In this document: one piece after another, positions 1 to 64,000 of the stretch | How the letters are laid out: each line of letters begins with the position of its first letter | How positions within the stretch are numbered: position 1 is the first letter of the stretch | Source: an uncultured Gammaproteobacteria bacterium | GTDB lineage: Bacteria; Patescibacteriota; Patescibacteriia; Magasanikbacterales; UBA922 | Direction: 5' to 3' | Length of the DNA: 64,000 bases | NCBI GenBank assembly: GCA_964522405.1 | Contig: CAZFTR010000001.1 | Coordinates: forward strand, 116,686 to 180,685 | Program-made: the position numbers and the translations under genes | Notes under the pieces: model-generated | What the model was told of the DNA's origin: nothing | What the model saw: the letters and a program-made list of their open reading frames with translations, nothing else | The model's database searches: none

Positions 1-33
1 CCCGGCATATCCGGGGGTTTATTTTTGAATTTG
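1..33 (+). terminator. Rho-independent terminator hairpin (CCCGGCATATCCGGG + T-run) ending a gene upstream of the window
   Basis: Seen directly: 5-bp GC stem cccgg/ccggg, 5-nt loop, followed by gggtttattttt. Confidence 0.5.
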
Positions 34-39
34 GGCGTT

Positions 40-302
40 CGCAGAGCGAGCGCCCGGGTAACCAGTCCGCCATGAACGTCTCGCCCGGTCAGGGGTGAGG
101 AAGTTTCTAGGCGATCCGGGGCTGATGAGGAGTTGCTTGTGCGGGCTGTTTGCCCGACTTGCCGCTCCCCGAGTTGTCGGGGACGCTGAAGGCTGGGGTG
201 CCTTCGCGCACACAGATCGGCTGGCCGCCACCTCGCGGGAACAGTACGTCCCCAAATATGGTGCCGCCAGCAGTATCATCCACTACTACCAGAGAACTCA
301 TG
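40..302 (-). other. GC-rich transcribed segment of unknown function behind a consensus promoter; either a leaderless small ORF (about 64 aa from ATG at 301) or an ncRNA
   Basis: Sharp compositional switch from AT-rich to GC-rich. On the minus strand there is TTGACA (332-337), a 17-nt spacer, then TATACT (309-314). A 5'-terminal ATG sits about 7 nt after the -10. No long ORF in any frame. Confidence 0.35.
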
Positions 303-308
303 AGCAAA

Positions 309-337
309 AGTATACATAAAAAAATTCACTTTGTCAA
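309..337 (-). promoter_or_regulatory. Sigma70-like promoter (TTGACA-17-TATACT) reading into the GC-rich segment at 40-302
   Basis: Hexamers and spacing read directly from the sequence. Confidence 0.5.
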
Positions 338-410
338 TAATAGATCTTGATATTATTTAGTTATTTTGCTAAAGTAAGTACAGTTTTTAAGAATAAATTA
401 AAATGAAAAT

Positions 411-1604
411 ATGCAAATAAGTACTGATCAGGAGAAAATAAATGAATTATTGTCGCGCGGAGTAGAGAATATCTATCCAACCAAAGAATTTTTAGAAGAT
501 CGCCTTGAATCAGGAGAGCAATTGTCACTTTATACTGGTTATGATCCAACTGCACCAACTCTTCATATAGGTCATGGGATTACTCTTCTTAAACTTCGCC
601 AGTTCCAAGACCTAGGCCATAAGATAATCATGTTAATTGGGGATTTTACTGCCATGATAGGAGATCCTACTGACAAAGGCGCTGCCAGACAGAAACTAAC
701 CAAGGATCAAGTAATGGCTAATTGCCAAGAATATCAAAAACAAGCCAGTAGAATTTTGGACTTTGAAGGAGAAAATCCAGCAGAATTGCGCTACAATAGT
801 GAGTGGTTGGCTGATATGAGTTTTGCCGACGTGCTGGAGTTAACTTCTCATTTTACAGTACCTCGTTTACTAGAGCGCGATATGTTTCAAGAGAGAATAA
901 AGCAAGAAAAAACAATTTACTTGCATGAATTTATGTATCCAATTATGCAGGGATATGATTGTGTGGCTATGGATGTTGATGGGGAAGTGGGTGGTAATGA
1001 TCAAACTTTCAATATGCTTGCTGGAAGAACCCTAATGAAAGATCTCAAAGACAAAGAAAAATTTGTTTTAACTTCAAAACTTCTTACTGATAGTTCTGGA
1101 AAGAAAATGGGAAAAACTGAAGGAAATATGATTTCATTTTCAGATTCTCCCCAAGATGTTTTTGGAAAGGTTATGAGTTGGACAGATGAGATGATTGTTG
1201 TTGGGATGGAGCTTTGTACCAGAGTTTCAATGTCAGAAATAGAGGAAATTGAAAAGAAAATGAAAGCTGGAGAAAATCCTAGAGATTTTAAATTGCAGCT
1301 TGCATATCAGATTACTAAAACTTTTTTAGGTGAAGAAGCAGCAGAAAAAGGTAAAACACATTTTGAAAATGTTATCCAAAGCAGTGGTAAACCTGATCAA
1401 ATTCCAGAACTTAAACCAAGCTCAAATGACATTATCACCGTTCTTGTAGAAGCTGGTTTTGCTAGTAGTAAGGGTGATGCCAGAAGAGCGATTGATGGTG
1501 GAGGAGTAAAGATAAATGATCAGAAAATAGACAAACATGATGTGCAAGTCAATTCCGGAGACTTAATACAAAAAGGTAAAAGATTTTTTGTAAAAATCGC
1601 CTAG
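411..1604 (+). CDS. tyrS: Tyrosyl-tRNA synthetase
   Basis: Class I HIGH motif (TLHIGHG), KMSKS-like KMGKT, and a C-terminal S4-like RNA-binding tail (GGGVKINDQKI...). Confidence 0.9.
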   Translation: MQISTDQEKINELLSRGVENIYPTKEFLEDRLESGEQLSLYTGYDPTAPTLHIGHGITLLKLRQFQDLGHKIIMLIGDFTAMIGDPTDKGAARQKLTKDQVMANCQEYQKQASRILDFEGENPAELRYNSEWLADMSFADVLELTSHFTVPRLLERDMFQERIKQEKTIYLHEFMYPIMQGYDCVAMDVDGEVGGNDQTFNMLAGRTLMKDLKDKEKFVLTSKLLTDSSGKKMGKTEGNMISFSDSPQDVFGKVMSWTDEMIVVGMELCTRVSMSEIEEIEKKMKAGENPRDFKLQLAYQITKTFLGEEAAEKGKTHFENVIQSSGKPDQIPELKPSSNDIITVLVEAGFASSKGDARRAIDGGGVKINDQKIDKHDVQVNSGDLIQKGKRFFVKIA

Positions 1605-1608
1605 CTTT

Positions 1609-3336
1609 ATGATTGAAATTGTAAAAAAAGAAATACAAGAATTATTAAAATCAGCAGGAGTAACTGGAGAGCTTGAAATTACTTCCCCACCAAAAAAGGA
1701 AATGGGAGATTTTGCTTTTGGCTGCTTTGCTTTGTCAAAAGAGTATGGGCGACCTGAGGGTCATCCACTTTCAGGGAAAAACCCAGCAGAAATTGCTGCT
1801 GAACTTGCTAAAAAAATTGAGCCCAAGGGACTTATCAGTAGGGTTGAAGCTGTTGGGCCTTATATAAATTTTTATATAAATAGTAGTAAATTTGCAGAAG
1901 AATTATTCAAAGGATTGGATCAGACAACAGAAAAATATGGAAAATCAGACAAAAACGCAGGAAAAAAACTAATGTTTGAATTTGCCCATCCAAATACTCA
2001 CAAAGCATTTCATATTGGACATCTGCGAGGTGTCATAACCGGAGAGAGTATTATTAGAATTTTAGAAAATTCAGGATATCAAGTAGTTCGGACAAATTAT
2101 CAGGGAGATGTGGGTATGCATATAGCCAAATGTTTCTATGGTTTGAGTCAGATGCAAGATGAATATCAATCAGTAAAAGACTTAAGCTTAGAAGAAAAAG
2201 TTTCATTTTTGGGTAAAGCTTATGCACATGGTGGTCAAGCATTTGAGGACAGTGAAGACGCTAAGGCTGAAATTATTTCATACAATGATAAGATTTATTC
2301 GCGAGATTCTTCAATAGAGAAGATGTACAAGACAACCAGAGATTGGAGTTTGGAATATTTTGATAAAATTTACCAAAGATTGGGGACTCATTTCGATAGA
2401 TTGTATTTTGAATCAGAAGTTTATGAAAGGGGGCTTGAGCTGGTAGATCAATTTCTGGAAAAAGGAATTTTCAAAAAGAGTGAAGGCGCTATAATTTTTG
2501 AAGGAAGCAGGCATGGACTTCATGATCGAGTTTTTGTGAACAGCAAGGGATTTCCAACTTATGAGGGAAAAGAAATGGCACTTGCTGAAATGCAGCTTAG
2601 TGAATATAAAATAGACAAAGTAGTTCATCTAACTGGAAAAGAACAAGCTGATTATTTCAAAGTGGTTATAAAAGCAATAGAAAGTATTTTTCCTGATTCA
2701 GTAGGAAAAGAAGAACATATTACTTATGGATGGGTTAGACTAAAACATGGGAAAATGAGTTCAAGAACCGGCCAAGTGGTTCTAGGAGAGTGGCTACTCG
2801 ATGAAATTGAAAAAAAGATTGAAGAAACCATGAAAGATCGGCAAATAAAAGACAAAGAAGATTTGCTTAGAAAAATCGGAGTGGCTGCAACAAAATATTC
2901 AATGCTCAAAACCGGAGTTCAGAGCGATATTGCTTTTGATATAGATGAAACAGTTAGTACCACAGGAGATAGTGGTCCTTATCTCTTGTATATAATCACC
3001 AGAATCAAAAGTATTCTAAAAAAGGCAAATCTTGAATCTGATTTTGAATATCCACCTCAGCAAGAAATTAAAAAAGAAGAAAAACAATTATTACTTGATC
3101 TTGCCAAATTTCCAGAAATAGTCCTAGAATCTGCACAAGATTATGATCCATCACAAATTGCCAGGTATTTATTTGGATTGGCACAGGATTTTAATGCTTT
3201 TTATCAAGAATGTTCAGTGGTAAATGCAGAAACAGAAGAAATCAAAAAAGCTCGAGTCAAACTTATCCAAGCAGTGGAGATGATTATGGAGAGAGGTCTG
3301 TTCTTGCTTGGTATTGAGCATGTGGAGGAGATGTAG
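1609..3336 (+). CDS. argS: Arginyl-tRNA synthetase
   Basis: HIGH motif (FHIGHLRG), ArgRS-type MSSRTG motif, 575 aa with an anticodon-binding C-terminal region. Confidence 0.88.
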   Translation: MIEIVKKEIQELLKSAGVTGELEITSPPKKEMGDFAFGCFALSKEYGRPEGHPLSGKNPAEIAAELAKKIEPKGLISRVEAVGPYINFYINSSKFAEELFKGLDQTTEKYGKSDKNAGKKLMFEFAHPNTHKAFHIGHLRGVITGESIIRILENSGYQVVRTNYQGDVGMHIAKCFYGLSQMQDEYQSVKDLSLEEKVSFLGKAYAHGGQAFEDSEDAKAEIISYNDKIYSRDSSIEKMYKTTRDWSLEYFDKIYQRLGTHFDRLYFESEVYERGLELVDQFLEKGIFKKSEGAIIFEGSRHGLHDRVFVNSKGFPTYEGKEMALAEMQLSEYKIDKVVHLTGKEQADYFKVVIKAIESIFPDSVGKEEHITYGWVRLKHGKMSSRTGQVVLGEWLLDEIEKKIEETMKDRQIKDKEDLLRKIGVAATKYSMLKTGVQSDIAFDIDETVSTTGDSGPYLLYIITRIKSILKKANLESDFEYPPQQEIKKEEKQLLLDLAKFPEIVLESAQDYDPSQIARYLFGLAQDFNAFYQECSVVNAETEEIKKARVKLIQAVEMIMERGLFLLGIEHVEEM

Positions 3337-3356
3337 AAGGAGTTATTATTTATATT

Positions 3357-4394
3357 ATGAGTACAAGTAGGAAAATCAATAGTGAATCTTTTTTTGAATT
3401 GGATACTTTTTCAGAAAGATGTAAATTTTTATTAAACTACGCAGTATTAGCTCCATCAACCCACAATAGCCAACCATGGCTATTTAAAATTACAGATAAT
3501 TCTTGCAAAATTTACTATGATCCATCAAAAGCTCTTGAATATGCAGACCCAATCAAAAGAGATCTGTTTATAAGCATTGGTTGTTGTGTTGAAAATTTTT
3601 TAATATCTGCAAAATATTTTAAAATGTTTGATGGTCTAAATTATGATTTTCAAAATGATGATAATTTAGTGGTAGAAATATTTCTAAAAGAAAATAATCA
3701 AAATCTAGTAGACGATAATTACTTAGAATTATTAGAGGCGATACAAAATAGATATAATGCCAGAGGATTTTTTGATAAAAGTTCTCTAGGTTTGGAAGAG
3801 ATTGAAAGTTTAACTGACAAAGCAAGTTCGCAAGTAGATCTACCTAAACAAATTGAGATTACTTGTCTTTCAGAGCAGGGGAAAATAGCTGATATAGCAG
3901 ACTTAACAGCAGAAGGGATAAAAATAGCTAATAACAATATTAATTTCAGAAAAGAATTCAATAATTGGTTTCATTCAAGCTATACAAAGAAAAAATATGG
4001 AATTCCCGGATTTGCAGTAAATATGCCTGGAGTTTTATCTCTTTTTATTCCAACTTTGGCCAAGTTTTTTAATCTGGGAAAAATTTTAGCAAAATTAAAT
4101 AGTAAAAGTATAGAATCATCACAATATATTTTTGTCTTTAGCTCAAAGCAAAGTGGGAAATCAGATTGGTTAAGTGTTGGTATGGTTTGTCAGAGATTAA
4201 TGCTGGAATTAGTTTCAAAAGGATTGCAAAATTCAATTTTTGCTGCATCAATTGAAATGGGTAACTTAAATAAAAAACTCAAAGAAATCATAAGTCTGAA
4301 TACTGAACCACATTTTTTATTTGTTTCAGGTTTGATCAAGAATGCAAAAAGATTTACTCCACGATATCAAGTTGAAAATAAAATAATTAAATAG
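3357..4394 (+). CDS. Nitroreductase-superfamily FMN oxidoreductase-like protein (long, Acg/SagB-like pseudo-dimer size)
   Basis: N-terminal nitroreductase signature ...AVLAPSTHNSQPWLF...; 345 aa is about twice a single nitroreductase fold; the C-terminal half is also nitroreductase-like. Confidence 0.55.
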   Translation: MSTSRKINSESFFELDTFSERCKFLLNYAVLAPSTHNSQPWLFKITDNSCKIYYDPSKALEYADPIKRDLFISIGCCVENFLISAKYFKMFDGLNYDFQNDDNLVVEIFLKENNQNLVDDNYLELLEAIQNRYNARGFFDKSSLGLEEIESLTDKASSQVDLPKQIEITCLSEQGKIADIADLTAEGIKIANNNINFRKEFNNWFHSSYTKKKYGIPGFAVNMPGVLSLFIPTLAKFFNLGKILAKLNSKSIESSQYIFVFSSKQSGKSDWLSVGMVCQRLMLELVSKGLQNSIFAASIEMGNLNKKLKEIISLNTEPHFLFVSGLIKNAKRFTPRYQVENKIIK

Positions 4395-4398
4395 AAAT

Positions 4399-5466
4399 AT
4401 GCCAATGATCCAGTTAGGAGAAGATTATTTAAAAAGATTCAAAGAGTTTGATTCACATAGTTCAGTCTTTAAAATTGATGAACCAAAATATGGATTCAAA
4501 GCCTTTATAGCCATTCATCGAGAGAAGAAAAATATCCCAGCATTTGGCGCAACTCGATATCGTTCTTATAAGACTGAAGAAGATGCAATTGCCAATGTTT
4601 TGAATTTATCTAAACTCATGTCTTATAAATCTGCTTTTGCTAGCTTTCCATTTACAGGTGGGAAAGCAGTAATTGTTCCAGAGGATGGCATTAAAGAAGA
4701 TAAAAAAGAGTTGATTTTTTCTGTTTATGCAGACTATTTAAATCAATTAAATAGGAGATTTGTAACAGGATCAGATATAGGAGTAAGTAAAAAAGATGTA
4801 GAAATAATGCGTAGGCAATCTGATTTTATAGTTGGCTTAACAGTTTTTCCTGCTCTTTATACTGCAATTAGTGTGTACCAGTCTATTGAAGTTGCTCTCA
4901 AAGATGTTTTTGGGTCTGCAGATATCAAGGGTAAAACCATAGCTATTCAGGGTCTTGGAAAAACCGGTTTTTGGATTATGGAGAAATTAGCCAATGCCGG
5001 GGCAAATTTGATAGTCAGTGATTTTAACCAAGATATTTTAGACAAAGTTAAAAATGATTTTAAAAATGTTTCAGTAGTTGATCCTGATAAAATCATTGAG
5101 CAAGAAGTCGATATATTTTGTCCCTGTGCTATTGGCGGAGTTATAAATAATCAAATAATTGATAAATTAAAATCTAAAATCATTGTAGGTAGTGCAAACC
5201 TTCAATTAGAAGATGATTCTGTTGATGAGATTCTCTATCAAAAAGGAATTACTTATATACCAGATTATATTGCAAATGCCGGAGGATTAATCTCAGTTGT
5301 CGATGAATACCAAAATGGTCTTGGCGAAGAGAGTCGAATAATCAAAAAGATTTATCAAAATACAGATAAATTATCTGAGGCCATAAAAAAGAGTAAAATT
5401 AACAAAGTTTCAATTTTGAAAAGCTCAAAAGAAATCACTTTTGAAAATTATGAATTAAATTCTTAG
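4399..5466 (+). CDS. Glu/Leu/Phe/Val dehydrogenase-family protein (leucine/phenylalanine dehydrogenase-like)
   Basis: Blockwise similarity to Bacillus leucine dehydrogenase: KAFIAIH, GATRYRSYKTEEDAI, FTGGKAVIV, GKTIAIQGLGKTG (Rossmann), DIFCPCAIGGVIN, IVGSANLQLED, YIPDYIANAGGLI. Confidence 0.75.
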   Translation: MPMIQLGEDYLKRFKEFDSHSSVFKIDEPKYGFKAFIAIHREKKNIPAFGATRYRSYKTEEDAIANVLNLSKLMSYKSAFASFPFTGGKAVIVPEDGIKEDKKELIFSVYADYLNQLNRRFVTGSDIGVSKKDVEIMRRQSDFIVGLTVFPALYTAISVYQSIEVALKDVFGSADIKGKTIAIQGLGKTGFWIMEKLANAGANLIVSDFNQDILDKVKNDFKNVSVVDPDKIIEQEVDIFCPCAIGGVINNQIIDKLKSKIIVGSANLQLEDDSVDEILYQKGITYIPDYIANAGGLISVVDEYQNGLGEESRIIKKIYQNTDKLSEAIKKSKINKVSILKSSKEITFENYELNS

Positions 5467-5469
5467 TAT

Positions 5470-6966
5470 ATGGATATAATAAATATCCAAAAAAAATTGA
5501 GAAGAGAAGATCAGCAAAGCTGGAAAAGAGCTGGTGAAAAAAAAGTTTTAGAATTATTTCATGCCATGTCTGAAAGAGTTCCAGCTTATAGAGATTTTCT
5601 GCAAAAAAATCAGATCAAGTATCAATCAATAAACAGAATAGAGGATTTAAATAAAATCCCAACTATTGATAAGGATAATTATCTTAGAAGATACCCATTA
5701 AAAGATCTGTGTTGGGATGGCATTTTTGATAAGGGTCAATATACAATATCTTCCACTTCCGGATCAACAGGCAAAGCTTTTTATTTTCCAAGAACAAGTA
5801 AGCAGGTTGAAGACTATGCATTGCTTGCTGAGTTGTATCTTTTAGAAAATTTTGAAATTGACAAAAAAACAACTCTTTATATAAATGCTTTTCCTATGGG
5901 ACCTTGGATTGGTGGAGTTTTTACTTATGAAGCTGTGCGATTAGTTGCTGAAAGAGGAAAATATCCTATTAGTATTATCACTCCAGGTATAAATAAAAAG
6001 GAAATATTAAATGAAATAAAGGAATTTGGAAATCAATTTGAGCAGATTCTAATTGGAAGCTATGGTCCGTTTCTAAAAGACATGATTGATGAGGGGATTG
6101 AGCAAGGAATGGACTTTGGTCAGTATAATTTTGGCTGTATTTTTTCAGCAGAAGGTTTTACAGAAGGTTTTAGAGATTATGTTATTGAAAAACTCAGTCT
6201 AAAAGACAAGTATAAAATGACTTTGAATCATTATGGAACTGTTGATCTCGGAACAATGGCTCATGAAACTCCAATAAGTATTCTGATTAGAAGGCTGGCA
6301 ATAAAAAACAGTAGTCTTTACCAGGAATTATTTGGCAATATACATAAGCTACCAACACTTTGCCAATACATGCCTGATTTGTTTTATTTTGAGAGTATTG
6401 ATAATAGATTGATTTGTAGTGCTGACAGTGGAATTCCTCTTTTGAGATATGATCTAAAGGATCATGGAGGTATTTTTACTATAGAAAATCTAGAAAAAAA
6501 ATTTAAAAAGTTTGGCCTTGATCTATATCAGGAAATGGAAGAAGTTGGATTACAAGATTCTCTATGGAATTTACCTTTTGTCTACGTCTATGAGCGAAGT
6601 GATTTTTCTGTTAGTTTGTATGCATTTCAGATTTATCCGGAAACATTGAAGCGAGCTCTACAAAATCATGATTTGCATGAACAGATTACAGGTAAATTTC
6701 ATATGTTGGTCAAATATGATCAAGAACAAAATCAATTTCTTGAAATAAATATTGAATTGAAAAAAAACCAAAAAGAGACAGATCAGCTCCGGGAAAAAAT
6801 AGAAGGTTTTATTATTGACGCCCTTTTGAAAGAAGTTTCTGAATTTGCAGAAACCTATAAGCATAATCCTCAAAAAATGAAGCCAAGTATAGTTTTTTGG
6901 CCCTATGAGGATCAGAAATATTTTAAATCAGGTATTAAGCAAAAATGGAGTAGTAAAATAAATTAA
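5470..6966 (+). CDS. PaaK / coenzyme F390 synthetase-like adenylate-forming enzyme (ANL superfamily)
   Basis: TISSTSGSTGKAFYFPRT adenylation motif preceded by the conserved PaaK-like N-terminal block (VPAYRDFL...IEDLNKIPTIDKDNYLRRYPL). Confidence 0.7.
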   Translation: MDIINIQKKLRREDQQSWKRAGEKKVLELFHAMSERVPAYRDFLQKNQIKYQSINRIEDLNKIPTIDKDNYLRRYPLKDLCWDGIFDKGQYTISSTSGSTGKAFYFPRTSKQVEDYALLAELYLLENFEIDKKTTLYINAFPMGPWIGGVFTYEAVRLVAERGKYPISIITPGINKKEILNEIKEFGNQFEQILIGSYGPFLKDMIDEGIEQGMDFGQYNFGCIFSAEGFTEGFRDYVIEKLSLKDKYKMTLNHYGTVDLGTMAHETPISILIRRLAIKNSSLYQELFGNIHKLPTLCQYMPDLFYFESIDNRLICSADSGIPLLRYDLKDHGGIFTIENLEKKFKKFGLDLYQEMEEVGLQDSLWNLPFVYVYERSDFSVSLYAFQIYPETLKRALQNHDLHEQITGKFHMLVKYDQEQNQFLEINIELKKNQKETDQLREKIEGFIIDALLKEVSEFAETYKHNPQKMKPSIVFWPYEDQKYFKSGIKQKWSSKIN

Positions 6967-6967
6967 T

Positions 6968-8047
6968 ATGGAAAATTTCACCAAACCTCTAATTTTCAAG
7001 GAAGGTTCTTACTCAAAGCAAGATATAGAGGGTTTTCATAAGAATCAGAAAATAAATAAAATTATTGATATTTATCAGGAACAGATAAGAGAGTTGTTTG
7101 AAATCAATAATCCAGGTCTAATCGGCTCAGATCAGTTTGATTTTAAACTTAAGGAATTTTCTGATTCCAAGATCGGCTCAGAGCAAATTCTGGCAGGTAA
7201 TTGGGTTTTTTTCCCTTGGAATGGTAATTTTGTCCATATGGTGGTCGAGGAGGATTATTTTTCTCTTAGGACAAATAGAAATAAAAACCTAATAACAAAA
7301 GAAGAACAATTAGCTTTATCAGAATTTACAGTAGGTTTTGTTGGTCTTTCAGTTGGCTCAGATATGGCTATAAATATGACTTATTCTGGTATAAGTAATT
7401 CCATGAAATTGGCTGAATTTGACACTCTTGAAACCACAAATTTGAATCGGCTTAGAGCAAGAGTTGATCAAATCGGCGGTAAGAAAATTGATATTACTAT
7501 GGAGAAAATTTATCAGGTTAATCCCTATGCTAATTTGATAGATTTTTCTCAAGGTATAAATAAGGAAAATTTAGATTTATTTATAAAGGGAAAAAAGAAT
7601 TTAGATTTAATTTTTGAGATTATTGATGATTTTGAAATGAAAGTACTTTTGAGAATAGCAGCCAAACAAGCAAAAATACCAATTATAATGCTAACCAATT
7701 TGGGGGATAATGTACTTATTGATATAGAGAGATATGATTTGGATCAGGAATTAAAGCCTTTCAATGGTAGGGCAGATCATGTGGTTGATCTGGTAAAATC
7801 AGGTTCCTTGACCAAGGAAGAGGTTCATAAGTATGCCATAGAAATTGTTGGAAAGGAAAATGTGCCGGAAAAAGCCCAAGATTCAGTAAAAGAAATAGGT
7901 AATACTCTGGTTGGTAGACCGCAACTTATGAGTACGGTAAGTATTTCAGGTGGTTTGGCTTCTTTTCTTTCTCGCAAGATTGCGCTTGGTAACAGTTTGC
8001 CAAGTGGTAGATATAAGTTTTCAATTGAGAATATAATTCAAAATTAG
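6968..8047 (+). CDS. ThiF/MoeB/E1-like adenylyltransferase-family protein with an extra N-terminal domain
   Basis: Rossmann plus E1 signature VGFVGLSVGSDMAINMTYSGISNSMKLAEFDTLETTNLNRL (GxGxxG ... D.D.ve.sNLnRq). Confidence 0.65.
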   Translation: MENFTKPLIFKEGSYSKQDIEGFHKNQKINKIIDIYQEQIRELFEINNPGLIGSDQFDFKLKEFSDSKIGSEQILAGNWVFFPWNGNFVHMVVEEDYFSLRTNRNKNLITKEEQLALSEFTVGFVGLSVGSDMAINMTYSGISNSMKLAEFDTLETTNLNRLRARVDQIGGKKIDITMEKIYQVNPYANLIDFSQGINKENLDLFIKGKKNLDLIFEIIDDFEMKVLLRIAAKQAKIPIIMLTNLGDNVLIDIERYDLDQELKPFNGRADHVVDLVKSGSLTKEEVHKYAIEIVGKENVPEKAQDSVKEIGNTLVGRPQLMSTVSISGGLASFLSRKIALGNSLPSGRYKFSIENIIQN

Positions 8048-8052
8048 ATTCT

Positions 8053-8931
8053 ATGAATGCTGAGGATAGTTTGCTAAATTCAATTGCAGCAGAATTGGTT
8101 ATTGATTCAATTGTTGTTGATGACAAAAAAATTAATTTTGTAGTTGCTGGGCATGGTCCTGATTTACTGCTTTTGCATGGGGCTAATATTGGTTGGGGAC
8201 AATGGTATAAAAATATAGCTGTTTTTTCAAAAAAATTTAGAGTTTATGCTATTGATTTGCCAGGCTCAGTAGGTTCTTCTCCTGTAAACTACTCAGATTT
8301 TGATCTAAATAGAGATTTGCTGGAAATAGTGGAGAAATTTATACTTGAAAAAAAACTAAAAAAACCAGTGATTGTAGGCCATTCAATAGGTGCCTGGATA
8401 GCCGCTTCAATTGCAGTTAGAGGTAAAATAGATCTTAAATCATTAGTTCTGGCACATCCTATAGGATTTTCTAAAAAAACCCCAATTAAGCAAATTCCAC
8501 TTTCAATAAAATTTATAGCAAAGTTTATCTCTAAGTTTCTGTTTAAACCTACCAAAATCAATCTAGAAAAATTTATAAGAAGTGAAATTAAACAAAAAAA
8601 ATCAATTGATCCTATTTTTGTTGATTATTATTTTGAATCAGTTAATAAAAATGAGTTATCGCATCCTTTTTTATTTATAAGTTCTCTGATGAAGCCTTTT
8701 AGGTTAAACAAACAGCTAAATTTAGTTGATGATCTTCAGAAAATAAAAAAACCAACACTAATTTTGTTTGGAAAAGATGACAAATTGGTAAAACCAAGAT
8801 ATAATTATAGCAATGCTAGTAAAATTCCCAATTCTAAGATAAAAGTTTTTGATTCTGTAGGTCATGTTTCTCCAATAGAGGCTGCAGAAGAATTTAATCG
8901 CATAGTTTTAAATTTTGCCATGCAAAGTTAA
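8053..8931 (+). CDS. Alpha/beta-fold hydrolase
   Basis: HG oxyanion motif (LLLHGANIGW), nucleophile elbow VGHSIGAW (GxSxG), C-terminal His region (VGHVSPIE). Confidence 0.7.
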   Translation: MNAEDSLLNSIAAELVIDSIVVDDKKINFVVAGHGPDLLLLHGANIGWGQWYKNIAVFSKKFRVYAIDLPGSVGSSPVNYSDFDLNRDLLEIVEKFILEKKLKKPVIVGHSIGAWIAASIAVRGKIDLKSLVLAHPIGFSKKTPIKQIPLSIKFIAKFISKFLFKPTKINLEKFIRSEIKQKKSIDPIFVDYYFESVNKNELSHPFLFISSLMKPFRLNKQLNLVDDLQKIKKPTLILFGKDDKLVKPRYNYSNASKIPNSKIKVFDSVGHVSPIEAAEEFNRIVLNFAMQS

Positions 8932-8932
8932 C

Positions 8933-10549
8933 ATGAAGATTAGCCTGTCAGTACAATTTTCTATTTTGATTATAACTACACTTATTAATTTTCTTTTGTT
9001 ACATTCAGTTTACAATGCTAAACCTAGAAAAATATCAAATAAAATCTTCGCTCTTTTAAGTTTTGTAACTAGTCTTTGGTTTATTGCCATGTATGCCTCA
9101 GTTCAGCCCGGATTAGTTGATTATGGATTGCTGATTTTAAGAGCCACTTTCTTTTTGGCTGCTCCCATGAGCATGCTTCTTTTTCTTTTGGCTCATGTTA
9201 TGCCGGAAAACAAGATAACTTTTAAGAAATCTACCTTATATTCTGTCTATTCAATAACTGTATTGATGATGTTTTTATCATTCACTGATCTGATGTTTAG
9301 TGGAGTAACAGTAATAAATGGTTCAATTCAACCAATTCCTGGTTTGGGTATGTTATTTTTCTCGCTGGTTTCTACTTTTTTCAGTGTTTCAGCTGTATAC
9401 ATTCTTATCAGAAAGTACTTTAGGTTTGTCGAGGCTAAGCGCAAGCAAGTAAGATTGATTCTTGCGGGAATATTTATTATGTTGTCTTTGATTATTTCAA
9501 CTATCATGGTCCCGGTTGCCCTATTTGAAAATAATTATTTTGTATCTTTTGCGCCTTTTTATGTATTACTTTTCCTAGTTTTTACTGCGGCTGCAATTAT
9601 GAAGCACAGGCTATTTAATATAAAATTAATTGCCACAGAATCATTTATCGCTATACTGATAATAGTTGTTTTGTTTGAAGGTATGCTTTCTGATTCTCTA
9701 GTGCAGTTAGTATATAAAATTTTATTTGCAATTTTTATCGGATTTCTAGGAAGATTACTCATAAGGAGTGTGAAGAGAGAAATAAGACAAAGAGAAAAAT
9801 TAACCATAATGACCAAGAATTTGGAAACTGCAAATTTACGACTAAAACAGCTTGATCAGCAGAAGACAGAATTTCTTTCAATTGCCTCTCATCAACTTCG
9901 TACACCACTTTCCATTATCAAAGGATATCTTGAACTTATAAAAGATGGAGCTTATGGAAAAGTAACCAAGGCCACAGTTGAGATTTTAGATAATATGGAT
10001 ACTAGCAATGAAAGGCTGGTCAAATTGGTTGATGAATTTCTTGATGTTACCAGAATTGAACAGGGGAGGACCAAGTATAATTTTGAAAAACATAATATGT
10101 CTGATCTTATTTCCGGAGTGGTAGAGGAATTAAGAGATAGGGCAACACAAAAAGGTTTGAAATTAAATTGGAAAAAACCCAGTAAATTTCCTGAGTTTAA
10201 AATTGATGAGGAAAAAATTCGTCATGTAGTTTTTAATTTTATTGATAATGCTACAAAATACACTGAAAGAGGAAAAATAGATGTCAGCTTGGAGAAGGAT
10301 GCCAAGGGTGTAAGTTTTAAAGTAAAAGATACTGGTATAGGTTTTAACAAAAAAGATCAAGTAAATTTCTTTCAGAAGTTTTTTCGGGGTACAAATGTAA
10401 AAACAGTAAATGTAGGTGGTACAGGACTTGGTATTTATGTTTGTAAAAAATTTATAGAAAACCATAAAGGTAAAGTTTGGGCCAAAAGTCCTGGCTTGGG
10501 GAAGGGTGGAGAATTTGGTTTTTGGATACCTTTCAAGAGAAAAAAATAA
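8933..10549 (+). CDS. Sensor histidine kinase with a polytopic N-terminal membrane domain (no response regulator nearby)
   Basis: Multiple TM helices, H-box SIASHQLRTPLSIIKGY, HATPase G-boxes (DTGIGF, GGTGLGIYVCKKF). The likely start is the ATG at 8933, immediately after the upstream stop. Confidence 0.8.
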   Translation: MKISLSVQFSILIITTLINFLLLHSVYNAKPRKISNKIFALLSFVTSLWFIAMYASVQPGLVDYGLLILRATFFLAAPMSMLLFLLAHVMPENKITFKKSTLYSVYSITVLMMFLSFTDLMFSGVTVINGSIQPIPGLGMLFFSLVSTFFSVSAVYILIRKYFRFVEAKRKQVRLILAGIFIMLSLIISTIMVPVALFENNYFVSFAPFYVLLFLVFTAAAIMKHRLFNIKLIATESFIAILIIVVLFEGMLSDSLVQLVYKILFAIFIGFLGRLLIRSVKREIRQREKLTIMTKNLETANLRLKQLDQQKTEFLSIASHQLRTPLSIIKGYLELIKDGAYGKVTKATVEILDNMDTSNERLVKLVDEFLDVTRIEQGRTKYNFEKHNMSDLISGVVEELRDRATQKGLKLNWKKPSKFPEFKIDEEKIRHVVFNFIDNATKYTERGKIDVSLEKDAKGVSFKVKDTGIGFNKKDQVNFFQKFFRGTNVKTVNVGGTGLGIYVCKKFIENHKGKVWAKSPGLGKGGEFGFWIPFKRKK

Positions 10550-10550
10550 C

Positions 10551-10612
10551 CCAGACAAGCCTTTCTTTGAATACAATTTATGCTCAAAGAAGGGCTTGTT
10601 TTTTTTATAATT
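10551..10612 (+). terminator. Long hairpin terminator after the histidine kinase gene
   Basis: acaagcctttctttg ... caaagaagggcttgt followed by a T8 run. Confidence 0.6.
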
Positions 10613-10662
10613 TTAATTTATAATAAAAAAACTATAATTTATCTCTAAAATGCAAATTTAAT

Positions 10663-11133
10663 ATGTTTAAATCATCAGAACCTCAAATCTCAAAACAAGA
10701 TACACAAGCAAAATCTTCTTCTGATAGTGTTGAGACAGTAGTAGGGCCATCAGTGGTGGTGGAGGGTGATTTTTCTTCTGAGGGTAATATTTTAGTAAAA
10801 GGAACAGTTTCAGGAAATGTAAAAACAGCGCAACTGCTCACTGTTGAGGCTGGGGCAAAGATTTTGGCAAATGTAAAGGCACATGATGCTCTGATTTCCG
10901 GAGAAGTAAAAGGTAATGTCCGAGTAAATGAGAAGCTTGAACTAACAGAATCAGCAAGAATTAGAGGAGATATATCTTGTAAGGTTTTGGTTGTTGCCGG
11001 CGGAGCACTTTTACAAGGAAAAGTCGGTATGAAAGGAATTGAGATTGCAGGCTCTGGAGCAGAAAAGAAAAAAACTCCAAAAGCCAAACCGAGTAAATCT
11101 GTTTCTGATTTAGAGATCAAACCATCTTCATAA
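10663..11133 (+). CDS. Bactofilin-family cytoskeletal protein
   Basis: Repeating beta-helical pattern (VVEGDFSSEGNILVKGTVSGNV ... ISGEVKGNVRV ... IRGDISCKVLVVAGGALLQGKV) and a Lys/Pro-rich C-terminal tail. Confidence 0.7.
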   Translation: MFKSSEPQISKQDTQAKSSSDSVETVVGPSVVVEGDFSSEGNILVKGTVSGNVKTAQLLTVEAGAKILANVKAHDALISGEVKGNVRVNEKLELTESARIRGDISCKVLVVAGGALLQGKVGMKGIEIAGSGAEKKKTPKAKPSKSVSDLEIKPSS

Positions 11134-11177
11134 AATAGATTGATTCTATTTTATTATCATCTTTCTAAAGGATAGAT

Positions 11178-11939
11178 ATGTACGTATACCTATATGACAA
11201 TTTTCTCAAGCAAAAACGCTATGAGAATGTTTTGAAGTCAATTGAAACCAAATTGACTGATTATGGTATTGCTGGTAAGATTATCCGACTGCAAAATTTC
11301 ACTAATGCCGAGTGGGTAATAGAAGATGAAATTAGAAAAGGTGCCAAAACAGTAGTAATTGTGGGTAATGATGTTACTTTTGGACATGTTTTATCACGAG
11401 CAGCTGCAAGCAATGTAATTTTTGGATTTCTTCCGATAGGTCCGCAAAATTCTATTGCTGAAGTTCTTGGAATTCCCACTGATGAAACTGCTGCAGATGT
11501 TTTGGCAAGAAGAAGAAAAGTAAGACTTGATGTGGGTTGGTTTAACAATCGTTATTTTATTTCTCAGCTGTATATAGAGCCAAGTAATATTGCAGTTGAA
11601 TATGATGAGAAATTTAAAGTTTCCAGTAAAAGTAAAAAAATGGAATTAGTAGTTTGCAATCTCCAGCCTTTTCATTGGAAGAAAAAGGGTAAGGACAATG
11701 TAGTTCATCCGCAAGACGGTAAACTTGAGGCATTTCTACGGCCAATGGTAAAAACTAAGCTTTTTAGAAAAGCAGAATTTGAAGATCCAAGTATTTTTCC
11801 ATTTGAAGAAATGATAGTTAGCAGTAAAACTCCTTTTCCTGTAAAAGCAGATGGGAAATTATCCAAAGAGACAAAAATAACAATTAAGCTAGCCAAGAAG
11901 AGAATAAATATGATTGTTGGTGGAGCCAGGAAGTTTTAA
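11178..11939 (+). CDS. DAGK_cat / YegS-like lipid kinase-family protein
   Basis: VVIVGNDVTFGHVL (GGDGT-like) and LPIGPQNSIAEVLGIP (lP.GtgNdfar.lgip-like) motifs. Confidence 0.55.
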   Translation: MYVYLYDNFLKQKRYENVLKSIETKLTDYGIAGKIIRLQNFTNAEWVIEDEIRKGAKTVVIVGNDVTFGHVLSRAAASNVIFGFLPIGPQNSIAEVLGIPTDETAADVLARRRKVRLDVGWFNNRYFISQLYIEPSNIAVEYDEKFKVSSKSKKMELVVCNLQPFHWKKKGKDNVVHPQDGKLEAFLRPMVKTKLFRKAEFEDPSIFPFEEMIVSSKTPFPVKADGKLSKETKITIKLAKKRINMIVGGARKF

Positions 11940-11958
11940 GAGTTTATAATTAAATTAA

Positions 11959-12041
11959 GCGCGAGTGGTGGAACGGTAGACACGCAGGCTTGAGGGGCCT
12001 GTGCTCGCAAGGGTGTGGAGGTTCAAATCCTCTCTCGCGCA
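11959..12041 (+). tRNA. tRNA-Leu (anticodon GAG), type II with a long variable arm
   Basis: Hand-folded: acceptor GCGCGAG/CTCGCGC, 3-bp D stem, anticodon stem CAGGC/GCCTG with loop TTGAGGG, long variable arm, T arm GGAGG-TTCAAAT-CCTCT, discriminator A. No encoded CCA. Confidence 0.8.
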
Positions 12042-12097
12042 CAAAAAAAGCAAGGTTTCTGGCCTTGTTTTATTATTTACGAGATAAATTGGGAGTC

Positions 12098-12136
12098 GGG
12101 CGACGCGTCTGAGGGGAACCTCAGACGCGTCGCCAC
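12098..12136. repeat. Perfect 16-bp GC-rich hairpin (GGCGACGCGTCTGAGG-GGAA-CCTCAGACGCGTCGCC) at the distal edge of island 2
   Basis: Read directly; marks the AT/GC boundary next to the tRNA-Leu. Confidence 0.6.
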
Positions 12137-12422
12137 ACTCGCCGTCCTTGCCTGCGCTGTTGCGCAGACCCGCGTGGTTGGGGCGCCGTGCACCCCTTCC
12201 TTGCCTGGCCGCCGAAGCGACCTGTCGGTGCCCGGTATGGTACCGGAGCACTCCTGGCGTCGAAGCGCTCATCGTGGTGTCTCGCCGTTGCGATTCACCG
12301 GAGTCGGCGCGCTGGCGTGCGCCATTCTCGAGATGACCCTTGCAGTCGGTGCCGTCAGCAGGTGACGGCGGTTCCGTTGCCTTGAGCGATCATCTGTGCC
12401 CCCGAAGAGGCCTTCGGCGTGG

Positions 12423-13286
12423 CTACCAGCTGAAGCAGAAGTCGCTGCTCGTCGCCGTGTAGCCCGCCTCGTCGCAGCAGCCCGCGGTCACCCCGTTCGG
12501 GTTGTCGCCGCCCGCGCCGTAGTCGGTGTTCACGTCCTCGTTGGTCGCCGCCGTCACGTTCTCCGCCGCCGCGGTGGCCGTCTGGTTCAGGTTGTGCGGG
12601 AAGTCGCCCGTCGCAGCCGTCGCCGTGTTGGTCATGCCCGAGTTGCCAGTCTCCACCGTCTCGCCGCCGCCCGCGCCGTAGTCGGTGTTGCCCAGGTTGG
12701 CCTTGTTCGCGTCGAAGTCCGCCGTACCGCCGGTGTCGTTCGCCGCGTTCGCGCCGTAGTCGGTGTTCACCACCATCTCGATCTGGGTCGCGCCGTAGTC
12801 CACCAGGAAGGGGATGTCCACAGCCAGCGTGGTGTCCACCCGCATCAGGATCGCGGTCGCGCCGTGCTCGCCGTAGTTGTCCAGCATGGTCGCCCAGATC
12901 GCCGTCGCGTTCTCCGTCGCTGCACCCGCGTTGTCGTGCATCCACTGCCAGCCGTCGAAGGCCACCGTCTCGCGCGCCGCGCCGTAGTCGGTGTTGGTGC
13001 CCATGATGAGGTGCGCCAGCTCGTCGTCGGTCAGGGCCGCCTCCCGGTTCATGGCGAACCAGTTGTTGGCCGCGTCCAGCAGAACCCGGTTGCTGTTGCC
13101 GTCGTCGACGAAGGTCAACAGCAGGTTGCCGTTGAAGTCCACGTCCACCGTCAGGGTGGTGTGGGCCGGGGCGTCGACCTGATCGATGGTCGGCGTGTCC
13201 GGCTCGGCAGCCGCGATGCTGGTGGGCAGCACCAGCAGAAGCAGGACCGCGAATGCGGCCGTCAGGAACGAAAGTCTCCGTCTCAT
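12423..13286 (-). CDS. Secreted protein with six copies of an N(T)DYGA motif; high-GC codon usage
   Basis: N-terminal signal peptide (MRRRLSFLTAAFAVLLLLVLPTSIAAAEP). Repeated GTNTDYGAA, NTDYGANA, NTDYGAGG (x2), VDYGAT, DNYGEHGA. C-terminal Cys cluster CCDEAGY...FCFSW. RBS GGAGG sits 10 nt before the ATG. Third codon positions are almost all G/C, unlike the flanking genes. Confidence 0.7.
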   Translation of the reverse strand: MRRRLSFLTAAFAVLLLLVLPTSIAAAEPDTPTIDQVDAPAHTTLTVDVDFNGNLLLTFVDDGNSNRVLLDAANNWFAMNREAALTDDELAHLIMGTNTDYGAARETVAFDGWQWMHDNAGAATENATAIWATMLDNYGEHGATAILMRVDTTLAVDIPFLVDYGATQIEMVVNTDYGANAANDTGGTADFDANKANLGNTDYGAGGGETVETGNSGMTNTATAATGDFPHNLNQTATAAAENVTAATNEDVNTDYGAGGDNPNGVTAGCCDEAGYTATSSDFCFSW

Positions 13287-13351
13287 CTTAGGAATTCCTC
13301 CACAAGGTCATCAACTTCCCGCGCCAGGTTTGGTTCGGGATTGCATTATCC

Positions 13352-13380
13352 ATTATATGATTTTTTTTGAGAGTGTGCAA
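13352..13380 (-). promoter_or_regulatory. Consensus sigma70 promoter (TTGCAC-17-TATAAT) driving the secreted repeat protein
   Basis: Minus strand: -35 at 13375-13380, -10 at 13352-13357, 17-nt spacer, located in AT-rich DNA. Confidence 0.55.
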
Positions 13381-13481
13381 GTATTGTAAGAGAAAGCGAT
13401 TTTCCAACAATGAAATTTGTCAAATGATTTGTTTTTTCTTAACTGAATTTTTATTATTTGCTATAATGATAATATTAAAAA

Positions 13482-13870
13482 TTGAAAATTCAAGCATTGA
13501 GATTTCAATTAGAAGATTTTTTAAATTTTATGGATGAATATTCAACAGCTGGTCAAATTATGTATTGGCTAGTTATGCTCGCTCTCTATCTTTATCAGGG
13601 TTATGCATTTTTGATAATTGCCAAAAGAACAGGTACTGCCAATGGCTGGATGGCATTTATACCGATCCTAAATGTTTTTTTGATGCTAAGAATTGCTAAA
13701 AAGCCTCTATGGTGGTTTCTTTTGCTTTTAGTTCCTCTTATAAATATTATTTTTAATTTTGTTGCTTATTGGACTGGCAAGATCTCTGAATAAATCTCCA
13801 TGGTTTGGGATTTTATTGATGGTTCCAATTGTTAATTTAGTTGCTCTCGGGTATTTGGCTTTTAGTGAGA
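13482..13870 (+). pseudogene. Small multi-TM membrane protein gene interrupted by a frameshift near 13790
   Basis: The 103-aa ORF ends at 13793. The downstream +1-frame text translates to ...KSPWFGILLMVPIVNLVALGYLAFSEN*, a hydrophobic continuation typical of this small membrane-protein family. Confidence 0.45.
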
Positions 13871-13887
13871 ATTAGAAAAAATAAATT

Positions 13888-13918
13888 AAAAAACCACGGA
13901 TTAAACCGTGGTTTTTTA
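13888..13918. terminator. Bidirectional hairpin terminator (AAAACCACGGATTAAACCGTGGTTTT)
   Basis: Perfect stem flanked by A/T runs on both sides. Confidence 0.6.
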
Positions 13919-13921
13919 ATG

Positions 13922-14318
13922 CCTTGTCCATTAAATAAGCCGAATTCTGTATCCTTGCAAGCAAGGTAATGATCATTTCTCTGGTTCCAGTGTTGCCACT
14001 AGAATCTAACGAGCTAACTTTTCGAATTCTGAAATTCAGAAAACGCTGCTCTTTCTCCAGGTAGGGTTTACCACCCTGACATAATGTCAGGTAGTATGGT
14101 AGCTTTTGACTCGAGATCAAAAACATCCATACTCTTTTCACCTTTCATTTTGCGAAGCAAAATTAGTATAGTCTCTGCGGCACTTTCCCGTCCATACTTG
14201 TCACCAAGCCGGAGGTGGGCGTTACCCACTACCATGACCCCGAAGAACTTCGGGGGGAGTTCGGACTTTCCTTCCAGCTCCCAAAAGGAGCCAGGCGATC
14301 ATTTATAATGAACAAGAC
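13922..14318 (-). ncRNA. rnpB: RNase P RNA (bacterial type)
   Basis: On the minus strand: GGAAGGAAAGTCCGAACTCC (CR-I/P4 5' strand), GGTGAAAAGAGTATGG, and ACAGAATTCGGCTTAT (CR-V/P4 3' strand). The 5' and 3' ends pair as P1 (GTCTTGTTCATTATAAAT with ATTTAATGGACAAG). Confidence 0.75.
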
Positions 14319-14423
14319 AAAGCTTAATATAGCATATTTTGGAGAGTTTGTCAAGTTGACCAAAGGCCTTTATTTAGGTAAAATAGCCTAGTAAGTAATA
14401 TTTTGTTGGTATAAAAGAAACCC

Positions 14424-15842
14424 ATGAAACGTTCTCAGGTGATACTAATGGTACTTCAGGTGCCGATCGACTATATTGTCTTGATTTTAGCAGGTATTTC
14501 AGCTTTTTATCTGCGTTTTTCTGATTGGGCTATTTCCATGCGACCGGTTGTTTTTGATATAACTCTTAGTGAGTTTACTGCTTTTGTTTCAGTTATATCC
14601 ATTGTTTGGCTAGTTATTTTTGCTATTGCCGGGCTCTATTCTGTAAATCCAAATAGGAAATTTTCCGCAGATATTACTCGTATTATTTTTGCTTGTTCTT
14701 CTGCGCTTGCTCTTGTTGCTGTTTATGTTATGTTCGCTCAGCAATTGTTTGATTCACGTTTTCTCGTAGCAGCTTCTTGGGGTTTTGCAATTGTCTATAT
14801 GATAATTGCCAGACTGCTTATGAGGGGTGTTAAATCTCTTATGTATCGACTTGGTTTTGGACAAAGACGAGTGGTTATAGTTGGTTCAGAAGAAGTTGCA
14901 GAAGCTATTAAAAATGAATTAGAAAAAAGACCAGAACTCGGATATAAATTTCTGGGTCAATTTAAGAAATTTGAAAAATCAATTATCCCTAAATTAAAAA
15001 GATTAAGATTAGATGAGTTGCTTTTTATAAATCCAAGAGCAGATGAACTTGAAAGTTTGCAAGCATTGGATTTTTGCAATGAAAATCATATTGTTTTTAA
15101 ATATTCTGCAGACCTTTTTGCGACTTACAGCGCAAATATGAGTGTGCATCCAGTGGCTGGAATTCCAATTGTTGAACTCAGAAGAACCAGGCTTGGTGCA
15201 TGGGGTAGAGTAATCAAAAGAATTTTTGATATTTTTATGAGTTTGTTTTTAATTGTTTTGTTTAGCCCATTGATGCTTTTGGTTGGTATTTTAATTATGG
15301 TTGAATCCGGTCGACCAGTTATTTACAAAAACGAAAGAGTTGGATTTAAGACTAGGAACTTCACTGCCTATAAATTTCGTTCGATGTTACAGAAGTATTG
15401 TACAGGTTCACAGTTTGGAAATGCTGGGAAAAAAGCAGAAAAGCATGAAGAAAAATTAATTGAAAAACAAAACTCAAAAGCAGGCCCGATTTACAAAGTA
15501 AAAGACGATCCCAGAATTACTAGGATTGGAAGTTTTATTCGCAGATTTAGTATTGATGAGTTACCACAATTTTTTAATGTTTTGATGGGAAATATGAGTT
15601 TGGTTGGACCGCGCCCTCATCAGCCGAGAGAAGTTGCTGGTTATGAAAAACAGCATAAATCAGTTTTCAATGTTAAGCCTGGAGTTACCGGCTTGGCGCA
15701 GATTTCCGGTAGAAGTGATTTGAGTTATGAAGAGGAGATGAAGTTGGATATTTTGTATATTGAGAGATGGAGTATTATGCTTGATTTGGTTATTTTGCTC
15801 AAAACTCCCTTTGTCATATTTAAGAGTAGGAAAGTTGTTTAG
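14424..15842 (+). CDS. Polyprenyl-phosphate hexose-1-phosphate transferase (WbaP/WcaJ-like initiating sugar transferase)
   Basis: N-terminal TM helices and a C-terminal bacterial sugar transferase domain (PRPHQPREVAGY...VKPGVTGLAQISGRSDLSYEEEMKLDILYIERWSIMLDLVILLKT). Confidence 0.85.
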   Translation: MKRSQVILMVLQVPIDYIVLILAGISAFYLRFSDWAISMRPVVFDITLSEFTAFVSVISIVWLVIFAIAGLYSVNPNRKFSADITRIIFACSSALALVAVYVMFAQQLFDSRFLVAASWGFAIVYMIIARLLMRGVKSLMYRLGFGQRRVVIVGSEEVAEAIKNELEKRPELGYKFLGQFKKFEKSIIPKLKRLRLDELLFINPRADELESLQALDFCNENHIVFKYSADLFATYSANMSVHPVAGIPIVELRRTRLGAWGRVIKRIFDIFMSLFLIVLFSPLMLLVGILIMVESGRPVIYKNERVGFKTRNFTAYKFRSMLQKYCTGSQFGNAGKKAEKHEEKLIEKQNSKAGPIYKVKDDPRITRIGSFIRRFSIDELPQFFNVLMGNMSLVGPRPHQPREVAGYEKQHKSVFNVKPGVTGLAQISGRSDLSYEEEMKLDILYIERWSIMLDLVILLKTPFVIFKSRKVV

Positions 15843-15844
15843 AT

Positions 15845-16990
15845 ATGAAAATAGCACTTGTACACGATTACCTGTCACAGCACGGAGGAGCAGAACGAGT
15901 TCTCGAGGCTTTTTCTGAAATTTGGCCAGAGGCGCCAATTTTTGTGCTTTTTCATGACAAAAAGAAAATAAAAGATTTTCAAGACAAAGATATTCGTCAG
16001 TCTTTTATACGCAGAATGCCCTTTGCCAAGAGTAAGTATCAATGGTATCTGCCTTGGATGCCTCTTGCGACTGAGCGTCATAATCTTCATGAATTTGATA
16101 TTGTATTGTCATCAACCAGCGCTTTTGCCAAGGGTGTTTTAACTAGACCTGATACTCTTCATATTTCCTATTGTCACACTCCGACCAGATATCTTTGGAC
16201 TGATACTCATGAATATATTGCTGATCTTAAGCATAATAAGTTGATAAAATCTGTTTTGCCCAGATTGATTCACAGACTTCGCTTATGGGATACCATGAGT
16301 ATTGATCGAGTTGATAATTTTATTGCAAATTCTCGAACAGTACGCGGTCGGGTTCAGAAATATTACCGACGCGACAGCCAGGTAATTTATCCGCCGGTTG
16401 ATATTGAGAAATTTTATATTTCCAATGATATTGGTAGTTATTTTGTTTCCGGAGGAAGGCTAGTGCCTTACAAACGTTTTGATTTGCTTATTCAAACATT
16501 TAATAGATTGGGCACACCTCTGAAGATTTTTGGGACAGGACCAGAGAGAGAGCGTTTGGAGAAAAAAGCTAAGAGAAATATACAATTTTTAGGTCATTTA
16601 TCTGAAAAAGATAAAGCCGATTTGCTTAGTAGGGCAAAAGCATTTATTCACCCCCAAGTTGAAGACCTGGGCATCACACCAATTGAATCCATGGCATGTG
16701 GTAGGCCAGTGATTGCTTATGGGGTTGGTGGAGTAACAGAAACAGTAATTCCCGGCAAAACCGGTGTATTTTTCGATGAGCAAACCTGGGAATCTCTTCT
16801 TGATACTGTTATTCATTTTGATCCCCACGAGTGGGATACCCAGGCAATTCGTGAATGGGCTGAGCGTTTTGATATTAAGCATTTCAAAAAAAGAATAAAA
16901 AATTATGTTGAAGATAGTTATGGTCAATTTCAGCAAGATCTAAATCAGTGTGTGCTAGATTTTCATGTAGACAGTAGTCAGAGAAAATAG
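15845..16990 (+). CDS. Glycosyltransferase family 4
   Basis: GT-B fold; C-terminal ESMACGRPVIAYGVGG (E-x7-E-like) motif. Confidence 0.75.
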   Translation: MKIALVHDYLSQHGGAERVLEAFSEIWPEAPIFVLFHDKKKIKDFQDKDIRQSFIRRMPFAKSKYQWYLPWMPLATERHNLHEFDIVLSSTSAFAKGVLTRPDTLHISYCHTPTRYLWTDTHEYIADLKHNKLIKSVLPRLIHRLRLWDTMSIDRVDNFIANSRTVRGRVQKYYRRDSQVIYPPVDIEKFYISNDIGSYFVSGGRLVPYKRFDLLIQTFNRLGTPLKIFGTGPERERLEKKAKRNIQFLGHLSEKDKADLLSRAKAFIHPQVEDLGITPIESMACGRPVIAYGVGGVTETVIPGKTGVFFDEQTWESLLDTVIHFDPHEWDTQAIREWAERFDIKHFKKRIKNYVEDSYGQFQQDLNQCVLDFHVDSSQRK

Positions 16991-16993
16991 TTT

Positions 16994-18133
16994 ATGAATA
17001 TTGCCATAGATATACGTTGCCTGATGAGCACTCAAAAAACAGGTGTTGCTGAATATACTTCAAGATTCTTGGATTCACTTTTAAGACAGAATACTGAAAA
17101 CCAGTATTTTTTGTTTTATAATTCACAGAATTTAGAGAATAAGAAAATTGAAAAATGGCAGGGAGAAAATATACATTATATAAAAACTGATTTTCCCAAT
17201 AAATTATTTAATTTAGGTATTTTTTTGTTTGGTTTTCCTAAGTTGGATAAATTGATTGAGTCTAAAATTAAAAAAGATTTGGCAGAGCCAGATTTTAAAT
17301 TAGACAGTTTTATTTCTCCAAATTTAAATTATACAGAAGTTTCCAAATCAGTTAAGTACGTCCTGGTAATTCACGATCTTAGTTTTGAGTTATTTCCTGA
17401 TACTTATTCTGCAAAGAGGCGATTGTGGCATAAAATTGTTTTTCCTAAAAAACAATGTCAGCGCGCAGATTTGATTTTAACTCCTTCTGAAAATACTAGG
17501 CAGGACTTGATAAAATATTTCAAATTAGATCAAAATAAAATTAAAGTATCTTATCCCAATCATCTATTTGGCTCAGAAAGTTCAGTAGGTTTTGAAAAAT
17601 TAAAAGAAAAATATCAATTGCCGGAAAAATATATTCTCTATCTAGGTACTCTTGAGCCCAGAAAAAATTTAGAGGCATTATTAACTGCATTTTCAAAAAC
17701 TAAAGCTAGGGATGGGGGATTTAAATTAGTAATTGCCGGCTCAAAGGGTTGGAAGTATAAAAAAATTCTAGAAGAAATTAAAAAAACAGATGGAGTAAAA
17801 TATATTGGCTATGTAGATGATGAAGATAAGGATGGATTATATAAAAATTCAAAATTATTTGTTTACCCTAGCCTGTATGAAGGTTTTGGTTTGCCAGTGC
17901 TTGAAGCCATGAGTAGTGGAGTTGCTGTGATTACCAGTAACAGATCTTCACTTGTTGAGGTCGGTGGTAATGCAGTGCATTATATAAACCCACTGAATAT
18001 TTCTGATATGATAATAGCTATAGATGAGGTTTTGGAGAATTCAGAATTAAATCAGGAATTGGTAAATAGGGGATATGAGCGGGTTGAGAAGTTTAATACT
18101 GAAGTTAGATTATTGGAATTATTGAGTAGGTAA
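16994..18133 (+). CDS. Glycosyltransferase family 4
   Basis: PSLYEGFGLPVLEAMSSGVAVITS motif. Confidence 0.8.
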   Translation: MNIAIDIRCLMSTQKTGVAEYTSRFLDSLLRQNTENQYFLFYNSQNLENKKIEKWQGENIHYIKTDFPNKLFNLGIFLFGFPKLDKLIESKIKKDLAEPDFKLDSFISPNLNYTEVSKSVKYVLVIHDLSFELFPDTYSAKRRLWHKIVFPKKQCQRADLILTPSENTRQDLIKYFKLDQNKIKVSYPNHLFGSESSVGFEKLKEKYQLPEKYILYLGTLEPRKNLEALLTAFSKTKARDGGFKLVIAGSKGWKYKKILEEIKKTDGVKYIGYVDDEDKDGLYKNSKLFVYPSLYEGFGLPVLEAMSSGVAVITSNRSSLVEVGGNAVHYINPLNISDMIIAIDEVLENSELNQELVNRGYERVEKFNTEVRLLELLSR

Positions 18134-18189
18134 GTTGGGTAGGAAAAAATATGTTATAATTTATTGGCTATTGGTTATTCACTAATAAT

Positions 18190-19320
18190 ATGAAAATTGG
18201 AATAGATGCTCGCATGTTCGGACCAGAACAGGCCGGACTGGGGAGGTACATAGAACAATTGATTTTACATCTTGAACACATTGATAAAAGCAATCAGTAT
18301 ATTTTGTTTTTAAAAAAAGATAATTTTGAAAAATATATTCCCAAGAATCCAAATTTTGAAAAAGTACTTGCAGATATAAGTTGGTATTCATGGGCAGAGC
18401 AATTTAAATTCAAGAGAATAATAAAAAAACAAAAATTAGATTTGATGCATTTTCCACATTGGAATGTTCCAATTTTTTATCGAGATCCATTTGTGGTTAC
18501 TATCCATGATTTGATTATGTATCACTATCCGCGTCATGAGGCAAGTACACTTGGACCAATTAGTTATTGGTTCAAAGACAGAGCTTCACGAGTAGTTTTG
18601 AATCATGCCATAAAAAAATCAAGGAAGATTTTTGTGACCAGTGAATTTACCAAACATGACTTAAACAAAACACTGGGGGTGAATTTGAATAAAATGGTTA
18701 CACTTTATCAGGCCCCATTTTTCAAAGAGCAAAGAAAAAGAACAAAAGAAGATCAAAAAGAATTTTTTGAAAAATTGAAAATTGAAAAACCTTACTTGCT
18801 CTATGTTGGAAATGCTTATCCTCATAAAAATCTAGAGAGGTTGGTACAAGCTTGGAATCTTTTTACTCGACAACATGGATTACATTTTCAATTAGTATTG
18901 GCAGGAAAAAGAAATTTTTTTTATGATCGCCTGTTTGAAAGTGAAACAGTAAAATCAAGTAATGGAATTATTTTTACAGATTTTCTAGCAGATGATGATT
19001 TACAATTATTGTATGATCATGCTCAGGCTTTTATTTTTCCTAGTCTTTATGAGGGATTTGGACTTCCTCCAATAGAAGCTATGTACCATGGTCTGCCGGT
19101 TGCCTCTTCAAATCAAACTTCTTTGCCAGAAGTATTGGGACGCTCAGCAATTTATTTTGATCCAACTAATATCGAGTACATGGCAACAAGTATTTATAAG
19201 ATACTTACTGATCAGAATTTAAGGCTAAATCTACAGCAAAATTCAAAGTATGAACTTAGACGTTTTTCTTGGGGATCTCTCTCAAGTAGGGCAGTAAAAG
19301 TTTATCAATCAATAGTTTAA
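18190..19320 (+). CDS. Glycosyltransferase family 4
   Basis: PSLYEGFGLPPIEAMYHGLPVASS motif. Confidence 0.8.
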   Translation: MKIGIDARMFGPEQAGLGRYIEQLILHLEHIDKSNQYILFLKKDNFEKYIPKNPNFEKVLADISWYSWAEQFKFKRIIKKQKLDLMHFPHWNVPIFYRDPFVVTIHDLIMYHYPRHEASTLGPISYWFKDRASRVVLNHAIKKSRKIFVTSEFTKHDLNKTLGVNLNKMVTLYQAPFFKEQRKRTKEDQKEFFEKLKIEKPYLLYVGNAYPHKNLERLVQAWNLFTRQHGLHFQLVLAGKRNFFYDRLFESETVKSSNGIIFTDFLADDDLQLLYDHAQAFIFPSLYEGFGLPPIEAMYHGLPVASSNQTSLPEVLGRSAIYFDPTNIEYMATSIYKILTDQNLRLNLQQNSKYELRRFSWGSLSSRAVKVYQSIV

Positions 19321-19412
19321 TTTTTTTTCAAATATTTATAAACAGGTAGAGGGCTGCCTGTTTTTTAATAATAGCAATTTTATGCTATAATATAATAAAA
19401 TTTAAACTTATC

Positions 19413-21998
19413 ATGGCTAAAAATACCAAACAAAAAGGAGTCACAGCTCGAACCAGAAAAATTCAAAAGAGGGCAGCTTTGAGAAGGTGTTCTCTTTGTG
19501 CTCGTGTAGGTCATAATAAGAAGACTTGTCTAGAAAATGTAGTTTCTGCCACCAAAAAACCAATCAAAAAAACTAATAACCAATTTAGCAGAAAAAAAAT
19601 ATCTACTCCAAAAGAAAATATTCAAAAAAAATCAGCCAGCAAAGTTTCGCATATTTTTGTAAACGCTCATCAGAAAACTCAAGAGTCAAAACATATAATT
19701 GATTTGAGTAAGAACAAAAAAGATATTTGGTCTTCGATAAAAGCCTACAGTGAAGAGCCGGCCAAGAAAACTAAACGTCATACTTTAAATTTTGCTCAGC
19801 TTGTAAAAAGTGCAAATAGTCAAAAAACTAAAGTAGCAAAAAATTTACCAAAAACTGCTGAGAAAAGAATACATAGCAAACCATTGGCGCTAAATTCTTT
19901 TTTCAGAGTAAAAGAATTTTTATCAGATGCTTTTTTTTCAATTCAAAATTTTTTCACTATTCCTGCCAAGTATTTTGATTTCAAAAAATTTGCATACAGC
20001 ATGGTAGTTTTTTTATTTTTGGTTTCAATTCCATTTCCAGCTGCCGGAGTTTATCGACAAGTAAAGGATGATACAAATTATATTGTGCAGAGAAGTACAG
20101 ATGCTTTTTTGGCTTTACAGTCTTCAACAGTGGCAGCGCTCTCAACCAATATTGAACAAGCTCAATTTGATTTAAATGAAGCACTGAGTGCTTTTACAGA
20201 TGCGCAATCACTTATAGATCGAGAGTACAAAGCATTGACTTATGTTGCCAGTGCTTTGCCTGTTGTTGGAAAACGAGTTCAGAGTAGACAGCAGTTGCTA
20301 GTGGCAGGACATCATATAGCGCTTGGAAATACTTATCTGGTAAAAGGAATCGAAGAAGCAAGTGAAAAAGAAGATTTAAATAATACTGACAGAATTTCAA
20401 TTTTAAAAGTTCACTTGAGAAGCGCTTTGCCACAGTATCAAGAAGCATTACTTAATCTTGCCAATGTTGATCACAGTGCTTTGCCAGTTGAGTTTCAAGA
20501 ATCTTTTTCTGAATTTAAAATACTTTTTGCAACTTTTATAGATGATATCAATGATCTTTCTGAAGTTATGAGTGGGATAGAGAAAATTCTTGGCTCAGAT
20601 CAGTTTAAACGATACTTGGTTTTATTTCAAAATCATCATGAGCTTCGAGCTACTGGGGGATTTGTAGGAAGCTTTGCTATTGTTGATGTTCAGAAAGGAA
20701 GAATTTTAAACATAGAAATTCCAGGGGGTGGTAGTTATGATTTACAAGGATACTTGGATACTTATCTGGCTCCGCCGTTGCCACTTCAGATTGCCAATGG
20801 AAGATGGGAATTTCAGGACTCAAATTGGTTTGCTAGTTTTCCAGCATCAGCCGAGAAAGCTTCTTGGTTTTATGAGCATTCTAGTGGTCGGACTGTTGAT
20901 GGGGTAATTGCAATAAATGCTTCAGTTTTGGAGAGGTTGGTAAAAGTTATGGGCCCGGTTTACAATGAAAATTATGATTTACTTATTAATTCAGAAAATG
21001 CCTTGTCGCAAATACAAAGAGAGGTAGAGGTTGAATATGATCGAGAAATCAATCAACCGAAGGCTGTCCTTTCAGAACTTCTGGATCAGATGTTAGCTGG
21101 ATTAAAAGATATACAACCTGTTCGTTTGGTTGATTTGCTTTCACAGATGCATAGTGCTTTGACAGAAAAAGAAATTCAAATTTATATGACAGATGATTCT
21201 CTCCAAAGAGATCTTTCAGAATTTGGATGGACAGGAGAATTGCTAGAAGAAAATCAAAATCAGGATTATCTTATGGTGGTAAATACCAATATTGGCGGAG
21301 AAAAAACTGATGCCAAAATAGATCAAGCTATTGACCATCAATCTCATGTTCAGTCCGATGGATCAGTAATTAATACAGTTATTGTCAGGCGTGAGCATTC
21401 TGGTAATTCAGGAGAGCTTTTTTATGGAAAAGAAAATATAAATTACTTAAGAGTTTATGTTCCAGAAGGATCAGAGTTGATAGAGGCAGGAGGATTTAGT
21501 TATCCAGAAGAAGAATCTTTTATGGTGCCTGAACCATGGTATGAAGATGATCAGGATTTGGAAGAGATCGCTCAAACTGAGACTATTCACGTAGGAAGTG
21601 GTACCAGAATTACCAATGAGTTTAAGAAAACGGCTTTTGCAAATTGGATTGTAACCAATCCTGGAAAAACTACAGAAGTATATTTTGTTTACAGACTTCC
21701 TTTCAAAGTGTTGGATACAGAGATGGCTGAAAATAGTGATAGAAATATTATCGAAGATATAGCTATGCTGGCTGGAAACAAGCTTGAGAATAGTCAATTA
21801 TCGCATTATTCTCTACTTTCTCAGAAGCAATCAGGAACAAATGCAAAATTAAATTCAACAATTATTTATCCTGATGGTTGGAATCCGGTTTGGCGTACAA
21901 ATGATGATGTGCATGTTACCTTGAATGGCGCAACTTATAATACTGGTTTAAATACAGACAAGGTATACGGAGTAGTTATGAAAAAAATAGAAGAATAA
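19413..21998 (+). CDS. Large membrane-anchored extracytoplasmic protein (DUF4012-like) with an N-terminal CCHC zinc-knuckle-like motif
   Basis: Lys-rich N-terminus containing CSLCARVGHNKKTC (CX2CX4HX4C), a single TM segment (FAYSMVVFLFLVSIPFPAAGVY), and about 650 aa after the TM. The gene context matches the DUF4012 proteins found next to CPR glycosyltransferase genes. Confidence 0.45.
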   Translation: MAKNTKQKGVTARTRKIQKRAALRRCSLCARVGHNKKTCLENVVSATKKPIKKTNNQFSRKKISTPKENIQKKSASKVSHIFVNAHQKTQESKHIIDLSKNKKDIWSSIKAYSEEPAKKTKRHTLNFAQLVKSANSQKTKVAKNLPKTAEKRIHSKPLALNSFFRVKEFLSDAFFSIQNFFTIPAKYFDFKKFAYSMVVFLFLVSIPFPAAGVYRQVKDDTNYIVQRSTDAFLALQSSTVAALSTNIEQAQFDLNEALSAFTDAQSLIDREYKALTYVASALPVVGKRVQSRQQLLVAGHHIALGNTYLVKGIEEASEKEDLNNTDRISILKVHLRSALPQYQEALLNLANVDHSALPVEFQESFSEFKILFATFIDDINDLSEVMSGIEKILGSDQFKRYLVLFQNHHELRATGGFVGSFAIVDVQKGRILNIEIPGGGSYDLQGYLDTYLAPPLPLQIANGRWEFQDSNWFASFPASAEKASWFYEHSSGRTVDGVIAINASVLERLVKVMGPVYNENYDLLINSENALSQIQREVEVEYDREINQPKAVLSELLDQMLAGLKDIQPVRLVDLLSQMHSALTEKEIQIYMTDDSLQRDLSEFGWTGELLEENQNQDYLMVVNTNIGGEKTDAKIDQAIDHQSHVQSDGSVINTVIVRREHSGNSGELFYGKENINYLRVYVPEGSELIEAGGFSYPEEESFMVPEPWYEDDQDLEEIAQTETIHVGSGTRITNEFKKTAFANWIVTNPGKTTEVYFVYRLPFKVLDTEMAENSDRNIIEDIAMLAGNKLENSQLSHYSLLSQKQSGTNAKLNSTIIYPDGWNPVWRTNDDVHVTLNGATYNTGLNTDKVYGVVMKKIEE

Positions 21999-22002
21999 TT
22001 TT

Positions 22003-24012
22003 ATGGAAGAAAAATCAGCCCCATCTGCTGACAAGCAGGAAGAAAAAAATATAATTGAAAGTGGTAAACATCATTTTGTAAAAAAAACAATTGAGAGCAG
22101 TGAAGATCCAGAATCATCTGCAGATTTTATTGAACAGGAAAATTTGCAAGAGCAGAGTCAAGAGGATTTAAAAGAAAAAGAAGAAATTATGGAAAAACCC
22201 GAAAAACAAAAAACTAGAAAAAAAACTAGAAAAGTAAAAAGAAAAAAAAGAAGTTTAGAAAAGCAGGTTGAGTCAGATCTAGCTGATATTTACAAGGATT
22301 CTGACGGAAATATGCCAGACATGAAAAAGATCAAAAAGGTTAAGCATAGCAGTTTAATCAAGGCTTTTTTTGTTTTAATTTTTTCTTGTATATTTTTGGC
22401 TAGTGTTGCTTGGTTAGGTTTTTTTGTTATGCAACCAGATACTGAATTTTCTCAGGAGGATGTTATAGTTTCAATTTCAGGGCCAGATCAAATCGGAATT
22501 GGTCAAGAAGTAAAATATCGAATTAGATATAGAAATGCCCAAAATGTATTGCTCAACAATGTCACTATCGAAGTTAGATATCCGCAATCTTTTGAATTTG
22601 CCACCAGTACTGTTCAGCCATCAGGTGAAAGTATGGATCGATGGGAGTTGGGTAATTTGCAAGCTGATGACAGTGGCTATATAGATGTAGAGGGATTTAT
22701 TGAGGCAGATATTGATAGTGATCATTCTTTTAGATTGTTTTTCAATTACACCCCACAAAATTTTAGTTCTCCATTTCAAAAAGTACACTCAACTGAAACT
22801 AAAATCTCTGAGTCGCCAGTGATCATGTCTGTCCAAGGTCCAGAAGAATCTATCTCTGGCTCAGTAGTAGAGTACAAAGTTGTGGTTGAGCTTGAAGATG
22901 AGGATTTTACAGGTCAGAAATTTTTGGTTATGGAGCCGGGACTTAATTTTTCTGTCAAAGAAAGTAATCTTGAGCCAATAGATCATGGTGCATATGAGTG
23001 GTTGCTCGCCTCAACTACAACTGAGACAGTGGTGATTCAAGGAGTTTTGCTTGGCGGAGAAACAGGTGGTCAAGAGTCGATCAAGTTTATGGTTCAAGCC
23101 CGTGACCAGGAAGGTGAATATTATACTTTGGCACAAGAAGAGAAAACTATAAAAATAGTAGAAAATGGAGTTTCAGCAAATTTAATTATAAATGGCGCAA
23201 TAGATAGTTTAACAGCTTTTCCCGGAGACATACTAAATGCCAGTATAGTGGTAGAAAATACCGGAAGCAAGACTCTCGAAGATCTTAATACTAAATTGGT
23301 TTTTGAAGCACCTTCATATAAAAAGAAAAGCATATTTGCCTGGAGTAGGATTGATGACTTGTTTGATGGAGACATTCGTGGTGAACAGCTAACTGACTCA
23401 ATTCGTTTGGGTGAGATTACATGGGCAAAAAAACATATAGAAGATTTTAAGAAATTTGAACCGGGTGACAAAGTAGTCATTGATTTAATTTTACCAGTTA
23501 AAACCAGTGATGATATTGATCTAAGCGCTTTTGAAGATTTTGCTGCTCAAGCTTATCTTGATTTGAAATTTGAACAAGATGGAGGAGTCGATACATTGAG
23601 CAGTAGTCATCTGAATATTGTTTTTAATTCAGATATGGATCTGGAAGTTAGAGATGAAATTGGCACAAGTAATGGAAAAGAAAAACATACTATTACTTGG
23701 CTTTTAACCAATAGTTTTCATGAGCTGAATAATGTTGTACTGGAAGCAGATTTATATGGTGATTTTAATTTTGATCCTGAAGATGTTTCAGTACCGGCTG
23801 GAGAGATTGAATACAATGAAACAGATCAGAAATTGCTTTGGAAAATAGAAACCATGCCAACTAATTTGGATGTGCTTGCTTTGCAGTTTGATTTAATTTT
23901 AAATAAGAAAAATCCATCTCAAACAAATTTAACTTCCAGAGTTCGTGGAACTGCAATTGATAGCAAAACTGGTGAAGAGGTCTTAGCAGTAGGGGATGAG
24001 GTGTTGTTTTAA
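22003..24012 (+). CDS. Large membrane-anchored, predicted extracellular beta-rich protein
   Basis: Acidic/Lys-rich N-terminal 110 aa, a single TM (AFFVLIFSCIFLASVAWLGFFV), and an approximately 530-aa C-terminal domain with no recognisable catalytic motifs. Confidence 0.4.
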   Translation: MEEKSAPSADKQEEKNIIESGKHHFVKKTIESSEDPESSADFIEQENLQEQSQEDLKEKEEIMEKPEKQKTRKKTRKVKRKKRSLEKQVESDLADIYKDSDGNMPDMKKIKKVKHSSLIKAFFVLIFSCIFLASVAWLGFFVMQPDTEFSQEDVIVSISGPDQIGIGQEVKYRIRYRNAQNVLLNNVTIEVRYPQSFEFATSTVQPSGESMDRWELGNLQADDSGYIDVEGFIEADIDSDHSFRLFFNYTPQNFSSPFQKVHSTETKISESPVIMSVQGPEESISGSVVEYKVVVELEDEDFTGQKFLVMEPGLNFSVKESNLEPIDHGAYEWLLASTTTETVVIQGVLLGGETGGQESIKFMVQARDQEGEYYTLAQEEKTIKIVENGVSANLIINGAIDSLTAFPGDILNASIVVENTGSKTLEDLNTKLVFEAPSYKKKSIFAWSRIDDLFDGDIRGEQLTDSIRLGEITWAKKHIEDFKKFEPGDKVVIDLILPVKTSDDIDLSAFEDFAAQAYLDLKFEQDGGVDTLSSSHLNIVFNSDMDLEVRDEIGTSNGKEKHTITWLLTNSFHELNNVVLEADLYGDFNFDPEDVSVPAGEIEYNETDQKLLWKIETMPTNLDVLALQFDLILNKKNPSQTNLTSRVRGTAIDSKTGEEVLAVGDEVLF

Positions 24013-24032
24013 GTGGAATTTATATAAATAAA

Positions 24033-24060
24033 AAAACCGCTGTGAAGCGGTTTTTTGCTA
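24033..24060. terminator. Bidirectional terminator (AAAAAACCGCTGTGAAGCGGTTTTTT)
   Basis: Perfect 7-bp stem with A6 and T6 flanks between convergent genes. Confidence 0.7.
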
Positions 24061-24070
24061 CTTTACTAAT

Positions 24071-25240
24071 TTACTCTTGTTCAATCAGTTGTAATTTATA
24101 TTGATCCAGTTCTATTTGGCTTAAATCTTTTCCAGTTACCTCCATGGTGTCACGAGCTGCTGTTATTTGTTCCCAACCCTGTTCTATGTGCATTAACCAT
24201 TCTTTGTAAGAGGTAAATTTTCTTTTTACATCTTCAAAATATTTTTTAAATGCCTTAATTTTTTGATCGTCTGTTCTTTTCTCACCTTCTGGCAGGTCAT
24301 GATCAAACAATATCTTATCTGTAGTTTGTGTGAATCTGCTTGGTTTATATTGATCAGAGGATTTGACAGCCTCCTCAAAGACGCTCATTGCCTTGCCTAT
24401 GAGTTCATATCTGGCGTTTCTTGCTCTCTGTTTTCTAAACAGTTTTGGCATTTTCATTTTTGCAGCTTGTTCTAAAATTGGAAATGCTTCATCAATTTTT
24501 TTAATCTTTTCTTTAACTATCTCGCGAGCTCTCTCTAATTCAGTATTGCGTCTTTTTGGATCCATCTTTGCTAAAGCCTCTAAATTAACTTCTGTATCTG
24601 GCATATCTGTATTAAGTCCAAATCCAGTGTAACCTATGTCCTGTCTTCTATCTTCGGATAATCCGAGCGCGTCATAAAGCTGTTTTTGCTTAGTATCAAA
24701 CTCGGCTGGTTTTTCTTTGTGGAGTTTTGCTCGTAATTCTGACCATAACTCATTTTTCACTTGCGCTTTCAAATTTTCAGAATCTGGGATCTCGTCAAAA
24801 GTGGAGTTTAATCTTTCTACATATAATTTTACTTCTCGAGCTGCTGAATCAGATGTAGAGTATCGTCCAGCTTTGAAATGTAAAATAAGTGAATCCAGTG
24901 ACATATTTGTACCACCTACTTTGTATTGGCTTCTCCACCATGCAGGTCCTAATTCTTTATGTGTTTCATCGTCTATGCCTTCAATGTTCACTGCGTATGC
25001 TGGGGATGTTCCAATCTCTTCTCCTTCTTGGATGTGTTTGTTCATAAATCTGTCAACATCTGCAGTTGAAAGTCGTCGCTCTCCTCCTTCTGATTCAGAT
25101 AGTACAGGTCTTACTTTTTTAGCTGTATCGCCTGAATGAAGATGAATACGATCAGTATACCCATCCTTAGTGTTCACATTTTCAAAAAAATCTCTAGCTT
25201 TTTTTTGTGCATCTGGATTGCCTCCGCGTCTTGGTTTCAT
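24071..25240 (-). CDS. Hypothetical charged protein, monocistronic, no recognisable domain
   Basis: 389-aa ORF, Lys/Glu-rich, with its own terminator and an AT-rich upstream region. Confidence 0.4.
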   Translation of the reverse strand: MKPRRGGNPDAQKKARDFFENVNTKDGYTDRIHLHSGDTAKKVRPVLSESEGGERRLSTADVDRFMNKHIQEGEEIGTSPAYAVNIEGIDDETHKELGPAWWRSQYKVGGTNMSLDSLILHFKAGRYSTSDSAAREVKLYVERLNSTFDEIPDSENLKAQVKNELWSELRAKLHKEKPAEFDTKQKQLYDALGLSEDRRQDIGYTGFGLNTDMPDTEVNLEALAKMDPKRRNTELERAREIVKEKIKKIDEAFPILEQAAKMKMPKLFRKQRARNARYELIGKAMSVFEEAVKSSDQYKPSRFTQTTDKILFDHDLPEGEKRTDDQKIKAFKKYFEDVKRKFTSYKEWLMHIEQGWEQITAARDTMEVTGKDLSQIELDQYKLQLIEQE

Positions 25241-25391
25241 ATTTAACTCTTAATAAAATTAATTTAAAAATTCTCTTATATGATTATTGTATCATATTTG
25301 TTCTTTTGGTAAATATTTTAATTCAAAAAGAGAGAGGTTTGTATGCAGCTTATTTTGCTTGCTGGTAGATAATTTCCATTAGTTTTTAGTG

Positions 25392-25463
25392 TGCCCCCGC
25401 CAGGAATCGAACCCAGATCAACGGTTCCGAAGACCGTTGTGTTATCCGTTACACCACAGGGGC
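25392..25463 (-). tRNA. tRNA-Arg (anticodon TCG)
   Basis: Hand-folded: acceptor GCCCCTG/CGGGGGC (one G-U pair), D arm GTGT-AACGGATA-ACAC, anticodon stem ACGGT/ACCGT with loop CTTCGGA, T loop TTCGATT. The T stem has two G-U pairs. Confidence 0.6.
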
Positions 25464-25551
25464 ATATAAACAATTAAACAACTAACAATTAACAACTAAC
25501 AAGTCAATTTAACGAGCATGTTAATTATTAATCAATTAGTTGTTAATTGTT

Positions 25552-25627
25552 TGGTGCGCCGTAAGGGATTCGAACCCCTGACCGTTTGGTTAAGAGCCAA
25601 CTGCTCTACCGACTGAGCTAACGGCGC
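25552..25627 (-). tRNA. tRNA-Lys (anticodon CTT), CCA encoded
   Basis: Textbook cloverleaf: GCGCCGT-TA-GCTC-AGTCGGTA-GAGC-A-GTTGG-CTCTTAA-CCAAC-GGTC-AGGGG-TTCGAAT-CCCTT-ACGGCGC-A-CCA. Confidence 0.85.
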
Positions 25628-25636
25628 TTTTCCGGA

Positions 25637-26437
25637 TTATCCCAAAGGATCTTCCGGTTTTCTTTCTAAAATTTCAACTTTTGGTCCTTTCCATTTTTTT
25701 ACTTCTATGGCGTTTTCTGCTGCTACGATCTGCGCTTCTTGCTTGCTTCCGCCAATTCCTTCAGCAATCTGTTCTCTGCCTAGGTAAATTCCCACTGTAA
25801 ATTCCTTGGCATGATCTGGTCCTTCTTCTTTTAGTACTTTGTAAGTAGGTGTTAGACCAACAATTTCCTGAGAAGCTTCTTGAAATCTAGACTTTGGATC
25901 CATCCACAGACCTAGCTCTAGTACTTCTCCCAATTTGCTAATAACCCATCTGGTAATAAATTGTTTGGCCAAATCCCAGCCTTTATCTACATATATTGAT
26001 CCGATTACAGCTTCAAGTGCATTGGCCAGTATATAATCACGCGCTTTGGTGTTTTCATCTTTTGACTCTCCATGACTTAGAAAAAGATAAGGTTCAAACC
26101 CGATCTCTCTTGCTACTGAAGCACACATTTTTGAATTTACCAGTGCTGCTCTCCAGTTGGTTAGTTCACCTTCTGGGTTTAAGTAGTTTTCAAAAAGATA
26201 TTCTGTAACTACAAGCTCAAGTACGGCATCGCCCAAAAATTCTAATCTCTCATTGTGAGCCAAAGGAAAATCACGATTTTCATTTAGAAATGAACGGTGT
26301 ACCAGCGCTTGTACAATATGATTTTTGTTGGTGAATTCTACACCAATGGCTTTTTCTAATTCTGCAAAGCCCTTTTGAGTATATTCAGGAATTGTTTCCA
26401 TATTTGCTGTGTTTAGCACACAGTTTGTAGTAACCAA
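25637..26437 (-). CDS. rnc: Ribonuclease III
   Basis: RNase III signature ERLEFLGDAVLELVVTEYLF and a C-terminal dsRBD (GSKQEAQIVAAENAIE). Confidence 0.88.
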   Translation of the reverse strand: MVTTNCVLNTANMETIPEYTQKGFAELEKAIGVEFTNKNHIVQALVHRSFLNENRDFPLAHNERLEFLGDAVLELVVTEYLFENYLNPEGELTNWRAALVNSKMCASVAREIGFEPYLFLSHGESKDENTKARDYILANALEAVIGSIYVDKGWDLAKQFITRWVISKLGEVLELGLWMDPKSRFQEASQEIVGLTPTYKVLKEEGPDHAKEFTVGIYLGREQIAEGIGGSKQEAQIVAAENAIEVKKWKGPKVEILERKPEDPLG

Positions 26438-26496
26438 ATATGGTAGGTAAGTTCTACTATTTAGATACTAGAAACTGAGCGAGTTTACTAATTAAA

Positions 26497-26961
26497 TTAA
26501 TCCTTTTTTTCCTCTGAAAGAGGTTGTTCTGTGGATGTTGATTGTTTAAATAATTGATTATACATTGCCCCTAGAATTCCATTTATGAATTTCCCGGATG
26601 ATGGTCCACCATAAGTTTTGGCCAATTCAATCGCTTCGTTTATGGCAACTTTGGGAGGAATATCTTCATTATATTTCATTTCATAAATGCCTAGTCGCAG
26701 AATATTTCTATCAACCAAAGTCATTTGTTCAAGAGGCCAATTGGAAGCATATTTTTCTATCAATTTGTCTATTTCTTTTTGTTTATCAATGATTCCGCTT
26801 ACGCTGTTTTCAATAAAATCCTTGGTTTCTTCAATTCCAGAACCAAATTCCTCTATGTTTTGCTCAATAATTGCAGGCAAAGCAGCCGTCGGTCCTCCGC
26901 GGAAGTCCCATTGATAGAGAGATTGCATTATTATTTCTCTTGCCAAGTGACGCTTTGCCAT
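26497..26961 (-). CDS. nusB: Transcription antitermination factor NusB
   Basis: [18 protein letters not shown]-terminal motif; 154 aa. Confidence 0.8.
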
Positions 26962-26970
26962 ACAAATATA

Positions 26971-27192
26971 TTAAGCTGCTTTTTTGTTGCGAAGAGTTCG
27001 CGCAGCGCGTTTTTGAGTATTTACTGCCTTTTTGCCTTTGTAAGATCCGCATTTTGGACATGCTCGATGAGCAAGAAGTTTTGTGCCACATTCTTTGCAA
27101 CTAACCAATGCGATTTTCTTAAGTGCAAAATGAGACGCACGCTGTTTTTTGGAAGTGCTAGTCCTCTTTTGTGAAGGTAATCCCATATACAA
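26971..27192 (-). CDS. rpmF: 50S ribosomal protein L32
   Basis: KRTSTSKKQRASHFALKK...CKECGTKLLAHRACPKCGSYKGK (Zn-ribbon bL32). Confidence 0.8.
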   Translation of the reverse strand: MYMGLPSQKRTSTSKKQRASHFALKKIALVSCKECGTKLLAHRACPKCGSYKGKKAVNTQKRAARTLRNKKAA

Positions 27193-27347
27193 ATAATTCT
27201 TATATAACGGAAATATTATAGCTTATTTGTTAAAAAAAATCAATAGTCTGGGCAAACTAGCTTTTTTTGACTTATTTTAGCAAATTATATAAAATATATA
27301 ACTAAAATTAGTTTGATAATTTAGTAGGTTTTAGCTATAATCTCTCT

Positions 27348-28349
27348 ATGAGAATAACTGAAATTAATTCTAGAAATGAGTGGGAAAAAGCAGTAAGTCA
27401 GTCAGAGATGATTGAATTTTTGCAATCCTGGAATTGGGGTGAGTTTCAAAAAACAGCAGGAAATCGTCCAATACGCTTGAGTTTTGTTGATCAGCAGAAA
27501 CAAATCCGCTGCCTTCAATGTTTTGAACATAGAATTGGATCTAATTTTAAATATCTTTATTTGCCAAGAATTGTTGCTAATGCAGAAATTATAGAATCTT
27601 TGAAAAGTTGGGCAGCTGAAAAAAACTTTGTCTTTTTAAGAGTTGAACCTGCCAGAGAATTTAGTATAGATAAATTTAATCTAAAAAATGTTATAATAAA
27701 AAATAGACAACCAAGACATACTAGTATTTTAAATTTAGAAAAAACAGAAGATGATTTGCTTTCAGCAATGCATAGCAAGACCAGATATAATATTCGTTTG
27801 TCAGGCAGAAAAGGGGTTGATATAAAAGACCGAAAAGATCTGGGTATTTTTTGGAGATTAAATCAGCAAACCACGCAGAGAGATAAGTTTCGCAGTCACC
27901 AGAAATCTTATTATGAGAAGATGCTTGCGTCAGATATGTGTTATCAGCTTACTGCCTGGTATGATCACTTGCCAATTGCTTCAAATCTTTATTTATCTCA
28001 TGACAGGAGAACAACTTACCTGCACGGCACTTCGTCAAATCAGCATCGATCAGTTATGGCGCCGTATTTATTGCAATGGCAGGCCATAAAAAAAGCCAAG
28101 CAAGATGGACATAGGGAATATGATTTTTGGGGGGTAGCAGAGCCGGCAGAGCGAATAGAACATCCTGATTTAGAAAGTTTTCACAAGAACACTTGGAAAA
28201 AATCAGATCCTTGGAGTGGAGTGACCAGGTTCAAGGCTGGATTTGACGGTCAGGTTGCGGCTTATCCAGATGCTTTTGATGTTCCTGTTAAATCATCTTT
28301 TTATAAAATGTATAGGTTTCTAAGGAAGGTTTTGAGAAAAGGAGAATAA
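27348..28349 (+). CDS. FemAB-family peptidyltransferase (peptidoglycan interpeptide bridge formation, FemX-like)
   Basis: N-terminal ...FLQSWNWGEFQ... block and overall size are typical of FemAB / lipid II aminoacyltransferases. Confidence 0.55.
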   Translation: MRITEINSRNEWEKAVSQSEMIEFLQSWNWGEFQKTAGNRPIRLSFVDQQKQIRCLQCFEHRIGSNFKYLYLPRIVANAEIIESLKSWAAEKNFVFLRVEPAREFSIDKFNLKNVIIKNRQPRHTSILNLEKTEDDLLSAMHSKTRYNIRLSGRKGVDIKDRKDLGIFWRLNQQTTQRDKFRSHQKSYYEKMLASDMCYQLTAWYDHLPIASNLYLSHDRRTTYLHGTSSNQHRSVMAPYLLQWQAIKKAKQDGHREYDFWGVAEPAERIEHPDLESFHKNTWKKSDPWSGVTRFKAGFDGQVAAYPDAFDVPVKSSFYKMYRFLRKVLRKGE

Positions 28350-28379
28350 TATAATTTTATTGGCTGTCAGTTATTAATT

Positions 28380-28982
28380 ATGAAAATTATAAAAGAGGAA
28401 AATTTAAATTTAGATGAAATTGTTGAGGAGTTGCGACAGGGTGCTGTTATTGTTTACCCGACAGAAACTTGTTATGGTTTGGGTTGTGATGCTAGCAATC
28501 AGGCTGCGGTTGATAAAATTTTTGCTATCAAAAAAAGACAAAAAGACAAGGCATTGCTGGTAATTGCTGATGATCCTTCCACCATGATCAATTATGTAGA
28601 ATGGAACGAGCAGTTAGAACAAATTTCAGAAAAATATTGGCCAGGTCCACTAACAGTTGTAGTTGAAACTCGACCAAATTGTGGATTGGCAACTGGTGTT
28701 GAGGCTGAAGACAAGACTGTGGCTTTTAGAATAACAGATCATCCTCTGGCTTCCACACTTAGCAAGGTACTTGGAAAGCCAATTGTATCGACTTCAGCAA
28801 ATATTGCAGCAGCAGAAAGTCCATATGATATAGAATCTGTTAGAAAAATGTTTGAAGGAATGGACCAGCAACCAGATGTAGTCATTGATTCAGGTATCTT
28901 ACCTCATAAAATACCATCAACAATTATCAAATTAAACAATGGAAATTTTGAAGTGATTAGACAGGGCGAGGTGGTAGTTTAA
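28380..28982 (+). CDS. tsaC: L-threonylcarbamoyladenylate synthase (TsaC/YrdC type)
   Basis: VIVYPTETCYGLGCDASNQAAVDKIFAIKKRQKDKALLVIADD; about 200 aa, single YrdC domain. Confidence 0.8.
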   Translation: MKIIKEENLNLDEIVEELRQGAVIVYPTETCYGLGCDASNQAAVDKIFAIKKRQKDKALLVIADDPSTMINYVEWNEQLEQISEKYWPGPLTVVVETRPNCGLATGVEAEDKTVAFRITDHPLASTLSKVLGKPIVSTSANIAAAESPYDIESVRKMFEGMDQQPDVVIDSGILPHKIPSTIIKLNNGNFEVIRQGEVVV

Positions 28983-29169
28983 AATAACTAATAATTAGCA
29001 ACTAACAATTAACAAGTGATTGGTGATTGAATGCTGTCAATTGAATTAAACCGCTTGCCAAACACAAGGGATCCCTCGATTACGTTTTTCTTTCAGAAAA
29101 CTTCACTCGGGATGACAGTGCTGTCATCCGCATAATCAGGATTATCCGTAAATCCGAATACCCCAACAC

Positions 29170-30384
29170 ATGAAAAAAAGGAGAGCTAAACAATTGCAAA
29201 GAAATTTTTCTCGGATGTTTTGGATTCGAGCTTTTTTGAATCTCAAGGTTATAAATATTGTCTTGTCACTTTTTTATCTGCACAGGGGAGCAACACTAGC
29301 TGAGATTTTTTATCTTGGACTTTTTTGGGCGACAGGTGCCTTGCTGTTTGAAATACCCTCAAGCTATCTGGCAGACAAATGGGGGAGAAAGAGAACCATA
29401 ATTTTGGGTGCGATTTTCATGTCTATTTATTTGTTTGTTTTTATATTTGCTCAGGGTTTTATCTGGTTGGCGGTAGCCATGGTTTTCTACGGTCTTAGCT
29501 TTGCTTGTTTTTCCGGTACAGATCATGCACTTCTCTATGATACAGAAAAAGAATTAAGAGGAGAGGAAAAAACTTTATCCAGGCTTGGTTCTTATGATTC
29601 AGCCCAAAATATATTTAAGATTTTTACTCCGATCATCGGGGCATTGATTGCTCATGATTTAAGCTCTATTCAATTTGTTATTGTTATAGTAATTGATTTT
29701 ATCGGAACACTTGTGGCTTTGTATTTGTCATTTAGAATTGTTGAGCCAAATCATCATATGGATTTAGAAAAACAAGAAGCCGGAATAATTATGGATGCAA
29801 TTAAGATTTTTAAAACTCACAAGATGTTGGCCAGGGTGATCTTGAACAGTGAGTTAGTATTTTTTGCAAGCTTAATTATTTTCCTTTATTATCAGAAAAT
29901 ATTTGTTGATCTTGGGTTAACAATTATATTTATTGGTGTTGGTTGGGGTTTTTCTCATCTCTTGAGATTTTTGGTAAAAAGGAATATTCATTTATTGATG
30001 CCCAAAATATCAATTTACAAAAGAATAAATATTTTAAACCACATAGCTTTTGCGTTTTTAGCCAGTTTTATAGTTGTTTGGTTTTCTGTTAAGTTTGCGG
30101 TTCTGCTATTTATACTTTATATAATATTTTCAGTCACTGAAGGAGCCAGAAAACCTCTATTTGCTGAAATATACAATAAATATAGTCATTCATATAACAG
30201 GTCAACTACATTGTCTCTGGCAAACTTTACTCATAGTATTCTTGAGTTCCCAATTTTTATTTTTGCTGGGATTTTGATTACAAAAAATATCATATTTCCA
30301 ATTATCTTTGGATTATTTTTAATATTATTTACTTTAGTGTTTTTGACATTAAAGCAACCACAAGGTAAATTAAAGAGACTATGA
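29170..30384 (+). CDS. MFS transporter
   Basis: About 12 predicted TM helices; loop 2-3 motif region GRKRTIILGAIFMS. Confidence 0.7.
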   Translation: MKKRRAKQLQRNFSRMFWIRAFLNLKVINIVLSLFYLHRGATLAEIFYLGLFWATGALLFEIPSSYLADKWGRKRTIILGAIFMSIYLFVFIFAQGFIWLAVAMVFYGLSFACFSGTDHALLYDTEKELRGEEKTLSRLGSYDSAQNIFKIFTPIIGALIAHDLSSIQFVIVIVIDFIGTLVALYLSFRIVEPNHHMDLEKQEAGIIMDAIKIFKTHKMLARVILNSELVFFASLIIFLYYQKIFVDLGLTIIFIGVGWGFSHLLRFLVKRNIHLLMPKISIYKRINILNHIAFAFLASFIVVWFSVKFAVLLFILYIIFSVTEGARKPLFAEIYNKYSHSYNRSTTLSLANFTHSILEFPIFIFAGILITKNIIFPIIFGLFLILFTLVFLTLKQPQGKLKRL

Positions 30385-31538
30385 ATCATCAACATCCCAA
30401 ATTATATTTTATAATTTTTCTGGGCATTGCCCTGCTTGCTTCTATTGGAATTGGCTGGCAATGGACTCAGACTCTTCATGCAGTAGAGATTTCTTCTTTA
30501 ACTTCTCAAATAACTCCGGTTGTAAATAGAAGGCCGGAAGTTATGCTCAAACAGCAGCAAACCAAACCTCTAAAAAGAGAAGTAAAAGGAGTTTATCTAA
30601 CAGCTTATTCAGCGGGAAATACCAAAACAGTCGATGGTATTATTGATCTTATCAATCGAACAGAATTAAACGCAGTTGTTGTTGATATAAAAGATTATAG
30701 CGGAAAAGTCTTATATGATAGTGATTTAGAAATTATAAATAACTTAGAGCTTGAAGATGATCGAATCGGAGATGTGCGAGCACTTATCAAAAAATTACAT
30801 GATCATGATATATATGTAATAGCCAGACAAACTGTTTTTCAGGATCCAATTTTGGCCGAGAAAAAACCAGAACTGGCAATTCACAGCAAAAATGGAGGTC
30901 TTTGGAGAGATAATCTAGGTTTGGCTTGGGTAGATCCAACTCAAAAACAGGTTTGGGAATACAATGTAGCGCTTGCCAAAGAAGCAATTAGGCTAGGTTT
31001 TGATGAGATACAATTTGATTATGTTAGATTTCCATCAGATGGAAATATGGGTTTAGTAATTTATACTAATGGAGAATTACAAATACATGAGGTGATGGCT
31101 GGCTTTTTCGCCTTTTTGGGTCAAGAGTTGACTAGTCAACCAGCCTGGATATCTATAGATATGTTTGGTTTTGTTATGGAGCGCCATGATGGTATGTCTA
31201 TTGGCCAGCGTCTTGAAGATGCTGTTGATCATATTGATTATATTTCCCCGATGATGTATCCATCACATTATCCGAGTGGGCATCTTGGCTTGGCAAATCC
31301 TGCTGATCATCCAGGCTTGGTTATAGACAATGGTATGAAAAAGGGAATGCCTTCTTTTGCAGACAAAAGAGCAAAACCAAGACCTTGGATCCAAGCCTTT
31401 CATATTGGTGCATATTATGACGGACCGAAAATACGAGCTCAGATAGATCATGTTGAAAAATATACAGATGGTGGCTGGTTATTATGGAATCCAATAAATA
31501 GATATAGTACAGATGGTTTGAAGCTGTCTTCAAATTAA
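30381..31538 (+). CDS. Putative glycoside hydrolase-like TIM-barrel protein (GHL/DUF4015-like)
   Basis: N-terminal signal/TM, then VKGVYLTAYSAGNTKTVDGIIDLINRTELNAVVVDIKDYSGKVLYD, which is typical of this family. Confidence 0.5.
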   Translation: MNHQHPKLYFIIFLGIALLASIGIGWQWTQTLHAVEISSLTSQITPVVNRRPEVMLKQQQTKPLKREVKGVYLTAYSAGNTKTVDGIIDLINRTELNAVVVDIKDYSGKVLYDSDLEIINNLELEDDRIGDVRALIKKLHDHDIYVIARQTVFQDPILAEKKPELAIHSKNGGLWRDNLGLAWVDPTQKQVWEYNVALAKEAIRLGFDEIQFDYVRFPSDGNMGLVIYTNGELQIHEVMAGFFAFLGQELTSQPAWISIDMFGFVMERHDGMSIGQRLEDAVDHIDYISPMMYPSHYPSGHLGLANPADHPGLVIDNGMKKGMPSFADKRAKPRPWIQAFHIGAYYDGPKIRAQIDHVEKYTDGGWLLWNPINRYSTDGLKLSSN

Positions 31539-31547
31539 GCAGTAGCT

Positions 31548-32369
31548 ATGCAAACTGATTTGCTCAAACCGACCTATCTCAAAGAACTTTGTCAGAAATA
31601 TCATCTCCGACCTTCTAAAAGCTATGGACAAAATTATCTGATTTCATCATCTCCTATTCTTAAGATGATAGAAGCAGGAAGTCTTACCAAAAAGGATACA
31701 ATTATAGAAATTGGTCCGGGTTTTGGTGTTTTAACTTTGGCTATTGCTCCAAAAGTGAAGAAAGTCATTGCTTTTGAAATTGAGCAAAAATTAAGAGAAT
31801 ATTGGCAGCAAAAACAAGGGGAATTTCAGAATATAGAAATTGTTTGGGGTGATGTGCTCAAGCAGATTGAAAAGACTAAACTTCCTGCTAAATACAAAGT
31901 TCTTGCCAATCTTCCTTATCAAATTACTTCTTATATTTTACGAAAAATATTTGAACTAAAAAATCCCCCGGAACAGATAATTGTTATGGTTCAAAAAGAA
32001 GTAGCAGATCGGATTTGTGCTAAGCCCGGGGAAATGAGTATTTTAGCTGTGTCAGTTCAATATTTTGGAAATCCAAAAATTATAACCAAAGTACCAAGGG
32101 GAAGTTTTTGGCCTTCTCCAAAAGTAACATCAGCTGTGGTAAGTATTTCAAATATACAAAACAGATCTCAAGCAGAAGTTTTTTTTAGATTTGTTAGAGC
32201 TGGTTTTTCTCATAAACGAAAACAACTTTGGAAAAATCTTTCAAGTGCTCTCTCTATAGAGCCGACATTGGTCAAAAAATCTCTTGAAAGGTTATTTGCA
32301 AATCATAAGATTAGAGCAGAAGAGTTGGGAGTGGGTGATTGGGAAAAATTAGTCGATGATCTTGGATAG
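31548..32369 (+). CDS. rsmA: 16S rRNA (adenine1518/1519-N6)-dimethyltransferase
   Basis: SKSYGQNYLISS ... IIEIGPGFGVLT (SAM-binding) ... NLPYQITS. Confidence 0.88.
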   Translation: MQTDLLKPTYLKELCQKYHLRPSKSYGQNYLISSSPILKMIEAGSLTKKDTIIEIGPGFGVLTLAIAPKVKKVIAFEIEQKLREYWQQKQGEFQNIEIVWGDVLKQIEKTKLPAKYKVLANLPYQITSYILRKIFELKNPPEQIIVMVQKEVADRICAKPGEMSILAVSVQYFGNPKIITKVPRGSFWPSPKVTSAVVSISNIQNRSQAEVFFRFVRAGFSHKRKQLWKNLSSALSIEPTLVKKSLERLFANHKIRAEELGVGDWEKLVDDLG

Positions 32370-32534
32370 AGAGCGGGGATTGTCAATAATACTTTTTTTG
32401 TTTCGCTTCACTATTGCGGATTTTTTTAAATATGAGATAATCAATTGTTAAAATTGGTTATGCCCAGTTTAAATGTATTGCTGATTGTTGTTATTTGGTT
32501 TTTTTGATATAATGTATTTACAATATAACTCATT

Positions 32535-33218
32535 ATGCAAGACAAATTTGCAGAATCGCAAGCACTATCTCGAGAAAGAAAAATAGGTTTTGTTTTCCTA
32601 TTGATTTTTGCTATTTTGACAGTAAGTCTGGGAGTGCTTCAGCTCAGAAATACTATTTACGGACCTTATGCAATTAAAGTCGCCAAAAAAGATAGTGTTG
32701 AGAGTCTTCTACTAAAAGACGAAGATGCCAGATTGCAACAAATCGATACAGACCATGATGGAATAAATGATTATGAAGAATTGTTTTTTTATGAAACCAG
32801 TCCGTATATTCCAGATACTGATTCAGATGGTATAAGTGATAAGGAAGAATTAGAAGATGGAACTGATCCGCTTTGTCCAAAGGGACAGGATTGTGGTGAA
32901 GTTCAGAGCGAGGCAATTTCAGATCAAGCACCAAAACAAGAAGTTATTGGATCTCCGATTGTTGGAAATGTCAAAACAGCTGCTGAATTGTTGGGTGGCG
33001 CTACTACTGACCAGCCTCCAGAAGTGGATATTGCCAGTGAATTGGCAACCATTGCCACTGATGCTGATATACTTAGAGAGATGCTTTTGGCAACAGGAAA
33101 TATAACCCAAGAAGAACTTGATAAAGTAACAGATGAACAACTATTAGAATCTGCTAAAAACCTTCTTTCTACGCAGGGTACTGCTCCAGTAGCTACCGAA
33201 GAAGAATCCAGTCAATAA
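32535..33218 (+). CDS. Membrane-anchored acidic protein with Ca-binding-like DxDxDG repeats
   Basis: TM segment IGFVFLLIFAILTVSLGVL; DTDHDGINDYEE and DTDSDGISDKEE (thrombospondin-type-3/EF-like) repeats; stop codon abuts the start of the giant ORF. Confidence 0.5.
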   Translation: MQDKFAESQALSRERKIGFVFLLIFAILTVSLGVLQLRNTIYGPYAIKVAKKDSVESLLLKDEDARLQQIDTDHDGINDYEELFFYETSPYIPDTDSDGISDKEELEDGTDPLCPKGQDCGEVQSEAISDQAPKQEVIGSPIVGNVKTAAELLGGATTDQPPEVDIASELATIATDADILREMLLATGNITQEELDKVTDEQLLESAKNLLSTQGTAPVATEEESSQ

Positions 33219-33219
33219 C

Positions 33220-36200
33220 TTGCTGATTTTTATGTTTAAAAATCAAAATAGAAAATTAAAAACCTCATTGATAATACTGTTATCAAGTTTTGTTATTTTG
33301 GTTCCGGTTCTTGCCGGTTTACTAAAAATTGATCAGGCTCATGCTCAGGCCGCTGCAGCAGCAAAAGCAGCAGCAAAAGTTGCCACAGAAGCAGCATCAG
33401 GAGCAGCAAATTCAGCTCCGGCAGTGCCAACTCATGAGTTGAGTAGTGTTCCGAAGAAAATGCAAAAAATAGAAGATACTCTAGACGATACTTTTTTATC
33501 TACAGGACTTTCAGCTCTTATTAGTGGAGCTTCATATTTTTTAAACCGCCTTGCTTATGATGGTGCTAGGTGGATTGCTTCGGGTGGAAAAGGGCAGGGA
33601 GCACTTGCTTTTCAAGATGGATTTGGAGAGTACATCTTAAAAGTTGGAGGAGACAGTGTTGCTGATGCTGTTCAGCAGTTGGGAAATCCCTATGGATTAA
33701 ATCTCTGTAAACCCTCAAATTTAGATGTGCAGGTTTACCTGCAACTAGGATATAGAAAAGTTTATGATGGGCTTGGTGGAGAAGGTGGTCCTAAACCAAA
33801 ATGTTCATGGTCAGAGCTCAAGGATAAAATTGAATTTCAAACTTCAGGCGACGGAGTGCGATATTTTGGAGACACTATTGTCGAAGGTTTCCAAAACTCT
33901 TTTAGAGTTGAAGATAGTGATTTTGGAATTGCACTTGGAGCAGCTGGACAGCTAGACAGAATATATGCCCAAAAACAACAAGAAGCAGAGGGTGAACAAT
34001 TGGTTGGTGAAGGGTTTAAGCCACTTAAGAGTATGTTGTCTGGAAAAACTCTAACTCCGGCACAGATAATAAAAGAAGAAGCAAAATCTATTACTGCCAA
34101 ACATCAGGGTCAGATGACGGCTAATCAGATATCTGGAGTTTATGGCTCAGGAAGTATTGAGGCTCTGGTGGGTGCTGCTTCAATTTTTTTGACTACACTT
34201 ATATCTGATCTTTCCAAAAATATTTTAACTGATGGTTGGTTGACAGATCCTGGTTCAGGTGGAGGGGGTAGTTTATCTTCAAATACAGAAGTTGTAATCA
34301 ACGAATTTGCTTCAGCCATAAACCAAAATAGAAGAGCTGCAGAAAATGCCTTTAAATTTTTGTTTACAGCAGTTCCTGTTAAGCAGAGTTCCAGTTATCC
34401 GCTTTTGGATGATTTTGCCTCATGTCCTGATGATCCTGCTTTAAACCATCCTAAATTAACAAATTGTGTTATTGACCGAGCCTTTAGAGAAGCAATAGAT
34501 CGTGGAAACCAGGGGAGTAGTTTGACTATAAGAGAAGCCATGCTAAAGGAAAACGGAGAACTTCTCCACGGAGGTTGGCCTCTAATATCTCCTCTGAGAG
34601 AAGAAGAACATACAGAAGTAAAAGATTGTTATAGAAATGGATATTGCTACTCAAATATACAGAAATTGAGAAAAGCTCGTATCCTTCCTCTTGGTTTTGA
34701 GATCGCAGCCCTTCGTTCTGATCCGGATCAGCCCTGGACTCTTAAGCAGGTTGTAGATGGATTCAACGATTGTGCGGTTGATCCTGATTCTGGAAATATT
34801 GTCCAAAGTTCAAAAAAACCTTTTTGTCATTTGATTGATCCAAATTGGATTATACGCTTACCTGATCCGCGTTGTGAATCACTTGTTTATGGGCCAAATT
34901 TGATTTCCAATGCTGCGCCTACAAGACATAGTGAATGTGCTGATATTTCTACTTGTTTACTTGAAGATGAAAATGGCCAATGTATTGGTCAATATGGTTA
35001 TTGTCTAAAAGAAAAAAATGTCTGGAATATGCCGGGTCAATCTTGCCCTGCTCAGTTTAGCACTTGTGACACTTATACCAATACTAAGACTGGGAAAATA
35101 GAAAGCTTTTTATCAAGAACTGTAGACTATGATCAATGTACTAGTGATGCTGCTGGCTGTAGAGCATATAGTATTTACCAGGAAGACGGTGCATGGAGAA
35201 ATAGTAGTCAAACAGATGAGCTTTTAAAAACCAAAGGAGAGGCGCAAACCATGTATTTTGGAAAACTGGCAAGCCATGCAACTTGTCCTATTGATGTTGA
35301 TTTAAATGCTGATGGTTGTTCTGCATTTCTTCAGGTAACTTTTGACAGCGAAGTTGGTAATTATCAGAAAATAGCAGCTGCCACACCTCTTTATATGCAA
35401 AAGGCTCCAAATTATCTAGGTTGTTATGATACTGATTTATCTACCAAAGAAATTATAGATTGGCCAATTTCAGAAACTGATTTAACCCTTCTGACTGATA
35501 GACCTGAACAATGTGCAGACTATGCTCAGGTTTGTGTAGAAGATGAAGCAGGTTGTAGAAAATATCGCGCAGCTGAATCCGGAGTTCAAGACGTGGTTGG
35601 TATTGTGGGAGCAAATTCTTGTCCTGCTGAATGCGTAGGTTATGATACTTTCAAACAGGAAGAAAGTAATTTTGAACCTTCAATATTCCCAATGTATTTT
35701 ATTGCTGACGGTGTTGGGTCTAGAAGTTGCCCAGGACAGTATTCCAGCTGTTCAGAATTTACCAATATTGGCGCTGCCGGAGAAGGTGGAGAAGAGCTTG
35801 AGTATTTTGTTGATATTAAATATTGTGAAAAACCAGAAGAGGACAATGAAAAAACCTATTATTCTTGGGAAGGATCTGACAGTGCTGGATATGTTTTGAA
35901 AGTTCACAAAATGAAACAAATTGATCAAGAGGAATATACTTCTTATATTTTTAAAGTGGGTCAAGCAATTCAATTTAATCCTGGAGATAATTTAAGTTTT
36001 TATGAGATTGGATCACCGGCATATGCCAAAGATTCAGTAGAAAACTTAGAAGAATATTATCATGCTTGTAATGAGGAAAATTATAAGCAACTCATAAATG
36101 GAGAAAATCAGTTAGGAGATATAGACGAAGGTTGTGCTGCAATTTATGATAATGATGGAAATATTTATTATAGAATTTTATCAGAAACTGTAACTGTATC

Positions 36201-39200
36201 TGATCAATGTACACCTTATAGAAAAACTAATACTTATCTTGAATTGGATTCAGATTTAAATACTAGTGAACTTTGTTCATACAAATCAGGACTTTGGTCA
36301 GATGCTAATCTCAGTTGTGAGAGATGTTTCAATGGCGGAGAATATCTAGATGGGTCTTGTGTTTATTGGACTATTCCAAGTGAGTCTCTTTCATGTCAAG
36401 GTCCTGCAGGACAAGAAAATTTGTACAATGGTTGTCGAACTTATACTGGAAATGCAGTAAATGATCCTGTTCAGAAAATATTCTTTGATTTTGAACCTCA
36501 GCCATCTGATGATGATCCTGATGGTTTGAACAATGCCAAAGATGGTTGGTCTGTAGGAGAAATTACTCTTGACGCACAGCAAGTGGGACTTCATTCATTG
36601 CAAATTGATTCTGGTATTGTTGCTTTAGATGTGCCTGCTGAGATATTTACTGAGGATAAATGGTATGAATTAACTTTTTGGGCTAGAAGCGCTGTTGAAC
36701 AAAACCTAGTTGTGAAACTGATTCAGATTGCTCAGGATGTTGGCAATTTCAATTCTAATCCAAATATAGAAGGTGGGGAGATCCCAGTTAAAATAAATAC
36801 CAATTGGCAGGAATATAAATTAGGTCCGGTTCAATTTGCTGGAAGTACTGACTTGGAGGTGACGGCTATGTTCCAGGCAGTTTCTCTTGGGGTGAGTAGT
36901 GCTTATTCAATTGATAATGTTCGTATAGTGGAAGTTCCAAAATTTCACCGCATTAAAAATTCATGGCAACAAAAAGATACTGGTCCACTTGGTGAAGAGG
37001 TTGTTTTGGATGTTCCTTTGCTCTGTGACACTACACCTACTGATCCGTTCCCAGGTGAACATCTTGGCTGTAGTGCATATACGGACAAGACTGCAGATCC
37101 TGATCTGCCAGTCTATACTTCTGGATTTGAAAAATTGTGCAGAGTCAAAGCAGAAGGTTGTCGTCCTATAGTAGATACTTTTAATACAGTGAGCCATGAA
37201 GATCCGGGCAATCAAGATAATACCTTAACTCATGTATACAATGCATGGTGTGAGGAATTGGCAGAGGACATTTGTCAGGTTAAACACATTGATCAGGTAT
37301 TGGGAGAATGTCAGGTTGGAAAAGGTAAAAATGGTTGTTATATTCCAAAAATTGTCATTCCTGCCGGTGTGGAATTCAAAGATTTGTTAAATACCACAGA
37401 TTCAACAGTGGTTGTACCTGCTGATACAGAGGAAACTACACCAATTTATCTAACCTACAATACTGAGTATGCATGTTCTTCCAGCTTTATGGGTTGTAAA
37501 GCTGGTGCTCTTGAAGAGCAATCTCTACCAACAGAAAATCAAATTTCCTATGAGTTTAGTGAGCAAATGGTCTATGATAATCCGACTTTTTATGAACAAA
37601 CTCTTTGTAAATCAGAGGAGTTAGCTTGTGAAGAATACCGACATGGTAACAGTTTGGCTTACTTCAAAGATCCATATCTTACTGGTTCCAAACTGTGTAA
37701 ATATCGAGAAAATTTAGACTCAGGTGAGAACTATGGATGGTTTATGGAGGGTATAGGAAAATGTACTGGAACAGAAGATCTCTGTAGTTCAAGTGATGAT
37801 TGTTCTGAGGATGTTGCTTGTGATCTTGAGATAGATGTTCCTTGTTATGATAATTATCTGCAGGCTGGTGGAGAAAATGGCATTTGGTCAAATGATGCCT
37901 TATTTCATCCAATAACAGGAGAGAGTTTGTATGATGGTTTTGTTGGATTATGTGAATCACAATATAATAATTGTACTGAATATTTGGATCCACAGGATAG
38001 TTCTGGAGCTGATCCAGATGGTAAACCTTATTACGTTATAGCAGACAACCAATTGATTTCCGGTCAGTCTGAGTGTGCCGGACAGGTTAGTTTGCACGAG
38101 GGTTGTGTCTTGTTTGATCAAACAGACAACCCAAATAAGTTTTATGACAGTGAAGCAAGTTATAAGAAAAGCGCTGCTACAGATAATCCAAAATATCAAC
38201 CGGTTACACCAATTACCAGTGGTAATCTGGACGCAAATGTAGTATTGAAAGTTGAAGCTAATAGAAGCTGTAGCGAATGGTTGTCATGTAAAAATAGTAT
38301 CAAGATTACTGATGAAAATGGAATTCCAAAAAATGTTTGTAATGAATTCAAAGCTTGCAAGGAATCAGATGGTTCAGCGGGCTGTGCTAATTGGGCTGTT
38401 GATTCTGCTTACGAAACAGAGCCTTTGACTCAAGAGAAATATATTAAGCGTGATACATCCTGGTATGGAGAAGAATACACAGGATATTCACTGTTTGATA
38501 AATATCAGATTAGTAGTATTGCTTATGTTTCTGTAGAAGACGAGCCATTTTCATATATGGCTTACGAATTACATCCTGGAGTTGCTCCAAATAATAACTG
38601 TATAGGACAAGCTGCTTGGAGTAAATGTGGTTTTGATAATGGTGGTAGATGTCATAATGAAAAATGTATCTATACTATGAGCGGTCCTTTTTTACCTGAC
38701 TCTGATACAAAAGATGAAATCGTGGCAGAGTTAGAGGGCGGAACTTGTAAGGCTTTCCCAGAGGATAGTTCACCATATGATTTTAGTTTTGCAGAGCAAC
38801 CAACGCTTCATGAGACTGCCTATGATGACGGGCCTGATAGATATACTTTTGAAACCAAGAAAAAAGGATATGGTGGAGCAAATATTTGTCAGAGTGGAGA
38901 GAATTGCTCCTGTGAGTACAAGAAAATAGCTTATGGTAATGGTACAACTGATTACTTGAGCTATAGTGAAGATAAATATGCCAAAGGTGTTTGTACGGGA
39001 GGAGATTTTGCTCAGAAATCTTGTAGAATAAATTCTGACTGTGGTGCGGGTGGTTCTTGTAGTAGGATCACGAGTATTGAAACTCATATAGGTTTGAGGG
39101 GTCTGTGTATGGAATATGATTTGAGCAGACCAATAGACAAAGATAAGGATATTTACCCGTGTCTCACTTGGTTGCCGGTGGATACTGCGGCGACAGTTCT

Positions 39201-42200
39201 TGATCCATATAACAATGATCCAAAAGCAGGTTATCTACCACGGCTTGATGCCAGTGTTACTCTAGCCAATGGTTTTAAGAGTGAGTATGGACAAGTTTAT
39301 TGTAGCGAGGCATCAGGAAATGCCAAGGGTGCCTATGACATAGATGGATACAGAGAGATAACAAATGCAATTAACCAATCTACAGTTCCAAAATTTTCAG
39401 CCATATGTGATGGTAATCCAGATACTTTTGTTTGTAACAAGGACCTGTATAGTAATATGTTCAATGAGTATGGAGATTATATCTTTGATGAGAAAAAATG
39501 GGTAAGTATTACTGGTAATCCAGAGATAGCTTATGATGTTGGTGATGCAAATGCAGAATTTCCATTTACAGAAAAACTGCCTGTATTGCGTGATCCATTT
39601 AATGCTGGTTGGGGTGATAATTTTTCTTCTTTTAATACTTGGGAAGATGTGGAAGGATCCAAAACCACTATAATGCAAGGATTTTTTGAATGGCAAACTC
39701 GTCCACCGGCTACACCTGGTTCAGATGTGCTTACTGGCGCTAGTTTGTATCCTGATGATGACCAGAACAAGAATATATATAATTATCCGGATTTTGTCTA
39801 CTCCTTGGTTCAGCAATGGGCCTGGCATGGTGGTATGTATGGCAGAGGGTTGGCAGAAACCAAGGAATCCAAGAATATTATTTTGAATACCAAGAGTATA
39901 TCTGATCTGTGTGGAGATTTGATAGGTAAGGGGCAGCTATATACCGGTTGTGCAGACCTCTATAATTTTGCTGTAAATGCTCCAACTAAAACTCAGCAGG
40001 TTGAGTTATTAAAAGCTCTTCTTAACGCTCGAGTCAGTAGAATTTTAGCTGAAGATACCGAGGAAATTAAGCAGCAAGAAATAGTCAATCCAAATTCAAC
40101 TGTATTATTTACCTCAGCTCTTTATTTTAGGGATTACTTATATACTTCTTTGAAAAAAGTAGAAGAGATTGCGCCTGTAAAGGGTCTTGAAAGTAAAGGT
40201 CAGGATAAGAATAAATGGTATCTAGAAGATGAAGAGATGACCGAAGACTTGAATGGGGATGGTAAGGTTGATTATAAAGATATCACTGATCCTGAGTCTA
40301 TATTTTTGAGAGTAAGTTATGAACCGGTAGATTTTCATAGTTATACTCCGGGAACAATTGAAAAGGTCTTTGATTTTACAGGCGGCAGTAATAAAAGCAC
40401 AGATAAAGATGATCCAAATAATTATTTTTACAAGAGCTCAATTTGGGGGCATGCTACCAAGAAACTACGTGGTTATCATCCGGTCTTTTACAATTATGAA
40501 GCAGCAATAGAGGTTGTAGAAGATGAGATCAGTAAATTGCACTATGGACCAATGATGGCTCCAAATGGGATTGAAAGAGTTCTTACTATTGATTTTGATA
40601 CTCTTAATAATAGTCTGCCGCTTGAGTCAATCACAGCAAATGATGGGGTTTTGTACGATCTTAACTATTATTCAGAGGCTGTAAAAGGAGTTTATGTTTT
40701 TAAGGTAAGCCCAAGAACAGGTCCTAGAGCAGGTTGGTCACGATATATTATTATATCTATGGAAGACGGGGGATTTAGCGAAGATAAACCAGTGACTGAT
40801 TTGAGTCTTGATTTCTTTGTGGAGCTTCTTGACGAGTGGGCTGGAGATTCAAAATCCAAGTGGTCAAAGGGTGTGGATTGGATTGACGAGGATTTGGGAA
40901 ATAGATCACTTATTTGGGTCTGGGCTGATTTTGATGAGAAAGGTAATATGTCCGATGATTTCATAAAATCAAACTACCAAGCTTGGTATCAAAATACTAA
41001 AAGTATTTTTGTCTACAGTTCAGAGTTCAATGCCAAAGATGGAAAAACTCCTTTCTTGGCAGTTGTAGCAGAGACACATCCAAGATGTACAGAATTCCAG
41101 GTTGTTTATGATAGTGAAACCGAAGGGCTGGGCGGTTCAACTAACAAGGCTTGGACTGATAGAGTTTGGAATTATTCTAATTATCAACCGGGAACTACCT
41201 TTTTCTTTGGTAATAAATTAACTAAGCCGGCCTTTTCTCGACCTTTTGGTTCATTGCAATTAACTGCTGATTCTTTTGAAGGTACAAATGCATCAGGTTT
41301 GAGTTGGGAAGATGCCAGACGCAGATACACCTTTAGATCACCTGAGTTTGATGGTATACCTTATTCATGTGACGCAACAGCTCTAGAGTCAGAGCAGACC
41401 GCATTCAATCAAGGTAACTTTTTTAATGAAGGTTTGATGTATGATAATCCAGATTTTATTGGGCTTATAGAGTGGGGTGAACAAAAATGTATAGCGTCTT
41501 ATGGTGGAAATAATGAACTATATAACACCATGTCTTTTGTTGAGGCTGAAAATGGTATAGATATGCTATCTCAATTATTTAAAAAATCATTTACCTCTAT
41601 TAGAGCAAATGAACAGGGAGAAAATAAATTTGGTATTAAAGGAGCAATTGATCCACAGAATTCACTCTTTGTGAAGGAAGTTGGATTTGATGGTTCATCT
41701 ACTGCTGAGGCAGGTCTAATTCCTCCACAAATATATTCACTAAATCCAACCACTTGTTATGATTATACCGGTGGTAAAATTAATTGTACTATTGGAGAAG
41801 CAGATAATATAACCATAAACAGAAGAAATTTCATGTTAGAAGATTATGATGATGATGGATTTTATGATGAAGATCTAAATGGTGATGACTTGCCTGATCT
41901 GATAATTGCAGAAAATTCATTTACTGCTGTTGCTCATTTCTTTGCTTATGCTGATCATAACCGCATGCCTATTCGAAGAGTAATGGTTGATTGGGGAGAT
42001 GGAGATATTTCAAATCAAGATAGAAAGGGAATGTATAAGAATAGAAAACCATATTGTATTGGTGTTGGTAATGAGCAGAGTCCAGATATTGGAGAGTGTT
42101 CTCAGTCTGAGCAATTAACTTGTCTCAAAGATTCAGATTGTCCTTTGGCAGGAGAAACTTGTGATTTGAATGCAGCCAGGCATTTTGGAAATTCAGATAG

Positions 42201-42624
42201 AGCTTGTGTGCCGGAATATTTTGAATTTATGCATGGTTATTCTTGTTCGCAGTTTGATCTTCAATTGAGTGAGCTTGATAATGTTGATTTCTTGGAATAT
42301 ATGATTGAGTTTGATCAGCTTGATGAGTATCTGGGTAGGCCGGACGTAGAGCAAACTCTTAAGAATAGGGGTTATACTCCAGAAGTAAATACCAAGGTCT
42401 GTGTATTCCAGCCAAAAGTTCAGATATTGGATAATTGGGGGTGGTGTAATGGAACGTGTGATTATAAAGGTCCTGGAAGTGGGTGCTATTCCGAAGATGA
42501 GCTTAGTGGAGATTTTTGCGAAGTGAGTTCAGACAAGCCTTGGACAGGTTATGGTGAAGAGACAGTAGACAGTCTGGGTAATACGATTAGAAGTGGTTCA
42601 ATTATAGTAATTCCGACATCATAA
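33220..42624 (+). CDS. Giant (3134 aa) cysteine-rich predicted cell-surface protein
   Basis: Single uninterrupted 9.4-kb ORF with an N-terminal TM/signal (LIILLSSFVILVPVLAGLL), an Ala-rich linker, then a Cys- and Asp/Gly/Asn/Tyr-rich extracellular sequence with no catalytic motifs. Confidence 0.7.
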   Translation: MLIFMFKNQNRKLKTSLIILLSSFVILVPVLAGLLKIDQAHAQAAAAAKAAAKVATEAASGAANSAPAVPTHELSSVPKKMQKIEDTLDDTFLSTGLSALISGASYFLNRLAYDGARWIASGGKGQGALAFQDGFGEYILKVGGDSVADAVQQLGNPYGLNLCKPSNLDVQVYLQLGYRKVYDGLGGEGGPKPKCSWSELKDKIEFQTSGDGVRYFGDTIVEGFQNSFRVEDSDFGIALGAAGQLDRIYAQKQQEAEGEQLVGEGFKPLKSMLSGKTLTPAQIIKEEAKSITAKHQGQMTANQISGVYGSGSIEALVGAASIFLTTLISDLSKNILTDGWLTDPGSGGGGSLSSNTEVVINEFASAINQNRRAAENAFKFLFTAVPVKQSSSYPLLDDFASCPDDPALNHPKLTNCVIDRAFREAIDRGNQGSSLTIREAMLKENGELLHGGWPLISPLREEEHTEVKDCYRNGYCYSNIQKLRKARILPLGFEIAALRSDPDQPWTLKQVVDGFNDCAVDPDSGNIVQSSKKPFCHLIDPNWIIRLPDPRCESLVYGPNLISNAAPTRHSECADISTCLLEDENGQCIGQYGYCLKEKNVWNMPGQSCPAQFSTCDTYTNTKTGKIESFLSRTVDYDQCTSDAAGCRAYSIYQEDGAWRNSSQTDELLKTKGEAQTMYFGKLASHATCPIDVDLNADGCSAFLQVTFDSEVGNYQKIAAATPLYMQKAPNYLGCYDTDLSTKEIIDWPISETDLTLLTDRPEQCADYAQVCVEDEAGCRKYRAAESGVQDVVGIVGANSCPAECVGYDTFKQEESNFEPSIFPMYFIADGVGSRSCPGQYSSCSEFTNIGAAGEGGEELEYFVDIKYCEKPEEDNEKTYYSWEGSDSAGYVLKVHKMKQIDQEEYTSYIFKVGQAIQFNPGDNLSFYEIGSPAYAKDSVENLEEYYHACNEENYKQLINGENQLGDIDEGCAAIYDNDGNIYYRILSETVTVSDQCTPYRKTNTYLELDSDLNTSELCSYKSGLWSDANLSCERCFNGGEYLDGSCVYWTIPSESLSCQGPAGQENLYNGCRTYTGNAVNDPVQKIFFDFEPQPSDDDPDGLNNAKDGWSVGEITLDAQQVGLHSLQIDSGIVALDVPAEIFTEDKWYELTFWARSAVEQNLVVKLIQIAQDVGNFNSNPNIEGGEIPVKINTNWQEYKLGPVQFAGSTDLEVTAMFQAVSLGVSSAYSIDNVRIVEVPKFHRIKNSWQQKDTGPLGEEVVLDVPLLCDTTPTDPFPGEHLGCSAYTDKTADPDLPVYTSGFEKLCRVKAEGCRPIVDTFNTVSHEDPGNQDNTLTHVYNAWCEELAEDICQVKHIDQVLGECQVGKGKNGCYIPKIVIPAGVEFKDLLNTTDSTVVVPADTEETTPIYLTYNTEYACSSSFMGCKAGALEEQSLPTENQISYEFSEQMVYDNPTFYEQTLCKSEELACEEYRHGNSLAYFKDPYLTGSKLCKYRENLDSGENYGWFMEGIGKCTGTEDLCSSSDDCSEDVACDLEIDVPCYDNYLQAGGENGIWSNDALFHPITGESLYDGFVGLCESQYNNCTEYLDPQDSSGADPDGKPYYVIADNQLISGQSECAGQVSLHEGCVLFDQTDNPNKFYDSEASYKKSAATDNPKYQPVTPITSGNLDANVVLKVEANRSCSEWLSCKNSIKITDENGIPKNVCNEFKACKESDGSAGCANWAVDSAYETEPLTQEKYIKRDTSWYGEEYTGYSLFDKYQISSIAYVSVEDEPFSYMAYELHPGVAPNNNCIGQAAWSKCGFDNGGRCHNEKCIYTMSGPFLPDSDTKDEIVAELEGGTCKAFPEDSSPYDFSFAEQPTLHETAYDDGPDRYTFETKKKGYGGANICQSGENCSCEYKKIAYGNGTTDYLSYSEDKYAKGVCTGGDFAQKSCRINSDCGAGGSCSRITSIETHIGLRGLCMEYDLSRPIDKDKDIYPCLTWLPVDTAATVLDPYNNDPKAGYLPRLDASVTLANGFKSEYGQVYCSEASGNAKGAYDIDGYREITNAINQSTVPKFSAICDGNPDTFVCNKDLYSNMFNEYGDYIFDEKKWVSITGNPEIAYDVGDANAEFPFTEKLPVLRDPFNAGWGDNFSSFNTWEDVEGSKTTIMQGFFEWQTRPPATPGSDVLTGASLYPDDDQNKNIYNYPDFVYSLVQQWAWHGGMYGRGLAETKESKNIILNTKSISDLCGDLIGKGQLYTGCADLYNFAVNAPTKTQQVELLKALLNARVSRILAEDTEEIKQQEIVNPNSTVLFTSALYFRDYLYTSLKKVEEIAPVKGLESKGQDKNKWYLEDEEMTEDLNGDGKVDYKDITDPESIFLRVSYEPVDFHSYTPGTIEKVFDFTGGSNKSTDKDDPNNYFYKSSIWGHATKKLRGYHPVFYNYEAAIEVVEDEISKLHYGPMMAPNGIERVLTIDFDTLNNSLPLESITANDGVLYDLNYYSEAVKGVYVFKVSPRTGPRAGWSRYIIISMEDGGFSEDKPVTDLSLDFFVELLDEWAGDSKSKWSKGVDWIDEDLGNRSLIWVWADFDEKGNMSDDFIKSNYQAWYQNTKSIFVYSSEFNAKDGKTPFLAVVAETHPRCTEFQVVYDSETEGLGGSTNKAWTDRVWNYSNYQPGTTFFFGNKLTKPAFSRPFGSLQLTADSFEGTNASGLSWEDARRRYTFRSPEFDGIPYSCDATALESEQTAFNQGNFFNEGLMYDNPDFIGLIEWGEQKCIASYGGNNELYNTMSFVEAENGIDMLSQLFKKSFTSIRANEQGENKFGIKGAIDPQNSLFVKEVGFDGSSTAEAGLIPPQIYSLNPTTCYDYTGGKINCTIGEADNITINRRNFMLEDYDDDGFYDEDLNGDDLPDLIIAENSFTAVAHFFAYADHNRMPIRRVMVDWGDGDISNQDRKGMYKNRKPYCIGVGNEQSPDIGECSQSEQLTCLKDSDCPLAGETCDLNAARHFGNSDRACVPEYFEFMHGYSCSQFDLQLSELDNVDFLEYMIEFDQLDEYLGRPDVEQTLKNRGYTPEVNTKVCVFQPKVQILDNWGWCNGTCDYKGPGSGCYSEDELSGDFCEVSSDKPWTGYGEETVDSLGNTIRSGSIIVIPTS

Positions 42625-42636
42625 AAATTTTCAAAA

Positions 42637-42666
42637 ACAAAAAATGACCTACAAGGTCATTTTTTA
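42637..42666. terminator. Bidirectional terminator (AAAAAATGACC-tacaa-GGTCATTTTTT), copy A
   Basis: Perfect stem with A/T runs on both sides. Confidence 0.65.
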
Positions 42667-42697
42667 TTTAAAATATTTTTGATTTTTTTAATAAAAA

Positions 42698-42798
42698 GGG
42701 CCGTGCCGAAGCGCGTCCACGAGTTCACCGAAGTGAGACTTGTGGGCGCGCTTGGCTTGGCGTGCGACTGCTGAGAAAACGAGTTCGACTGCCGTGTA
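42698..42798 (-). other. Conserved GC-rich structured 3' element, copy A (nested about 60-nt helix with a CGAA tetraloop)
   Basis: gccgaagcgcg / ccacgag / tcac-CGAA-gtga / cttgtgg / cgcgcttggc nested pairing; about 75 nt identical to copy B at 43657-43761. Confidence 0.5.
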
Positions 42799-43326
42799 CT
42801 ACGGCTTGAGCTCCAGCGTGTAGTCGGGGCCGTCGTTGTCGAAGATCGTGATCTCGATTCCCTCGGAGGTCTTGATGACCTCGTAGTACCAGCCTGCCGG
42901 CTTGTCGAGGGGGAAGACCACAGCGGCCTCCTCGGGGTTGTCGTGCCAGGTGATCAGCGGACCGGTGATCATGGGCTTCTTGCCGAAGCCGATCATGGTC
43001 ACCTCACAGGTGTGACCACCGAACCCGTTCTCGATCATCTTGGTCGTGATCTCCTCGCCCCAGCCCTTGAAGTGCTTCCACTTGCCCGCGATGTTCGGGC
43101 AGATGTCCACCACGGGGATGGGCTCAGGGGCAGGCTCTTCTTCCGGGGTGGGCTCTTCAGGTCGCGGGATCGTGTCCGGCTCGACGAACCGGGGCTGTTG
43201 GGCTGTGTCTTCTGGGATCTGATCTCGGTTAGTGCTCCGAGGGTAGTTGGAGCTACAGCTGGTAAAAAGAAAAGCCACGAGCGTGGCCACGAGAATGAGG
43301 ATGTTTTTCCTCTCCATGGTGGCCAC
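42799..43326 (-). CDS. Lipoprotein paralog A with a conserved C-terminal domain; high-GC codons
   Basis: Lipobox LFTSC, Pro/Glu-rich linker, conserved block VVDICPNIAGKWKHFKGWGEEI...GFGGHTCEV...WHDNPE...GWYYEV.KTSEGIEIT. RBS AAGGAGGTG upstream. Confidence 0.7.
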   Translation of the reverse strand: MATMERKNILILVATLVAFLFTSCSSNYPRSTNRDQIPEDTAQQPRFVEPDTIPRPEEPTPEEEPAPEPIPVVDICPNIAGKWKHFKGWGEEITTKMIENGFGGHTCEVTMIGFGKKPMITGPLITWHDNPEEAAVVFPLDKPAGWYYEVIKTSEGIEITIFDNDGPDYTLELKP

Positions 43327-43500
43327 CTCCTTGCAGTAGCAGCCGGAGCTATAGTGGAATTTCCACTACACTTCTAGCTACCACTAGCAGGAGTTTTTTG
43401 TCGCACGCTATAGATCTTGCCTTTTGGCTAGGTTTAGCCAAGCAGACAAAGATATTGAAAAGAGCTTTTAGTCATCAAAGACTGATAAATATTAGACTAT
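43327..43500 (-). promoter_or_regulatory. Conserved 5' leader, copy A, with palindromes (TAGTGGAA-A-TTCCACTA; GCTAGTGGTAGC; TTGGCTAAACCTAGCCAA) and an upstream TTGACA-17-TCTAAT promoter-like site
   Basis: Nearly identical to 44278-44450. The palindromes were read directly; the promoter call is weaker (the -10 is non-consensus). Confidence 0.45.
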
Positions 43501-43586
43501 ATTTTTGTAATTTTGTCAAGTTTTCTATAGTAAAATAAAACTATTAGAAATGGTCAAATTAGGGTAATCCTTGTTTTTCAAATTTA

Positions 43587-43616
43587 AACAAAAAATGACC
43601 TGGTGGGTCATTTTTT
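43587..43616. terminator. Bidirectional terminator, copy B (AAAAAATGACC-tggtg-GGTCATTTTTT)
   Basis: Same stem as copy A but with a different loop. Confidence 0.6.
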
Positions 43617-43656
43617 GTTTAAGTAATTTTTCACATTTTTTAAAAAATCATTTAAG

Positions 43657-43761
43657 GGGCCGTGCCGAAGCGCGTCCACGAGTTCACCGAAGTGAGACTT
43701 GTGGGCGCGCTTGGCTTGGCGTGCGACTGCGAGGAAAAAACGAGAGTTCGACTGCCGTGTA
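43657..43761 (-). other. Conserved GC-rich structured 3' element, copy B
   Basis: See copy A. Confidence 0.5.
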
Positions 43762-44277
43762 CTACGGCTTGAGCTCGGCCCAGATGTCGGGCTTGGCCTC
43801 GTTGTCGAATCGCGTGATCTCGATCCCCTCGGAGGTCTTGACGACCTCGTAGTACCAGCCCACCGGAGCCGGAATCGGGAAGACCACGGCGGTCTTCTCG
43901 GGGTTGTCGTGCCAGGTTGAAGCCGGACCGGGGAACATCGGCTTCTTGCCGAAGCCCGTGATGGTGACCTCGCAGGTGTGGCCACCGAACCCGTCCTCGA
44001 TCATCTCGGTCACGATCTCCTCACCCCAGCCCTTGAAGTTTTTGTACTTGCCCGCGATGTTCGGGCAGATGTCCACCACGGGGGTGGACTCTTCGGGGGC
44101 AGGATCCGCGGGCTTGTCGAGCCGCGGGGTCTCGACCGGCTCGACGAACCGGGGTTCCTGTGCGGCGTCTTCCGGGACGTAGTCCCGATCTCCCCCACGC
44201 TGAGGGGTGAAGCCGCAACCGGTGGAAAGCAAAGCCACGAGCGTGGCGACCATGAGCAGATTGCTCTTCTTCATCAT
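43762..44277 (-). CDS. Lipoprotein paralog B (about 65-70% identical to A); high-GC codons
   Basis: Lipobox LSTGC, Pro-rich linker, and the same conserved C-terminal domain as copy A. Confidence 0.7.
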   Translation of the reverse strand: MMKKSNLLMVATLVALLSTGCGFTPQRGGDRDYVPEDAAQEPRFVEPVETPRLDKPADPAPEESTPVVDICPNIAGKYKNFKGWGEEIVTEMIEDGFGGHTCEVTITGFGKKPMFPGPASTWHDNPEKTAVVFPIPAPVGWYYEVVKTSEGIEITRFDNEAKPDIWAELKP

Positions 44278-44450
44278 GGCGCCACCTCCTTGCAGTAGCA
44301 GCCGGAGCTATAGTGGAATTTCCACTACACTTCTAGCTACCACTAGCAGGAGTTTTTTGTCGCACGCTATAGATCTTGCCTTTTGGCTAGGTTTAGCCAA
44401 GCAGACAAAGATATTGAAAAGAGCTTTTAGTCATCAAAGACTACTATCCA
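44278..44450 (-). promoter_or_regulatory. Conserved 5' leader, copy B
   Basis: See copy A. Confidence 0.45.
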
Positions 44451-44713
44451 TTAAGTATTAGACCATGTTTTACCAGTTTTGTCAAGCTCTCTATAGTGAA
44501 AAGGTTAATAATTTGTGTATAAAAAGATCAGTTTTTGCTTAATTTAGCCTAGATTTTGATTTTAATAAAATTTAATCTAGGACTTGCATAGTTGCAAAAA
44601 AGCCTGTTTTTGCTAAAATAGAAGGACTTTTATAGAGTTGGTTTATAGTCAGTAATTAGTGAAAAATTTCCTAAACTACTAACTGTCAACTGTTAACTAC
44701 AAACTATTTAAAT

Positions 44714-46474
44714 ATGTACAAAACAAACACATGTGGAGAATTAAGAAAAGAGGCTGTTGGGCAAGAAGTTACCTTATCGGGTTGGGTTCATAAGAGAAGA
44801 GATCTTGGTGGTCTGGTTTTTGTTGACTTGCGAGATAGATATGGTATTACTCAGATTGTTTTTAATCCTGATCAGGTTGAGGATTTTTCTATTGCTGAAA
44901 GTTTGAAATATGAATTTGTCATAAAAATTTCCGGAACTGTTGCAGAGAGATCAGCTGAGACTGTTAATCAGGAAATTGAAACTGGCCAGATTGAAGTTCA
45001 AGCCAAAACTGTAGAAGTTCTAAGCAAAGCCAAAGCAATGCCTTTTGAGATCTTTGAAACCAAAAAAGGTGAAGAAGATGAAGAGCTTCGTCTTAAGTAT
45101 AGATTCCTAGAACTTCGCAGACAAAAACTAAAAAATAATATTTTGTTTCGTTCAAAGATGACTAAATATATTCGGGATTTTATGGATAAGAATGATTTTG
45201 TACATATTGATACTCCTATTCTTACAGTTAGTTCTCCAGAGGGTGCTCGAGATTTTCTTGTTCCAAGTAGAATTCATCTTGGAAAATTTTATGCGCTTCC
45301 TCAAGCTCCACAACAATACAAACAACTTCTAATGGTGGCTGGTTTTGATCGATATTATCAAATTGCCGCTTGCATGCGTGATGAGGATCCTCGGGCTGAC
45401 AGATCGCCGGGAGAATTTTATCAGCTTGATTGTGAAACCAGTTTCCATACTCAAGATGAATTTTTTGAACTTATGGAACCTCTTTTTGTTGAGCTTACTG
45501 AGAAAGTGGCTGGCAAAAAAGTTAAACAATCTCCTTTTCCTAGAATTCCTTTCAAAGAAATTATGGAAACCTATGGAAGTGATCGGCCTGATTTACGTTA
45601 TGATTTAAAATTACAAGAAGTTACTGATTGGGCCAAGACCACTGAGTTCAAAGTTTTTGCAAGTGCTGATCATGTTCGTGCACTTCATGTGCCGGGCGGA
45701 GCAGAGTTTAGCAGAAAAGAAATTGATGATCAGTTCACTGATGTGGCAGTTCGAGCTCATGCCAAAGGCCTTGCTTGGATGAAATTTGTAGATGGAAAAT
45801 TTGAAGGTAATATTGCTAAATTTTTCAATGAGGAAAAATTAGATCAATTAAGAGAATTATTAAATCCAGAAGAGGGGAGTATTATATTTTTTGGGGCAGA
45901 TGAATGGCAAGTTTCTTGTGAGGCTCTTGGTGCTGTTCGTGCTTTGGTTGCCAAGAAACAAAATTTAGCTGATCCAAACTTAATAGCCTGGGCTTGGATT
46001 GTTGATTTTCCTATGTATGAAAAAGACAAGGAAACTGGAAGAATAGATTTTGGGCATAATCCTTTTTCTATGCCTCAAGGTGGTATGGAATCTCTAGAAA
46101 CAAAAGATCCACTTGATATTCTTGCTTTTCAATATGATATTATAGCAAATGGACTTGAACTTAGCTCTGGGGCTGTTAGAAACAAAGATCCGGAAATTAT
46201 GTACAAGGCTTTTGAGATTGCCGGCTATTCAAAAGCTGATGTTGATGCAAAATTTGGTCACATGATAAAAGCTTTTGAATTTGGAGCTCCACCCCATTGT
46301 GGATTTGCTCCAGGTATTGAGAGGTTGGCCATGCTTCTTCTTGGAGAAGAAAATATTCGTACTGTTGTGCCCTTTCCGAAAAACCAAAAAGCAGAAGAAC
46401 CTATGATGGGTAGTCCAAGTGAGGTTGATGAGGCTCAATTAAAAGAACTTGGACTTAAAATTTATAAAAAATAA
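44714..46474 (+). CDS. aspS: Aspartyl-tRNA synthetase (bacterial type)
   Basis: N-terminal OB anticodon-binding domain (VTLSGWVHKRRDLGGLVFVDLRDRYGITQIVF), class II motifs (FRNEG-like ...ACMRDEDPRADRSPGEFYQLD..., GGMESLETKD, C-terminal GFAPGIERL). Confidence 0.88.
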   Translation: MYKTNTCGELRKEAVGQEVTLSGWVHKRRDLGGLVFVDLRDRYGITQIVFNPDQVEDFSIAESLKYEFVIKISGTVAERSAETVNQEIETGQIEVQAKTVEVLSKAKAMPFEIFETKKGEEDEELRLKYRFLELRRQKLKNNILFRSKMTKYIRDFMDKNDFVHIDTPILTVSSPEGARDFLVPSRIHLGKFYALPQAPQQYKQLLMVAGFDRYYQIAACMRDEDPRADRSPGEFYQLDCETSFHTQDEFFELMEPLFVELTEKVAGKKVKQSPFPRIPFKEIMETYGSDRPDLRYDLKLQEVTDWAKTTEFKVFASADHVRALHVPGGAEFSRKEIDDQFTDVAVRAHAKGLAWMKFVDGKFEGNIAKFFNEEKLDQLRELLNPEEGSIIFFGADEWQVSCEALGAVRALVAKKQNLADPNLIAWAWIVDFPMYEKDKETGRIDFGHNPFSMPQGGMESLETKDPLDILAFQYDIIANGLELSSGAVRNKDPEIMYKAFEIAGYSKADVDAKFGHMIKAFEFGAPPHCGFAPGIERLAMLLLGEENIRTVVPFPKNQKAEEPMMGSPSEVDEAQLKELGLKIYKK

Positions 46475-46518
46475 ATAATGTTAGTCACTAATTGTTGTTT
46501 ATTGGTCACTGAATAAAT

Positions 46519-48264
46519 ATGCCTGAGATTTTTAGTTTTGCAGAAGTACAAACTATTATAGCTATTAAATTTTGTTTGTTCTTGTTTCTGGCTATGGGTA
46601 TTGCAGCGGTTTTCAGCAGATGGAAACCGTTTGTTTTCTTGTTTTTTAGTGGTTTATTTGCTGCAATTGCCTATGGAATTTTTTCAAATGATCTTGTGCT
46701 AATGCTCTGGGGTCTTGAGGGGGATGAGGTAACTATTGCTGCCATGTATCAGGGATTTGCTCATGGAAGCTTTTTTTCTGATTTTAGCTATGCTGGTTTG
46801 CCACCATTTTATCCACCATTATTTTTTTGGATATTTAGTTTAGTAGGCAGATTCTTTAGTTGGAATGGGGTTCAAATTGCTAAATTTGCTGCTTCAGCTT
46901 CTATTTTTATTTTTCCTTTGCTGGTCTATAGTTTCCAGGCCTGGTATTGGGGTGTAAGCAAAAAAAGAAAACTTTCCAAAGAAAAAACTCCGGGTCAAAT
47001 TGCCTGGCTTTTGGCACCACTTCTTGTTTGGATTTTTATTGATTGGGATGCTTTTATTCTTAAGCCTTATGAAGTTATCGCTGCTAGCTTTAGTGTTCTT
47101 TGGATAGGTTTTTTGGTGCGTGATCTTTTACAAAGAAGATATTCATGGAGAAGATTTTTGCTTTATGGAATTAGTGGGGGATTGATTTTCATGACTTATT
47201 ATCTCTGGTTAGTTTTTGGCGCTATTGCCATTGCTATTTCTGCTTTCTGGACCAAGAGAGGTCATAAATTAAAATATTATGGCTCACTTGTTTTTATTGC
47301 TGTTGTGGCCTTGCTTATTGCTCTGCCTTATTTGGGTCCATTGGTTTCATCTTACGCAGAACATGGATCAGAAAATTGGCAGCTTGGTTTGATGACTGCC
47401 AAGGGCATTTCTTTTTATGCTCCCATGTTTCAGTATTTTAGATGGGAGAGCTTGCTGATGCTGGTTGGTTTTGGATCTTTGGTATTATTTTGGAAAAATA
47501 AATACATTCGAACTCTGCTAATTTTGTTTGTCACTTCATATATTTGGCAGATCATGGGTCTTGTCACTGTTTATTTTTTTGAATCGCCACTTCAGGAATT
47601 CAAAGGGTTTTATTTCTTGAATAGAACTATTTTAGCTTTTGCTCTTGCTTATGGAATTGAATATTATTGGAAATTAAGTTCTCAGGTCAGACATGGAGTT
47701 AGATGGCAGAAACCAGCTATGATTATTGGATTATTTTTCTTGAGTACTCAGATGTTTTTTGGATTTTTTATAGATGATCCCAAAGTACAAGAAAGATTGG
47801 TTGAATCTAGAAATTTGGAACCTGAATTACATGGTTTAGTTGATTATTTAAGACATGATCCAAAGCAAATTGAAAGGCCACTTACGCTTAGTGCTGGAAT
47901 AAATGAATTATATGCCTTTGTGCCTATGAATACTTTTATATATTTTAATCAGCATAATTCCCATCCAGGAGCTTTGTTTTCTGAGAGAAAATTAGCGATT
48001 GAAGATGTGGCTAATAGTAAAAATATCGAAGAGTTTTATGATCTTAGTCAGTACAATCAATTTGGGTCTATAAAGAGATTAATTTTTTATGAGAATAAAG
48101 AGATTGATGTTTATGAAGTTTTTCTGACAGTTGATGGCTTTCCAAATTCTACAGAGGGAGAAGTAATAAGTATTCCAAAGGAATTTTTCCAGGCTCCATA
48201 TTTTGAAAAAGTTTTTGAAAATAAAAGGTATGTGGTTTGGGATAGGATTTCAGGGATCAATTAA
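46519..48264 (+). CDS. Polytopic integral membrane protein, possibly a GT-C-type glycosyltransferase
   Basis: More than 12 predicted TM helices; sits immediately upstream of a GT2 polyprenyl-phosphate sugar synthase and a GT-C-like protein. Confidence 0.35.
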   Translation: MPEIFSFAEVQTIIAIKFCLFLFLAMGIAAVFSRWKPFVFLFFSGLFAAIAYGIFSNDLVLMLWGLEGDEVTIAAMYQGFAHGSFFSDFSYAGLPPFYPPLFFWIFSLVGRFFSWNGVQIAKFAASASIFIFPLLVYSFQAWYWGVSKKRKLSKEKTPGQIAWLLAPLLVWIFIDWDAFILKPYEVIAASFSVLWIGFLVRDLLQRRYSWRRFLLYGISGGLIFMTYYLWLVFGAIAIAISAFWTKRGHKLKYYGSLVFIAVVALLIALPYLGPLVSSYAEHGSENWQLGLMTAKGISFYAPMFQYFRWESLLMLVGFGSLVLFWKNKYIRTLLILFVTSYIWQIMGLVTVYFFESPLQEFKGFYFLNRTILAFALAYGIEYYWKLSSQVRHGVRWQKPAMIIGLFFLSTQMFFGFFIDDPKVQERLVESRNLEPELHGLVDYLRHDPKQIERPLTLSAGINELYAFVPMNTFIYFNQHNSHPGALFSERKLAIEDVANSKNIEEFYDLSQYNQFGSIKRLIFYENKEIDVYEVFLTVDGFPNSTEGEVISIPKEFFQAPYFEKVFENKRYVVWDRISGIN

Positions 48265-48272
48265 GGAGTTTT

Positions 48273-49016
48273 ATGAGTGAAGAACAAACATTAACTTTGC
48301 TGATTCCGGTTTTCAATGGAGAAAACTATCTTAAAAAGACTTTTTTAGAACTTGAAGATTTTTTTGCTGATAAAAAATATTTAGATCAGATAATTTTTAT
48401 AGATGATGGCAGTAATGACAATAGTTTTGAATTGATTAGTAATTTCAAAGAAGTCTCTAATTTAAATATTAAAATTGCCAGAATAGAAACTAATTCAGGT
48501 AAGGGTGCTGCTCTGAAAAAAGGTATGACACTGGTAGGGGATTCAGATTTTGTTGGTTTTACAGATATTGAACTTCCTTTTGGTTTAGAAGTTTTAGACC
48601 AGATTCTAGATAAATTTGATAAAGATCTTGATACTAAATTGGTTTCTGGCAATAGAAAACTGGGTAGCAAAAAGCAATATTCATTTTATAGAAAATTTTA
48701 TACAGTTTGTTTTAGGGTATTTATTCCCAAGAAGTTAAGAAAAATTCCTGATACCCAATGTGGGTTAAAAGTATTTAGAGCTAGTGAAGCAAAAAAGATT
48801 TTTAGCAAAATTAAAACCAATAGATGGGTATTTGATCTGGAATTATTCTTAATTGCACTTGAAAATTCCTATAAAATAGATTTTGTTCCGGTAAGTATTA
48901 AATCTAGTTGTGTTGATGGAAAGGGTGGGGTTTCTTTTTTGCGTCATGGAGCCTTTATTATTTCAGATTTAAATAGAATACGTAAATATCAGAGAAATGG
49001 ATACTACAGTCTTTAA
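48273..49016 (+). CDS. Glycosyltransferase family 2 (polyprenyl-phosphate mannose/glucose synthase, DPM1/GtrB-like)
   Basis: LLIPVFNGENYL ... IIFIDDGSNDNS ... (DxD) GT-A motifs; 247 aa. Confidence 0.75.
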   Translation: MSEEQTLTLLIPVFNGENYLKKTFLELEDFFADKKYLDQIIFIDDGSNDNSFELISNFKEVSNLNIKIARIETNSGKGAALKKGMTLVGDSDFVGFTDIELPFGLEVLDQILDKFDKDLDTKLVSGNRKLGSKKQYSFYRKFYTVCFRVFIPKKLRKIPDTQCGLKVFRASEAKKIFSKIKTNRWVFDLELFLIALENSYKIDFVPVSIKSSCVDGKGGVSFLRHGAFIISDLNRIRKYQRNGYYSL

Positions 49017-50451
49017 GAAAATTATTAAAAATCAGTGGTTTACTGTCATTGCCTTGATCATTTTTAATTTTGCTATCTATAGTCATTTGATTGGACACTT
49101 TTTTTATTCAGATGATTTTGTTTGGCTTTATTATGGTGAGCTGATAAATGAGGATATTTTAAATACTTTTAAGCTTCATGTTACAAGCTTTTTTTCACCG
49201 GTTGTAAATGCTTATTTTGGATTTGGACAAGCAGTTTTTCCTTTTAATGCCAAAGCTTTTCATATCTTGGGAATTTTGATACATGCGGTAAATGTAGTTT
49301 TGGTATATTTTCTTGCTTTGAAAATTACTAAACATCGAATCGCTTCCCTCATTGCTGCGCTTTTCTTTTCTTTTGCTGAATATCATTATGAAGCTGTGAT
49401 CTGGATAAGTGCCATCATGCATGTTCTGGTAAGCTCCTTTGTTTTGTTAGGATTGTTAGCTTATACCAAATTTAGAGAATCAAAAAAATATACTTATATT
49501 CTTCTTTCAATCCTTGCCGGTTTACTTGCTTTTTTTGCAAAGGAAAATGGAATTGTCTTTGTTCCTCTGGTGGTTGGTCTATATTTATATTTTGAAGATC
49601 GTAGTTTTTGGAGGTTTAAAAACTGGAGACATCTTTTGCCGTATGCAGCATTGCTTTTGTTTGTGCTCGGGTATACTTATTTAAATCAGAGAAATTCCAT
49701 GTGGATTGAAAATGGAATTTACAATATTCATATTAAGGCTCTTTATCCTCTGCTTGCTTCTTTTTTTGCTTTGTTTGATATGGATTCTGCTAAATATCTT
49801 ATTGCCAGACCTAAGATTTTCCTGGCTAGTTTTCTTGCCTTATTATCATTTTTTGTTTTGGTTTTCAGAAAAAATCAAAAAGAGGCAAAATTGTTTTTGT
49901 TGGGTTGCTATATGGCATTAGTTAGTTTTACTCCTGTGATGTTTTTTTATTTTGGCACTTGGAGAGAGATAAGTCAGAATAGATACTCTTATTTGCCGGC
50001 CCTCGGAGCAGCTCTGGTTTTTTCAAGTTTTGCTCTGTTAATCAAGAAAAAATTTGGGTATAATAAGGTAGTTATTAGCTTAGCGCTTGTAGTTTTTTGT
50101 TTATATGGATTATTCCAAATATCAAGTTTTATAAAATTCTACAATGGTGAATACGATTATATTGATCAACAAATGAGGGGAATGGAAATGAGTTTTGATC
50201 TGTTGGAAGAAAAACTAACTGATCATAAAAACATAATTTTAACTGGTCATTATCCCTTTGGAGGTAATGAGTATTATCGTTACATGTATAGATATTTTAC
50301 TGATCCAAATATGAATAAGAGTGTTGATGATTGGAGTTCTATGATTGATTATCACCAGGCCATAGAAAAATTTGGTTCTGATCCAAAATATCTTTTGCTA
50401 GGATGGGATGACCTGGAAAAAGAAATTTACATAATACCTACCAAAGAATAA
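48997..50451 (+). CDS. GT-C fold membrane glycosyltransferase (PMT/ArnT/YfhO-like)
   Basis: First extracytoplasmic loop carries YSDDF (a DD/DE motif); about 11 TM helices and a large C-terminal soluble domain. Confidence 0.5.
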   Translation: MDTTVFKKIIKNQWFTVIALIIFNFAIYSHLIGHFFYSDDFVWLYYGELINEDILNTFKLHVTSFFSPVVNAYFGFGQAVFPFNAKAFHILGILIHAVNVVLVYFLALKITKHRIASLIAALFFSFAEYHYEAVIWISAIMHVLVSSFVLLGLLAYTKFRESKKYTYILLSILAGLLAFFAKENGIVFVPLVVGLYLYFEDRSFWRFKNWRHLLPYAALLLFVLGYTYLNQRNSMWIENGIYNIHIKALYPLLASFFALFDMDSAKYLIARPKIFLASFLALLSFFVLVFRKNQKEAKLFLLGCYMALVSFTPVMFFYFGTWREISQNRYSYLPALGAALVFSSFALLIKKKFGYNKVVISLALVVFCLYGLFQISSFIKFYNGEYDYIDQQMRGMEMSFDLLEEKLTDHKNIILTGHYPFGGNEYYRYMYRYFTDPNMNKSVDDWSSMIDYHQAIEKFGSDPKYLLLGWDDLEKEIYIIPTKE

Positions 50452-50452
50452 A

Positions 50453-51139
50453 ATGGATTTTAAAACAGAAAAATTTAATGGACCACTTGATCTGCTTTTA
50501 AGCTTGGTTCAAGAAAATGAGTTTAGTATCAATGATGTTGCTCTTTCAGAAGTAACAGAGCAGTATCTAGATTATGTAGATCAATTTTCAGAAATTGATG
50601 CAGATGAATTGTCTGATTTTTTGTTAGTAGCCAGCAGACTGCTTTATCTCAAGTCAAGAGCATTATTGCCACAGCTTATGCCAGAAGAAGAAGCAGGGCA
50701 AGATCTGGCTGATCAATTGAAATTATATAAAAAGTTTCTTGAGGCAAGCAAAAAAATTAATGATATTTGGCTTAATCCCAGTATGTCATTTTCTAGAATT
50801 GAGCCTGCTCGAATTCCTGAAATTCCAGAGATGCCCAAGAACTTAAAGAAAAAAGAACTTAAGCAGTCCATGTTAAATTTATTGCATCGTATAAAGCCGC
50901 CAAAACCAATCCCAAGAGCATATATAGATAAAGCAGTTAGTTTAAAAGAAACAATTACCAAAATGCGAAATTTTTTGAAAAATAGAAAGTCATTTAATTT
51001 TTCAGAAGTGCTCAGTAGTTCTGAAAATAAAACTGAATTAATTGTAGGCTTTCTAGCAGTTCTTGAATTGGTTAAACAGAAAACCGTCATGTTAAAGCAA
51101 GATGATATGTTTGGAGAAATTTTAATCGAACGTTTTTAG
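50453..51139 (+). CDS. scpA: Segregation and condensation protein A
   Basis: FNGPLDLLLSLVQENEFSINDVALSEVTEQYLDY N-terminal block. Confidence 0.8.
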   Translation: MDFKTEKFNGPLDLLLSLVQENEFSINDVALSEVTEQYLDYVDQFSEIDADELSDFLLVASRLLYLKSRALLPQLMPEEEAGQDLADQLKLYKKFLEASKKINDIWLNPSMSFSRIEPARIPEIPEMPKNLKKKELKQSMLNLLHRIKPPKPIPRAYIDKAVSLKETITKMRNFLKNRKSFNFSEVLSSSENKTELIVGFLAVLELVKQKTVMLKQDDMFGEILIERF

Positions 51140-51246
51140 CTAGCTAACAGTTTACAGTTGATAGTTTTCAGTTTAAAAAATGTTTTTTAAAATTTCCAAT
51201 TAATAACTGTAAACTGTTAACTGATTACTACTAACTAATAAAAAAT

Positions 51247-51792
51247 ATGAATCTAAAATCAAAAATCGAATCAATACTTTTCGTGGCTTCACGCCCGCTG
51301 ACAATCAAAAAAATTGCCAAAGAATTAAAAGAAAAAGAATCTGATATCCAAGATGTTATTGAGCAGATCAAGGAAAAATTTGATAATCCGGAATCTGGCA
51401 TACATTTGATAATTACTGGAGATCAAGTTCAGTTTTCAACAAATTCCGATAATGCAGAATTTGTAGAGAAGTTTATAAAAAGTGAGTTAATGGGGGAGTT
51501 GACCAGAGCTCAATTGGAAACACTTACTGTTATTGCTTATCAAGAACCAATTACTAGACCTGAAATTGAACAAATCAGAGGTGTTAATTGTGCTGTGATT
51601 TTGCGAAATCTTATGCAGAGAGGTTTGTTGGGTGAAGAAGGATCAGAAGCGCTTATGCCGGTTTATAGATTGTCTGTTAAGGCTCTGCAACATCTTGGGG
51701 TCAGTTCTCCGCAGGAGTTGCCAGATCATGGGGAGCTACATGGTCATGATTATCTAGAGGTGAGGAAAGCTGGAATAGGAGATCAAGAATAA
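51247..51792 (+). CDS. scpB: Segregation and condensation protein B
   Basis: IESILFVASRPLTIKKIAKEL ... TLTVIAYQEPITRPEIEQIRGV (tandem winged helix). Confidence 0.8.
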   Translation: MNLKSKIESILFVASRPLTIKKIAKELKEKESDIQDVIEQIKEKFDNPESGIHLIITGDQVQFSTNSDNAEFVEKFIKSELMGELTRAQLETLTVIAYQEPITRPEIEQIRGVNCAVILRNLMQRGLLGEEGSEALMPVYRLSVKALQHLGVSSPQELPDHGELHGHDYLEVRKAGIGDQE

Positions 51793-52830
51793 TTGGTTTA
51801 TAAAACTTTGATAAATATGTACGATGGTAATTTTATTATAGAAGTGAGGAACAATGAAAATAGAGTCAGAAATTGGATTTTTGGATTTTTGGTTGTTGCA
51901 GGAGCAGTTTTCTTTTTTGGTAAAGATCAGATTTTATTGAATTTAAATTCTTTTGAAGTCAAATTGACCAAGGCCGGTTCTGTTGATTCTGAACAGACGC
52001 AGGGTGGAGATATAAATTTTGATAATTTTGAGCCGGCTGTCACTGCTCCTCAGAAGCTCGGTAATCAGGAATTGGATAAGTCTATTTTTACAGCAAATAA
52101 AATTTTAGTTAAGGATACAGAGAGTGGGGCAGTGCTTTTTTCCAAAGACGAATATGAGTATCATTCTCTTGCTAGTATTACCAAATTGATGAGCGCACTG
52201 GTACTTATGGATCAGGGAATAGCTTGGAATTCTACTACAACTGCAACTGGAAGTGGGCTTTTTGATACTATTATCCAAAAAGATTTTGATTATCTAATTG
52301 AAGATCTTTGGAATGCTGGCTTAATAGCTTCTTCAAATAGATCAATTATCACCTTGGTTGATGCCAGTGGTTTATCAGAAGAGCAGTTTGTAGAAAAAAT
52401 GAATCAAAAAGCTCGGGAGCTAGGCATGATGGACACGGTTTTTATTGACCCAACCGGATTAGCTATTAATAATATTTCAACAGCTTCGGACATAATCCTA
52501 CTTTTGAATGAAGCGCTAAGAAATGATACAATAAATAAAACACTATTAAGAAACGAATACCATCTTGCTACAGTAGATGGAGAGCATGATCGACAAATGT
52601 GGAATACTAATTGGTTACTGCTTGGTTGGATTCCGCATGGTTTTGAGGCTTTGCAGGCTGGCAAAACCGGTTTTATACCAGAGTCTGGTTATAATTTTGT
52701 CACCAAAGTTGCAGATCAATTTGGAAATCAAATAGATATTGTAATTTTGGGCGCCATTGATCATGAATTGCGTTTTTCTGAGGCAAGAGATATCGCTGAA
52801 TGGGTTTTTAAGAATTATTCATGGCAATAA
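51793..52830 (+). CDS. Serine-type D-Ala-D-Ala carboxypeptidase (peptidase S11, low-MW PBP)
   Basis: SITK (SxxK), SSN (SxN) and KTG motifs in the correct order; N-terminal TM anchor. Confidence 0.75.
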   Translation: MVYKTLINMYDGNFIIEVRNNENRVRNWIFGFLVVAGAVFFFGKDQILLNLNSFEVKLTKAGSVDSEQTQGGDINFDNFEPAVTAPQKLGNQELDKSIFTANKILVKDTESGAVLFSKDEYEYHSLASITKLMSALVLMDQGIAWNSTTTATGSGLFDTIIQKDFDYLIEDLWNAGLIASSNRSIITLVDASGLSEEQFVEKMNQKARELGMMDTVFIDPTGLAINNISTASDIILLLNEALRNDTINKTLLRNEYHLATVDGEHDRQMWNTNWLLLGWIPHGFEALQAGKTGFIPESGYNFVTKVADQFGNQIDIVILGAIDHELRFSEARDIAEWVFKNYSWQ

Positions 52831-52840
52831 GCAAATTAAT

Positions 52841-53341
52841 ATGAGTTTAAATCCAGTAGATTGGTTTGTAAATCTCCCACCAGAATGGGCAACCTTTTTT
52901 ATTTCTATGATTCCGATTACCGAGTTGAGGGCTTCTATCCCAATCGGTATAGAAGTTTATCATTTGCCGATAATTAAAGTCTGGCTTATAGCTGTGGCAG
53001 GAGATTTTATACCAGCAATTTTTATTTTATTCCTTTTGCCCCATGTTCATGATTGGATGGTTAAGACCAAATTTTTGGGACATCATCTTACTCGAGAGTT
53101 AAAAAAAGCAGAGAAAAAATTCTCTGGCAAATATGCCAAATACGGCGCTATTGCCTTGATAGTTTTTGTGGGAATTCCTTTGCCATTTACAGGTTCTTGG
53201 ACTGGATCTTTTGCCTCTTTTGTATTCAATATTCCTTTCAAGAAATCCGCGCCATTAATATTTGCCGGAGTTTGCATGGCAGCAACTCTAGTAACTTTGA
53301 TTACAATTTTTGCTGGGAATGGGCTTAGGTGGTTGTTGTAG
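52841..53341 (+). CDS. Small polytopic membrane protein (COG2426-like)
   Basis: Four predicted TM helices. The likely start is the ATG at 52841 (MSLNPVDW...), not the upstream ATG that overlaps the preceding gene. Confidence 0.45.
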   Translation: MSLNPVDWFVNLPPEWATFFISMIPITELRASIPIGIEVYHLPIIKVWLIAVAGDFIPAIFILFLLPHVHDWMVKTKFLGHHLTRELKKAEKKFSGKYAKYGAIALIVFVGIPLPFTGSWTGSFASFVFNIPFKKSAPLIFAGVCMAATLVTLITIFAGNGLRWLL

Positions 53342-54300
53342 GTATGGATGAGTACCAAGATAAAAAAATTTTTGTAACTTCTTATAAAAATCCTGATTTA
53401 GATGGTTTTGGTTCTGCATATGCTTATGCAGAATTTTTAAATTTACAAGGAATTGATGCTGTTCATGGAGTTTTTGGAACTCCTAGAAATGAAGTCGGAT
53501 TTGTTTTGAAAGAATTTGATATTAAATATGATCAAAAATCAGAGAATCTACTAGGAGACTATCCAGAAGTGGTTTTGGCTGATGCCAGTTCATTGCCGGG
53601 GTTGCCTTCGCAAATTAATCCCAAGAGTGTGGTGGAAATCATTGATCACAGAAAAGTACATGAGGCAGAAAATTTTCCAAATGCAAAGGCACAATTAGAG
53701 TTGGTAGGAGCTGCTGCTACACTTATTGCTGAGAAATTTTACCATGCAGGTATAGAGCCATCAAAAGAATCTGCAGTCTTATTATTTTTTGGTATTGTTT
53801 CAAATACTATTAATTTTAAAAACAATGTAACCACAGATCGAGATAGGAAGATAGGAGAGTGGTTAAAAGTTTTTTTTGAATTCAAAGAAGGTCAAATAGA
53901 TAGATTTTTTGAGAGTAAAGTAAAAATATCTGACTCAGTTGAGAAGAGTTTGGATTATAAAATCATAAGCTATGCTGTACCCTTTGATTTTGGAGGCAAT
54001 AGTATTGGTATAGCACAGCTTGAAATGGTTGATGTTGAAAATTTTATAAATTCAAATTTGGATGAAATTGAAAAAAGATTAGAGGAATTAAAAAAAGATC
54101 GTGATATAGATCTAGTATTTTTAACTTGTGTTGATCTTAAGGAATATTTTAATTTGTATGTTTGTTTTGAAGAAAAAATGAAAACCATTTTGTCTACTAC
54201 TCTTGGTTTGGAATTCACTGGGGCTCTAGCAAAAAAAGATGGAATTTTAATGAGAAAGGAAATTGCTCCAATTCTAAAAGAGTATTTAGAAAAAAATTAA
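53329..54300 (+). CDS. DHH-family phosphoesterase (NrnA-like)
   Basis: N-terminal DHH motifs (KIFVTSYKNPDLDGFGSAYAY ... LADAS ... IIDHRKVHE) and a C-terminal DHHA1-like region. Confidence 0.7.
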   Translation: MVVVGMDEYQDKKIFVTSYKNPDLDGFGSAYAYAEFLNLQGIDAVHGVFGTPRNEVGFVLKEFDIKYDQKSENLLGDYPEVVLADASSLPGLPSQINPKSVVEIIDHRKVHEAENFPNAKAQLELVGAAATLIAEKFYHAGIEPSKESAVLLFFGIVSNTINFKNNVTTDRDRKIGEWLKVFFEFKEGQIDRFFESKVKISDSVEKSLDYKIISYAVPFDFGGNSIGIAQLEMVDVENFINSNLDEIEKRLEELKKDRDIDLVFLTCVDLKEYFNLYVCFEEKMKTILSTTLGLEFTGALAKKDGILMRKEIAPILKEYLEKN

Positions 54301-55265
54301 TAAACTTCCAGCAAAACAATCTCTGGAAGATTAAACAGTCTCGCTCTTGCTCCACTTTCTCCAACTCCACTAGTGACAAAAACTTTTAGACTGTCATGTT
54401 CATACCAACCTTTGTACCATTTATCTGGTATTACGCCATCAACTTTTCCAATTGGTCCAAGAAATGGAAGTCTAATTTGCCCGCCATGAGTATGGCCAGC
54501 AAGCATTAAATCAATACCGTGCTTAGAGGCTTCCCAGGTTGCAGCAGGATTGTGAACCAGTCCTATTACGGCTGTTTCTTTTTGTAGATTTTCAAGGACA
54601 GAAAAATCAGTATTTCCTGACCACCAAGCATCTGATCCATAGAGAAAGAATTCCTGGTCTTGTACTTGGATTTCTTCTAATTCATTTACTAAATAGCGTA
54701 CCCCAAGCTCTTCCATAGCTTTTTTGGTTTTTTGGCTGTTGTCCGGATAACGAGCAGATTTATCATTGATAGATCCAGGGCCCCAAATACCATATTCATG
54801 ATTTCCATGTACTGCATAAACCGGAATTTTTTTTGCCAGCTCTTCGAGAGGTTTAAGATACTTTGTTTCATCTGTTTGTTGATCATATAAATTGTTATCA
54901 ATTTGATCTCCAGCTATTAAAACCAGATCAGGATCTGATTTAAGAATTTTCCTGACAGTCCTTTCTACAAATTGATCTTTTTTGTAAGGTCCGACCTGAT
55001 AATCTGCAACCAAAGCTATTATAACTGGTTTTTCAATGTACTCGAGGTCAATTTTTTCTTTTTTTACAATTATAATTTTTGGTTCTATAAAACTTCCCCA
55101 AACTAGAGTGATAGTTCCAATCAAGAAAAAGCTTGCCATCAGATGAAGAAGCTTTTTTTGATTTTTTGATTTTCTAGCAACCAAAAACAAAATCATGGCT
55201 GGCAAGGCAGTCATGATTATTCCGAGAGCTATGATTAGGTCAAATTGGCTATGAGAGAAGTTCAT
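54297..55265 (-). CDS. Membrane-anchored metallophosphoesterase (calcineurin-like)
   Basis: N-terminal TM helices; GDQIDN, GNHEY and GHTHGGQ metallophosphatase motifs. Confidence 0.8.
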   Translation of the reverse strand: MNFSHSQFDLIIALGIIMTALPAMILFLVARKSKNQKKLLHLMASFFLIGTITLVWGSFIEPKIIIVKKEKIDLEYIEKPVIIALVADYQVGPYKKDQFVERTVRKILKSDPDLVLIAGDQIDNNLYDQQTDETKYLKPLEELAKKIPVYAVHGNHEYGIWGPGSINDKSARYPDNSQKTKKAMEELGVRYLVNELEEIQVQDQEFFLYGSDAWWSGNTDFSVLENLQKETAVIGLVHNPAATWEASKHGIDLMLAGHTHGGQIRLPFLGPIGKVDGVIPDKWYKGWYEHDSLKVFVTSGVGESGARARLFNLPEIVLLEVY

Positions 55266-55419
55266 GATATTTTTTAAGTTTTTGTAATTATATTTGAAAT
55301 TTTATGTTTCGTCAAAGGGGTTGTTTTTTTATCTTTTTTATGTTAATATTTTTTTGCATGAAAGAGAACGTTAGCGTTTCTCAGAGGACCATAACCGGCT
55401 AAAGAGAGCTAAGACGGAT

Positions 55420-55600
55420 TTTTTTCAGCATCATGCTGGGGGAGGTCACTTGTGACCATGATTTTCGACGCAAAGCGTGGGTCGAAGAAATAAGGGTTGC
55501 GCCGACCAGAACCGGAACAAGGGGGAACGGGGGTTGCCACCGGATATGAAATCTCGACTTGCAAAAGTCGTAGACGAACAACCGAGTGGTCACCCCCAAG
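55420..55600 (-). ncRNA. Candidate structured GC-rich ncRNA or cis-regulatory leader (unclassified)
   Basis: About 180 nt, GC-rich within an AT-rich locus. The minus-strand RNA begins GGGGGUGACCACUCGG and folds back on CCGGUGGCAACCCCC. Further hairpins are UUCGACCCACGC..GCGUCGAA, GGUCACAAGUGACC and CAGCAUGAUGCUG. There is no credible ORF. It lies between the tRNA-Leu terminator and the phosphoesterase promoter region. Confidence 0.4.
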
Positions 55601-55602
55601 AC

Positions 55603-55630
55603 CCAATAAAATAAAACCGCATAAAGCGGT
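55603..55630. terminator. Hairpin terminator (AAAACCGCATAAAGCGGTTTT) downstream of tRNA-Leu(CAA)
   Basis: Perfect stem with flanking A/T runs. Confidence 0.6.
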
Positions 55631-55638
55631 TTTATTAG

Positions 55639-55720
55639 TGCCGAAGAAGGGAATCGAACCCTTACTCCCGAAGGAACACGATTTTGAGTCGTGCGCGTCT
55701 ACCAGTTCCGCCACTTCGGC
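55639..55720 (-). tRNA. tRNA-Leu (anticodon CAA), type II
   Basis: Acceptor GCCGAAG/CTTCGGC, anticodon stem CACGA/TCGTG with loop CTCAAAA, long variable arm, T arm AGGG-TTCGATT-CCCT. Confidence 0.8.
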
Positions 55721-55799
55721 ATATCTGAAATATTTGCTTAGTAGAGCATATTATATTCTATATTGTTGATTTTGTCAATTTGCGATATAATATAGATAT

Positions 55800-56564
55800 A
55801 TGTCGCGAATTATATCTATTGTTAATCAGAAGGGTGGAGTAGGAAAGACAACTTCAGCAGTAAACATAGCAGCAGCCCTCGCAGAGATGGGCAAATTTGT
55901 TTTATTAGTAGACATGGATCCGCAGGGCAATGCTACTAGCGGTCTAGGATTGGATAGAAAGACAGATCTGTTGGGAATTTATCAGGCTTTGTCAGGCCAG
56001 AATAGGCTTCATGATACTATTTACAACACTCCTCATGAAGGTCTGCGAATTTCTCCGGCAACACAAGACTTGGCAGGCGCAAATGTTGAACTTGTGAGTG
56101 TTGAGAATCGTGAGCATCAGTTGTCGGGTATTTTACAAGAAGCCAGACATGCCTATGATTATATTATCATAGATTGTCCGCCTTCTCTAGGTCTTCTTAC
56201 GATAAATGGCTTAGTTGCTGCAGATGAATTGCTTATTCCGGTTCAGGCTGAGTATTATGCGCTTGAGGGGCTAGGACAGCTTCTTGAAACAGTTAATTTG
56301 GTCAAAACCCATGTTAAGCCGGATTTATCAGTGCTGGGCGCAGTTATCACTATGTTTGATAAGCGTACCAAACTTTCAGAAGAGGTTATGCATCAGCTTT
56401 ATCAATATTTTCCAGATACGATCTTTCGCTCAGTAATTCCAAGAACTGTTCGTTTGGCTGAAGCACCAAGTTTTGGACAATCAATTTTTCATTATGATCC
56501 TCGCAGCAAGGGAGCTCGAGCTTATGAGAAACTTGCTCGAGAAATTTTAGATAAATATAATTAA
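55800..56564 (+). CDS. parA: ParA/Soj chromosome partitioning ATPase
   Basis: Deviant Walker A KGGVGKTT; 254 aa. Confidence 0.88.
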   Translation: MSRIISIVNQKGGVGKTTSAVNIAAALAEMGKFVLLVDMDPQGNATSGLGLDRKTDLLGIYQALSGQNRLHDTIYNTPHEGLRISPATQDLAGANVELVSVENREHQLSGILQEARHAYDYIIIDCPPSLGLLTINGLVAADELLIPVQAEYYALEGLGQLLETVNLVKTHVKPDLSVLGAVITMFDKRTKLSEEVMHQLYQYFPDTIFRSVIPRTVRLAEAPSFGQSIFHYDPRSKGARAYEKLAREILDKYN

Positions 56565-56581
56565 AAGATAATTTTACCACT

Positions 56582-57442
56582 ATGGCTCTAGGAAAAGGCC
56601 TAAATTCTCTTATTCCCAGCAAATCCGGGAAATCAAGAAAAATAACCAGAAAAGAGACTGGAACTCCATCAAAGGATCGACTTTGGCATATTCCAATTTC
56701 AGAAATTTCTCCGAATTCAGAACAGCCTCGTAAGCATTTTTCTCATGCTGAACTTGAAAATTTGGTTACTTCCATAAAGGCTCATGGTATTTTGCAGCCA
56801 ATCACTGTTACTGAAAAAGACGATGGCGGTTATGAGCTGATAGCTGGTGAGAGAAGATTTAGGGCTTCGCAGATTGCCGGGCTGGCAACTGTTCCGGCAT
56901 TGGTGCGAGTTGCCACAGAACAAGAAAAATTAGAACTTGCTCTTATTGAGAATATTCAGCGTGAAAATCTTAATCCAATTGAAGAAGCTTTTGCATATTC
57001 CAGGTTAATTGAAGAGTTTGGTTTGACTCAACAGCAGGTTGCAGAGCAAGTAGGGAAGAGTAGACCGGTAATTACCAATACTATCAGACTTTTAAATTTG
57101 CCTGATGTTATTCAGAAAGCCTTGATGGATGGAAAGCTCAGCGCAGGAAAAGCTCGAGCATTGCTTAGTTTAAAAGATGAAAAAGAGCAGATTGAAATGT
57201 TTGAAAGTATGCAGGGCGAAAGGATGAGTGTGCGTGATGTTGAGTCAGCAGTTGAGAGAAAGGGTAGTAAATCTAGAAAAGGTTCTGTTAGAAGAGATCC
57301 AAATATTCTAGCTCAAGAAGAAATCCTTGAGGAAAGATTAGGCTCAAAAGTAAGAATTCTTATTCGGGGTGATCATGGAAAAATTGAAATTAGTTTTCAT
57401 TCCCGTGATGAACTTAAGCGACTGCTTGAAGAGCTTTCCTAA
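56582..57442 (+). CDS. parB: ParB/Spo0J partition protein
   Basis: ParB N-terminal box (GERRFRASQIAGL), HTH region, C-terminal dimerisation domain. Confidence 0.85.
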   Translation: MALGKGLNSLIPSKSGKSRKITRKETGTPSKDRLWHIPISEISPNSEQPRKHFSHAELENLVTSIKAHGILQPITVTEKDDGGYELIAGERRFRASQIAGLATVPALVRVATEQEKLELALIENIQRENLNPIEEAFAYSRLIEEFGLTQQQVAEQVGKSRPVITNTIRLLNLPDVIQKALMDGKLSAGKARALLSLKDEKEQIEMFESMQGERMSVRDVESAVERKGSKSRKGSVRRDPNILAQEEILEERLGSKVRILIRGDHGKIEISFHSRDELKRLLEELS

Positions 57443-57532
57443 ATTTAACCACCCCTTGTTCCCCTCCCTGAAAAAGGGGGGCCATGCCACGTCAGTCGCG
57501 ACTGACGTGGTTAGAGGGTGGTTCACCTTAGA
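57443..57532. terminator. Nested palindromic structure between convergent parB and rel (inner CCACGTCAGTCGCGACTGACGTGG; outer AACCACCC/GGGTGGTT)
   Basis: Perfect 12-bp inner inverted repeat with an 8-bp outer pairing. GC-rich. Confidence 0.5.
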
Positions 57533-59023
57533 TTATTTCTTGTTAGGCAATACAGATTTGAGCCAGCGAGTTAGAGCTTTCTTTTCTTCTTGTTTGAGCT
57601 CTGTACGAATATGGTATCTGGCTGTGTGAGTTTTTACAAAGTTTAACCAATCTTGGCTTGGACCTTTTCTATTCTTGTCAGTATTTATATCCACCACATC
57701 TCCGTTTTTGAGTTCTGTATTTAGTGGTACCATTTTATCATTTACTATGGCGCCGGTGCATTTGTTGCCAATTTCTGTATGTATATGATAGGCAAAATCA
57801 ATTGGTGAAGCTCCTTCAGGTAGATCTATAACATCGCCTTTTGGAGTAAATACAAATATTCTGGTTTGGAGGAAATCAACTTTCATTTCTTCTAAATCTG
57901 AAAGTCTGTTTAAAATATCTTTTTGAATTTCAGCTAGCTCTTGTGCCCATTTTACTTCGCGTTTTGGTAAGCGAGAACCATGTTCATCATAATGCCAGTG
58001 TGCTGCAACACCGTACTCAGCTTCTTCATGCATCTCTACAGTTCTAATTTGAAATTCGATAATTTCCCCATCTTCTCCAAAAATAGTGGTATGTAGAGAT
58101 TGATAGCCATTTGGTTTTGGTTGAGAAATATAATCTTTGATTCGTCCTTTTACCGGTTTCCAGATATTGTGAAGTATTCCAAGTGTGGCATAACAATCAG
58201 CAATAGAGCTTACAATAATTCGAATGGCTACCATGTCATAAATTTTAGCAAGTTGGTTATCTTTTCTCAGGAGTTTTTGATATAGACTATAAAGACGTTT
58301 ATTTCTGCCATAAATTGAAACCGGTTTTAGTTTTGATTTGGTTAATTCTTTTTTAGCTTTTTCAATTGTCTTTTTAAAATATTCTTCTTTTCCTTTTAGT
58401 TTGTCATCTCTGATTTTCTTCACTCGTCTAAATTCTTTGGGATAAACATATTGAAAAGAAAGATCTTCAAGTTCTCCTTTCATCTCGTCCATGCCAAGTC
58501 GGTTGGCAATCGGCGCGTAAATCTCCAGGCTTTCAAGGGCAATTCTATATCTTTTTTGAGGAGGTAGTGCTGAGAGTGTTCGTAGATTGTGAATTCTGTC
58601 AGCAAATTTAATAATCATTACCCGGACATCCTCTGCCATGGCTAAAAACATTTTTCGCAGATTTTCTATGTATCTTTCAACGCCACGATATTTCAGTTTT
58701 CCAAGTTTGGTAATTCCTTCCACCATTGAAGCAATTTCATTCCCAAAATTTTTCTCTAGTTCTTCTAAAGTCACTTCTGTATCTTCTGGTACATCATGAA
58801 GAAGGGTGGCGCAGATAATCACAGGATCAATTTTTTGATTTGCCAGATAATGAGCAGCTTCCAGTGGATGAATTATATAGGGTTCGCCTGATTTTCTGGT
58901 TTGTCCTTTGTGTGCTTCTTTGGCAAAATCATAAGAAATGCGCACTAAGTCAGTATCAGCTTTGGGATGATATTTTTTGATTTTTTCTATAAGTCCGTCA
59001 ATTGTCAGTTTCTTTTTTGCCAT
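57533..59023 (-). CDS. Short bifunctional RelA/SpoT-homolog (HD hydrolase plus (p)ppGpp synthetase, 496 aa)
   Basis: HD motif HPLEAAHYLA...LLHDVPEDT; synthetase motifs DMVAIRIIV, YISQPKPNGYQSLHTTIFG, EFQIRTVEMHEEAEYGVAAHWHYDE. Too short to carry the full TGS/ACT regulatory tail. Confidence 0.8.
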   Translation of the reverse strand: MAKKKLTIDGLIEKIKKYHPKADTDLVRISYDFAKEAHKGQTRKSGEPYIIHPLEAAHYLANQKIDPVIICATLLHDVPEDTEVTLEELEKNFGNEIASMVEGITKLGKLKYRGVERYIENLRKMFLAMAEDVRVMIIKFADRIHNLRTLSALPPQKRYRIALESLEIYAPIANRLGMDEMKGELEDLSFQYVYPKEFRRVKKIRDDKLKGKEEYFKKTIEKAKKELTKSKLKPVSIYGRNKRLYSLYQKLLRKDNQLAKIYDMVAIRIIVSSIADCYATLGILHNIWKPVKGRIKDYISQPKPNGYQSLHTTIFGEDGEIIEFQIRTVEMHEEAEYGVAAHWHYDEHGSRLPKREVKWAQELAEIQKDILNRLSDLEEMKVDFLQTRIFVFTPKGDVIDLPEGASPIDFAYHIHTEIGNKCTGAIVNDKMVPLNTELKNGDVVDINTDKNRKGPSQDWLNFVKTHTARYHIRTELKQEEKKALTRWLKSVLPNKK

Positions 59024-59088
59024 ATCTTTTTAGGGTAACATGTTTTTTTATACTTGACAAATGAGCTTTCTTATGCTACTATAGGGTC

Positions 59089-59160
59089 GGTGATATAAAG
59101 GCAGGACCTATATGTCCTGAGATAACCTCAGCCAACTTGGCTGGGGTTTTCTTATTTTAT
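59089..59160 (+). ncRNA. Candidate small RNA 1 (promoter TTGACA-17-TACTAT; internal hairpin GGACCTATATGTCC; terminator CAGCCAACTTGGCTG + T-run)
   Basis: The promoter, about 70-nt body and intrinsic terminator were all read directly. No ORF. Confidence 0.35.
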
Positions 59161-59237
59161 GCTAAAATTAGCATTTTTTTAGTTTTTTGAAGTAGATATC
59201 AAATAGACAAAAGAAATTTCTATGTTATAATGCCTGC

Positions 59238-59328
59238 GTGGCGGGTGAGGGGCCTTTGTATCACCTTAGGCATTGAGGTTACCCTCCTTGCCACATAAAA
59301 AAACCCAATTTTGTTGGGTTTTTTATTT
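59238..59328 (+). ncRNA. Candidate small RNA 2 (extended -10 TGTTATAAT; body GCCTGCGTGGCGGGTGAGGGG...CCCTCCTTGCCAC; terminator shared with topA)
   Basis: TAGACA-16-TGTTATAAT promoter-like site. The GC-rich body pairs with itself (GTGGCGGGTGAGGGG with CCCTCCTTGCCAC). It is followed by AAACCCAATTTTGTTGGGTTTTTT. Confidence 0.3.
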
Positions 59329-61633
59329 ATTTGGGATCTTCTTCTTTTTCTGTCTTTTTTGTAAATTTTCTCCGTCCTTTTGGTTTGGCATCTTTGAGTA
59401 TCTCTTCACATTCTTCCAGGGTTAGTTTTTTGGGATTTGCCTCTTTGGGGATTTTTCCATTTTTTTCACCATCTGTCACATATGGTCCATATCTTCCATT
59501 GAGAACTTGAATTCCTTTTTCCGGGAAATCTTGAATGATTTTTTCTGCTTCTGCTTTTTTCTTAGCTGTTATTACTTCCAGAGCTCTTTCAAGTGTAATT
59601 GTGTAGGGATCATCATCTTTTGTGGAATAAAATTTTGATTTTACTTTGACATAAGGACCAAAACGACCAATATTGGCAATTATATCTTCTCCTTCTTGAT
59701 CTTGTCCAAGTGTCCTTGGTAAGGAAAGGAGATGAAGTGCATCTTCAAGAGTTAAGCTGTCAATTGTTTGTCCTTTTTGTAATGATGCAAATCTGGGTTT
59801 TTCTTCGTCGTCTTTGGTTCCCAACTGAACAAATGGACCGTATCTTCCAATACGTGCTGAAATAGGTTTTTTTGTTTTCGGGTCAATTCCAATTTCTCTG
59901 CTATGAAGTACATCTTCTTTTTTTATATTTTCTTCTGCTTTTTCAATTGTGCTGTGAAATGGCTTGTAGAATTCTGAAATAATCGGTTGCCATTCTTTTT
60001 CACCTTCAGCAATATGGTCTAGATCCTGTTCCATCTTTGCTGTGAATTCATAATTAAGAATGTCTCCAAAATGTTTAACCAGAAGATCGTTTACCACCAT
60101 AGCTATATCTAATGGCTTTAAGCGTTTATTGTCATCACGTTCTACATATTTTCTAGCTTCTATGGTTGCTATTGTCGGTGCATAAGTAGAAGGTCTACCA
60201 ATTCCATGCTCTTCCAAAACTTTTACTAGGGTAGCGTCAGAATAGCGGGCAGGGGGTTGGGTAAAATGTTGTTCCGGTTTTAGTTCAGTACAATCCAGCT
60301 GATCTTCTTTTTTTATTTCCGGCAACATTTCTTCTTTTACTGACTCAGGATAAAGTTTTAACCAACCATCAAAAAGCATAGATTGTCCATTTGCGCGGAA
60401 CATATACTTTTTTGATTTGATATCTATATTGGTTTTGTTAAGTCTTGCTTCTGCCATTTGAGTAGCCATGGCTCGTTTCCAAATTAGACTGTATAGTTTG
60501 AATTGATAAGGGTCAAGAAAAGCTTCAATTGATTCAGGTGTTAGATCTGCATGAGTTGGACGGATAGCTTCGTGAGCTTCTTGTGCTCCTTTAGATTTTG
60601 ATTTGTAAACCCTTGGCTTTGTAAGTGTATATTTATCTCCATATTCAGATTTTACAAATTGATTACTTTCCTTTAGAAACTTATCTGAGAGATTTGTAGA
60701 GTCAGTTCTCATATAAGTTATAAGACCAACTTGTCCGCGGGTGCCAAGTTTTATTCCTTCATAGAGTTGTTGGGCAACTCGCATGGTCTGTTTGGAGGAA
60801 TAACCAAATTTTTGATTGGATTGCTGCTGCAGTGTGGAAGTTCGGTAAGGTGGGGGAGGAGTACGTTTGGTTTCTTTTTGTTCGATACTGTCTACTGTAT
60901 ATTTTGCTCCATCAAGATCTTTTAAAATTTGATCAACTTGTTCTTTGTTTTCCAGATCAAGTTTTTTTAGTTTTTTGTCATCAATACTGTGCAGCTTGGC
61001 AGGAAAAATATGATCTATATTTTTTTCTTTGAACATGCCCTCTAGGCTCCAGTATTCGTCTGAAACAAATGCTTCGATTTCTCTTTCTCGTTCTACGATG
61101 AGTCTAACTGCTACTGATTGGACTCGGCCGGCAGAAAGACCTCTGGCAACTTTTTTCCAAAGAAGAGGAGAAAGCTCGTATCCAACCAATCTATCAAGTA
61201 TTCGTCTGGCTTGCTGTGCATCTACAAGTTTCTGATCAATATGTCTCGGTTCTTGAAGAGCTTGCTCAATTGCATGTTTGGTAATTTCATGAAAAACTAT
61301 ACGTTTGCTTGATTTTGGTTTAACTCCTAGAATTTCAGCAAGATGCCAACTAATGGCTTCTCCTTCTCGGTCTTCATCTGTGGCAAATATAATTTTGTCA
61401 CATTTTTTGGCTACTTCTTTTAGTGTTTTAACTTGTTTTGATTTATCTTTTGGAACTCTATAAGTTGGTTCAAAAGTCCCACCTTCTATATCTATGCCCA
61501 TTTTACTTTTGGGAAGGTCTCGAAGATGACCAAAAGAGGACTCTACTTTGTAGTCCTTGCCAAGAAATTTACTAATTGTTTTTGCTTTTGTTGGTGACTC
61601 AACAATTACAAGAGTTTTACTCATATGGCGCAC
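59327..61633 (-). CDS. topA: DNA topoisomerase I
   Basis: N-terminal TOPRIM (LVIVESPTKAKTISKFLG), active-site region, C-terminal topo-I repeats with a Lys-rich tail. Confidence 0.9.
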   Translation of the reverse strand: MRHMSKTLVIVESPTKAKTISKFLGKDYKVESSFGHLRDLPKSKMGIDIEGGTFEPTYRVPKDKSKQVKTLKEVAKKCDKIIFATDEDREGEAISWHLAEILGVKPKSSKRIVFHEITKHAIEQALQEPRHIDQKLVDAQQARRILDRLVGYELSPLLWKKVARGLSAGRVQSVAVRLIVEREREIEAFVSDEYWSLEGMFKEKNIDHIFPAKLHSIDDKKLKKLDLENKEQVDQILKDLDGAKYTVDSIEQKETKRTPPPPYRTSTLQQQSNQKFGYSSKQTMRVAQQLYEGIKLGTRGQVGLITYMRTDSTNLSDKFLKESNQFVKSEYGDKYTLTKPRVYKSKSKGAQEAHEAIRPTHADLTPESIEAFLDPYQFKLYSLIWKRAMATQMAEARLNKTNIDIKSKKYMFRANGQSMLFDGWLKLYPESVKEEMLPEIKKEDQLDCTELKPEQHFTQPPARYSDATLVKVLEEHGIGRPSTYAPTIATIEARKYVERDDNKRLKPLDIAMVVNDLLVKHFGDILNYEFTAKMEQDLDHIAEGEKEWQPIISEFYKPFHSTIEKAEENIKKEDVLHSREIGIDPKTKKPISARIGRYGPFVQLGTKDDEEKPRFASLQKGQTIDSLTLEDALHLLSLPRTLGQDQEGEDIIANIGRFGPYVKVKSKFYSTKDDDPYTITLERALEVITAKKKAEAEKIIQDFPEKGIQVLNGRYGPYVTDGEKNGKIPKEANPKKLTLEECEEILKDAKPKGRRKFTKKTEKEEDPK

Positions 61634-61745
61634 AGCATAATTGAAATTGAGAAAATTGTCAAATATCAGGCGAAAAATTTTATTTCTTATTCAATATTTT
61701 CAATACATTATTCTTTCATTTTATCGGCTGCTCCAACACCAAATC

Positions 61746-62051
61746 CTACTTCAATTCCTGTTTTTTGTCTCTGGCAGTTCCGCTTATTTGTCTTTTGTAT
61801 AAGCCTGTACCATGATCTGCGATTGTGTATACATTCTCTGAATATAGGCTTGTTTCAAGATCATGCTCAGAAAATGCCTGTGTTAGTGCTTCTACAAAAG
61901 CTCTATTGCCAGGTAGAAAATTACCTGCTGCGTCATCTTCGGCATAGTCATCTCCCAGTGTTTGAGATGCTTCTAAAAAAGCTGTTTGTACTCTGTCATG
62001 AACTTCAGCCTCTACTTTATTTATTTCTGCTGCGTGATGTTTGAATGTCAT
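61746..62051 (-). CDS. Small acidic hypothetical protein
   Basis: 101-aa ORF between folC and topA, co-directional with both; no recognisable motif. Confidence 0.35.
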   Translation of the reverse strand: MTFKHHAAEINKVEAEVHDRVQTAFLEASQTLGDDYAEDDAAGNFLPGNRAFVEALTQAFSEHDLETSLYSENVYTIADHGTGLYKRQISGTARDKKQELK

Positions 62052-62081
62052 ATTTTTAATTTAATTATAATAAATATTGAT

Positions 62082-63368
62082 TTAAATTTTTCTTAATTCT
62101 CCACTAAGAAAAATTGAGCCTGTGGTTAGTACTGTACTTTTGATTTGTGCTTGAGATCTGCTCCAAATCAATGCGTCTTTTGGGTCTGAAAAAACTCTGG
62201 TTTTGATTTTGGGAAGTTGTTTTTTGAATAGTTTTGCGATTTCATATGGATGGGCAACTTTTCGAAATTGATTTACTGTGTTTCGAGTACAAGCAATAGA
62301 TTTTAGATCTAATCTGGAGAGTAATTTAATCATCTGAGAAATATCTTTGTTTTGGCAAAATCCTATAATCAGATGTATATTTTTTACGCCATCCATTGCT
62401 TCAACTGTTGTTTTCATTTTATCAAAATTATGTGCACTGTCTAGAATGATATCTGGTTTCTTGGATACAAGTTCCATGCTCGCCACTTGTTTTGCAGTTC
62501 TAAGTCCTGAAAGTAGGGAAGCTTCGTTGATTTTCAGATGTTTAGCAATGTCTATGGCTAAGATGGCGTTTGCTATTTGGTGTTGTCCAATACTTGAGAT
62601 TTTGCAATATAGGCTTTGGTAAATAAATTCTGATCCATTTTTGTCATAATTTATCAATTCAAATTTTGGTTTGGATATAAACAGTGAGTTGGGTTTGCTG
62701 GCTTTTTTGATTACTTCCAAAATTTTCTTATCCTTTTCTTGGGTAAAAACAGCACATCCTTTTTTGATTATTCCGGATTTTTTGTCTGCTATTTCTGCTT
62801 TTGTGTTTCCCAGTATGTGGGTGTGATCAAGTCCTACATTGGTGATGACTGCGATGTCTTTTTGGGGAATTATATTTGTTGAGTCGTAGCGCCCACCGCA
62901 GCCGGCTTCTAGAATTACCCATTTTACTTTTTGTTTGGCAAACCAATAGAGCGCTATTGCAGTGGTCATATCAAAAAAAGATGGTGGGCCATATGGTGAA
63001 GTTTCCAGATATTTATCCAATGCTTTTTTGAAAGTAGAAATAATTTCAGAGAATTCTTTTTTGGTCATTTGCTTCTTGCCAATCTTCCAGCGTTCTGTAA
63101 TTTCTGTAGGATGTGGTGAAATATATGACCCTGTCTTCAGTCCACTTGAGTCCAGAATAGAATGAAGAAAATTTGCCAATGATCCTTTTCCGCTAGTTCC
63201 TGCTATATGAATATAATGTGGAATTTTCTTTTCCGGATTTCCAATTAAATCTAAAAAAAACTGCATCCTCTTCAGATAATTCTTACAATCTCTTGGGTCT
63301 TTCATGTATTCTTTACGTGGTAGATTGGAGAGAGAATACAAAAATTGTTCAGCTTCTTGAAAATTCAT
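62082..63368 (-). CDS. folC: Folylpolyglutamate synthase / dihydrofolate synthase (Mur ligase family)
   Basis: FLDLIGNPEKKIPHYIHIAGTSGKGS P-loop characteristic of FolC; 428 aa. Confidence 0.75.
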   Translation of the reverse strand: MNFQEAEQFLYSLSNLPRKEYMKDPRDCKNYLKRMQFFLDLIGNPEKKIPHYIHIAGTSGKGSLANFLHSILDSSGLKTGSYISPHPTEITERWKIGKKQMTKKEFSEIISTFKKALDKYLETSPYGPPSFFDMTTAIALYWFAKQKVKWVILEAGCGGRYDSTNIIPQKDIAVITNVGLDHTHILGNTKAEIADKKSGIIKKGCAVFTQEKDKKILEVIKKASKPNSLFISKPKFELINYDKNGSEFIYQSLYCKISSIGQHQIANAILAIDIAKHLKINEASLLSGLRTAKQVASMELVSKKPDIILDSAHNFDKMKTTVEAMDGVKNIHLIIGFCQNKDISQMIKLLSRLDLKSIACTRNTVNQFRKVAHPYEIAKLFKKQLPKIKTRVFSDPKDALIWSRSQAQIKSTVLTTGSIFLSGELRKI

Positions 63369-63418
63369 AATTCAAAATCTCCCCGGCTTGTTTTATGTAA
63401 GCCGGGGAATTAAATAAT

Positions 63419-64000
63419 TTAGTTTAATTGTGGAATTGGATCTCCATCCTCATCTTTGCCGGGTTTTTTCAACCATTTAACTAGAGCATAGACAAATGGC
63501 GTATCAATTACTGCAAAAGTTATCTTGAATAACCAGTAGCTCAGACATAGCTGAAGTATAAACGCAACTGTGAATTTGGGACTGACTCCATAAAAAGCAA
63601 TAAACATAAAGAGAAGTGTATCTATGGCCTGACTCCCAAAAGTTGATAGGTTGTTTCTAAGCCAGAGGTATCTTCCTTTGGTTTTTCTTTTCCAGAATTC
63701 GAATGCCCAAATATCATGTAGCTGACTGATAATAAAGGCAATCAAACTGGCGATAATCATGCGCAGACTTCCGCTAAATACTTTTACATATTCTTCGTTC
63801 AGGTGATATCGATCAGCTGCCGGAAGTTTGATTGAAATGTAAACTAGAAATAAAACCAGAACTTGAGCAATCAGTGCTGAGTATACGACTTGTTTGGTTT
63901 TTTTCTTACCATAGACTTCTGAAATGGCATCTGTAATCAGAAAGGTGAGGGGATAGGCAAATATTCCAACTGAAACTGCAATTCCGAATAGTACTGTAAT
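63419..64000 (-). CDS. YhhQ/DUF165 (VUT-family, queuosine-precursor transporter-like) membrane protein, 5' end beyond the window
   Basis: The ORF is open to the window edge in frame (…PLTFLITDAISEVYGKKK…WLRNNLSTFGSQAIDTLLF…), which matches the YhhQ family. Confidence 0.55.
   Translation of the reverse strand: MTVLFGIAVSVGIFAYPLTFLITDAISEVYGKKKTKQVVYSALIAQVLVLFLVYISIKLPAADRYHLNEEYVKVFSGSLRMIIASLIAFIISQLHDIWAFEFWKRKTKGRYLWLRNNLSTFGSQAIDTLLFMFIAFYGVSPKFTVAFILQLCLSYWLFKITFAVIDTPFVYALVKWLKKPGKDEDGDPIPQLN

Follow-up and report, generated by a model that had tools for sequence, protein, structure and literature searches.

The window analysed here is a 64,000-nt stretch of genomic DNA that is AT-rich (36.5% GC), with a few sharp GC-rich islands. 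By its AspRS sequence the organism falls within Candidatus Magasanikbacteria, and its best relatives are 75-80% identical. One of the GC-rich islands contains a tandem duplication of ~960 bp, whose two units are both read from the minus strand and have the same order of parts: a promoter-like site, a leader of ~165 nt, a GC-rich lipoprotein coding sequence (CDS), a 3′ untranslated region (UTR) of ~100 nt that includes a 74-nt element, and an AT-rich terminator. The parts of the two units are the following.

42639-42665, no strand assigned: AT-rich bidirectional intrinsic terminator of unit 1, the inverted repeat AAAAAATGACC-TACAA-GGTCATTTTTT
42698-42771, minus strand: 74-nt element of unit 1, recognized as an exact duplicate and by its fold; left edge of the GC-rich island
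42799-43317, minus strand: lipoprotein gene 1 (172 aa, lipobox LFTSC, GC 60%, GC3 83%, stop codon at 42799-42801)
43322-43483, minus strand: 5′ leader of unit 1 (162 nt, 100% identical to 44281-44442 of unit 2)
43491-43519, minus strand: promoter-like site TTGACA-N17-TCTAAT of unit 1, from a motif scan
43590-43616, no strand assigned: AT-rich terminator of unit 2, with the stem unchanged and 4 of 5 loop bases different from unit 1
43657-43730, minus strand: 74-nt element of unit 2, with the same sequence as that of unit 1
43762-44277, minus strand: lipoprotein gene 2 (171 aa, lipobox LSTGC, GC 63%, GC3 87%, stop codon at 43762-43764)
44457-44485, minus strand: promoter-like site TTGACA-N17-TCTAAT of unit 2, from a motif scan

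Both lipoproteins have a signal peptide and a lipobox, and they are 67% identical at the amino-acid and 76% at the nucleotide level. The dN/dS ratio of 0.45 between the paralogs identifies them, therefore, as real genes under purifying selection. Their GC3 of 83-87% stands against 22% in the neighbouring aspS gene. Searches of 5.8 billion clusters and, with HMMER, of 1.84 billion representatives gave for either protein its paralog as the only homolog; a Pfam search gave no match, and the AlphaFold model was too poor for use (pLDDT of 47). The gene that converges with unit 1 encodes 3134 aa and has its terminator in common with lipoprotein gene 1. The genes scanned on either side, at 27-33 kb and 46-63 kb, all have housekeeping functions; AspRS, ScpAB, ParAB, RelA and TopA are among their products. 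Mutagenesis of the CDS by a diversity-generating retroelement (DGR) was rejected because the substitutions are not adenine-specific. Further GC-rich genes in the window and in its relatives likewise end in GC hairpins, the sequences of which are unrelated.

The promoter-like motif TTGACA-N17-TCTAAT has two matches within the window, against 0.06 expected. The leader block that is 100% identical between the units begins ~8 nt past the -10-like hexamer, near the expected start of transcription. It contains a GCUCUUUU motif, a small hairpin, a short stretch that we denote the 5′ box and, at about 43324-43393 in unit 1, a long hairpin that is predicted to sequester the Shine-Dalgarno sequence.

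The 74-nt element

The 74-mer, which on the plus strand runs from GGGCCG to GACTGC, is present in two exact copies (42698-42771 and 43657-43730; 0 mismatches), with none expected from shuffled sequences. Both copies lie within the one ~960-bp tandem duplication, in direct orientation and 959 bp apart, and therefore are not independent occurrences. Read as mRNA, the element starts some 30 nt past the stop codon and has the order 5′-GCA, the 3′ box GUCGCACGC, CAA, a long hairpin with a cUUCGg loop, and GGCCC-3′. The hairpin consists of one long nested helix of ~24-27 bp that spans ~62 nt (42700-42761), and its base coincides with the left (GC/AT) boundary of the GC-rich island. The first-pass annotation had described an element identical in both units that folds into a long nested helix between the CDS stop and the AT-rich terminator. 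The exact match over 74 of 74 positions, the folds computed for both strands, and the position of the hairpin between the minus-strand stop codon and the bidirectional terminator (42799-42801 and 42639-42665 in unit 1; 43762-43764 and 43590-43616 in unit 2) agree with that description.

With RNA parameters, the plus strand folds at -46.0 kcal/mol (z = -5.9) and the minus strand at -37.1 kcal/mol (z = -5.2); with DNA parameters, the corresponding values are -26.1 and -21.3 kcal/mol. The plus-strand helix comprises 27 pairs, three of them G·U, together with two bulged G and one U·U mismatch. The three G·U pairs become A·C mismatches on the mRNA strand, and because of these the plus strand folds 9 kcal/mol better; the asymmetry comes from these three positions only. 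The lipoprotein genes are on the minus strand, and the loop of the mRNA is therefore C(UUCG)G; the CGAA tetraloop that had been noted at first is found on the plus strand only.

The base of the stem is formed by GGGCCGUGCC and GGCUUGGC. Past the stem, unit 1 continues with CC-UUUUUAUU, which places a U5 run 2 nt from the stem, and unit 2 with CCCC-UUAAAUGAUUUUUU (CCCCUUAAAUGAUUUUUU), in which no U-tract adjoins the stem. A GC-rich sense-strand stem-loop downstream of the stop codon (-37.1 kcal/mol, cUUCGg loop) is a feature of intrinsic terminators that is present here. A consensus terminator scan called the hairpin at neither unit; as the U-tract is poor in unit 1 and missing next to the stem in unit 2, the hairpin hardly seems a canonical terminator in each of the two units. 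Compared with the known terminating or stabilizing stem-loops of the cUUCGg type, the element is alike in being a GC-rich UUCG stem-loop on the sense strand right after the CDS, with a U5 run in unit 1. In contrast to these, its stem has 2-3 times the usual length and is interrupted by A·C mismatches and bulges, unit 2 has no U-tract, and in both units the hairpin is followed, 30-45 nt downstream, by a separate terminator of the canonical AT-rich kind. Taken by itself, the hairpin belongs to an ordinary class of features.

No match to the element was found among known RNA families: at the Rfam gathering threshold only RNase P and four tRNAs passed in the whole window, and at E <= 10 the region 42500-44750 gave only sub-threshold chance matches. 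A blastn-short search within the window revealed no copy beyond the two tandem ones, and a covariance model built from the element retrieved only these two from the 136,610 bases of the window and five other loci taken together. A dispersed repeat of the REP/BIME or MITE kind is not supported by this count of two tandem copies in the window and in the bases covered by the covariance model. The collections were scanned by exact matching, which diverged copies would escape. The apical 20-mer had one chance match, in a planctomycete, among 185,579 species genomes, two unrelated matches in the JGI metagenomes and none in IMG/VR. In the latter collection a gapped pattern of the lower stem had three chance matches within GC-rich CDS, and a 24-mer of the 5′ leader had none. 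Nothing was found when the whole cassette was compared by blastn with plasmids and phages.

Identity between the two units

The 74-nt element is one of three blocks without a single difference between the units. The others are the leader (43322-43483 versus 44281-44442, 162/162) and a second block in the 3′ part of each unit, which is separated from the element by a short linker.

42772-42780, minus strand: linker of 9 nt that separates the two identical 3′ blocks and has diverged (54% identity, 4-nt indel)
42781-42813, minus strand: second identical 3′ block (33/33), made up of 12 nt at the end of the CDS, the stop codon UAG and 18 nt of 3′ UTR

The 33-nt block folds into a small hairpin of 5 bp, and the stop codon lies in its loop. 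Coding read-through of the 74-nt element was rejected: owing to the 4-nt indel of the linker, the hairpin is in a different frame in each unit. Identity is much lower elsewhere: 76% in the CDS, 63% in the promoter region, in which the hexamers are the same and the spacer differs, and 70% in the terminator region, in which the stem TGACC/GGTCA is kept and 4 of the 5 loop bases are changed. The identical blocks match the predicted untranslated parts of the mRNA: on the 5′ side they reach from approximately the start of transcription to the Shine-Dalgarno sequence, on the 3′ side from the stop codon to the hairpin base. Duplications of a target site at the edges of the blocks were rejected, the similarity of the flanks being explained by the duplicated promoter and terminator.

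Synonymous differences are present at 21 of the 108 codons that specify the same amino acid in both genes. Together with the changed terminator loop, they indicate that neutral divergence between the units is substantial, and the lack of any change in ~270 nt of UTR is therefore not neutral. The strict conservation beside a diverged CDS that had been remarked on in the first-pass annotation is thus real, in that the element is conserved far above the CDS, but it is not peculiar to the element, as the blocks of 33 and 162 nt are identical as well. At a neutral divergence of ~20-35%, selection alone is unlikely to have kept 74, 33 and 162 nt free of changes. Gene conversion between the tandem units has probably contributed, beside selection, to the perfect identity of the copies, and may be its main cause or even suffice for it.

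A related locus and the complementarity of 5′ and 3′ UTRs

Among seven relatives looked up by way of AspRS, one of which (P0009) gave a gene list without DNA, only GCA_016193335.1 and further assemblies of its species have the locus in common with the window. The shared arrangement consists of a giant gene, two minus-strand genes and aspS. In GCA_016193335.1 the pair consists of GC-rich (55-68%) lipoprotein genes, denoted A and B, in a locus of 45% GC, and five independent assemblies of the species have the same sequence and orientation there. Similarity of their products to the proteins of the window is at most faint (hhalign E = 3.7e-4 over 34 columns, for one protein). The motif TTGACA-N17/18-TCTAMT is located upstream of all four lipoprotein genes and nowhere else in the window or in the loci compared, and a GCTCTTTT motif is common to the leaders of the window and GCA_016193335.1. 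Every leader has a long hairpin of at least 21 pairs, as counted from the dot-bracket folds, the sequence of which is not conserved. From these shared parts, the lipoprotein locus of the window and that of GCA_016193335.1 appear to be orthologous. The lipoprotein locus of GCA_016193335.1 has no equivalent of the 74-nt 3′ hairpin, which is therefore not a conserved part of the system.

A feature that the two genomes do have in common is a short complementarity of each gene's leader to its own 3′ UTR. In the window it is formed by the following boxes, which were detected as an inverted-repeat pair and also by blastn-short.

42760-42768, minus strand: 3′ box of unit 1 (mRNA GUCGCACGC), a perfect complement of 43400-43408
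43400-43408, minus strand: 5′ box of unit 1 (mRNA GCGUGCGAC), 6 nt (A6) upstream of the leader hairpin
43719-43727, minus strand: 3′ box of unit 2, same as in unit 1
44359-44367, minus strand: 5′ box of unit 2, same as in unit 1

The 3′ box GUCGCACGC is situated at the 5′ edge of the 74-mer, and 3 nt separate it from the main stem of the 3′ hairpin downstream. Taken singly, the 9-bp complement of the window is only marginally significant in shuffle tests (p = 0.048 for whole UTRs), with p = 0.018 when the test takes in just the 30 nt that precede the leader hairpin. In GCA_016193335.1 the leader is perfectly complementary to the beginning of the 3′ UTR, over 11 bp in gene A (GCAAGGCGUAG and CUACGCCUUGC) and over 12 bp in gene B (AGCAAGGCGCGG and CCGCGCCUUGCU). 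The corresponding p-values are 0.003 for gene A and 0.0006 for gene B with whole UTRs, and 0.0008 and <0.0002, respectively, with the 30-nt window before the hairpin. These two complements are the longest of 119 ORFs tested (mean 7.8); apart from them the longest reached 10, and all complements of this length were AT-only.

The boxes of GCA_016193335.1 are found at the same place relative to the long leader hairpin as those of the window. Their sequences are entirely different from those of the window, yet the pairing is kept. Between genes A and B, two pairs are changed on both sides (A-U to G-C and U-A to C-G, counted by script); the two copies in the window are identical and hence uninformative on compensatory change. 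When 5′ and 3′ UTRs were folded together by RNAcofold, the box helix was part of the minimum-energy structure in all four cases, with a gain over the separately folded UTRs of 11-20 kcal/mol (11-12 kcal/mol for the units of the window). These data indicate complementarity beyond chance between the UTRs of the same mRNA in GCA_016193335.1 and, marginally, in the window.

The first-pass annotation had looked to further occurrences and to structure-preserving covariation as signs of function. For the hairpin neither was seen in the searches described above, and as its copies are identical and stem from one duplication, no covariation is available for the hairpin itself. The box GUCGCACGC, by contrast, has a co-varying counterpart in GCA_016193335.1.

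Functional interpretation of the element

We tentatively favour the reading that the 74-nt element is a 3′-UTR module of the lipoprotein mRNA, composed of a leader-pairing box and a protective, UUCG-capped terminal hairpin; we consider it quite possible, though far from secure. The functional strand would then be RNA, namely the sense strand of the mRNA, the hairpin would protect or terminate the transcript, and the pairing of the 5′ and 3′ boxes would regulate expression. Transcription would end at the hairpin or just past it, where unit 1 has a short U-run, a canonical AT-rich terminator being present 30-45 nt on in both units, and the hairpin would bar 3′-to-5′ exonucleases and so provide a stable 3′ end. 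The 3′ box GUCGCACGC may pair with GCGUGCGAC in its own leader, just upstream of the hairpin predicted to sequester the ribosome-binding site, and would thereby close the mRNA in cis through its 5′ and 3′ UTRs. Alternatively, a fragment derived from the 3′ UTR might act in trans on both paralogous leaders. In either case, pairing could tune cleavage of the leader, translation or both, as described for B. subtilis hbs and S. aureus icaR. Of the three roles that had been put forward at first, that of a processing or stability element fits best, given an unusually stable 3′-UTR hairpin conserved far above the CDS; a small RNA may also derive from this 3′ UTR. Points that weigh against a 3′-UTR module are the single sequence available for the hairpin, the better fold of the plus strand, the weak U-tract and the lack of a comparable 3′ hairpin in GCA_016193335.1. 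The marginal p-value of the window's own pairing weighs against it too, as does the perfect identity over every loop and bulge, to which gene conversion may have contributed.

The report on the hbs mRNA of B. subtilis (PMC5737220) describes a 14-bp interaction of the 5′ and 3′ UTRs, and that on icaR of S. aureus (PMC3868564) describes pairing of the 5′ UTR with the 3′ UTR. The locus studied here resembles both in that a short GC-rich stretch of the 3′ UTR complements the mRNA's own leader (9 bp in the window, 11-12 bp in GCA_016193335.1, 14 bp in hbs), in the adjoining structured leader and in a 3′ UTR of ~100 nt. The 3′ UTR of icaR pairs with the Shine-Dalgarno region, whereas the site in the window lies upstream of the hairpin that sequesters this sequence. 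A further difference is that we deal here with an uncultured bacterium of the CPR and with compositionally aberrant lipoprotein genes. Regulatory small RNAs are also derived from 3′ UTRs, an example being CpxQ from cpxP. The element is similar to these in that the 3′ UTR, which belongs to a gene for an envelope protein, is conserved far above the CDS and carries a terminal hairpin preceded by a single-stranded 'seed'; it differs in that the only predicted target is its own leader. We know of no Hfq or ProQ context in CPR bacteria.

As far as we are aware, hardly anything has been learnt about post-transcriptional control in bacteria of the CPR (Patescibacteria), which so far cannot be grown on their own. 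If the model of a 3′-UTR module is true, the locus offers a concrete, testable case in the CPR, in which mRNAs for surface lipoproteins have a dedicated promoter and a leader that hides the ribosome-binding site, and in which closure between 5′ and 3′ UTRs is maintained across genomes by compensatory change. We regard the wider locus of this CPR lineage, with its dedicated promoter, structured leader, co-varying closure and persistently GC-rich, fast-evolving lipoprotein genes, as moderately novel.

According to a different explanation, which we regard as unlikely but as deserving serious consideration, the element has no sequence-specific function. It would be an ordinary GC-rich 3′ stem-loop, either a terminator or a relic, with its identity resulting from gene conversion or recent partial homogenization, and with the CDS separated by selection for two different proteins. 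Direct copies 959 bp apart are an ideal substrate for conversion, the identity spans loops, bulges and linkers, which is more typical of conversion than of selection at the RNA level, and the outer edges of the blocks fall at indels of 7-8 nt, where conversion tracts would stop. Moreover, unrelated GC hairpins also end other GC-rich genes in the window and its relatives, and the orthologous genes of GCA_016193335.1 have no such hairpin. Conversion would, however, need to have struck three separate blocks of 162, 33 and 74 nt and to have spared the CDS, promoter and terminator as well as the 9-nt linker between two of the blocks, and the block edges coincide with the predicted start of the transcript and the base of the hairpin. 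The synonymous differences in the CDS cluster only weakly (p = 0.03 in a runs test; p = 0.78 for the longest identical run), and the complementarity and covariation of the boxes in GCA_016193335.1 point to a function of at least part of the element.

It is less probable still that the sequences act as DNA, in the form of a recombination site. Inverted repeats flanking the CDS could serve a site-specific invertase that turns the coding region around with respect to its promoter, for phase variation of a surface lipoprotein, or the hairpin could serve for the excision and insertion of cassettes, as attC sites do. The latter are imperfect palindromes of ~57-141 nt right after the ORF of a cassette, with R″ (RYYYAAC) and R′ (GTTRRRY) cores, and they fold as the bottom strand, with extrahelical bases. 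Like them, the element is an imperfect palindrome of ~60 nt directly 3′ of an ORF, and it is identical in neighbouring units. Its better fold is that of the ORF's template strand, with two bulged G, which gives it a superficial likeness to attC bottom strands. The base of the stem has no RYYYAAC/GTTRRRY cores, and an AAC...GTT pair is missing at either end on either strand. The putative cassettes are two paralogs with their own promoters, leaders and terminators, and the genes scanned (27-33 kb and 46-63 kb) include no integrase, transposase or other recombinase. The two copies belong to one duplication, and none turned up elsewhere in the searches. The attC-like or mobile-cassette site proposed in the first-pass annotation is thus not borne out.

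In favour of inversion at the boxes, co-varying inverted repeats (9 bp, and 11-12 bp in GCA_016193335.1) flank all four lipoprotein genes, recombination at the repeats would itself keep them matched, and the outer edges of the identity blocks are sharp. Tandem surface lipoproteins are also familiar targets. Phase-variable lipoprotein families with conserved 5′ regions are found in Mycoplasma (vsa, vpma and vsp). For Ureaplasma, two reports describe inversion of DNA at short inverted repeats that involves surface lipoproteins (the mba locus, PMC3047005; PMC3599477). The window shares with these families of the Mollicutes tandem lipoprotein paralogs in a reduced genome, near-identical 5′ non-coding regions, diverged coding regions and short inverted repeats. 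It differs from them in that the genes are co-oriented, have their own promoters and diverged signal peptides, and have no recombinase among their scanned neighbours. A repeat of 9 bp is short for an inversion site, and the locus has one orientation in the five assemblies of the GCA_016193335.1 species, which is a weak test. In addition, the fixed place of the repeat next to the leader RNA hairpin in both genomes is better explained by pairing of the mRNA.

A more speculative and similarly improbable extension is that the identical 5′ and 3′ blocks are the functional ends of a distinct expression cassette of Magasanikbacteria for fast-evolving, GC-rich surface lipoproteins. Such a cassette would be defined by the promoter TTGACA-N17/18-TCTAMT, the leader with its long hairpin and the 5′/3′ closure, and its coding regions would be exchanged or inverted by recombination at the boxes or the hairpin, as a cassette system other than an integron or as one for phase variation. 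The high GC content might then be a by-product of very frequent recombination through biased gene conversion, or of adaptation to expression in, or acquisition from, a host of high GC content.

Finally, we hold it very improbable that the functional molecule is a plus-strand RNA, antisense or an independent small RNA, that starts near 42698 and would be terminated by the leader hairpin followed by TTTTTT (43394-43399). The near-perfect hairpin of this strand folds 9 kcal/mol better, with three G·U pairs in place of A·C mismatches, and the U6 run after the leader hairpin is terminator-like; on the other hand, no conserved promoter-like site was seen upstream on the plus strand, where the flanks differ between the units, CGAA is no special tetraloop whereas the minus-strand loop is cUUCGg, the G·U bias stems from three positions and by our own estimate is a 1-in-8 chance outcome, and the boundaries of conservation match the sense mRNA.

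The composition of the locus bears on its origin. The idea that the GC islands arose through chimeric assembly was rejected, as independent Logan contigs from two runs are 100% identical across the junction of the island at 12.1-13.3 kb with its AT-rich flank, these contigs covering that junction rather than the lipoprotein cassette itself. Genes with a GC3 of 83-95% are present at an orthologous locus in two lineages with genomes of GC3 ~22%, a pattern that is not easily explained by a simple recent horizontal transfer.

GC-rich orphan genes and the promoter-like motif

Several Magasanikbacteria genomes, themselves of 36-45% GC, carry GC-rich genes (GC3 about 0.67-0.95) whose products are orphan secreted proteins or lipoproteins. 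Every such gene seen in the analysis is encoded on the minus strand of its window or locus. Their positions, and those of a motif associated with the lipoprotein genes, are as follows.

GC-rich orphan genes and promoter-like motifs
Window 42799-44277, minus: GC-rich orphan genes (the tandem lipoprotein paralogs)
L010 (GCA_016193335.1, the only syntenic relative) 7968-9487, minus: GC-rich orphan genes
L012 (a relative that lacks this shared locus) 3896-4915, minus: GC-rich orphan genes
Window 43491-43519 and 44457-44485; L010 8788-8817 and 9649-9677: promoter-like motif TTGACA-N17/18-TCTAMT

Across the window and the loci compared, the motif occurs solely upstream of the four lipoprotein genes (chance expectation in the window, 0.06). 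Its second hexamer has a C at the position of the conserved A of sigma-70 -10 sites, and the motif as a whole may represent a dedicated regulatory site. Because the GC-rich lipoprotein genes occupy the same locus in the window and L010 and the promoter motif is conserved, their high GC content seems to have been kept up and not to stem from a fresh import. For the GC-rich orphan genes of Magasanikbacteria, a possible analogy is found in Protochlamydia and its 'large GC-rich genes' (PMC2216083).

RNA structures and assembly support of the lipoprotein cassette

The leader of each lipoprotein mRNA contains a predicted hairpin (window 43324-43393; 44283-44352 in unit 2) formed by CUCCUGC...GCAAGGAG pairing, by which the Shine-Dalgarno sequence would therefore be sequestered. 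Read on the plus strand, the hairpin at 43324-43393 is followed by TTTTTT and looks like a terminator for antisense read-through. Comparison of this hairpin with Rfam matched no family. At window 42793-42809, a conserved 5-bp hairpin, GCCGU-AGUAC-ACGGC, holds the UAG stop codon in its loop in both lipoprotein genes.

SRR8146441 has been assembled independently by Logan. That assembly is interrupted between aspS and the lipoprotein cassette (its contig L007 starts at window 44638) and yielded no gene calls for lipoprotein 1 or 2; the tandem cassette is therefore supported by the NCBI assembly only.

Neighbouring genes and further GC-rich islands

Other features of the window
33220-42624: giant 3134-aa ORF, convergent with the lipoprotein cassette
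13920-14315, minus: RNase P RNA, bacterial class A (162 bits)
11959, 25392, 25555 and 55639: tRNA genes
12423-13286, minus: gene for a 287-aa secreted protein
110-301, minus: 64-aa ORF (MSSLVVVDDTAGG...)

The giant ORF encodes a Cys-rich protein with a signal peptide, and L010 has a counterpart of ~2950 aa at the same position. The RNase P RNA and tRNA genes are ordinary annotation.

A second GC-rich island (12050-13300, 63-69% GC), reproduced at 100% identity by Logan contigs from two sequencing runs, contains the gene for the 287-aa protein. This gene has a GC3 of 95%, and its product carries NTDYGA repeats; a search of 5.8 billion clusters found no homolog. At the edge of the island, next to the tRNA gene at 11959-12041, the gene's GC-rich 3' UTR of ~330 nt terminates in a perfectly paired 16-bp hairpin (about 12100-12135).

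The third island (1-340, 56% GC), cut by the window start, harbours the 64-aa ORF. A good promoter (TTGACA-N17-TATACT) immediately precedes this ORF, whose 3' region contains GC hairpins.

Follow-up and report, generated by a model that had tools for sequence, protein, structure and literature searches.

Between the genes for tRNA-Leu(CAA) and a membrane metallophosphoesterase (MPE), the AT-rich genome studied here carries a GC-rich segment that folds into a series of hairpins. The question raised by this locus is what the segment is. It was investigated within a 64,000-nt stretch of DNA (hereafter the window; GC content 36.5%), in which the following features were located:

55750-55778, minus strand: promoter of tRNA-Leu(CAA), TTGACA-17-TATAAT, 12/12 matches in the consensus scan.
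55638-55720, minus strand: tRNA-Leu(CAA) gene, reported by ARAGORN and matching the Rfam tRNA model with 60.4 bits.
55610-55636, both strands: bidirectional intrinsic-terminator-like hairpin AATAAAACCGC/GCGGTTTTATT, 11 bp, 100% complementary, with A-tract and T-tract on each side.
~55400-55608: GC-rich segment, GC 0.52-0.57.
55522-55604, plus strand: H1, long imperfect hairpin of ~85 nt, from folding.
55464-55486, plus strand: H3, hairpin UUCGAC-GCAAAGCGUGG-GUCGAA, from folding and the inverted-repeat listing.
55444-55457, plus strand: H4, perfect palindrome GGTCAC-TT-GTGACC, from the palindrome scan and folding.
55426-55438, plus strand: H5, perfect palindrome CAGCAT-C-ATGCTG, from the palindrome scan and folding.
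55364-55382, plus strand: H6, weak hairpin GAGAACG-UUAG-CGUUUCUC, at the AT-rich edge of the element.
55287-55315, minus strand: the MPE gene's own promoter, TTGACG-17-TATAAT, 11/12 matches.
54297-55265, minus strand: membrane MPE gene, recognized by its ORF, a Pfam Metallophos match (1.5e-18) and orthologs.
55266-55637: whole tRNA-to-MPE spacer or insert, ~370 bp, lineage-specific by comparison with relatives.

The four flanking genes encode DHH/DHHA2, MPE, ParA, and ParB proteins. The MPE start codon lies at 55265, and the AT-rich stretch between H6 and this start holds the MPE promoter. An independent Logan assembly contig was identical to the window across the whole GC-rich segment. As the preliminary description of this DNA had it, the tRNA gene and then a terminator precede the element on the minus strand, the terminator being the 11-bp hairpin with T-runs at 55610-55636. 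This hairpin was absent from the list produced by the consensus terminator scan; its maximal stem takes in the T-run. It probably terminates transcription of the tRNA and would do the same for a plus-strand transcript of the element.

The GC enrichment described for the tRNA-MPE spacer was confirmed, with GC of 0.52-0.57 at 55400-55608 compared to 0.365 for the window. The segment had been delimited as 55420-55600; structure was indeed present there, but the structured stretch reaches ~55356-55608. Its GC content resembles that of the native structural RNAs (0.56-0.63 for the tRNAs, a peak of 0.55 for RNase P RNA) and is below that of the high-GC coding islands (0.67-0.73). The hairpins whose sequences had been quoted were all present on re-reading and folding. 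Both the MFE and the centroid structures, on either strand, consisted of a row of independent hairpins. The pair GGGGGUGACCAC...GUGGCAACCCCC forms a 70-nt hairpin of 26 bp and -34 kcal/mol, which a GGG/CCC closing helix extends to ~85 nt. The resulting H1 is composed of this closing helix, a G5:C5 helix, a purine-rich 8x7 internal loop, and a CGACUU-GCAA-AAGUCG apex. Its apical loop, of GNRA type (GCAA) when read on the plus strand, becomes UUGC on the minus strand, where H1 has 26 bp including G.U compared to 23 bp on the plus strand. H3 was more stable on the plus strand (-11.4 kcal/mol compared to -6.9 kcal/mol on the minus strand). H4 and H5 are perfect 6+6 palindromes with spacers of 1-2 nt, and their RNA stems are limited to 5 bp with 4-nt and 3-nt loops, respectively. 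Folded as RNA, the 5-bp stem of H4 closes a CUUG tetraloop if the plus strand is read and CAAG if the minus strand is read. H5 can be extended on the plus strand by a U7/G5 wobble helix, giving 14 bp across 55417-55447.

Folding of the element exceeds chance. Measured against dinucleotide-preserving shuffles, the MFE z-scores at 55395-55605 were -3.48 for the minus strand and -4.08 for the plus strand, and the plus strand of 55352-55645, terminator included, reached -5.41. The earlier statement that the segment is highly structured therefore agrees with a fold that beats shuffled sequence at z = -3.5 to -5.4. In a scan of the whole window with 200-nt windows, 55405-55604 on the plus strand (z = -4.8) ranked 10th among 638 window-strand combinations, and the minus strand of the same interval fell outside the top 40. 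The windows ranked above the element were tRNAs, together with terminators and UTRs of GC-rich cassettes.

Next, we considered from which strand an RNA would be made. The element had been assigned to the minus strand; this assignment is probably incorrect, because the loops, the excess of G over C, the z-scores, and the shared terminator favour the plus strand. Both perfect hairpins with a 5-bp stem and a 4-nt loop carry loops of stable tetraloop classes (GCAA, a GNRA loop, and CUUG) on the plus strand only, an argument that rests on two loops; among all such hairpins in the window, loops of stable classes were found in 7 of 131 on the plus strand and in 1 of 131 on the minus strand. The plus strand of the element is A-rich with more G (0.30) than C (0.22), like RNase P RNA and all four tRNAs, and the minus strand is C- and U-rich. 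The plus strand had the lower MFE in every sub-domain and more G.U pairs, with the exception of H1, where pairing was slightly richer on the minus strand. A plus-strand transcript would have its 3′ end at the 55610-55636 hairpin, with the U-tract UUUUAUU, in common with the convergent tRNA gene. Each of the four other GC-rich islands in the window is likewise convergent with a native gene and has its 3′ end beside the terminator of that gene; the convergent arrangement of the element matches theirs. The plus-strand promoter candidates were TTGTTT-17-TAATAT with an upstream TG at 55321-55349 (7/12 matches, by eye) and ATGATA-19-TATATT (9/12 matches). These best candidates thus match at 7-9 of 12 positions, compared to 10-12 of 12 for the recognized promoters in the window and in relatives. 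Two features of the minus strand were also counted against the plus strand: the strong upstream promoter of the tRNA and the unpaired C-rich, anti-Shine-Dalgarno-like runs. Taken together, the strand cues favour the plus strand for the putative RNA.

The element could instead be a minus-strand RNA, made by read-through as a trailer of the strongly transcribed tRNA-Leu or serving as the leader, possibly a riboswitch, of the MPE mRNA. The tRNA is driven by a perfect consensus promoter on this strand, and the relatives have the MPE gene immediately after the tRNA, probably within one transcript. H1 pairs more richly in this orientation, as noted above. Known Gram-positive sRNAs have anti-Shine-Dalgarno seeds, which the unpaired C-rich runs of the minus strand, including ACCUCC, resemble. 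Against a trailer, transcription from the tRNA promoter, the sole promoter upstream of the element on this strand, would meet the canonical terminator hairpin and its long U-tract before reaching the element. Against a leader, the promoter of the MPE gene at 55315-55287, with 11 of 12 matches, intervenes between element and gene, so that the 5′ UTR measures ~15 nt; because this promoter is downstream of the element, the element is not part of the MPE 5′ UTR. No expression platform was found between them, neither a terminator nor a structure sequestering a Shine-Dalgarno sequence: the only candidate was H6, a poor terminator with -5.3 kcal/mol on the minus strand followed by UUUCAU, hence only by UUU, and the MPE gene itself lacks a Shine-Dalgarno sequence. 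Nothing equivalent was present upstream of the MPE orthologs, and no riboswitch or leader family matched at E≤10. Moreover, the minus strand has more C than G and is pyrimidine-rich, unlike native RNAs, its loops UUGC and CAAG are unremarkable, and its z-score is weaker than that of the plus strand. We regard a minus-strand RNA of either kind as unlikely.

These results bear on two known systems. The cyclic-dinucleotide riboswitches (c-di-GMP-I/II, c-di-AMP ydaO, and cGAMP), which had been suggested as models for a switch of the MPE gene, share with the element a position upstream of a phosphoesterase-family gene. The element differs from them in giving no match at E≤10, in lying upstream of the gene's promoter, in having no expression platform, and in being unconserved, and the suggestion could not be upheld. 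A role of the element as a cis-regulatory leader of the MPE gene is not supported. The second system is 3′ETS-leuZ of E. coli, the 3′ external transcribed spacer of a tRNA-Leu operon that acts as an sRNA. The element also lies directly downstream of a tRNA-Leu gene when read on the strand first assigned to it. Unlike 3′ETS-leuZ, which is short and located between the tRNA and the operon terminator, the element comes after the terminator, is ~200 nt long, and has strand cues pointing the opposite way.

Membership in known RNA families was examined with covariance models. A cmscan search of the whole window against Rfam 15 at gathering thresholds reported RNase P RNA and four tRNAs and nothing in the segment. 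With permissive filters and E≤10, the 511-nt slice 55250-55760 gave tRNA-derived matches only. The Rfam/Infernal check proposed in the preliminary description was thereby carried out, and no family matched the segment even at E≤10. This covers the c-di-GMP-I/II, c-di-AMP, and cGAMP riboswitches, 6S, SRP, Y-like, tmRNA, and T-box RNAs, group I and II introns, HEARO, and small ribozymes, for none of which membership was detectable.

A 6S-, SRP- or Y-like identity had been put forward earlier; it was abandoned, as there was no covariance-model match and the fold is multi-hairpin rather than rod-like. For 6S RNA, the rod fold, with an end-closing stem, a large central bubble, and a terminal stem, was missing. 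SRP RNA (4.5S) gave no match, and by eye the internal loops of H1 lack the conserved SRP helix 8 motif. A K-turn in H1 was also rejected by eye, as its GA positions do not fit the K-turn consensus. No Rfam match supported a bacterial Y RNA (YrlA), and no Ro gene (rsr) is among the four flanking genes. A tmRNA piece and a T-box were rejected for want of a covariance-model match, and ARAGORN reported no tmRNA. Group I introns are common in Patescibacteria tRNA genes (PMC13011429). Intron_gpI did not match at E≤10, and the tRNA-Leu gene is intact and shares no significant similarity with the element. A partial duplication of tRNA-Leu was rejected as well, with an alignment score no better than that of shuffles.

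Coding potential was assessed in all six frames. The absence of an ORF with coding character, as described earlier, was borne out: Pfam gave 0 matches in any frame of the segment, none of its ORFs is among the called genes of the protein collection, and a phmmer search with the 66-aa minus-strand ORF returned 0 matches among 1.84 billion proteins. The element might nevertheless encode a small protein, either by this 66-aa ORF or by plus-strand ORFs of 38-45 aa or 11-13 aa, or it might be a type I toxin-antitoxin-like locus with a convergent antisense RNA ending at the same terminator. On the minus strand, two frames run through the element without a stop codon, GC at the third position is highest in the 66-aa frame (0.62), this ORF has a partly hydrophobic stretch, and on the plus strand GGAGGU occurs 5 nt upstream of a GUG. 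Type I toxin loci are typically orphan, with heavy mRNA structure, which was also counted in favour of such a locus. The signals are countered, however, by their character: open frames are expected in GC-rich sequence, the codon-phase GC is only weakly periodic (0.46/0.48/0.62), and the hydrophobic stretch is short and proline-rich. Besides the null results in the protein collections, back-translated multi-pattern scans of JGI metagenomes and IMG/VR viral contigs with the two open frames yielded no confirmed relative. A protein-coding or toxin-antitoxin function is therefore very unlikely.

No second copy of the element was found by blastn-short in the whole window or in 9.6 kb of extra flank from Logan contigs. 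In distant blastn searches, phages and plasmids yielded only chance matches, 27-42 nt long, and neither blastn nor tblastx detected anything similar to the element in 84 fetched loci (all but L001). Three DNA patterns, built on the H1 loop and stem anchors (viral contigs) and on the closing-helix anchor (metagenomes), returned 0 matches or 4 A-rich chance matches without hairpins. In the window and ten related loci, a covariance model (R1) built from the single H1 sequence matched nothing but H1 itself. Scanning genome contigs with the MPE protein revealed no relatives, and in the scan with the MPE alignment the matches listed were mostly from unrelated phyla, the patterns being too generic. 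The element has no covariation support because neither a homolog nor a second copy was found in the collections searched. Watson-Crick blast of the element against the rest of the window likewise found no extended complementarity; on this basis, an RNA from the element would be slightly more likely to bind a protein or act as a scaffold than to work by antisense pairing.

To place the spacer in its genomic context, ten related MPE loci (L002, L004-L007, L090-L092, L096, and L097), with MPE proteins 36-56% identical to that of the window, were compared. The best non-self MPE homolog among 5.8 billion proteins was 56% identical, and the lineage is therefore without a close sequenced relative. 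Going by the names attached to the MPE homologs, the window belongs to a Candidatus Magasanikbacteria-like member of the candidate phyla radiation (CPR). The arrangement ParB-ParA<>tRNA-Leu(CAA)-MPE is conserved among the relatives. In seven of the ten loci, tRNA-Leu(CAA) is 1-100 nt from the MPE gene (~1 nt in L002 and L097, ~10 nt in L006, 22 nt in L090, 35 nt in L004, 49 nt in L091, and 100 nt in L092), two carry other cargo at the junction, and in one the tRNA is absent from this position. The cargo in L007 is a 101-aa ORF of 53% GC with a Shine-Dalgarno sequence and a terminator, and that in L005 is a 430-aa ORF; both are unrelated to the element. In L096, the closest relative, the MPE gene has a different upstream neighbour. 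Homology of the element to this upstream region was rejected: the two could not be aligned, and the region, in which a coding gene probably ends, is unstructured (z = +1.2 and -0.1). The proposed check for conservation upstream of MPE orthologs thus turned out negative, with no counterpart in any of the ten loci. The missing Rfam match and the missing conservation are both outcomes that the preliminary description had named as speaking against its proposal.

Two of the relatives showed further features at this site. In L092, a GIY-YIG gene, a partial duplication of the tRNA 3′ half, and GC palindromes flank the tRNA. L004 has two tandem copies of the tRNA 5′ half with an inserted GC hairpin. 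We read these features as signs of mobile-DNA activity around tRNA-Leu(CAA). From the short spacers and varied cargo of the relatives, the ~370-bp tRNA-to-MPE spacer is taken to be a lineage-specific insertion at a tRNA-adjacent hotspot. Ancestrally, the tRNA and the MPE gene probably shared one transcript.

Such an insertion need not have a function. The element could be what foreign or mobile DNA left behind at the tRNA-Leu(CAA)-adjacent hotspot, a remnant or cargo-less scar without function, its hairpins being left-over terminators, UTRs, or recombination palindromes of a decayed cassette. The comparison of loci fits this well, with the element absent from ten of ten related loci, seven of which have the tRNA within 1-100 nt of MPE, with unrelated cargo at the same junction in L007 and L005, and with the tRNA duplications and GC hairpins or palindromes of L092 and L004 just described. 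The window itself contains four other GC-rich islands with orphan genes, and none of the searches run returned a homolog or second copy of the element, a complete orphan that also lacks a strong promoter of its own. The element does not look like these islands, however. Its GC content of 0.52-0.57 differs from their 0.67-0.73, their coding DNA folds ordinarily and the element unusually well, and it has no similarity to them or to the inserts of the relatives. It also lacks terminal inverted repeats and a target duplication beyond chance, and its strand-asymmetric, RNA-like loops and composition would be unexpected in decaying junk. We consider a remnant the main rival explanation, somewhat unlikely in itself but almost as probable as the reading preferred below.

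A MITE or another palindromic mobile element was not supported. There were no terminal inverted repeats, as the candidate arms were only AT-rich and of low complexity or 71% complementary, and in the test for a target-site duplication one 12-nt direct repeat with a single mismatch was found, about the level of chance. The sequence was present in a single copy in the 64-kb window and the 9.6-kb flanks. GC-rich palindromic insertions in AT-rich genomes are known as the GC clusters of yeast mitochondria and as the Rickettsia palindromic elements. Repetitive hairpin-forming elements are also reported from sponge mitochondria (PMC2800124). The element is similar in being a GC-rich, hairpin-forming insertion in an AT-rich genome that is missing in relatives, and it is unlike these multi-copy families in having one copy in 73.6 kb of genome and no terminal repeats. 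Its locus carries other GC palindromes in relatives L004 and L092.

The neighbouring parAB genes suggest yet another function, in which the element would act as DNA, as a cluster of palindromic protein-binding sites of operator or partition type. It contains several perfect 6+6 palindromes with spacers of 1-2 nt, too short for RNA loops, and lies <200 bp from the parA promoter region; neither the window nor the relatives contain a canonical parS site. The palindromes are all different, though, and hence not repeated sites for one protein, none resembles parS (a parS site in the element was rejected, with no match in the window), and the segment is missing in relatives that retain parAB. The 85-nt imperfect hairpin with RNA-type loops would also be left unexplained. 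A set of DNA sites is accordingly a most improbable reading.

The reading that we tentatively prefer, with chances that we put short of even, is an orphan small-RNA unit on the plus strand, carried on the ~370-bp lineage-specific insertion at the tRNA-adjacent hotspot. The tRNA-Leu(CAA) and MPE genes abut in most related Magasanikbacteria-like genomes, and the insertion, with the GC-rich core (~55356-55608) as part of it, would have pushed them apart here. The insert would constitute a small, self-contained transcription unit on the plus strand, with an AT-rich upstream region followed by a multi-hairpin RNA of 200-290 nt. The putative RNA would end, like the transcript of the convergent tRNA gene, at the bidirectional terminator, and the product would be an orphan, stand-alone structured small RNA rather than an MPE leader. 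In favour of such an RNA we counted the fold excess, the native-RNA-like GC content, the plus-strand cues, the terminator, and the lack of a protein signal. Counted against it were that both strands fold well, as expected of DNA palindromes, that the 1-2-nt spacers in two palindromes are more typical of DNA sites, and that the element has neither a convincing plus-strand promoter nor a homolog in the collections searched. From these sequence features we infer transcription of the element, its strand, and any activity of the RNA. Of the stand-alone RNA suggested in the preliminary description, the possibility of an orphan RNA is retained, but not the 6S, SRP, or Y identity or the minus strand.

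A precedent for the proposed layout exists, as convergent sRNA genes can share a bidirectional intrinsic terminator, for example RNA I and RNA II of the Enterococcus par locus. Similarly, the plus-strand transcript of the orphan unit would converge on tRNA-Leu and end at a common terminator, in a compact unit of ~300 nt. Unlike the par locus, the element has no recognizable promoter, toxin ORF, repeat-based interaction sites, or similarity in sequence or to a covariance model. GC-IGR and DIMPL screens select long, GC-rich, structured intergenic regions and accept motifs only with structure conservation and covariation among homologs (PMC11109978, PMC8723152). The element is like their candidates, being located in a long intergenic region with GC far above the average of an AT-rich genome and being structured without coding signal. 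It is unlike the accepted motifs in having no homolog in the searched collections and would stay an unranked orphan IGR.

A bolder proposal, which we consider quite unlikely, is that the element is the founding member of a new class of structured ncRNA in a deeply isolated Magasanikbacteria-like lineage or, more broadly, the RNA-only member of a set of orphan GC-rich cassettes. Such cassettes may be self-contained and acquired convergently behind native terminators by this genome of 36.5% GC. The other GC-rich cassettes code for orphan proteins, secreted ones or lipoproteins, and their leaders are conserved and highly structured.

To our knowledge, next to nothing has been described of ncRNAs in CPR bacteria other than tRNA, rRNA, and RNase P. 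If transcribed, the element would be among the very few candidates for a regulatory or structural small RNA in these bacteria. An orphan candidate sRNA is in itself unsurprising, and the compositional mosaic of the genome is the more unusual feature: an AT-rich CPR genome with sharply bounded, GC-rich orphan cassettes is possibly of greater interest. The tRNA-Leu(CAA) junction, which collects different cargo in different lineages, may likewise outrank the element in interest.

Four sharply bounded islands of high GC content, with maxima of 0.67–0.73 against a genome of 36.5% GC, were found in the window:

High-GC islands and their open reading frames (ORFs), window coordinates
1–333, ORF on the minus strand: island 1, 66 aa
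about 12090–13345, ORF on the minus strand: island 2, 287 aa, with a signal peptide and NTDYGA repeats
about 42697–43370 and about 43656–44335, ORFs on the minus strand: islands 3 and 4, 175 and 171 aa, lipoprotein-like

All four islands are convergent with a native gene and adjoin the terminator of that gene. In each of them, an AT-rich consensus promoter lies upstream of the ORF, whose start is either leaderless or preceded by a strong ribosome-binding site, GGAGG. Island 1 was also present in the Logan assemblies (assemblies of public sequencing runs) of two runs. None of the three island ORFs tested contained a Pfam domain, and the lipoprotein-like ORFs had no homolog among 5.8 billion proteins apart from one another. 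Directly past island 2 lies the RNase P RNA:

13920–14315, minus strand: bacterial RNase P RNA class A (161.9 bits, E 2.4e-50)

The two lipoprotein-like ORFs form tandem cassettes with the following untranslated segments:

43327–43480 and 44278–44440, minus strand: 5' leaders
42697–42798 and 43656–43761: 3' UTRs

The ORFs are paralogs with only 66% amino-acid identity, whereas the 3' UTRs are near-identical between the cassettes. The 5' leaders, each ~150 nt long, are also near-identical and highly structured (z -4.8 and -6.7). No Rfam match to them was obtained at E<=1. We regard this leader as a candidate cis-regulatory leader. Immediately upstream of the cassettes, a giant ORF of 3134 aa (33220–42624, plus strand) encodes a Cys-rich protein with an N-terminal signal-like segment.

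Although the adjacent genes parA and parB are present, the whole window contains no match to the canonical parS sequence TGTTTCACGTGAAACA when up to 3 mismatches are allowed, nor was one found within 3 mismatches in the related loci L002 and L004–L008. The cumulative GC skew reaches a plateau at about 57500–62000, and the genes converge here, being oriented mostly on the plus strand over 1–57.4 kb and on the minus strand over 57.5–63.4 kb. The plateau and the switch to convergent gene orientation suggest that this region, beside parAB, is replication terminus-like.

Several loci of the membrane metallophosphoesterase (MPE) gene from related genomes carry fragments or repeats near tRNA-Leu(CAA):

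L004 3680–3880: 5' half of tRNA-Leu(CAA) in two tandem copies of ~100 nt; in both, the D-loop is interrupted by a GC-rich hairpin and the copy ends in a T-run
L092 2020–2060 and 2400–2490: odd features around tRNA-Leu(CAA)
L002 3720–3830 and 3880–3905, L097 85–105: CTGAGT/ACTCAG array (L002) and DnaA-box-like motif (L002 and L097)

In L092, the tRNA is preceded by a 78-aa GIY-YIG gene and followed by a duplicate of the tRNA 3' half, and the palindrome CCTGCCGGCAGG with its flanks occurs in two copies. The CTGAGT/ACTCAG repeats form a long palindrome in the ParA-tRNA spacer of L002, and the inverted DnaA-box-like motif TTATCCACTGGATAA lies just upstream of the tRNA in both L002 and L097.

Only 1–50 nt separate the 3' end of tRNA-Leu(CAA) from the start codon of MPE in most relatives. 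Such close junctions occur in L002, L004, L006, L090, L091, and L097, where neither a terminator nor a promoter was found between the two genes. This spacing, uninterrupted by either element, implies that tRNA-Leu(CAA) and MPE would be co-transcribed as a tRNA-mRNA in most relatives. In the window lineage, the close arrangement is replaced by a terminator and a separate promoter.
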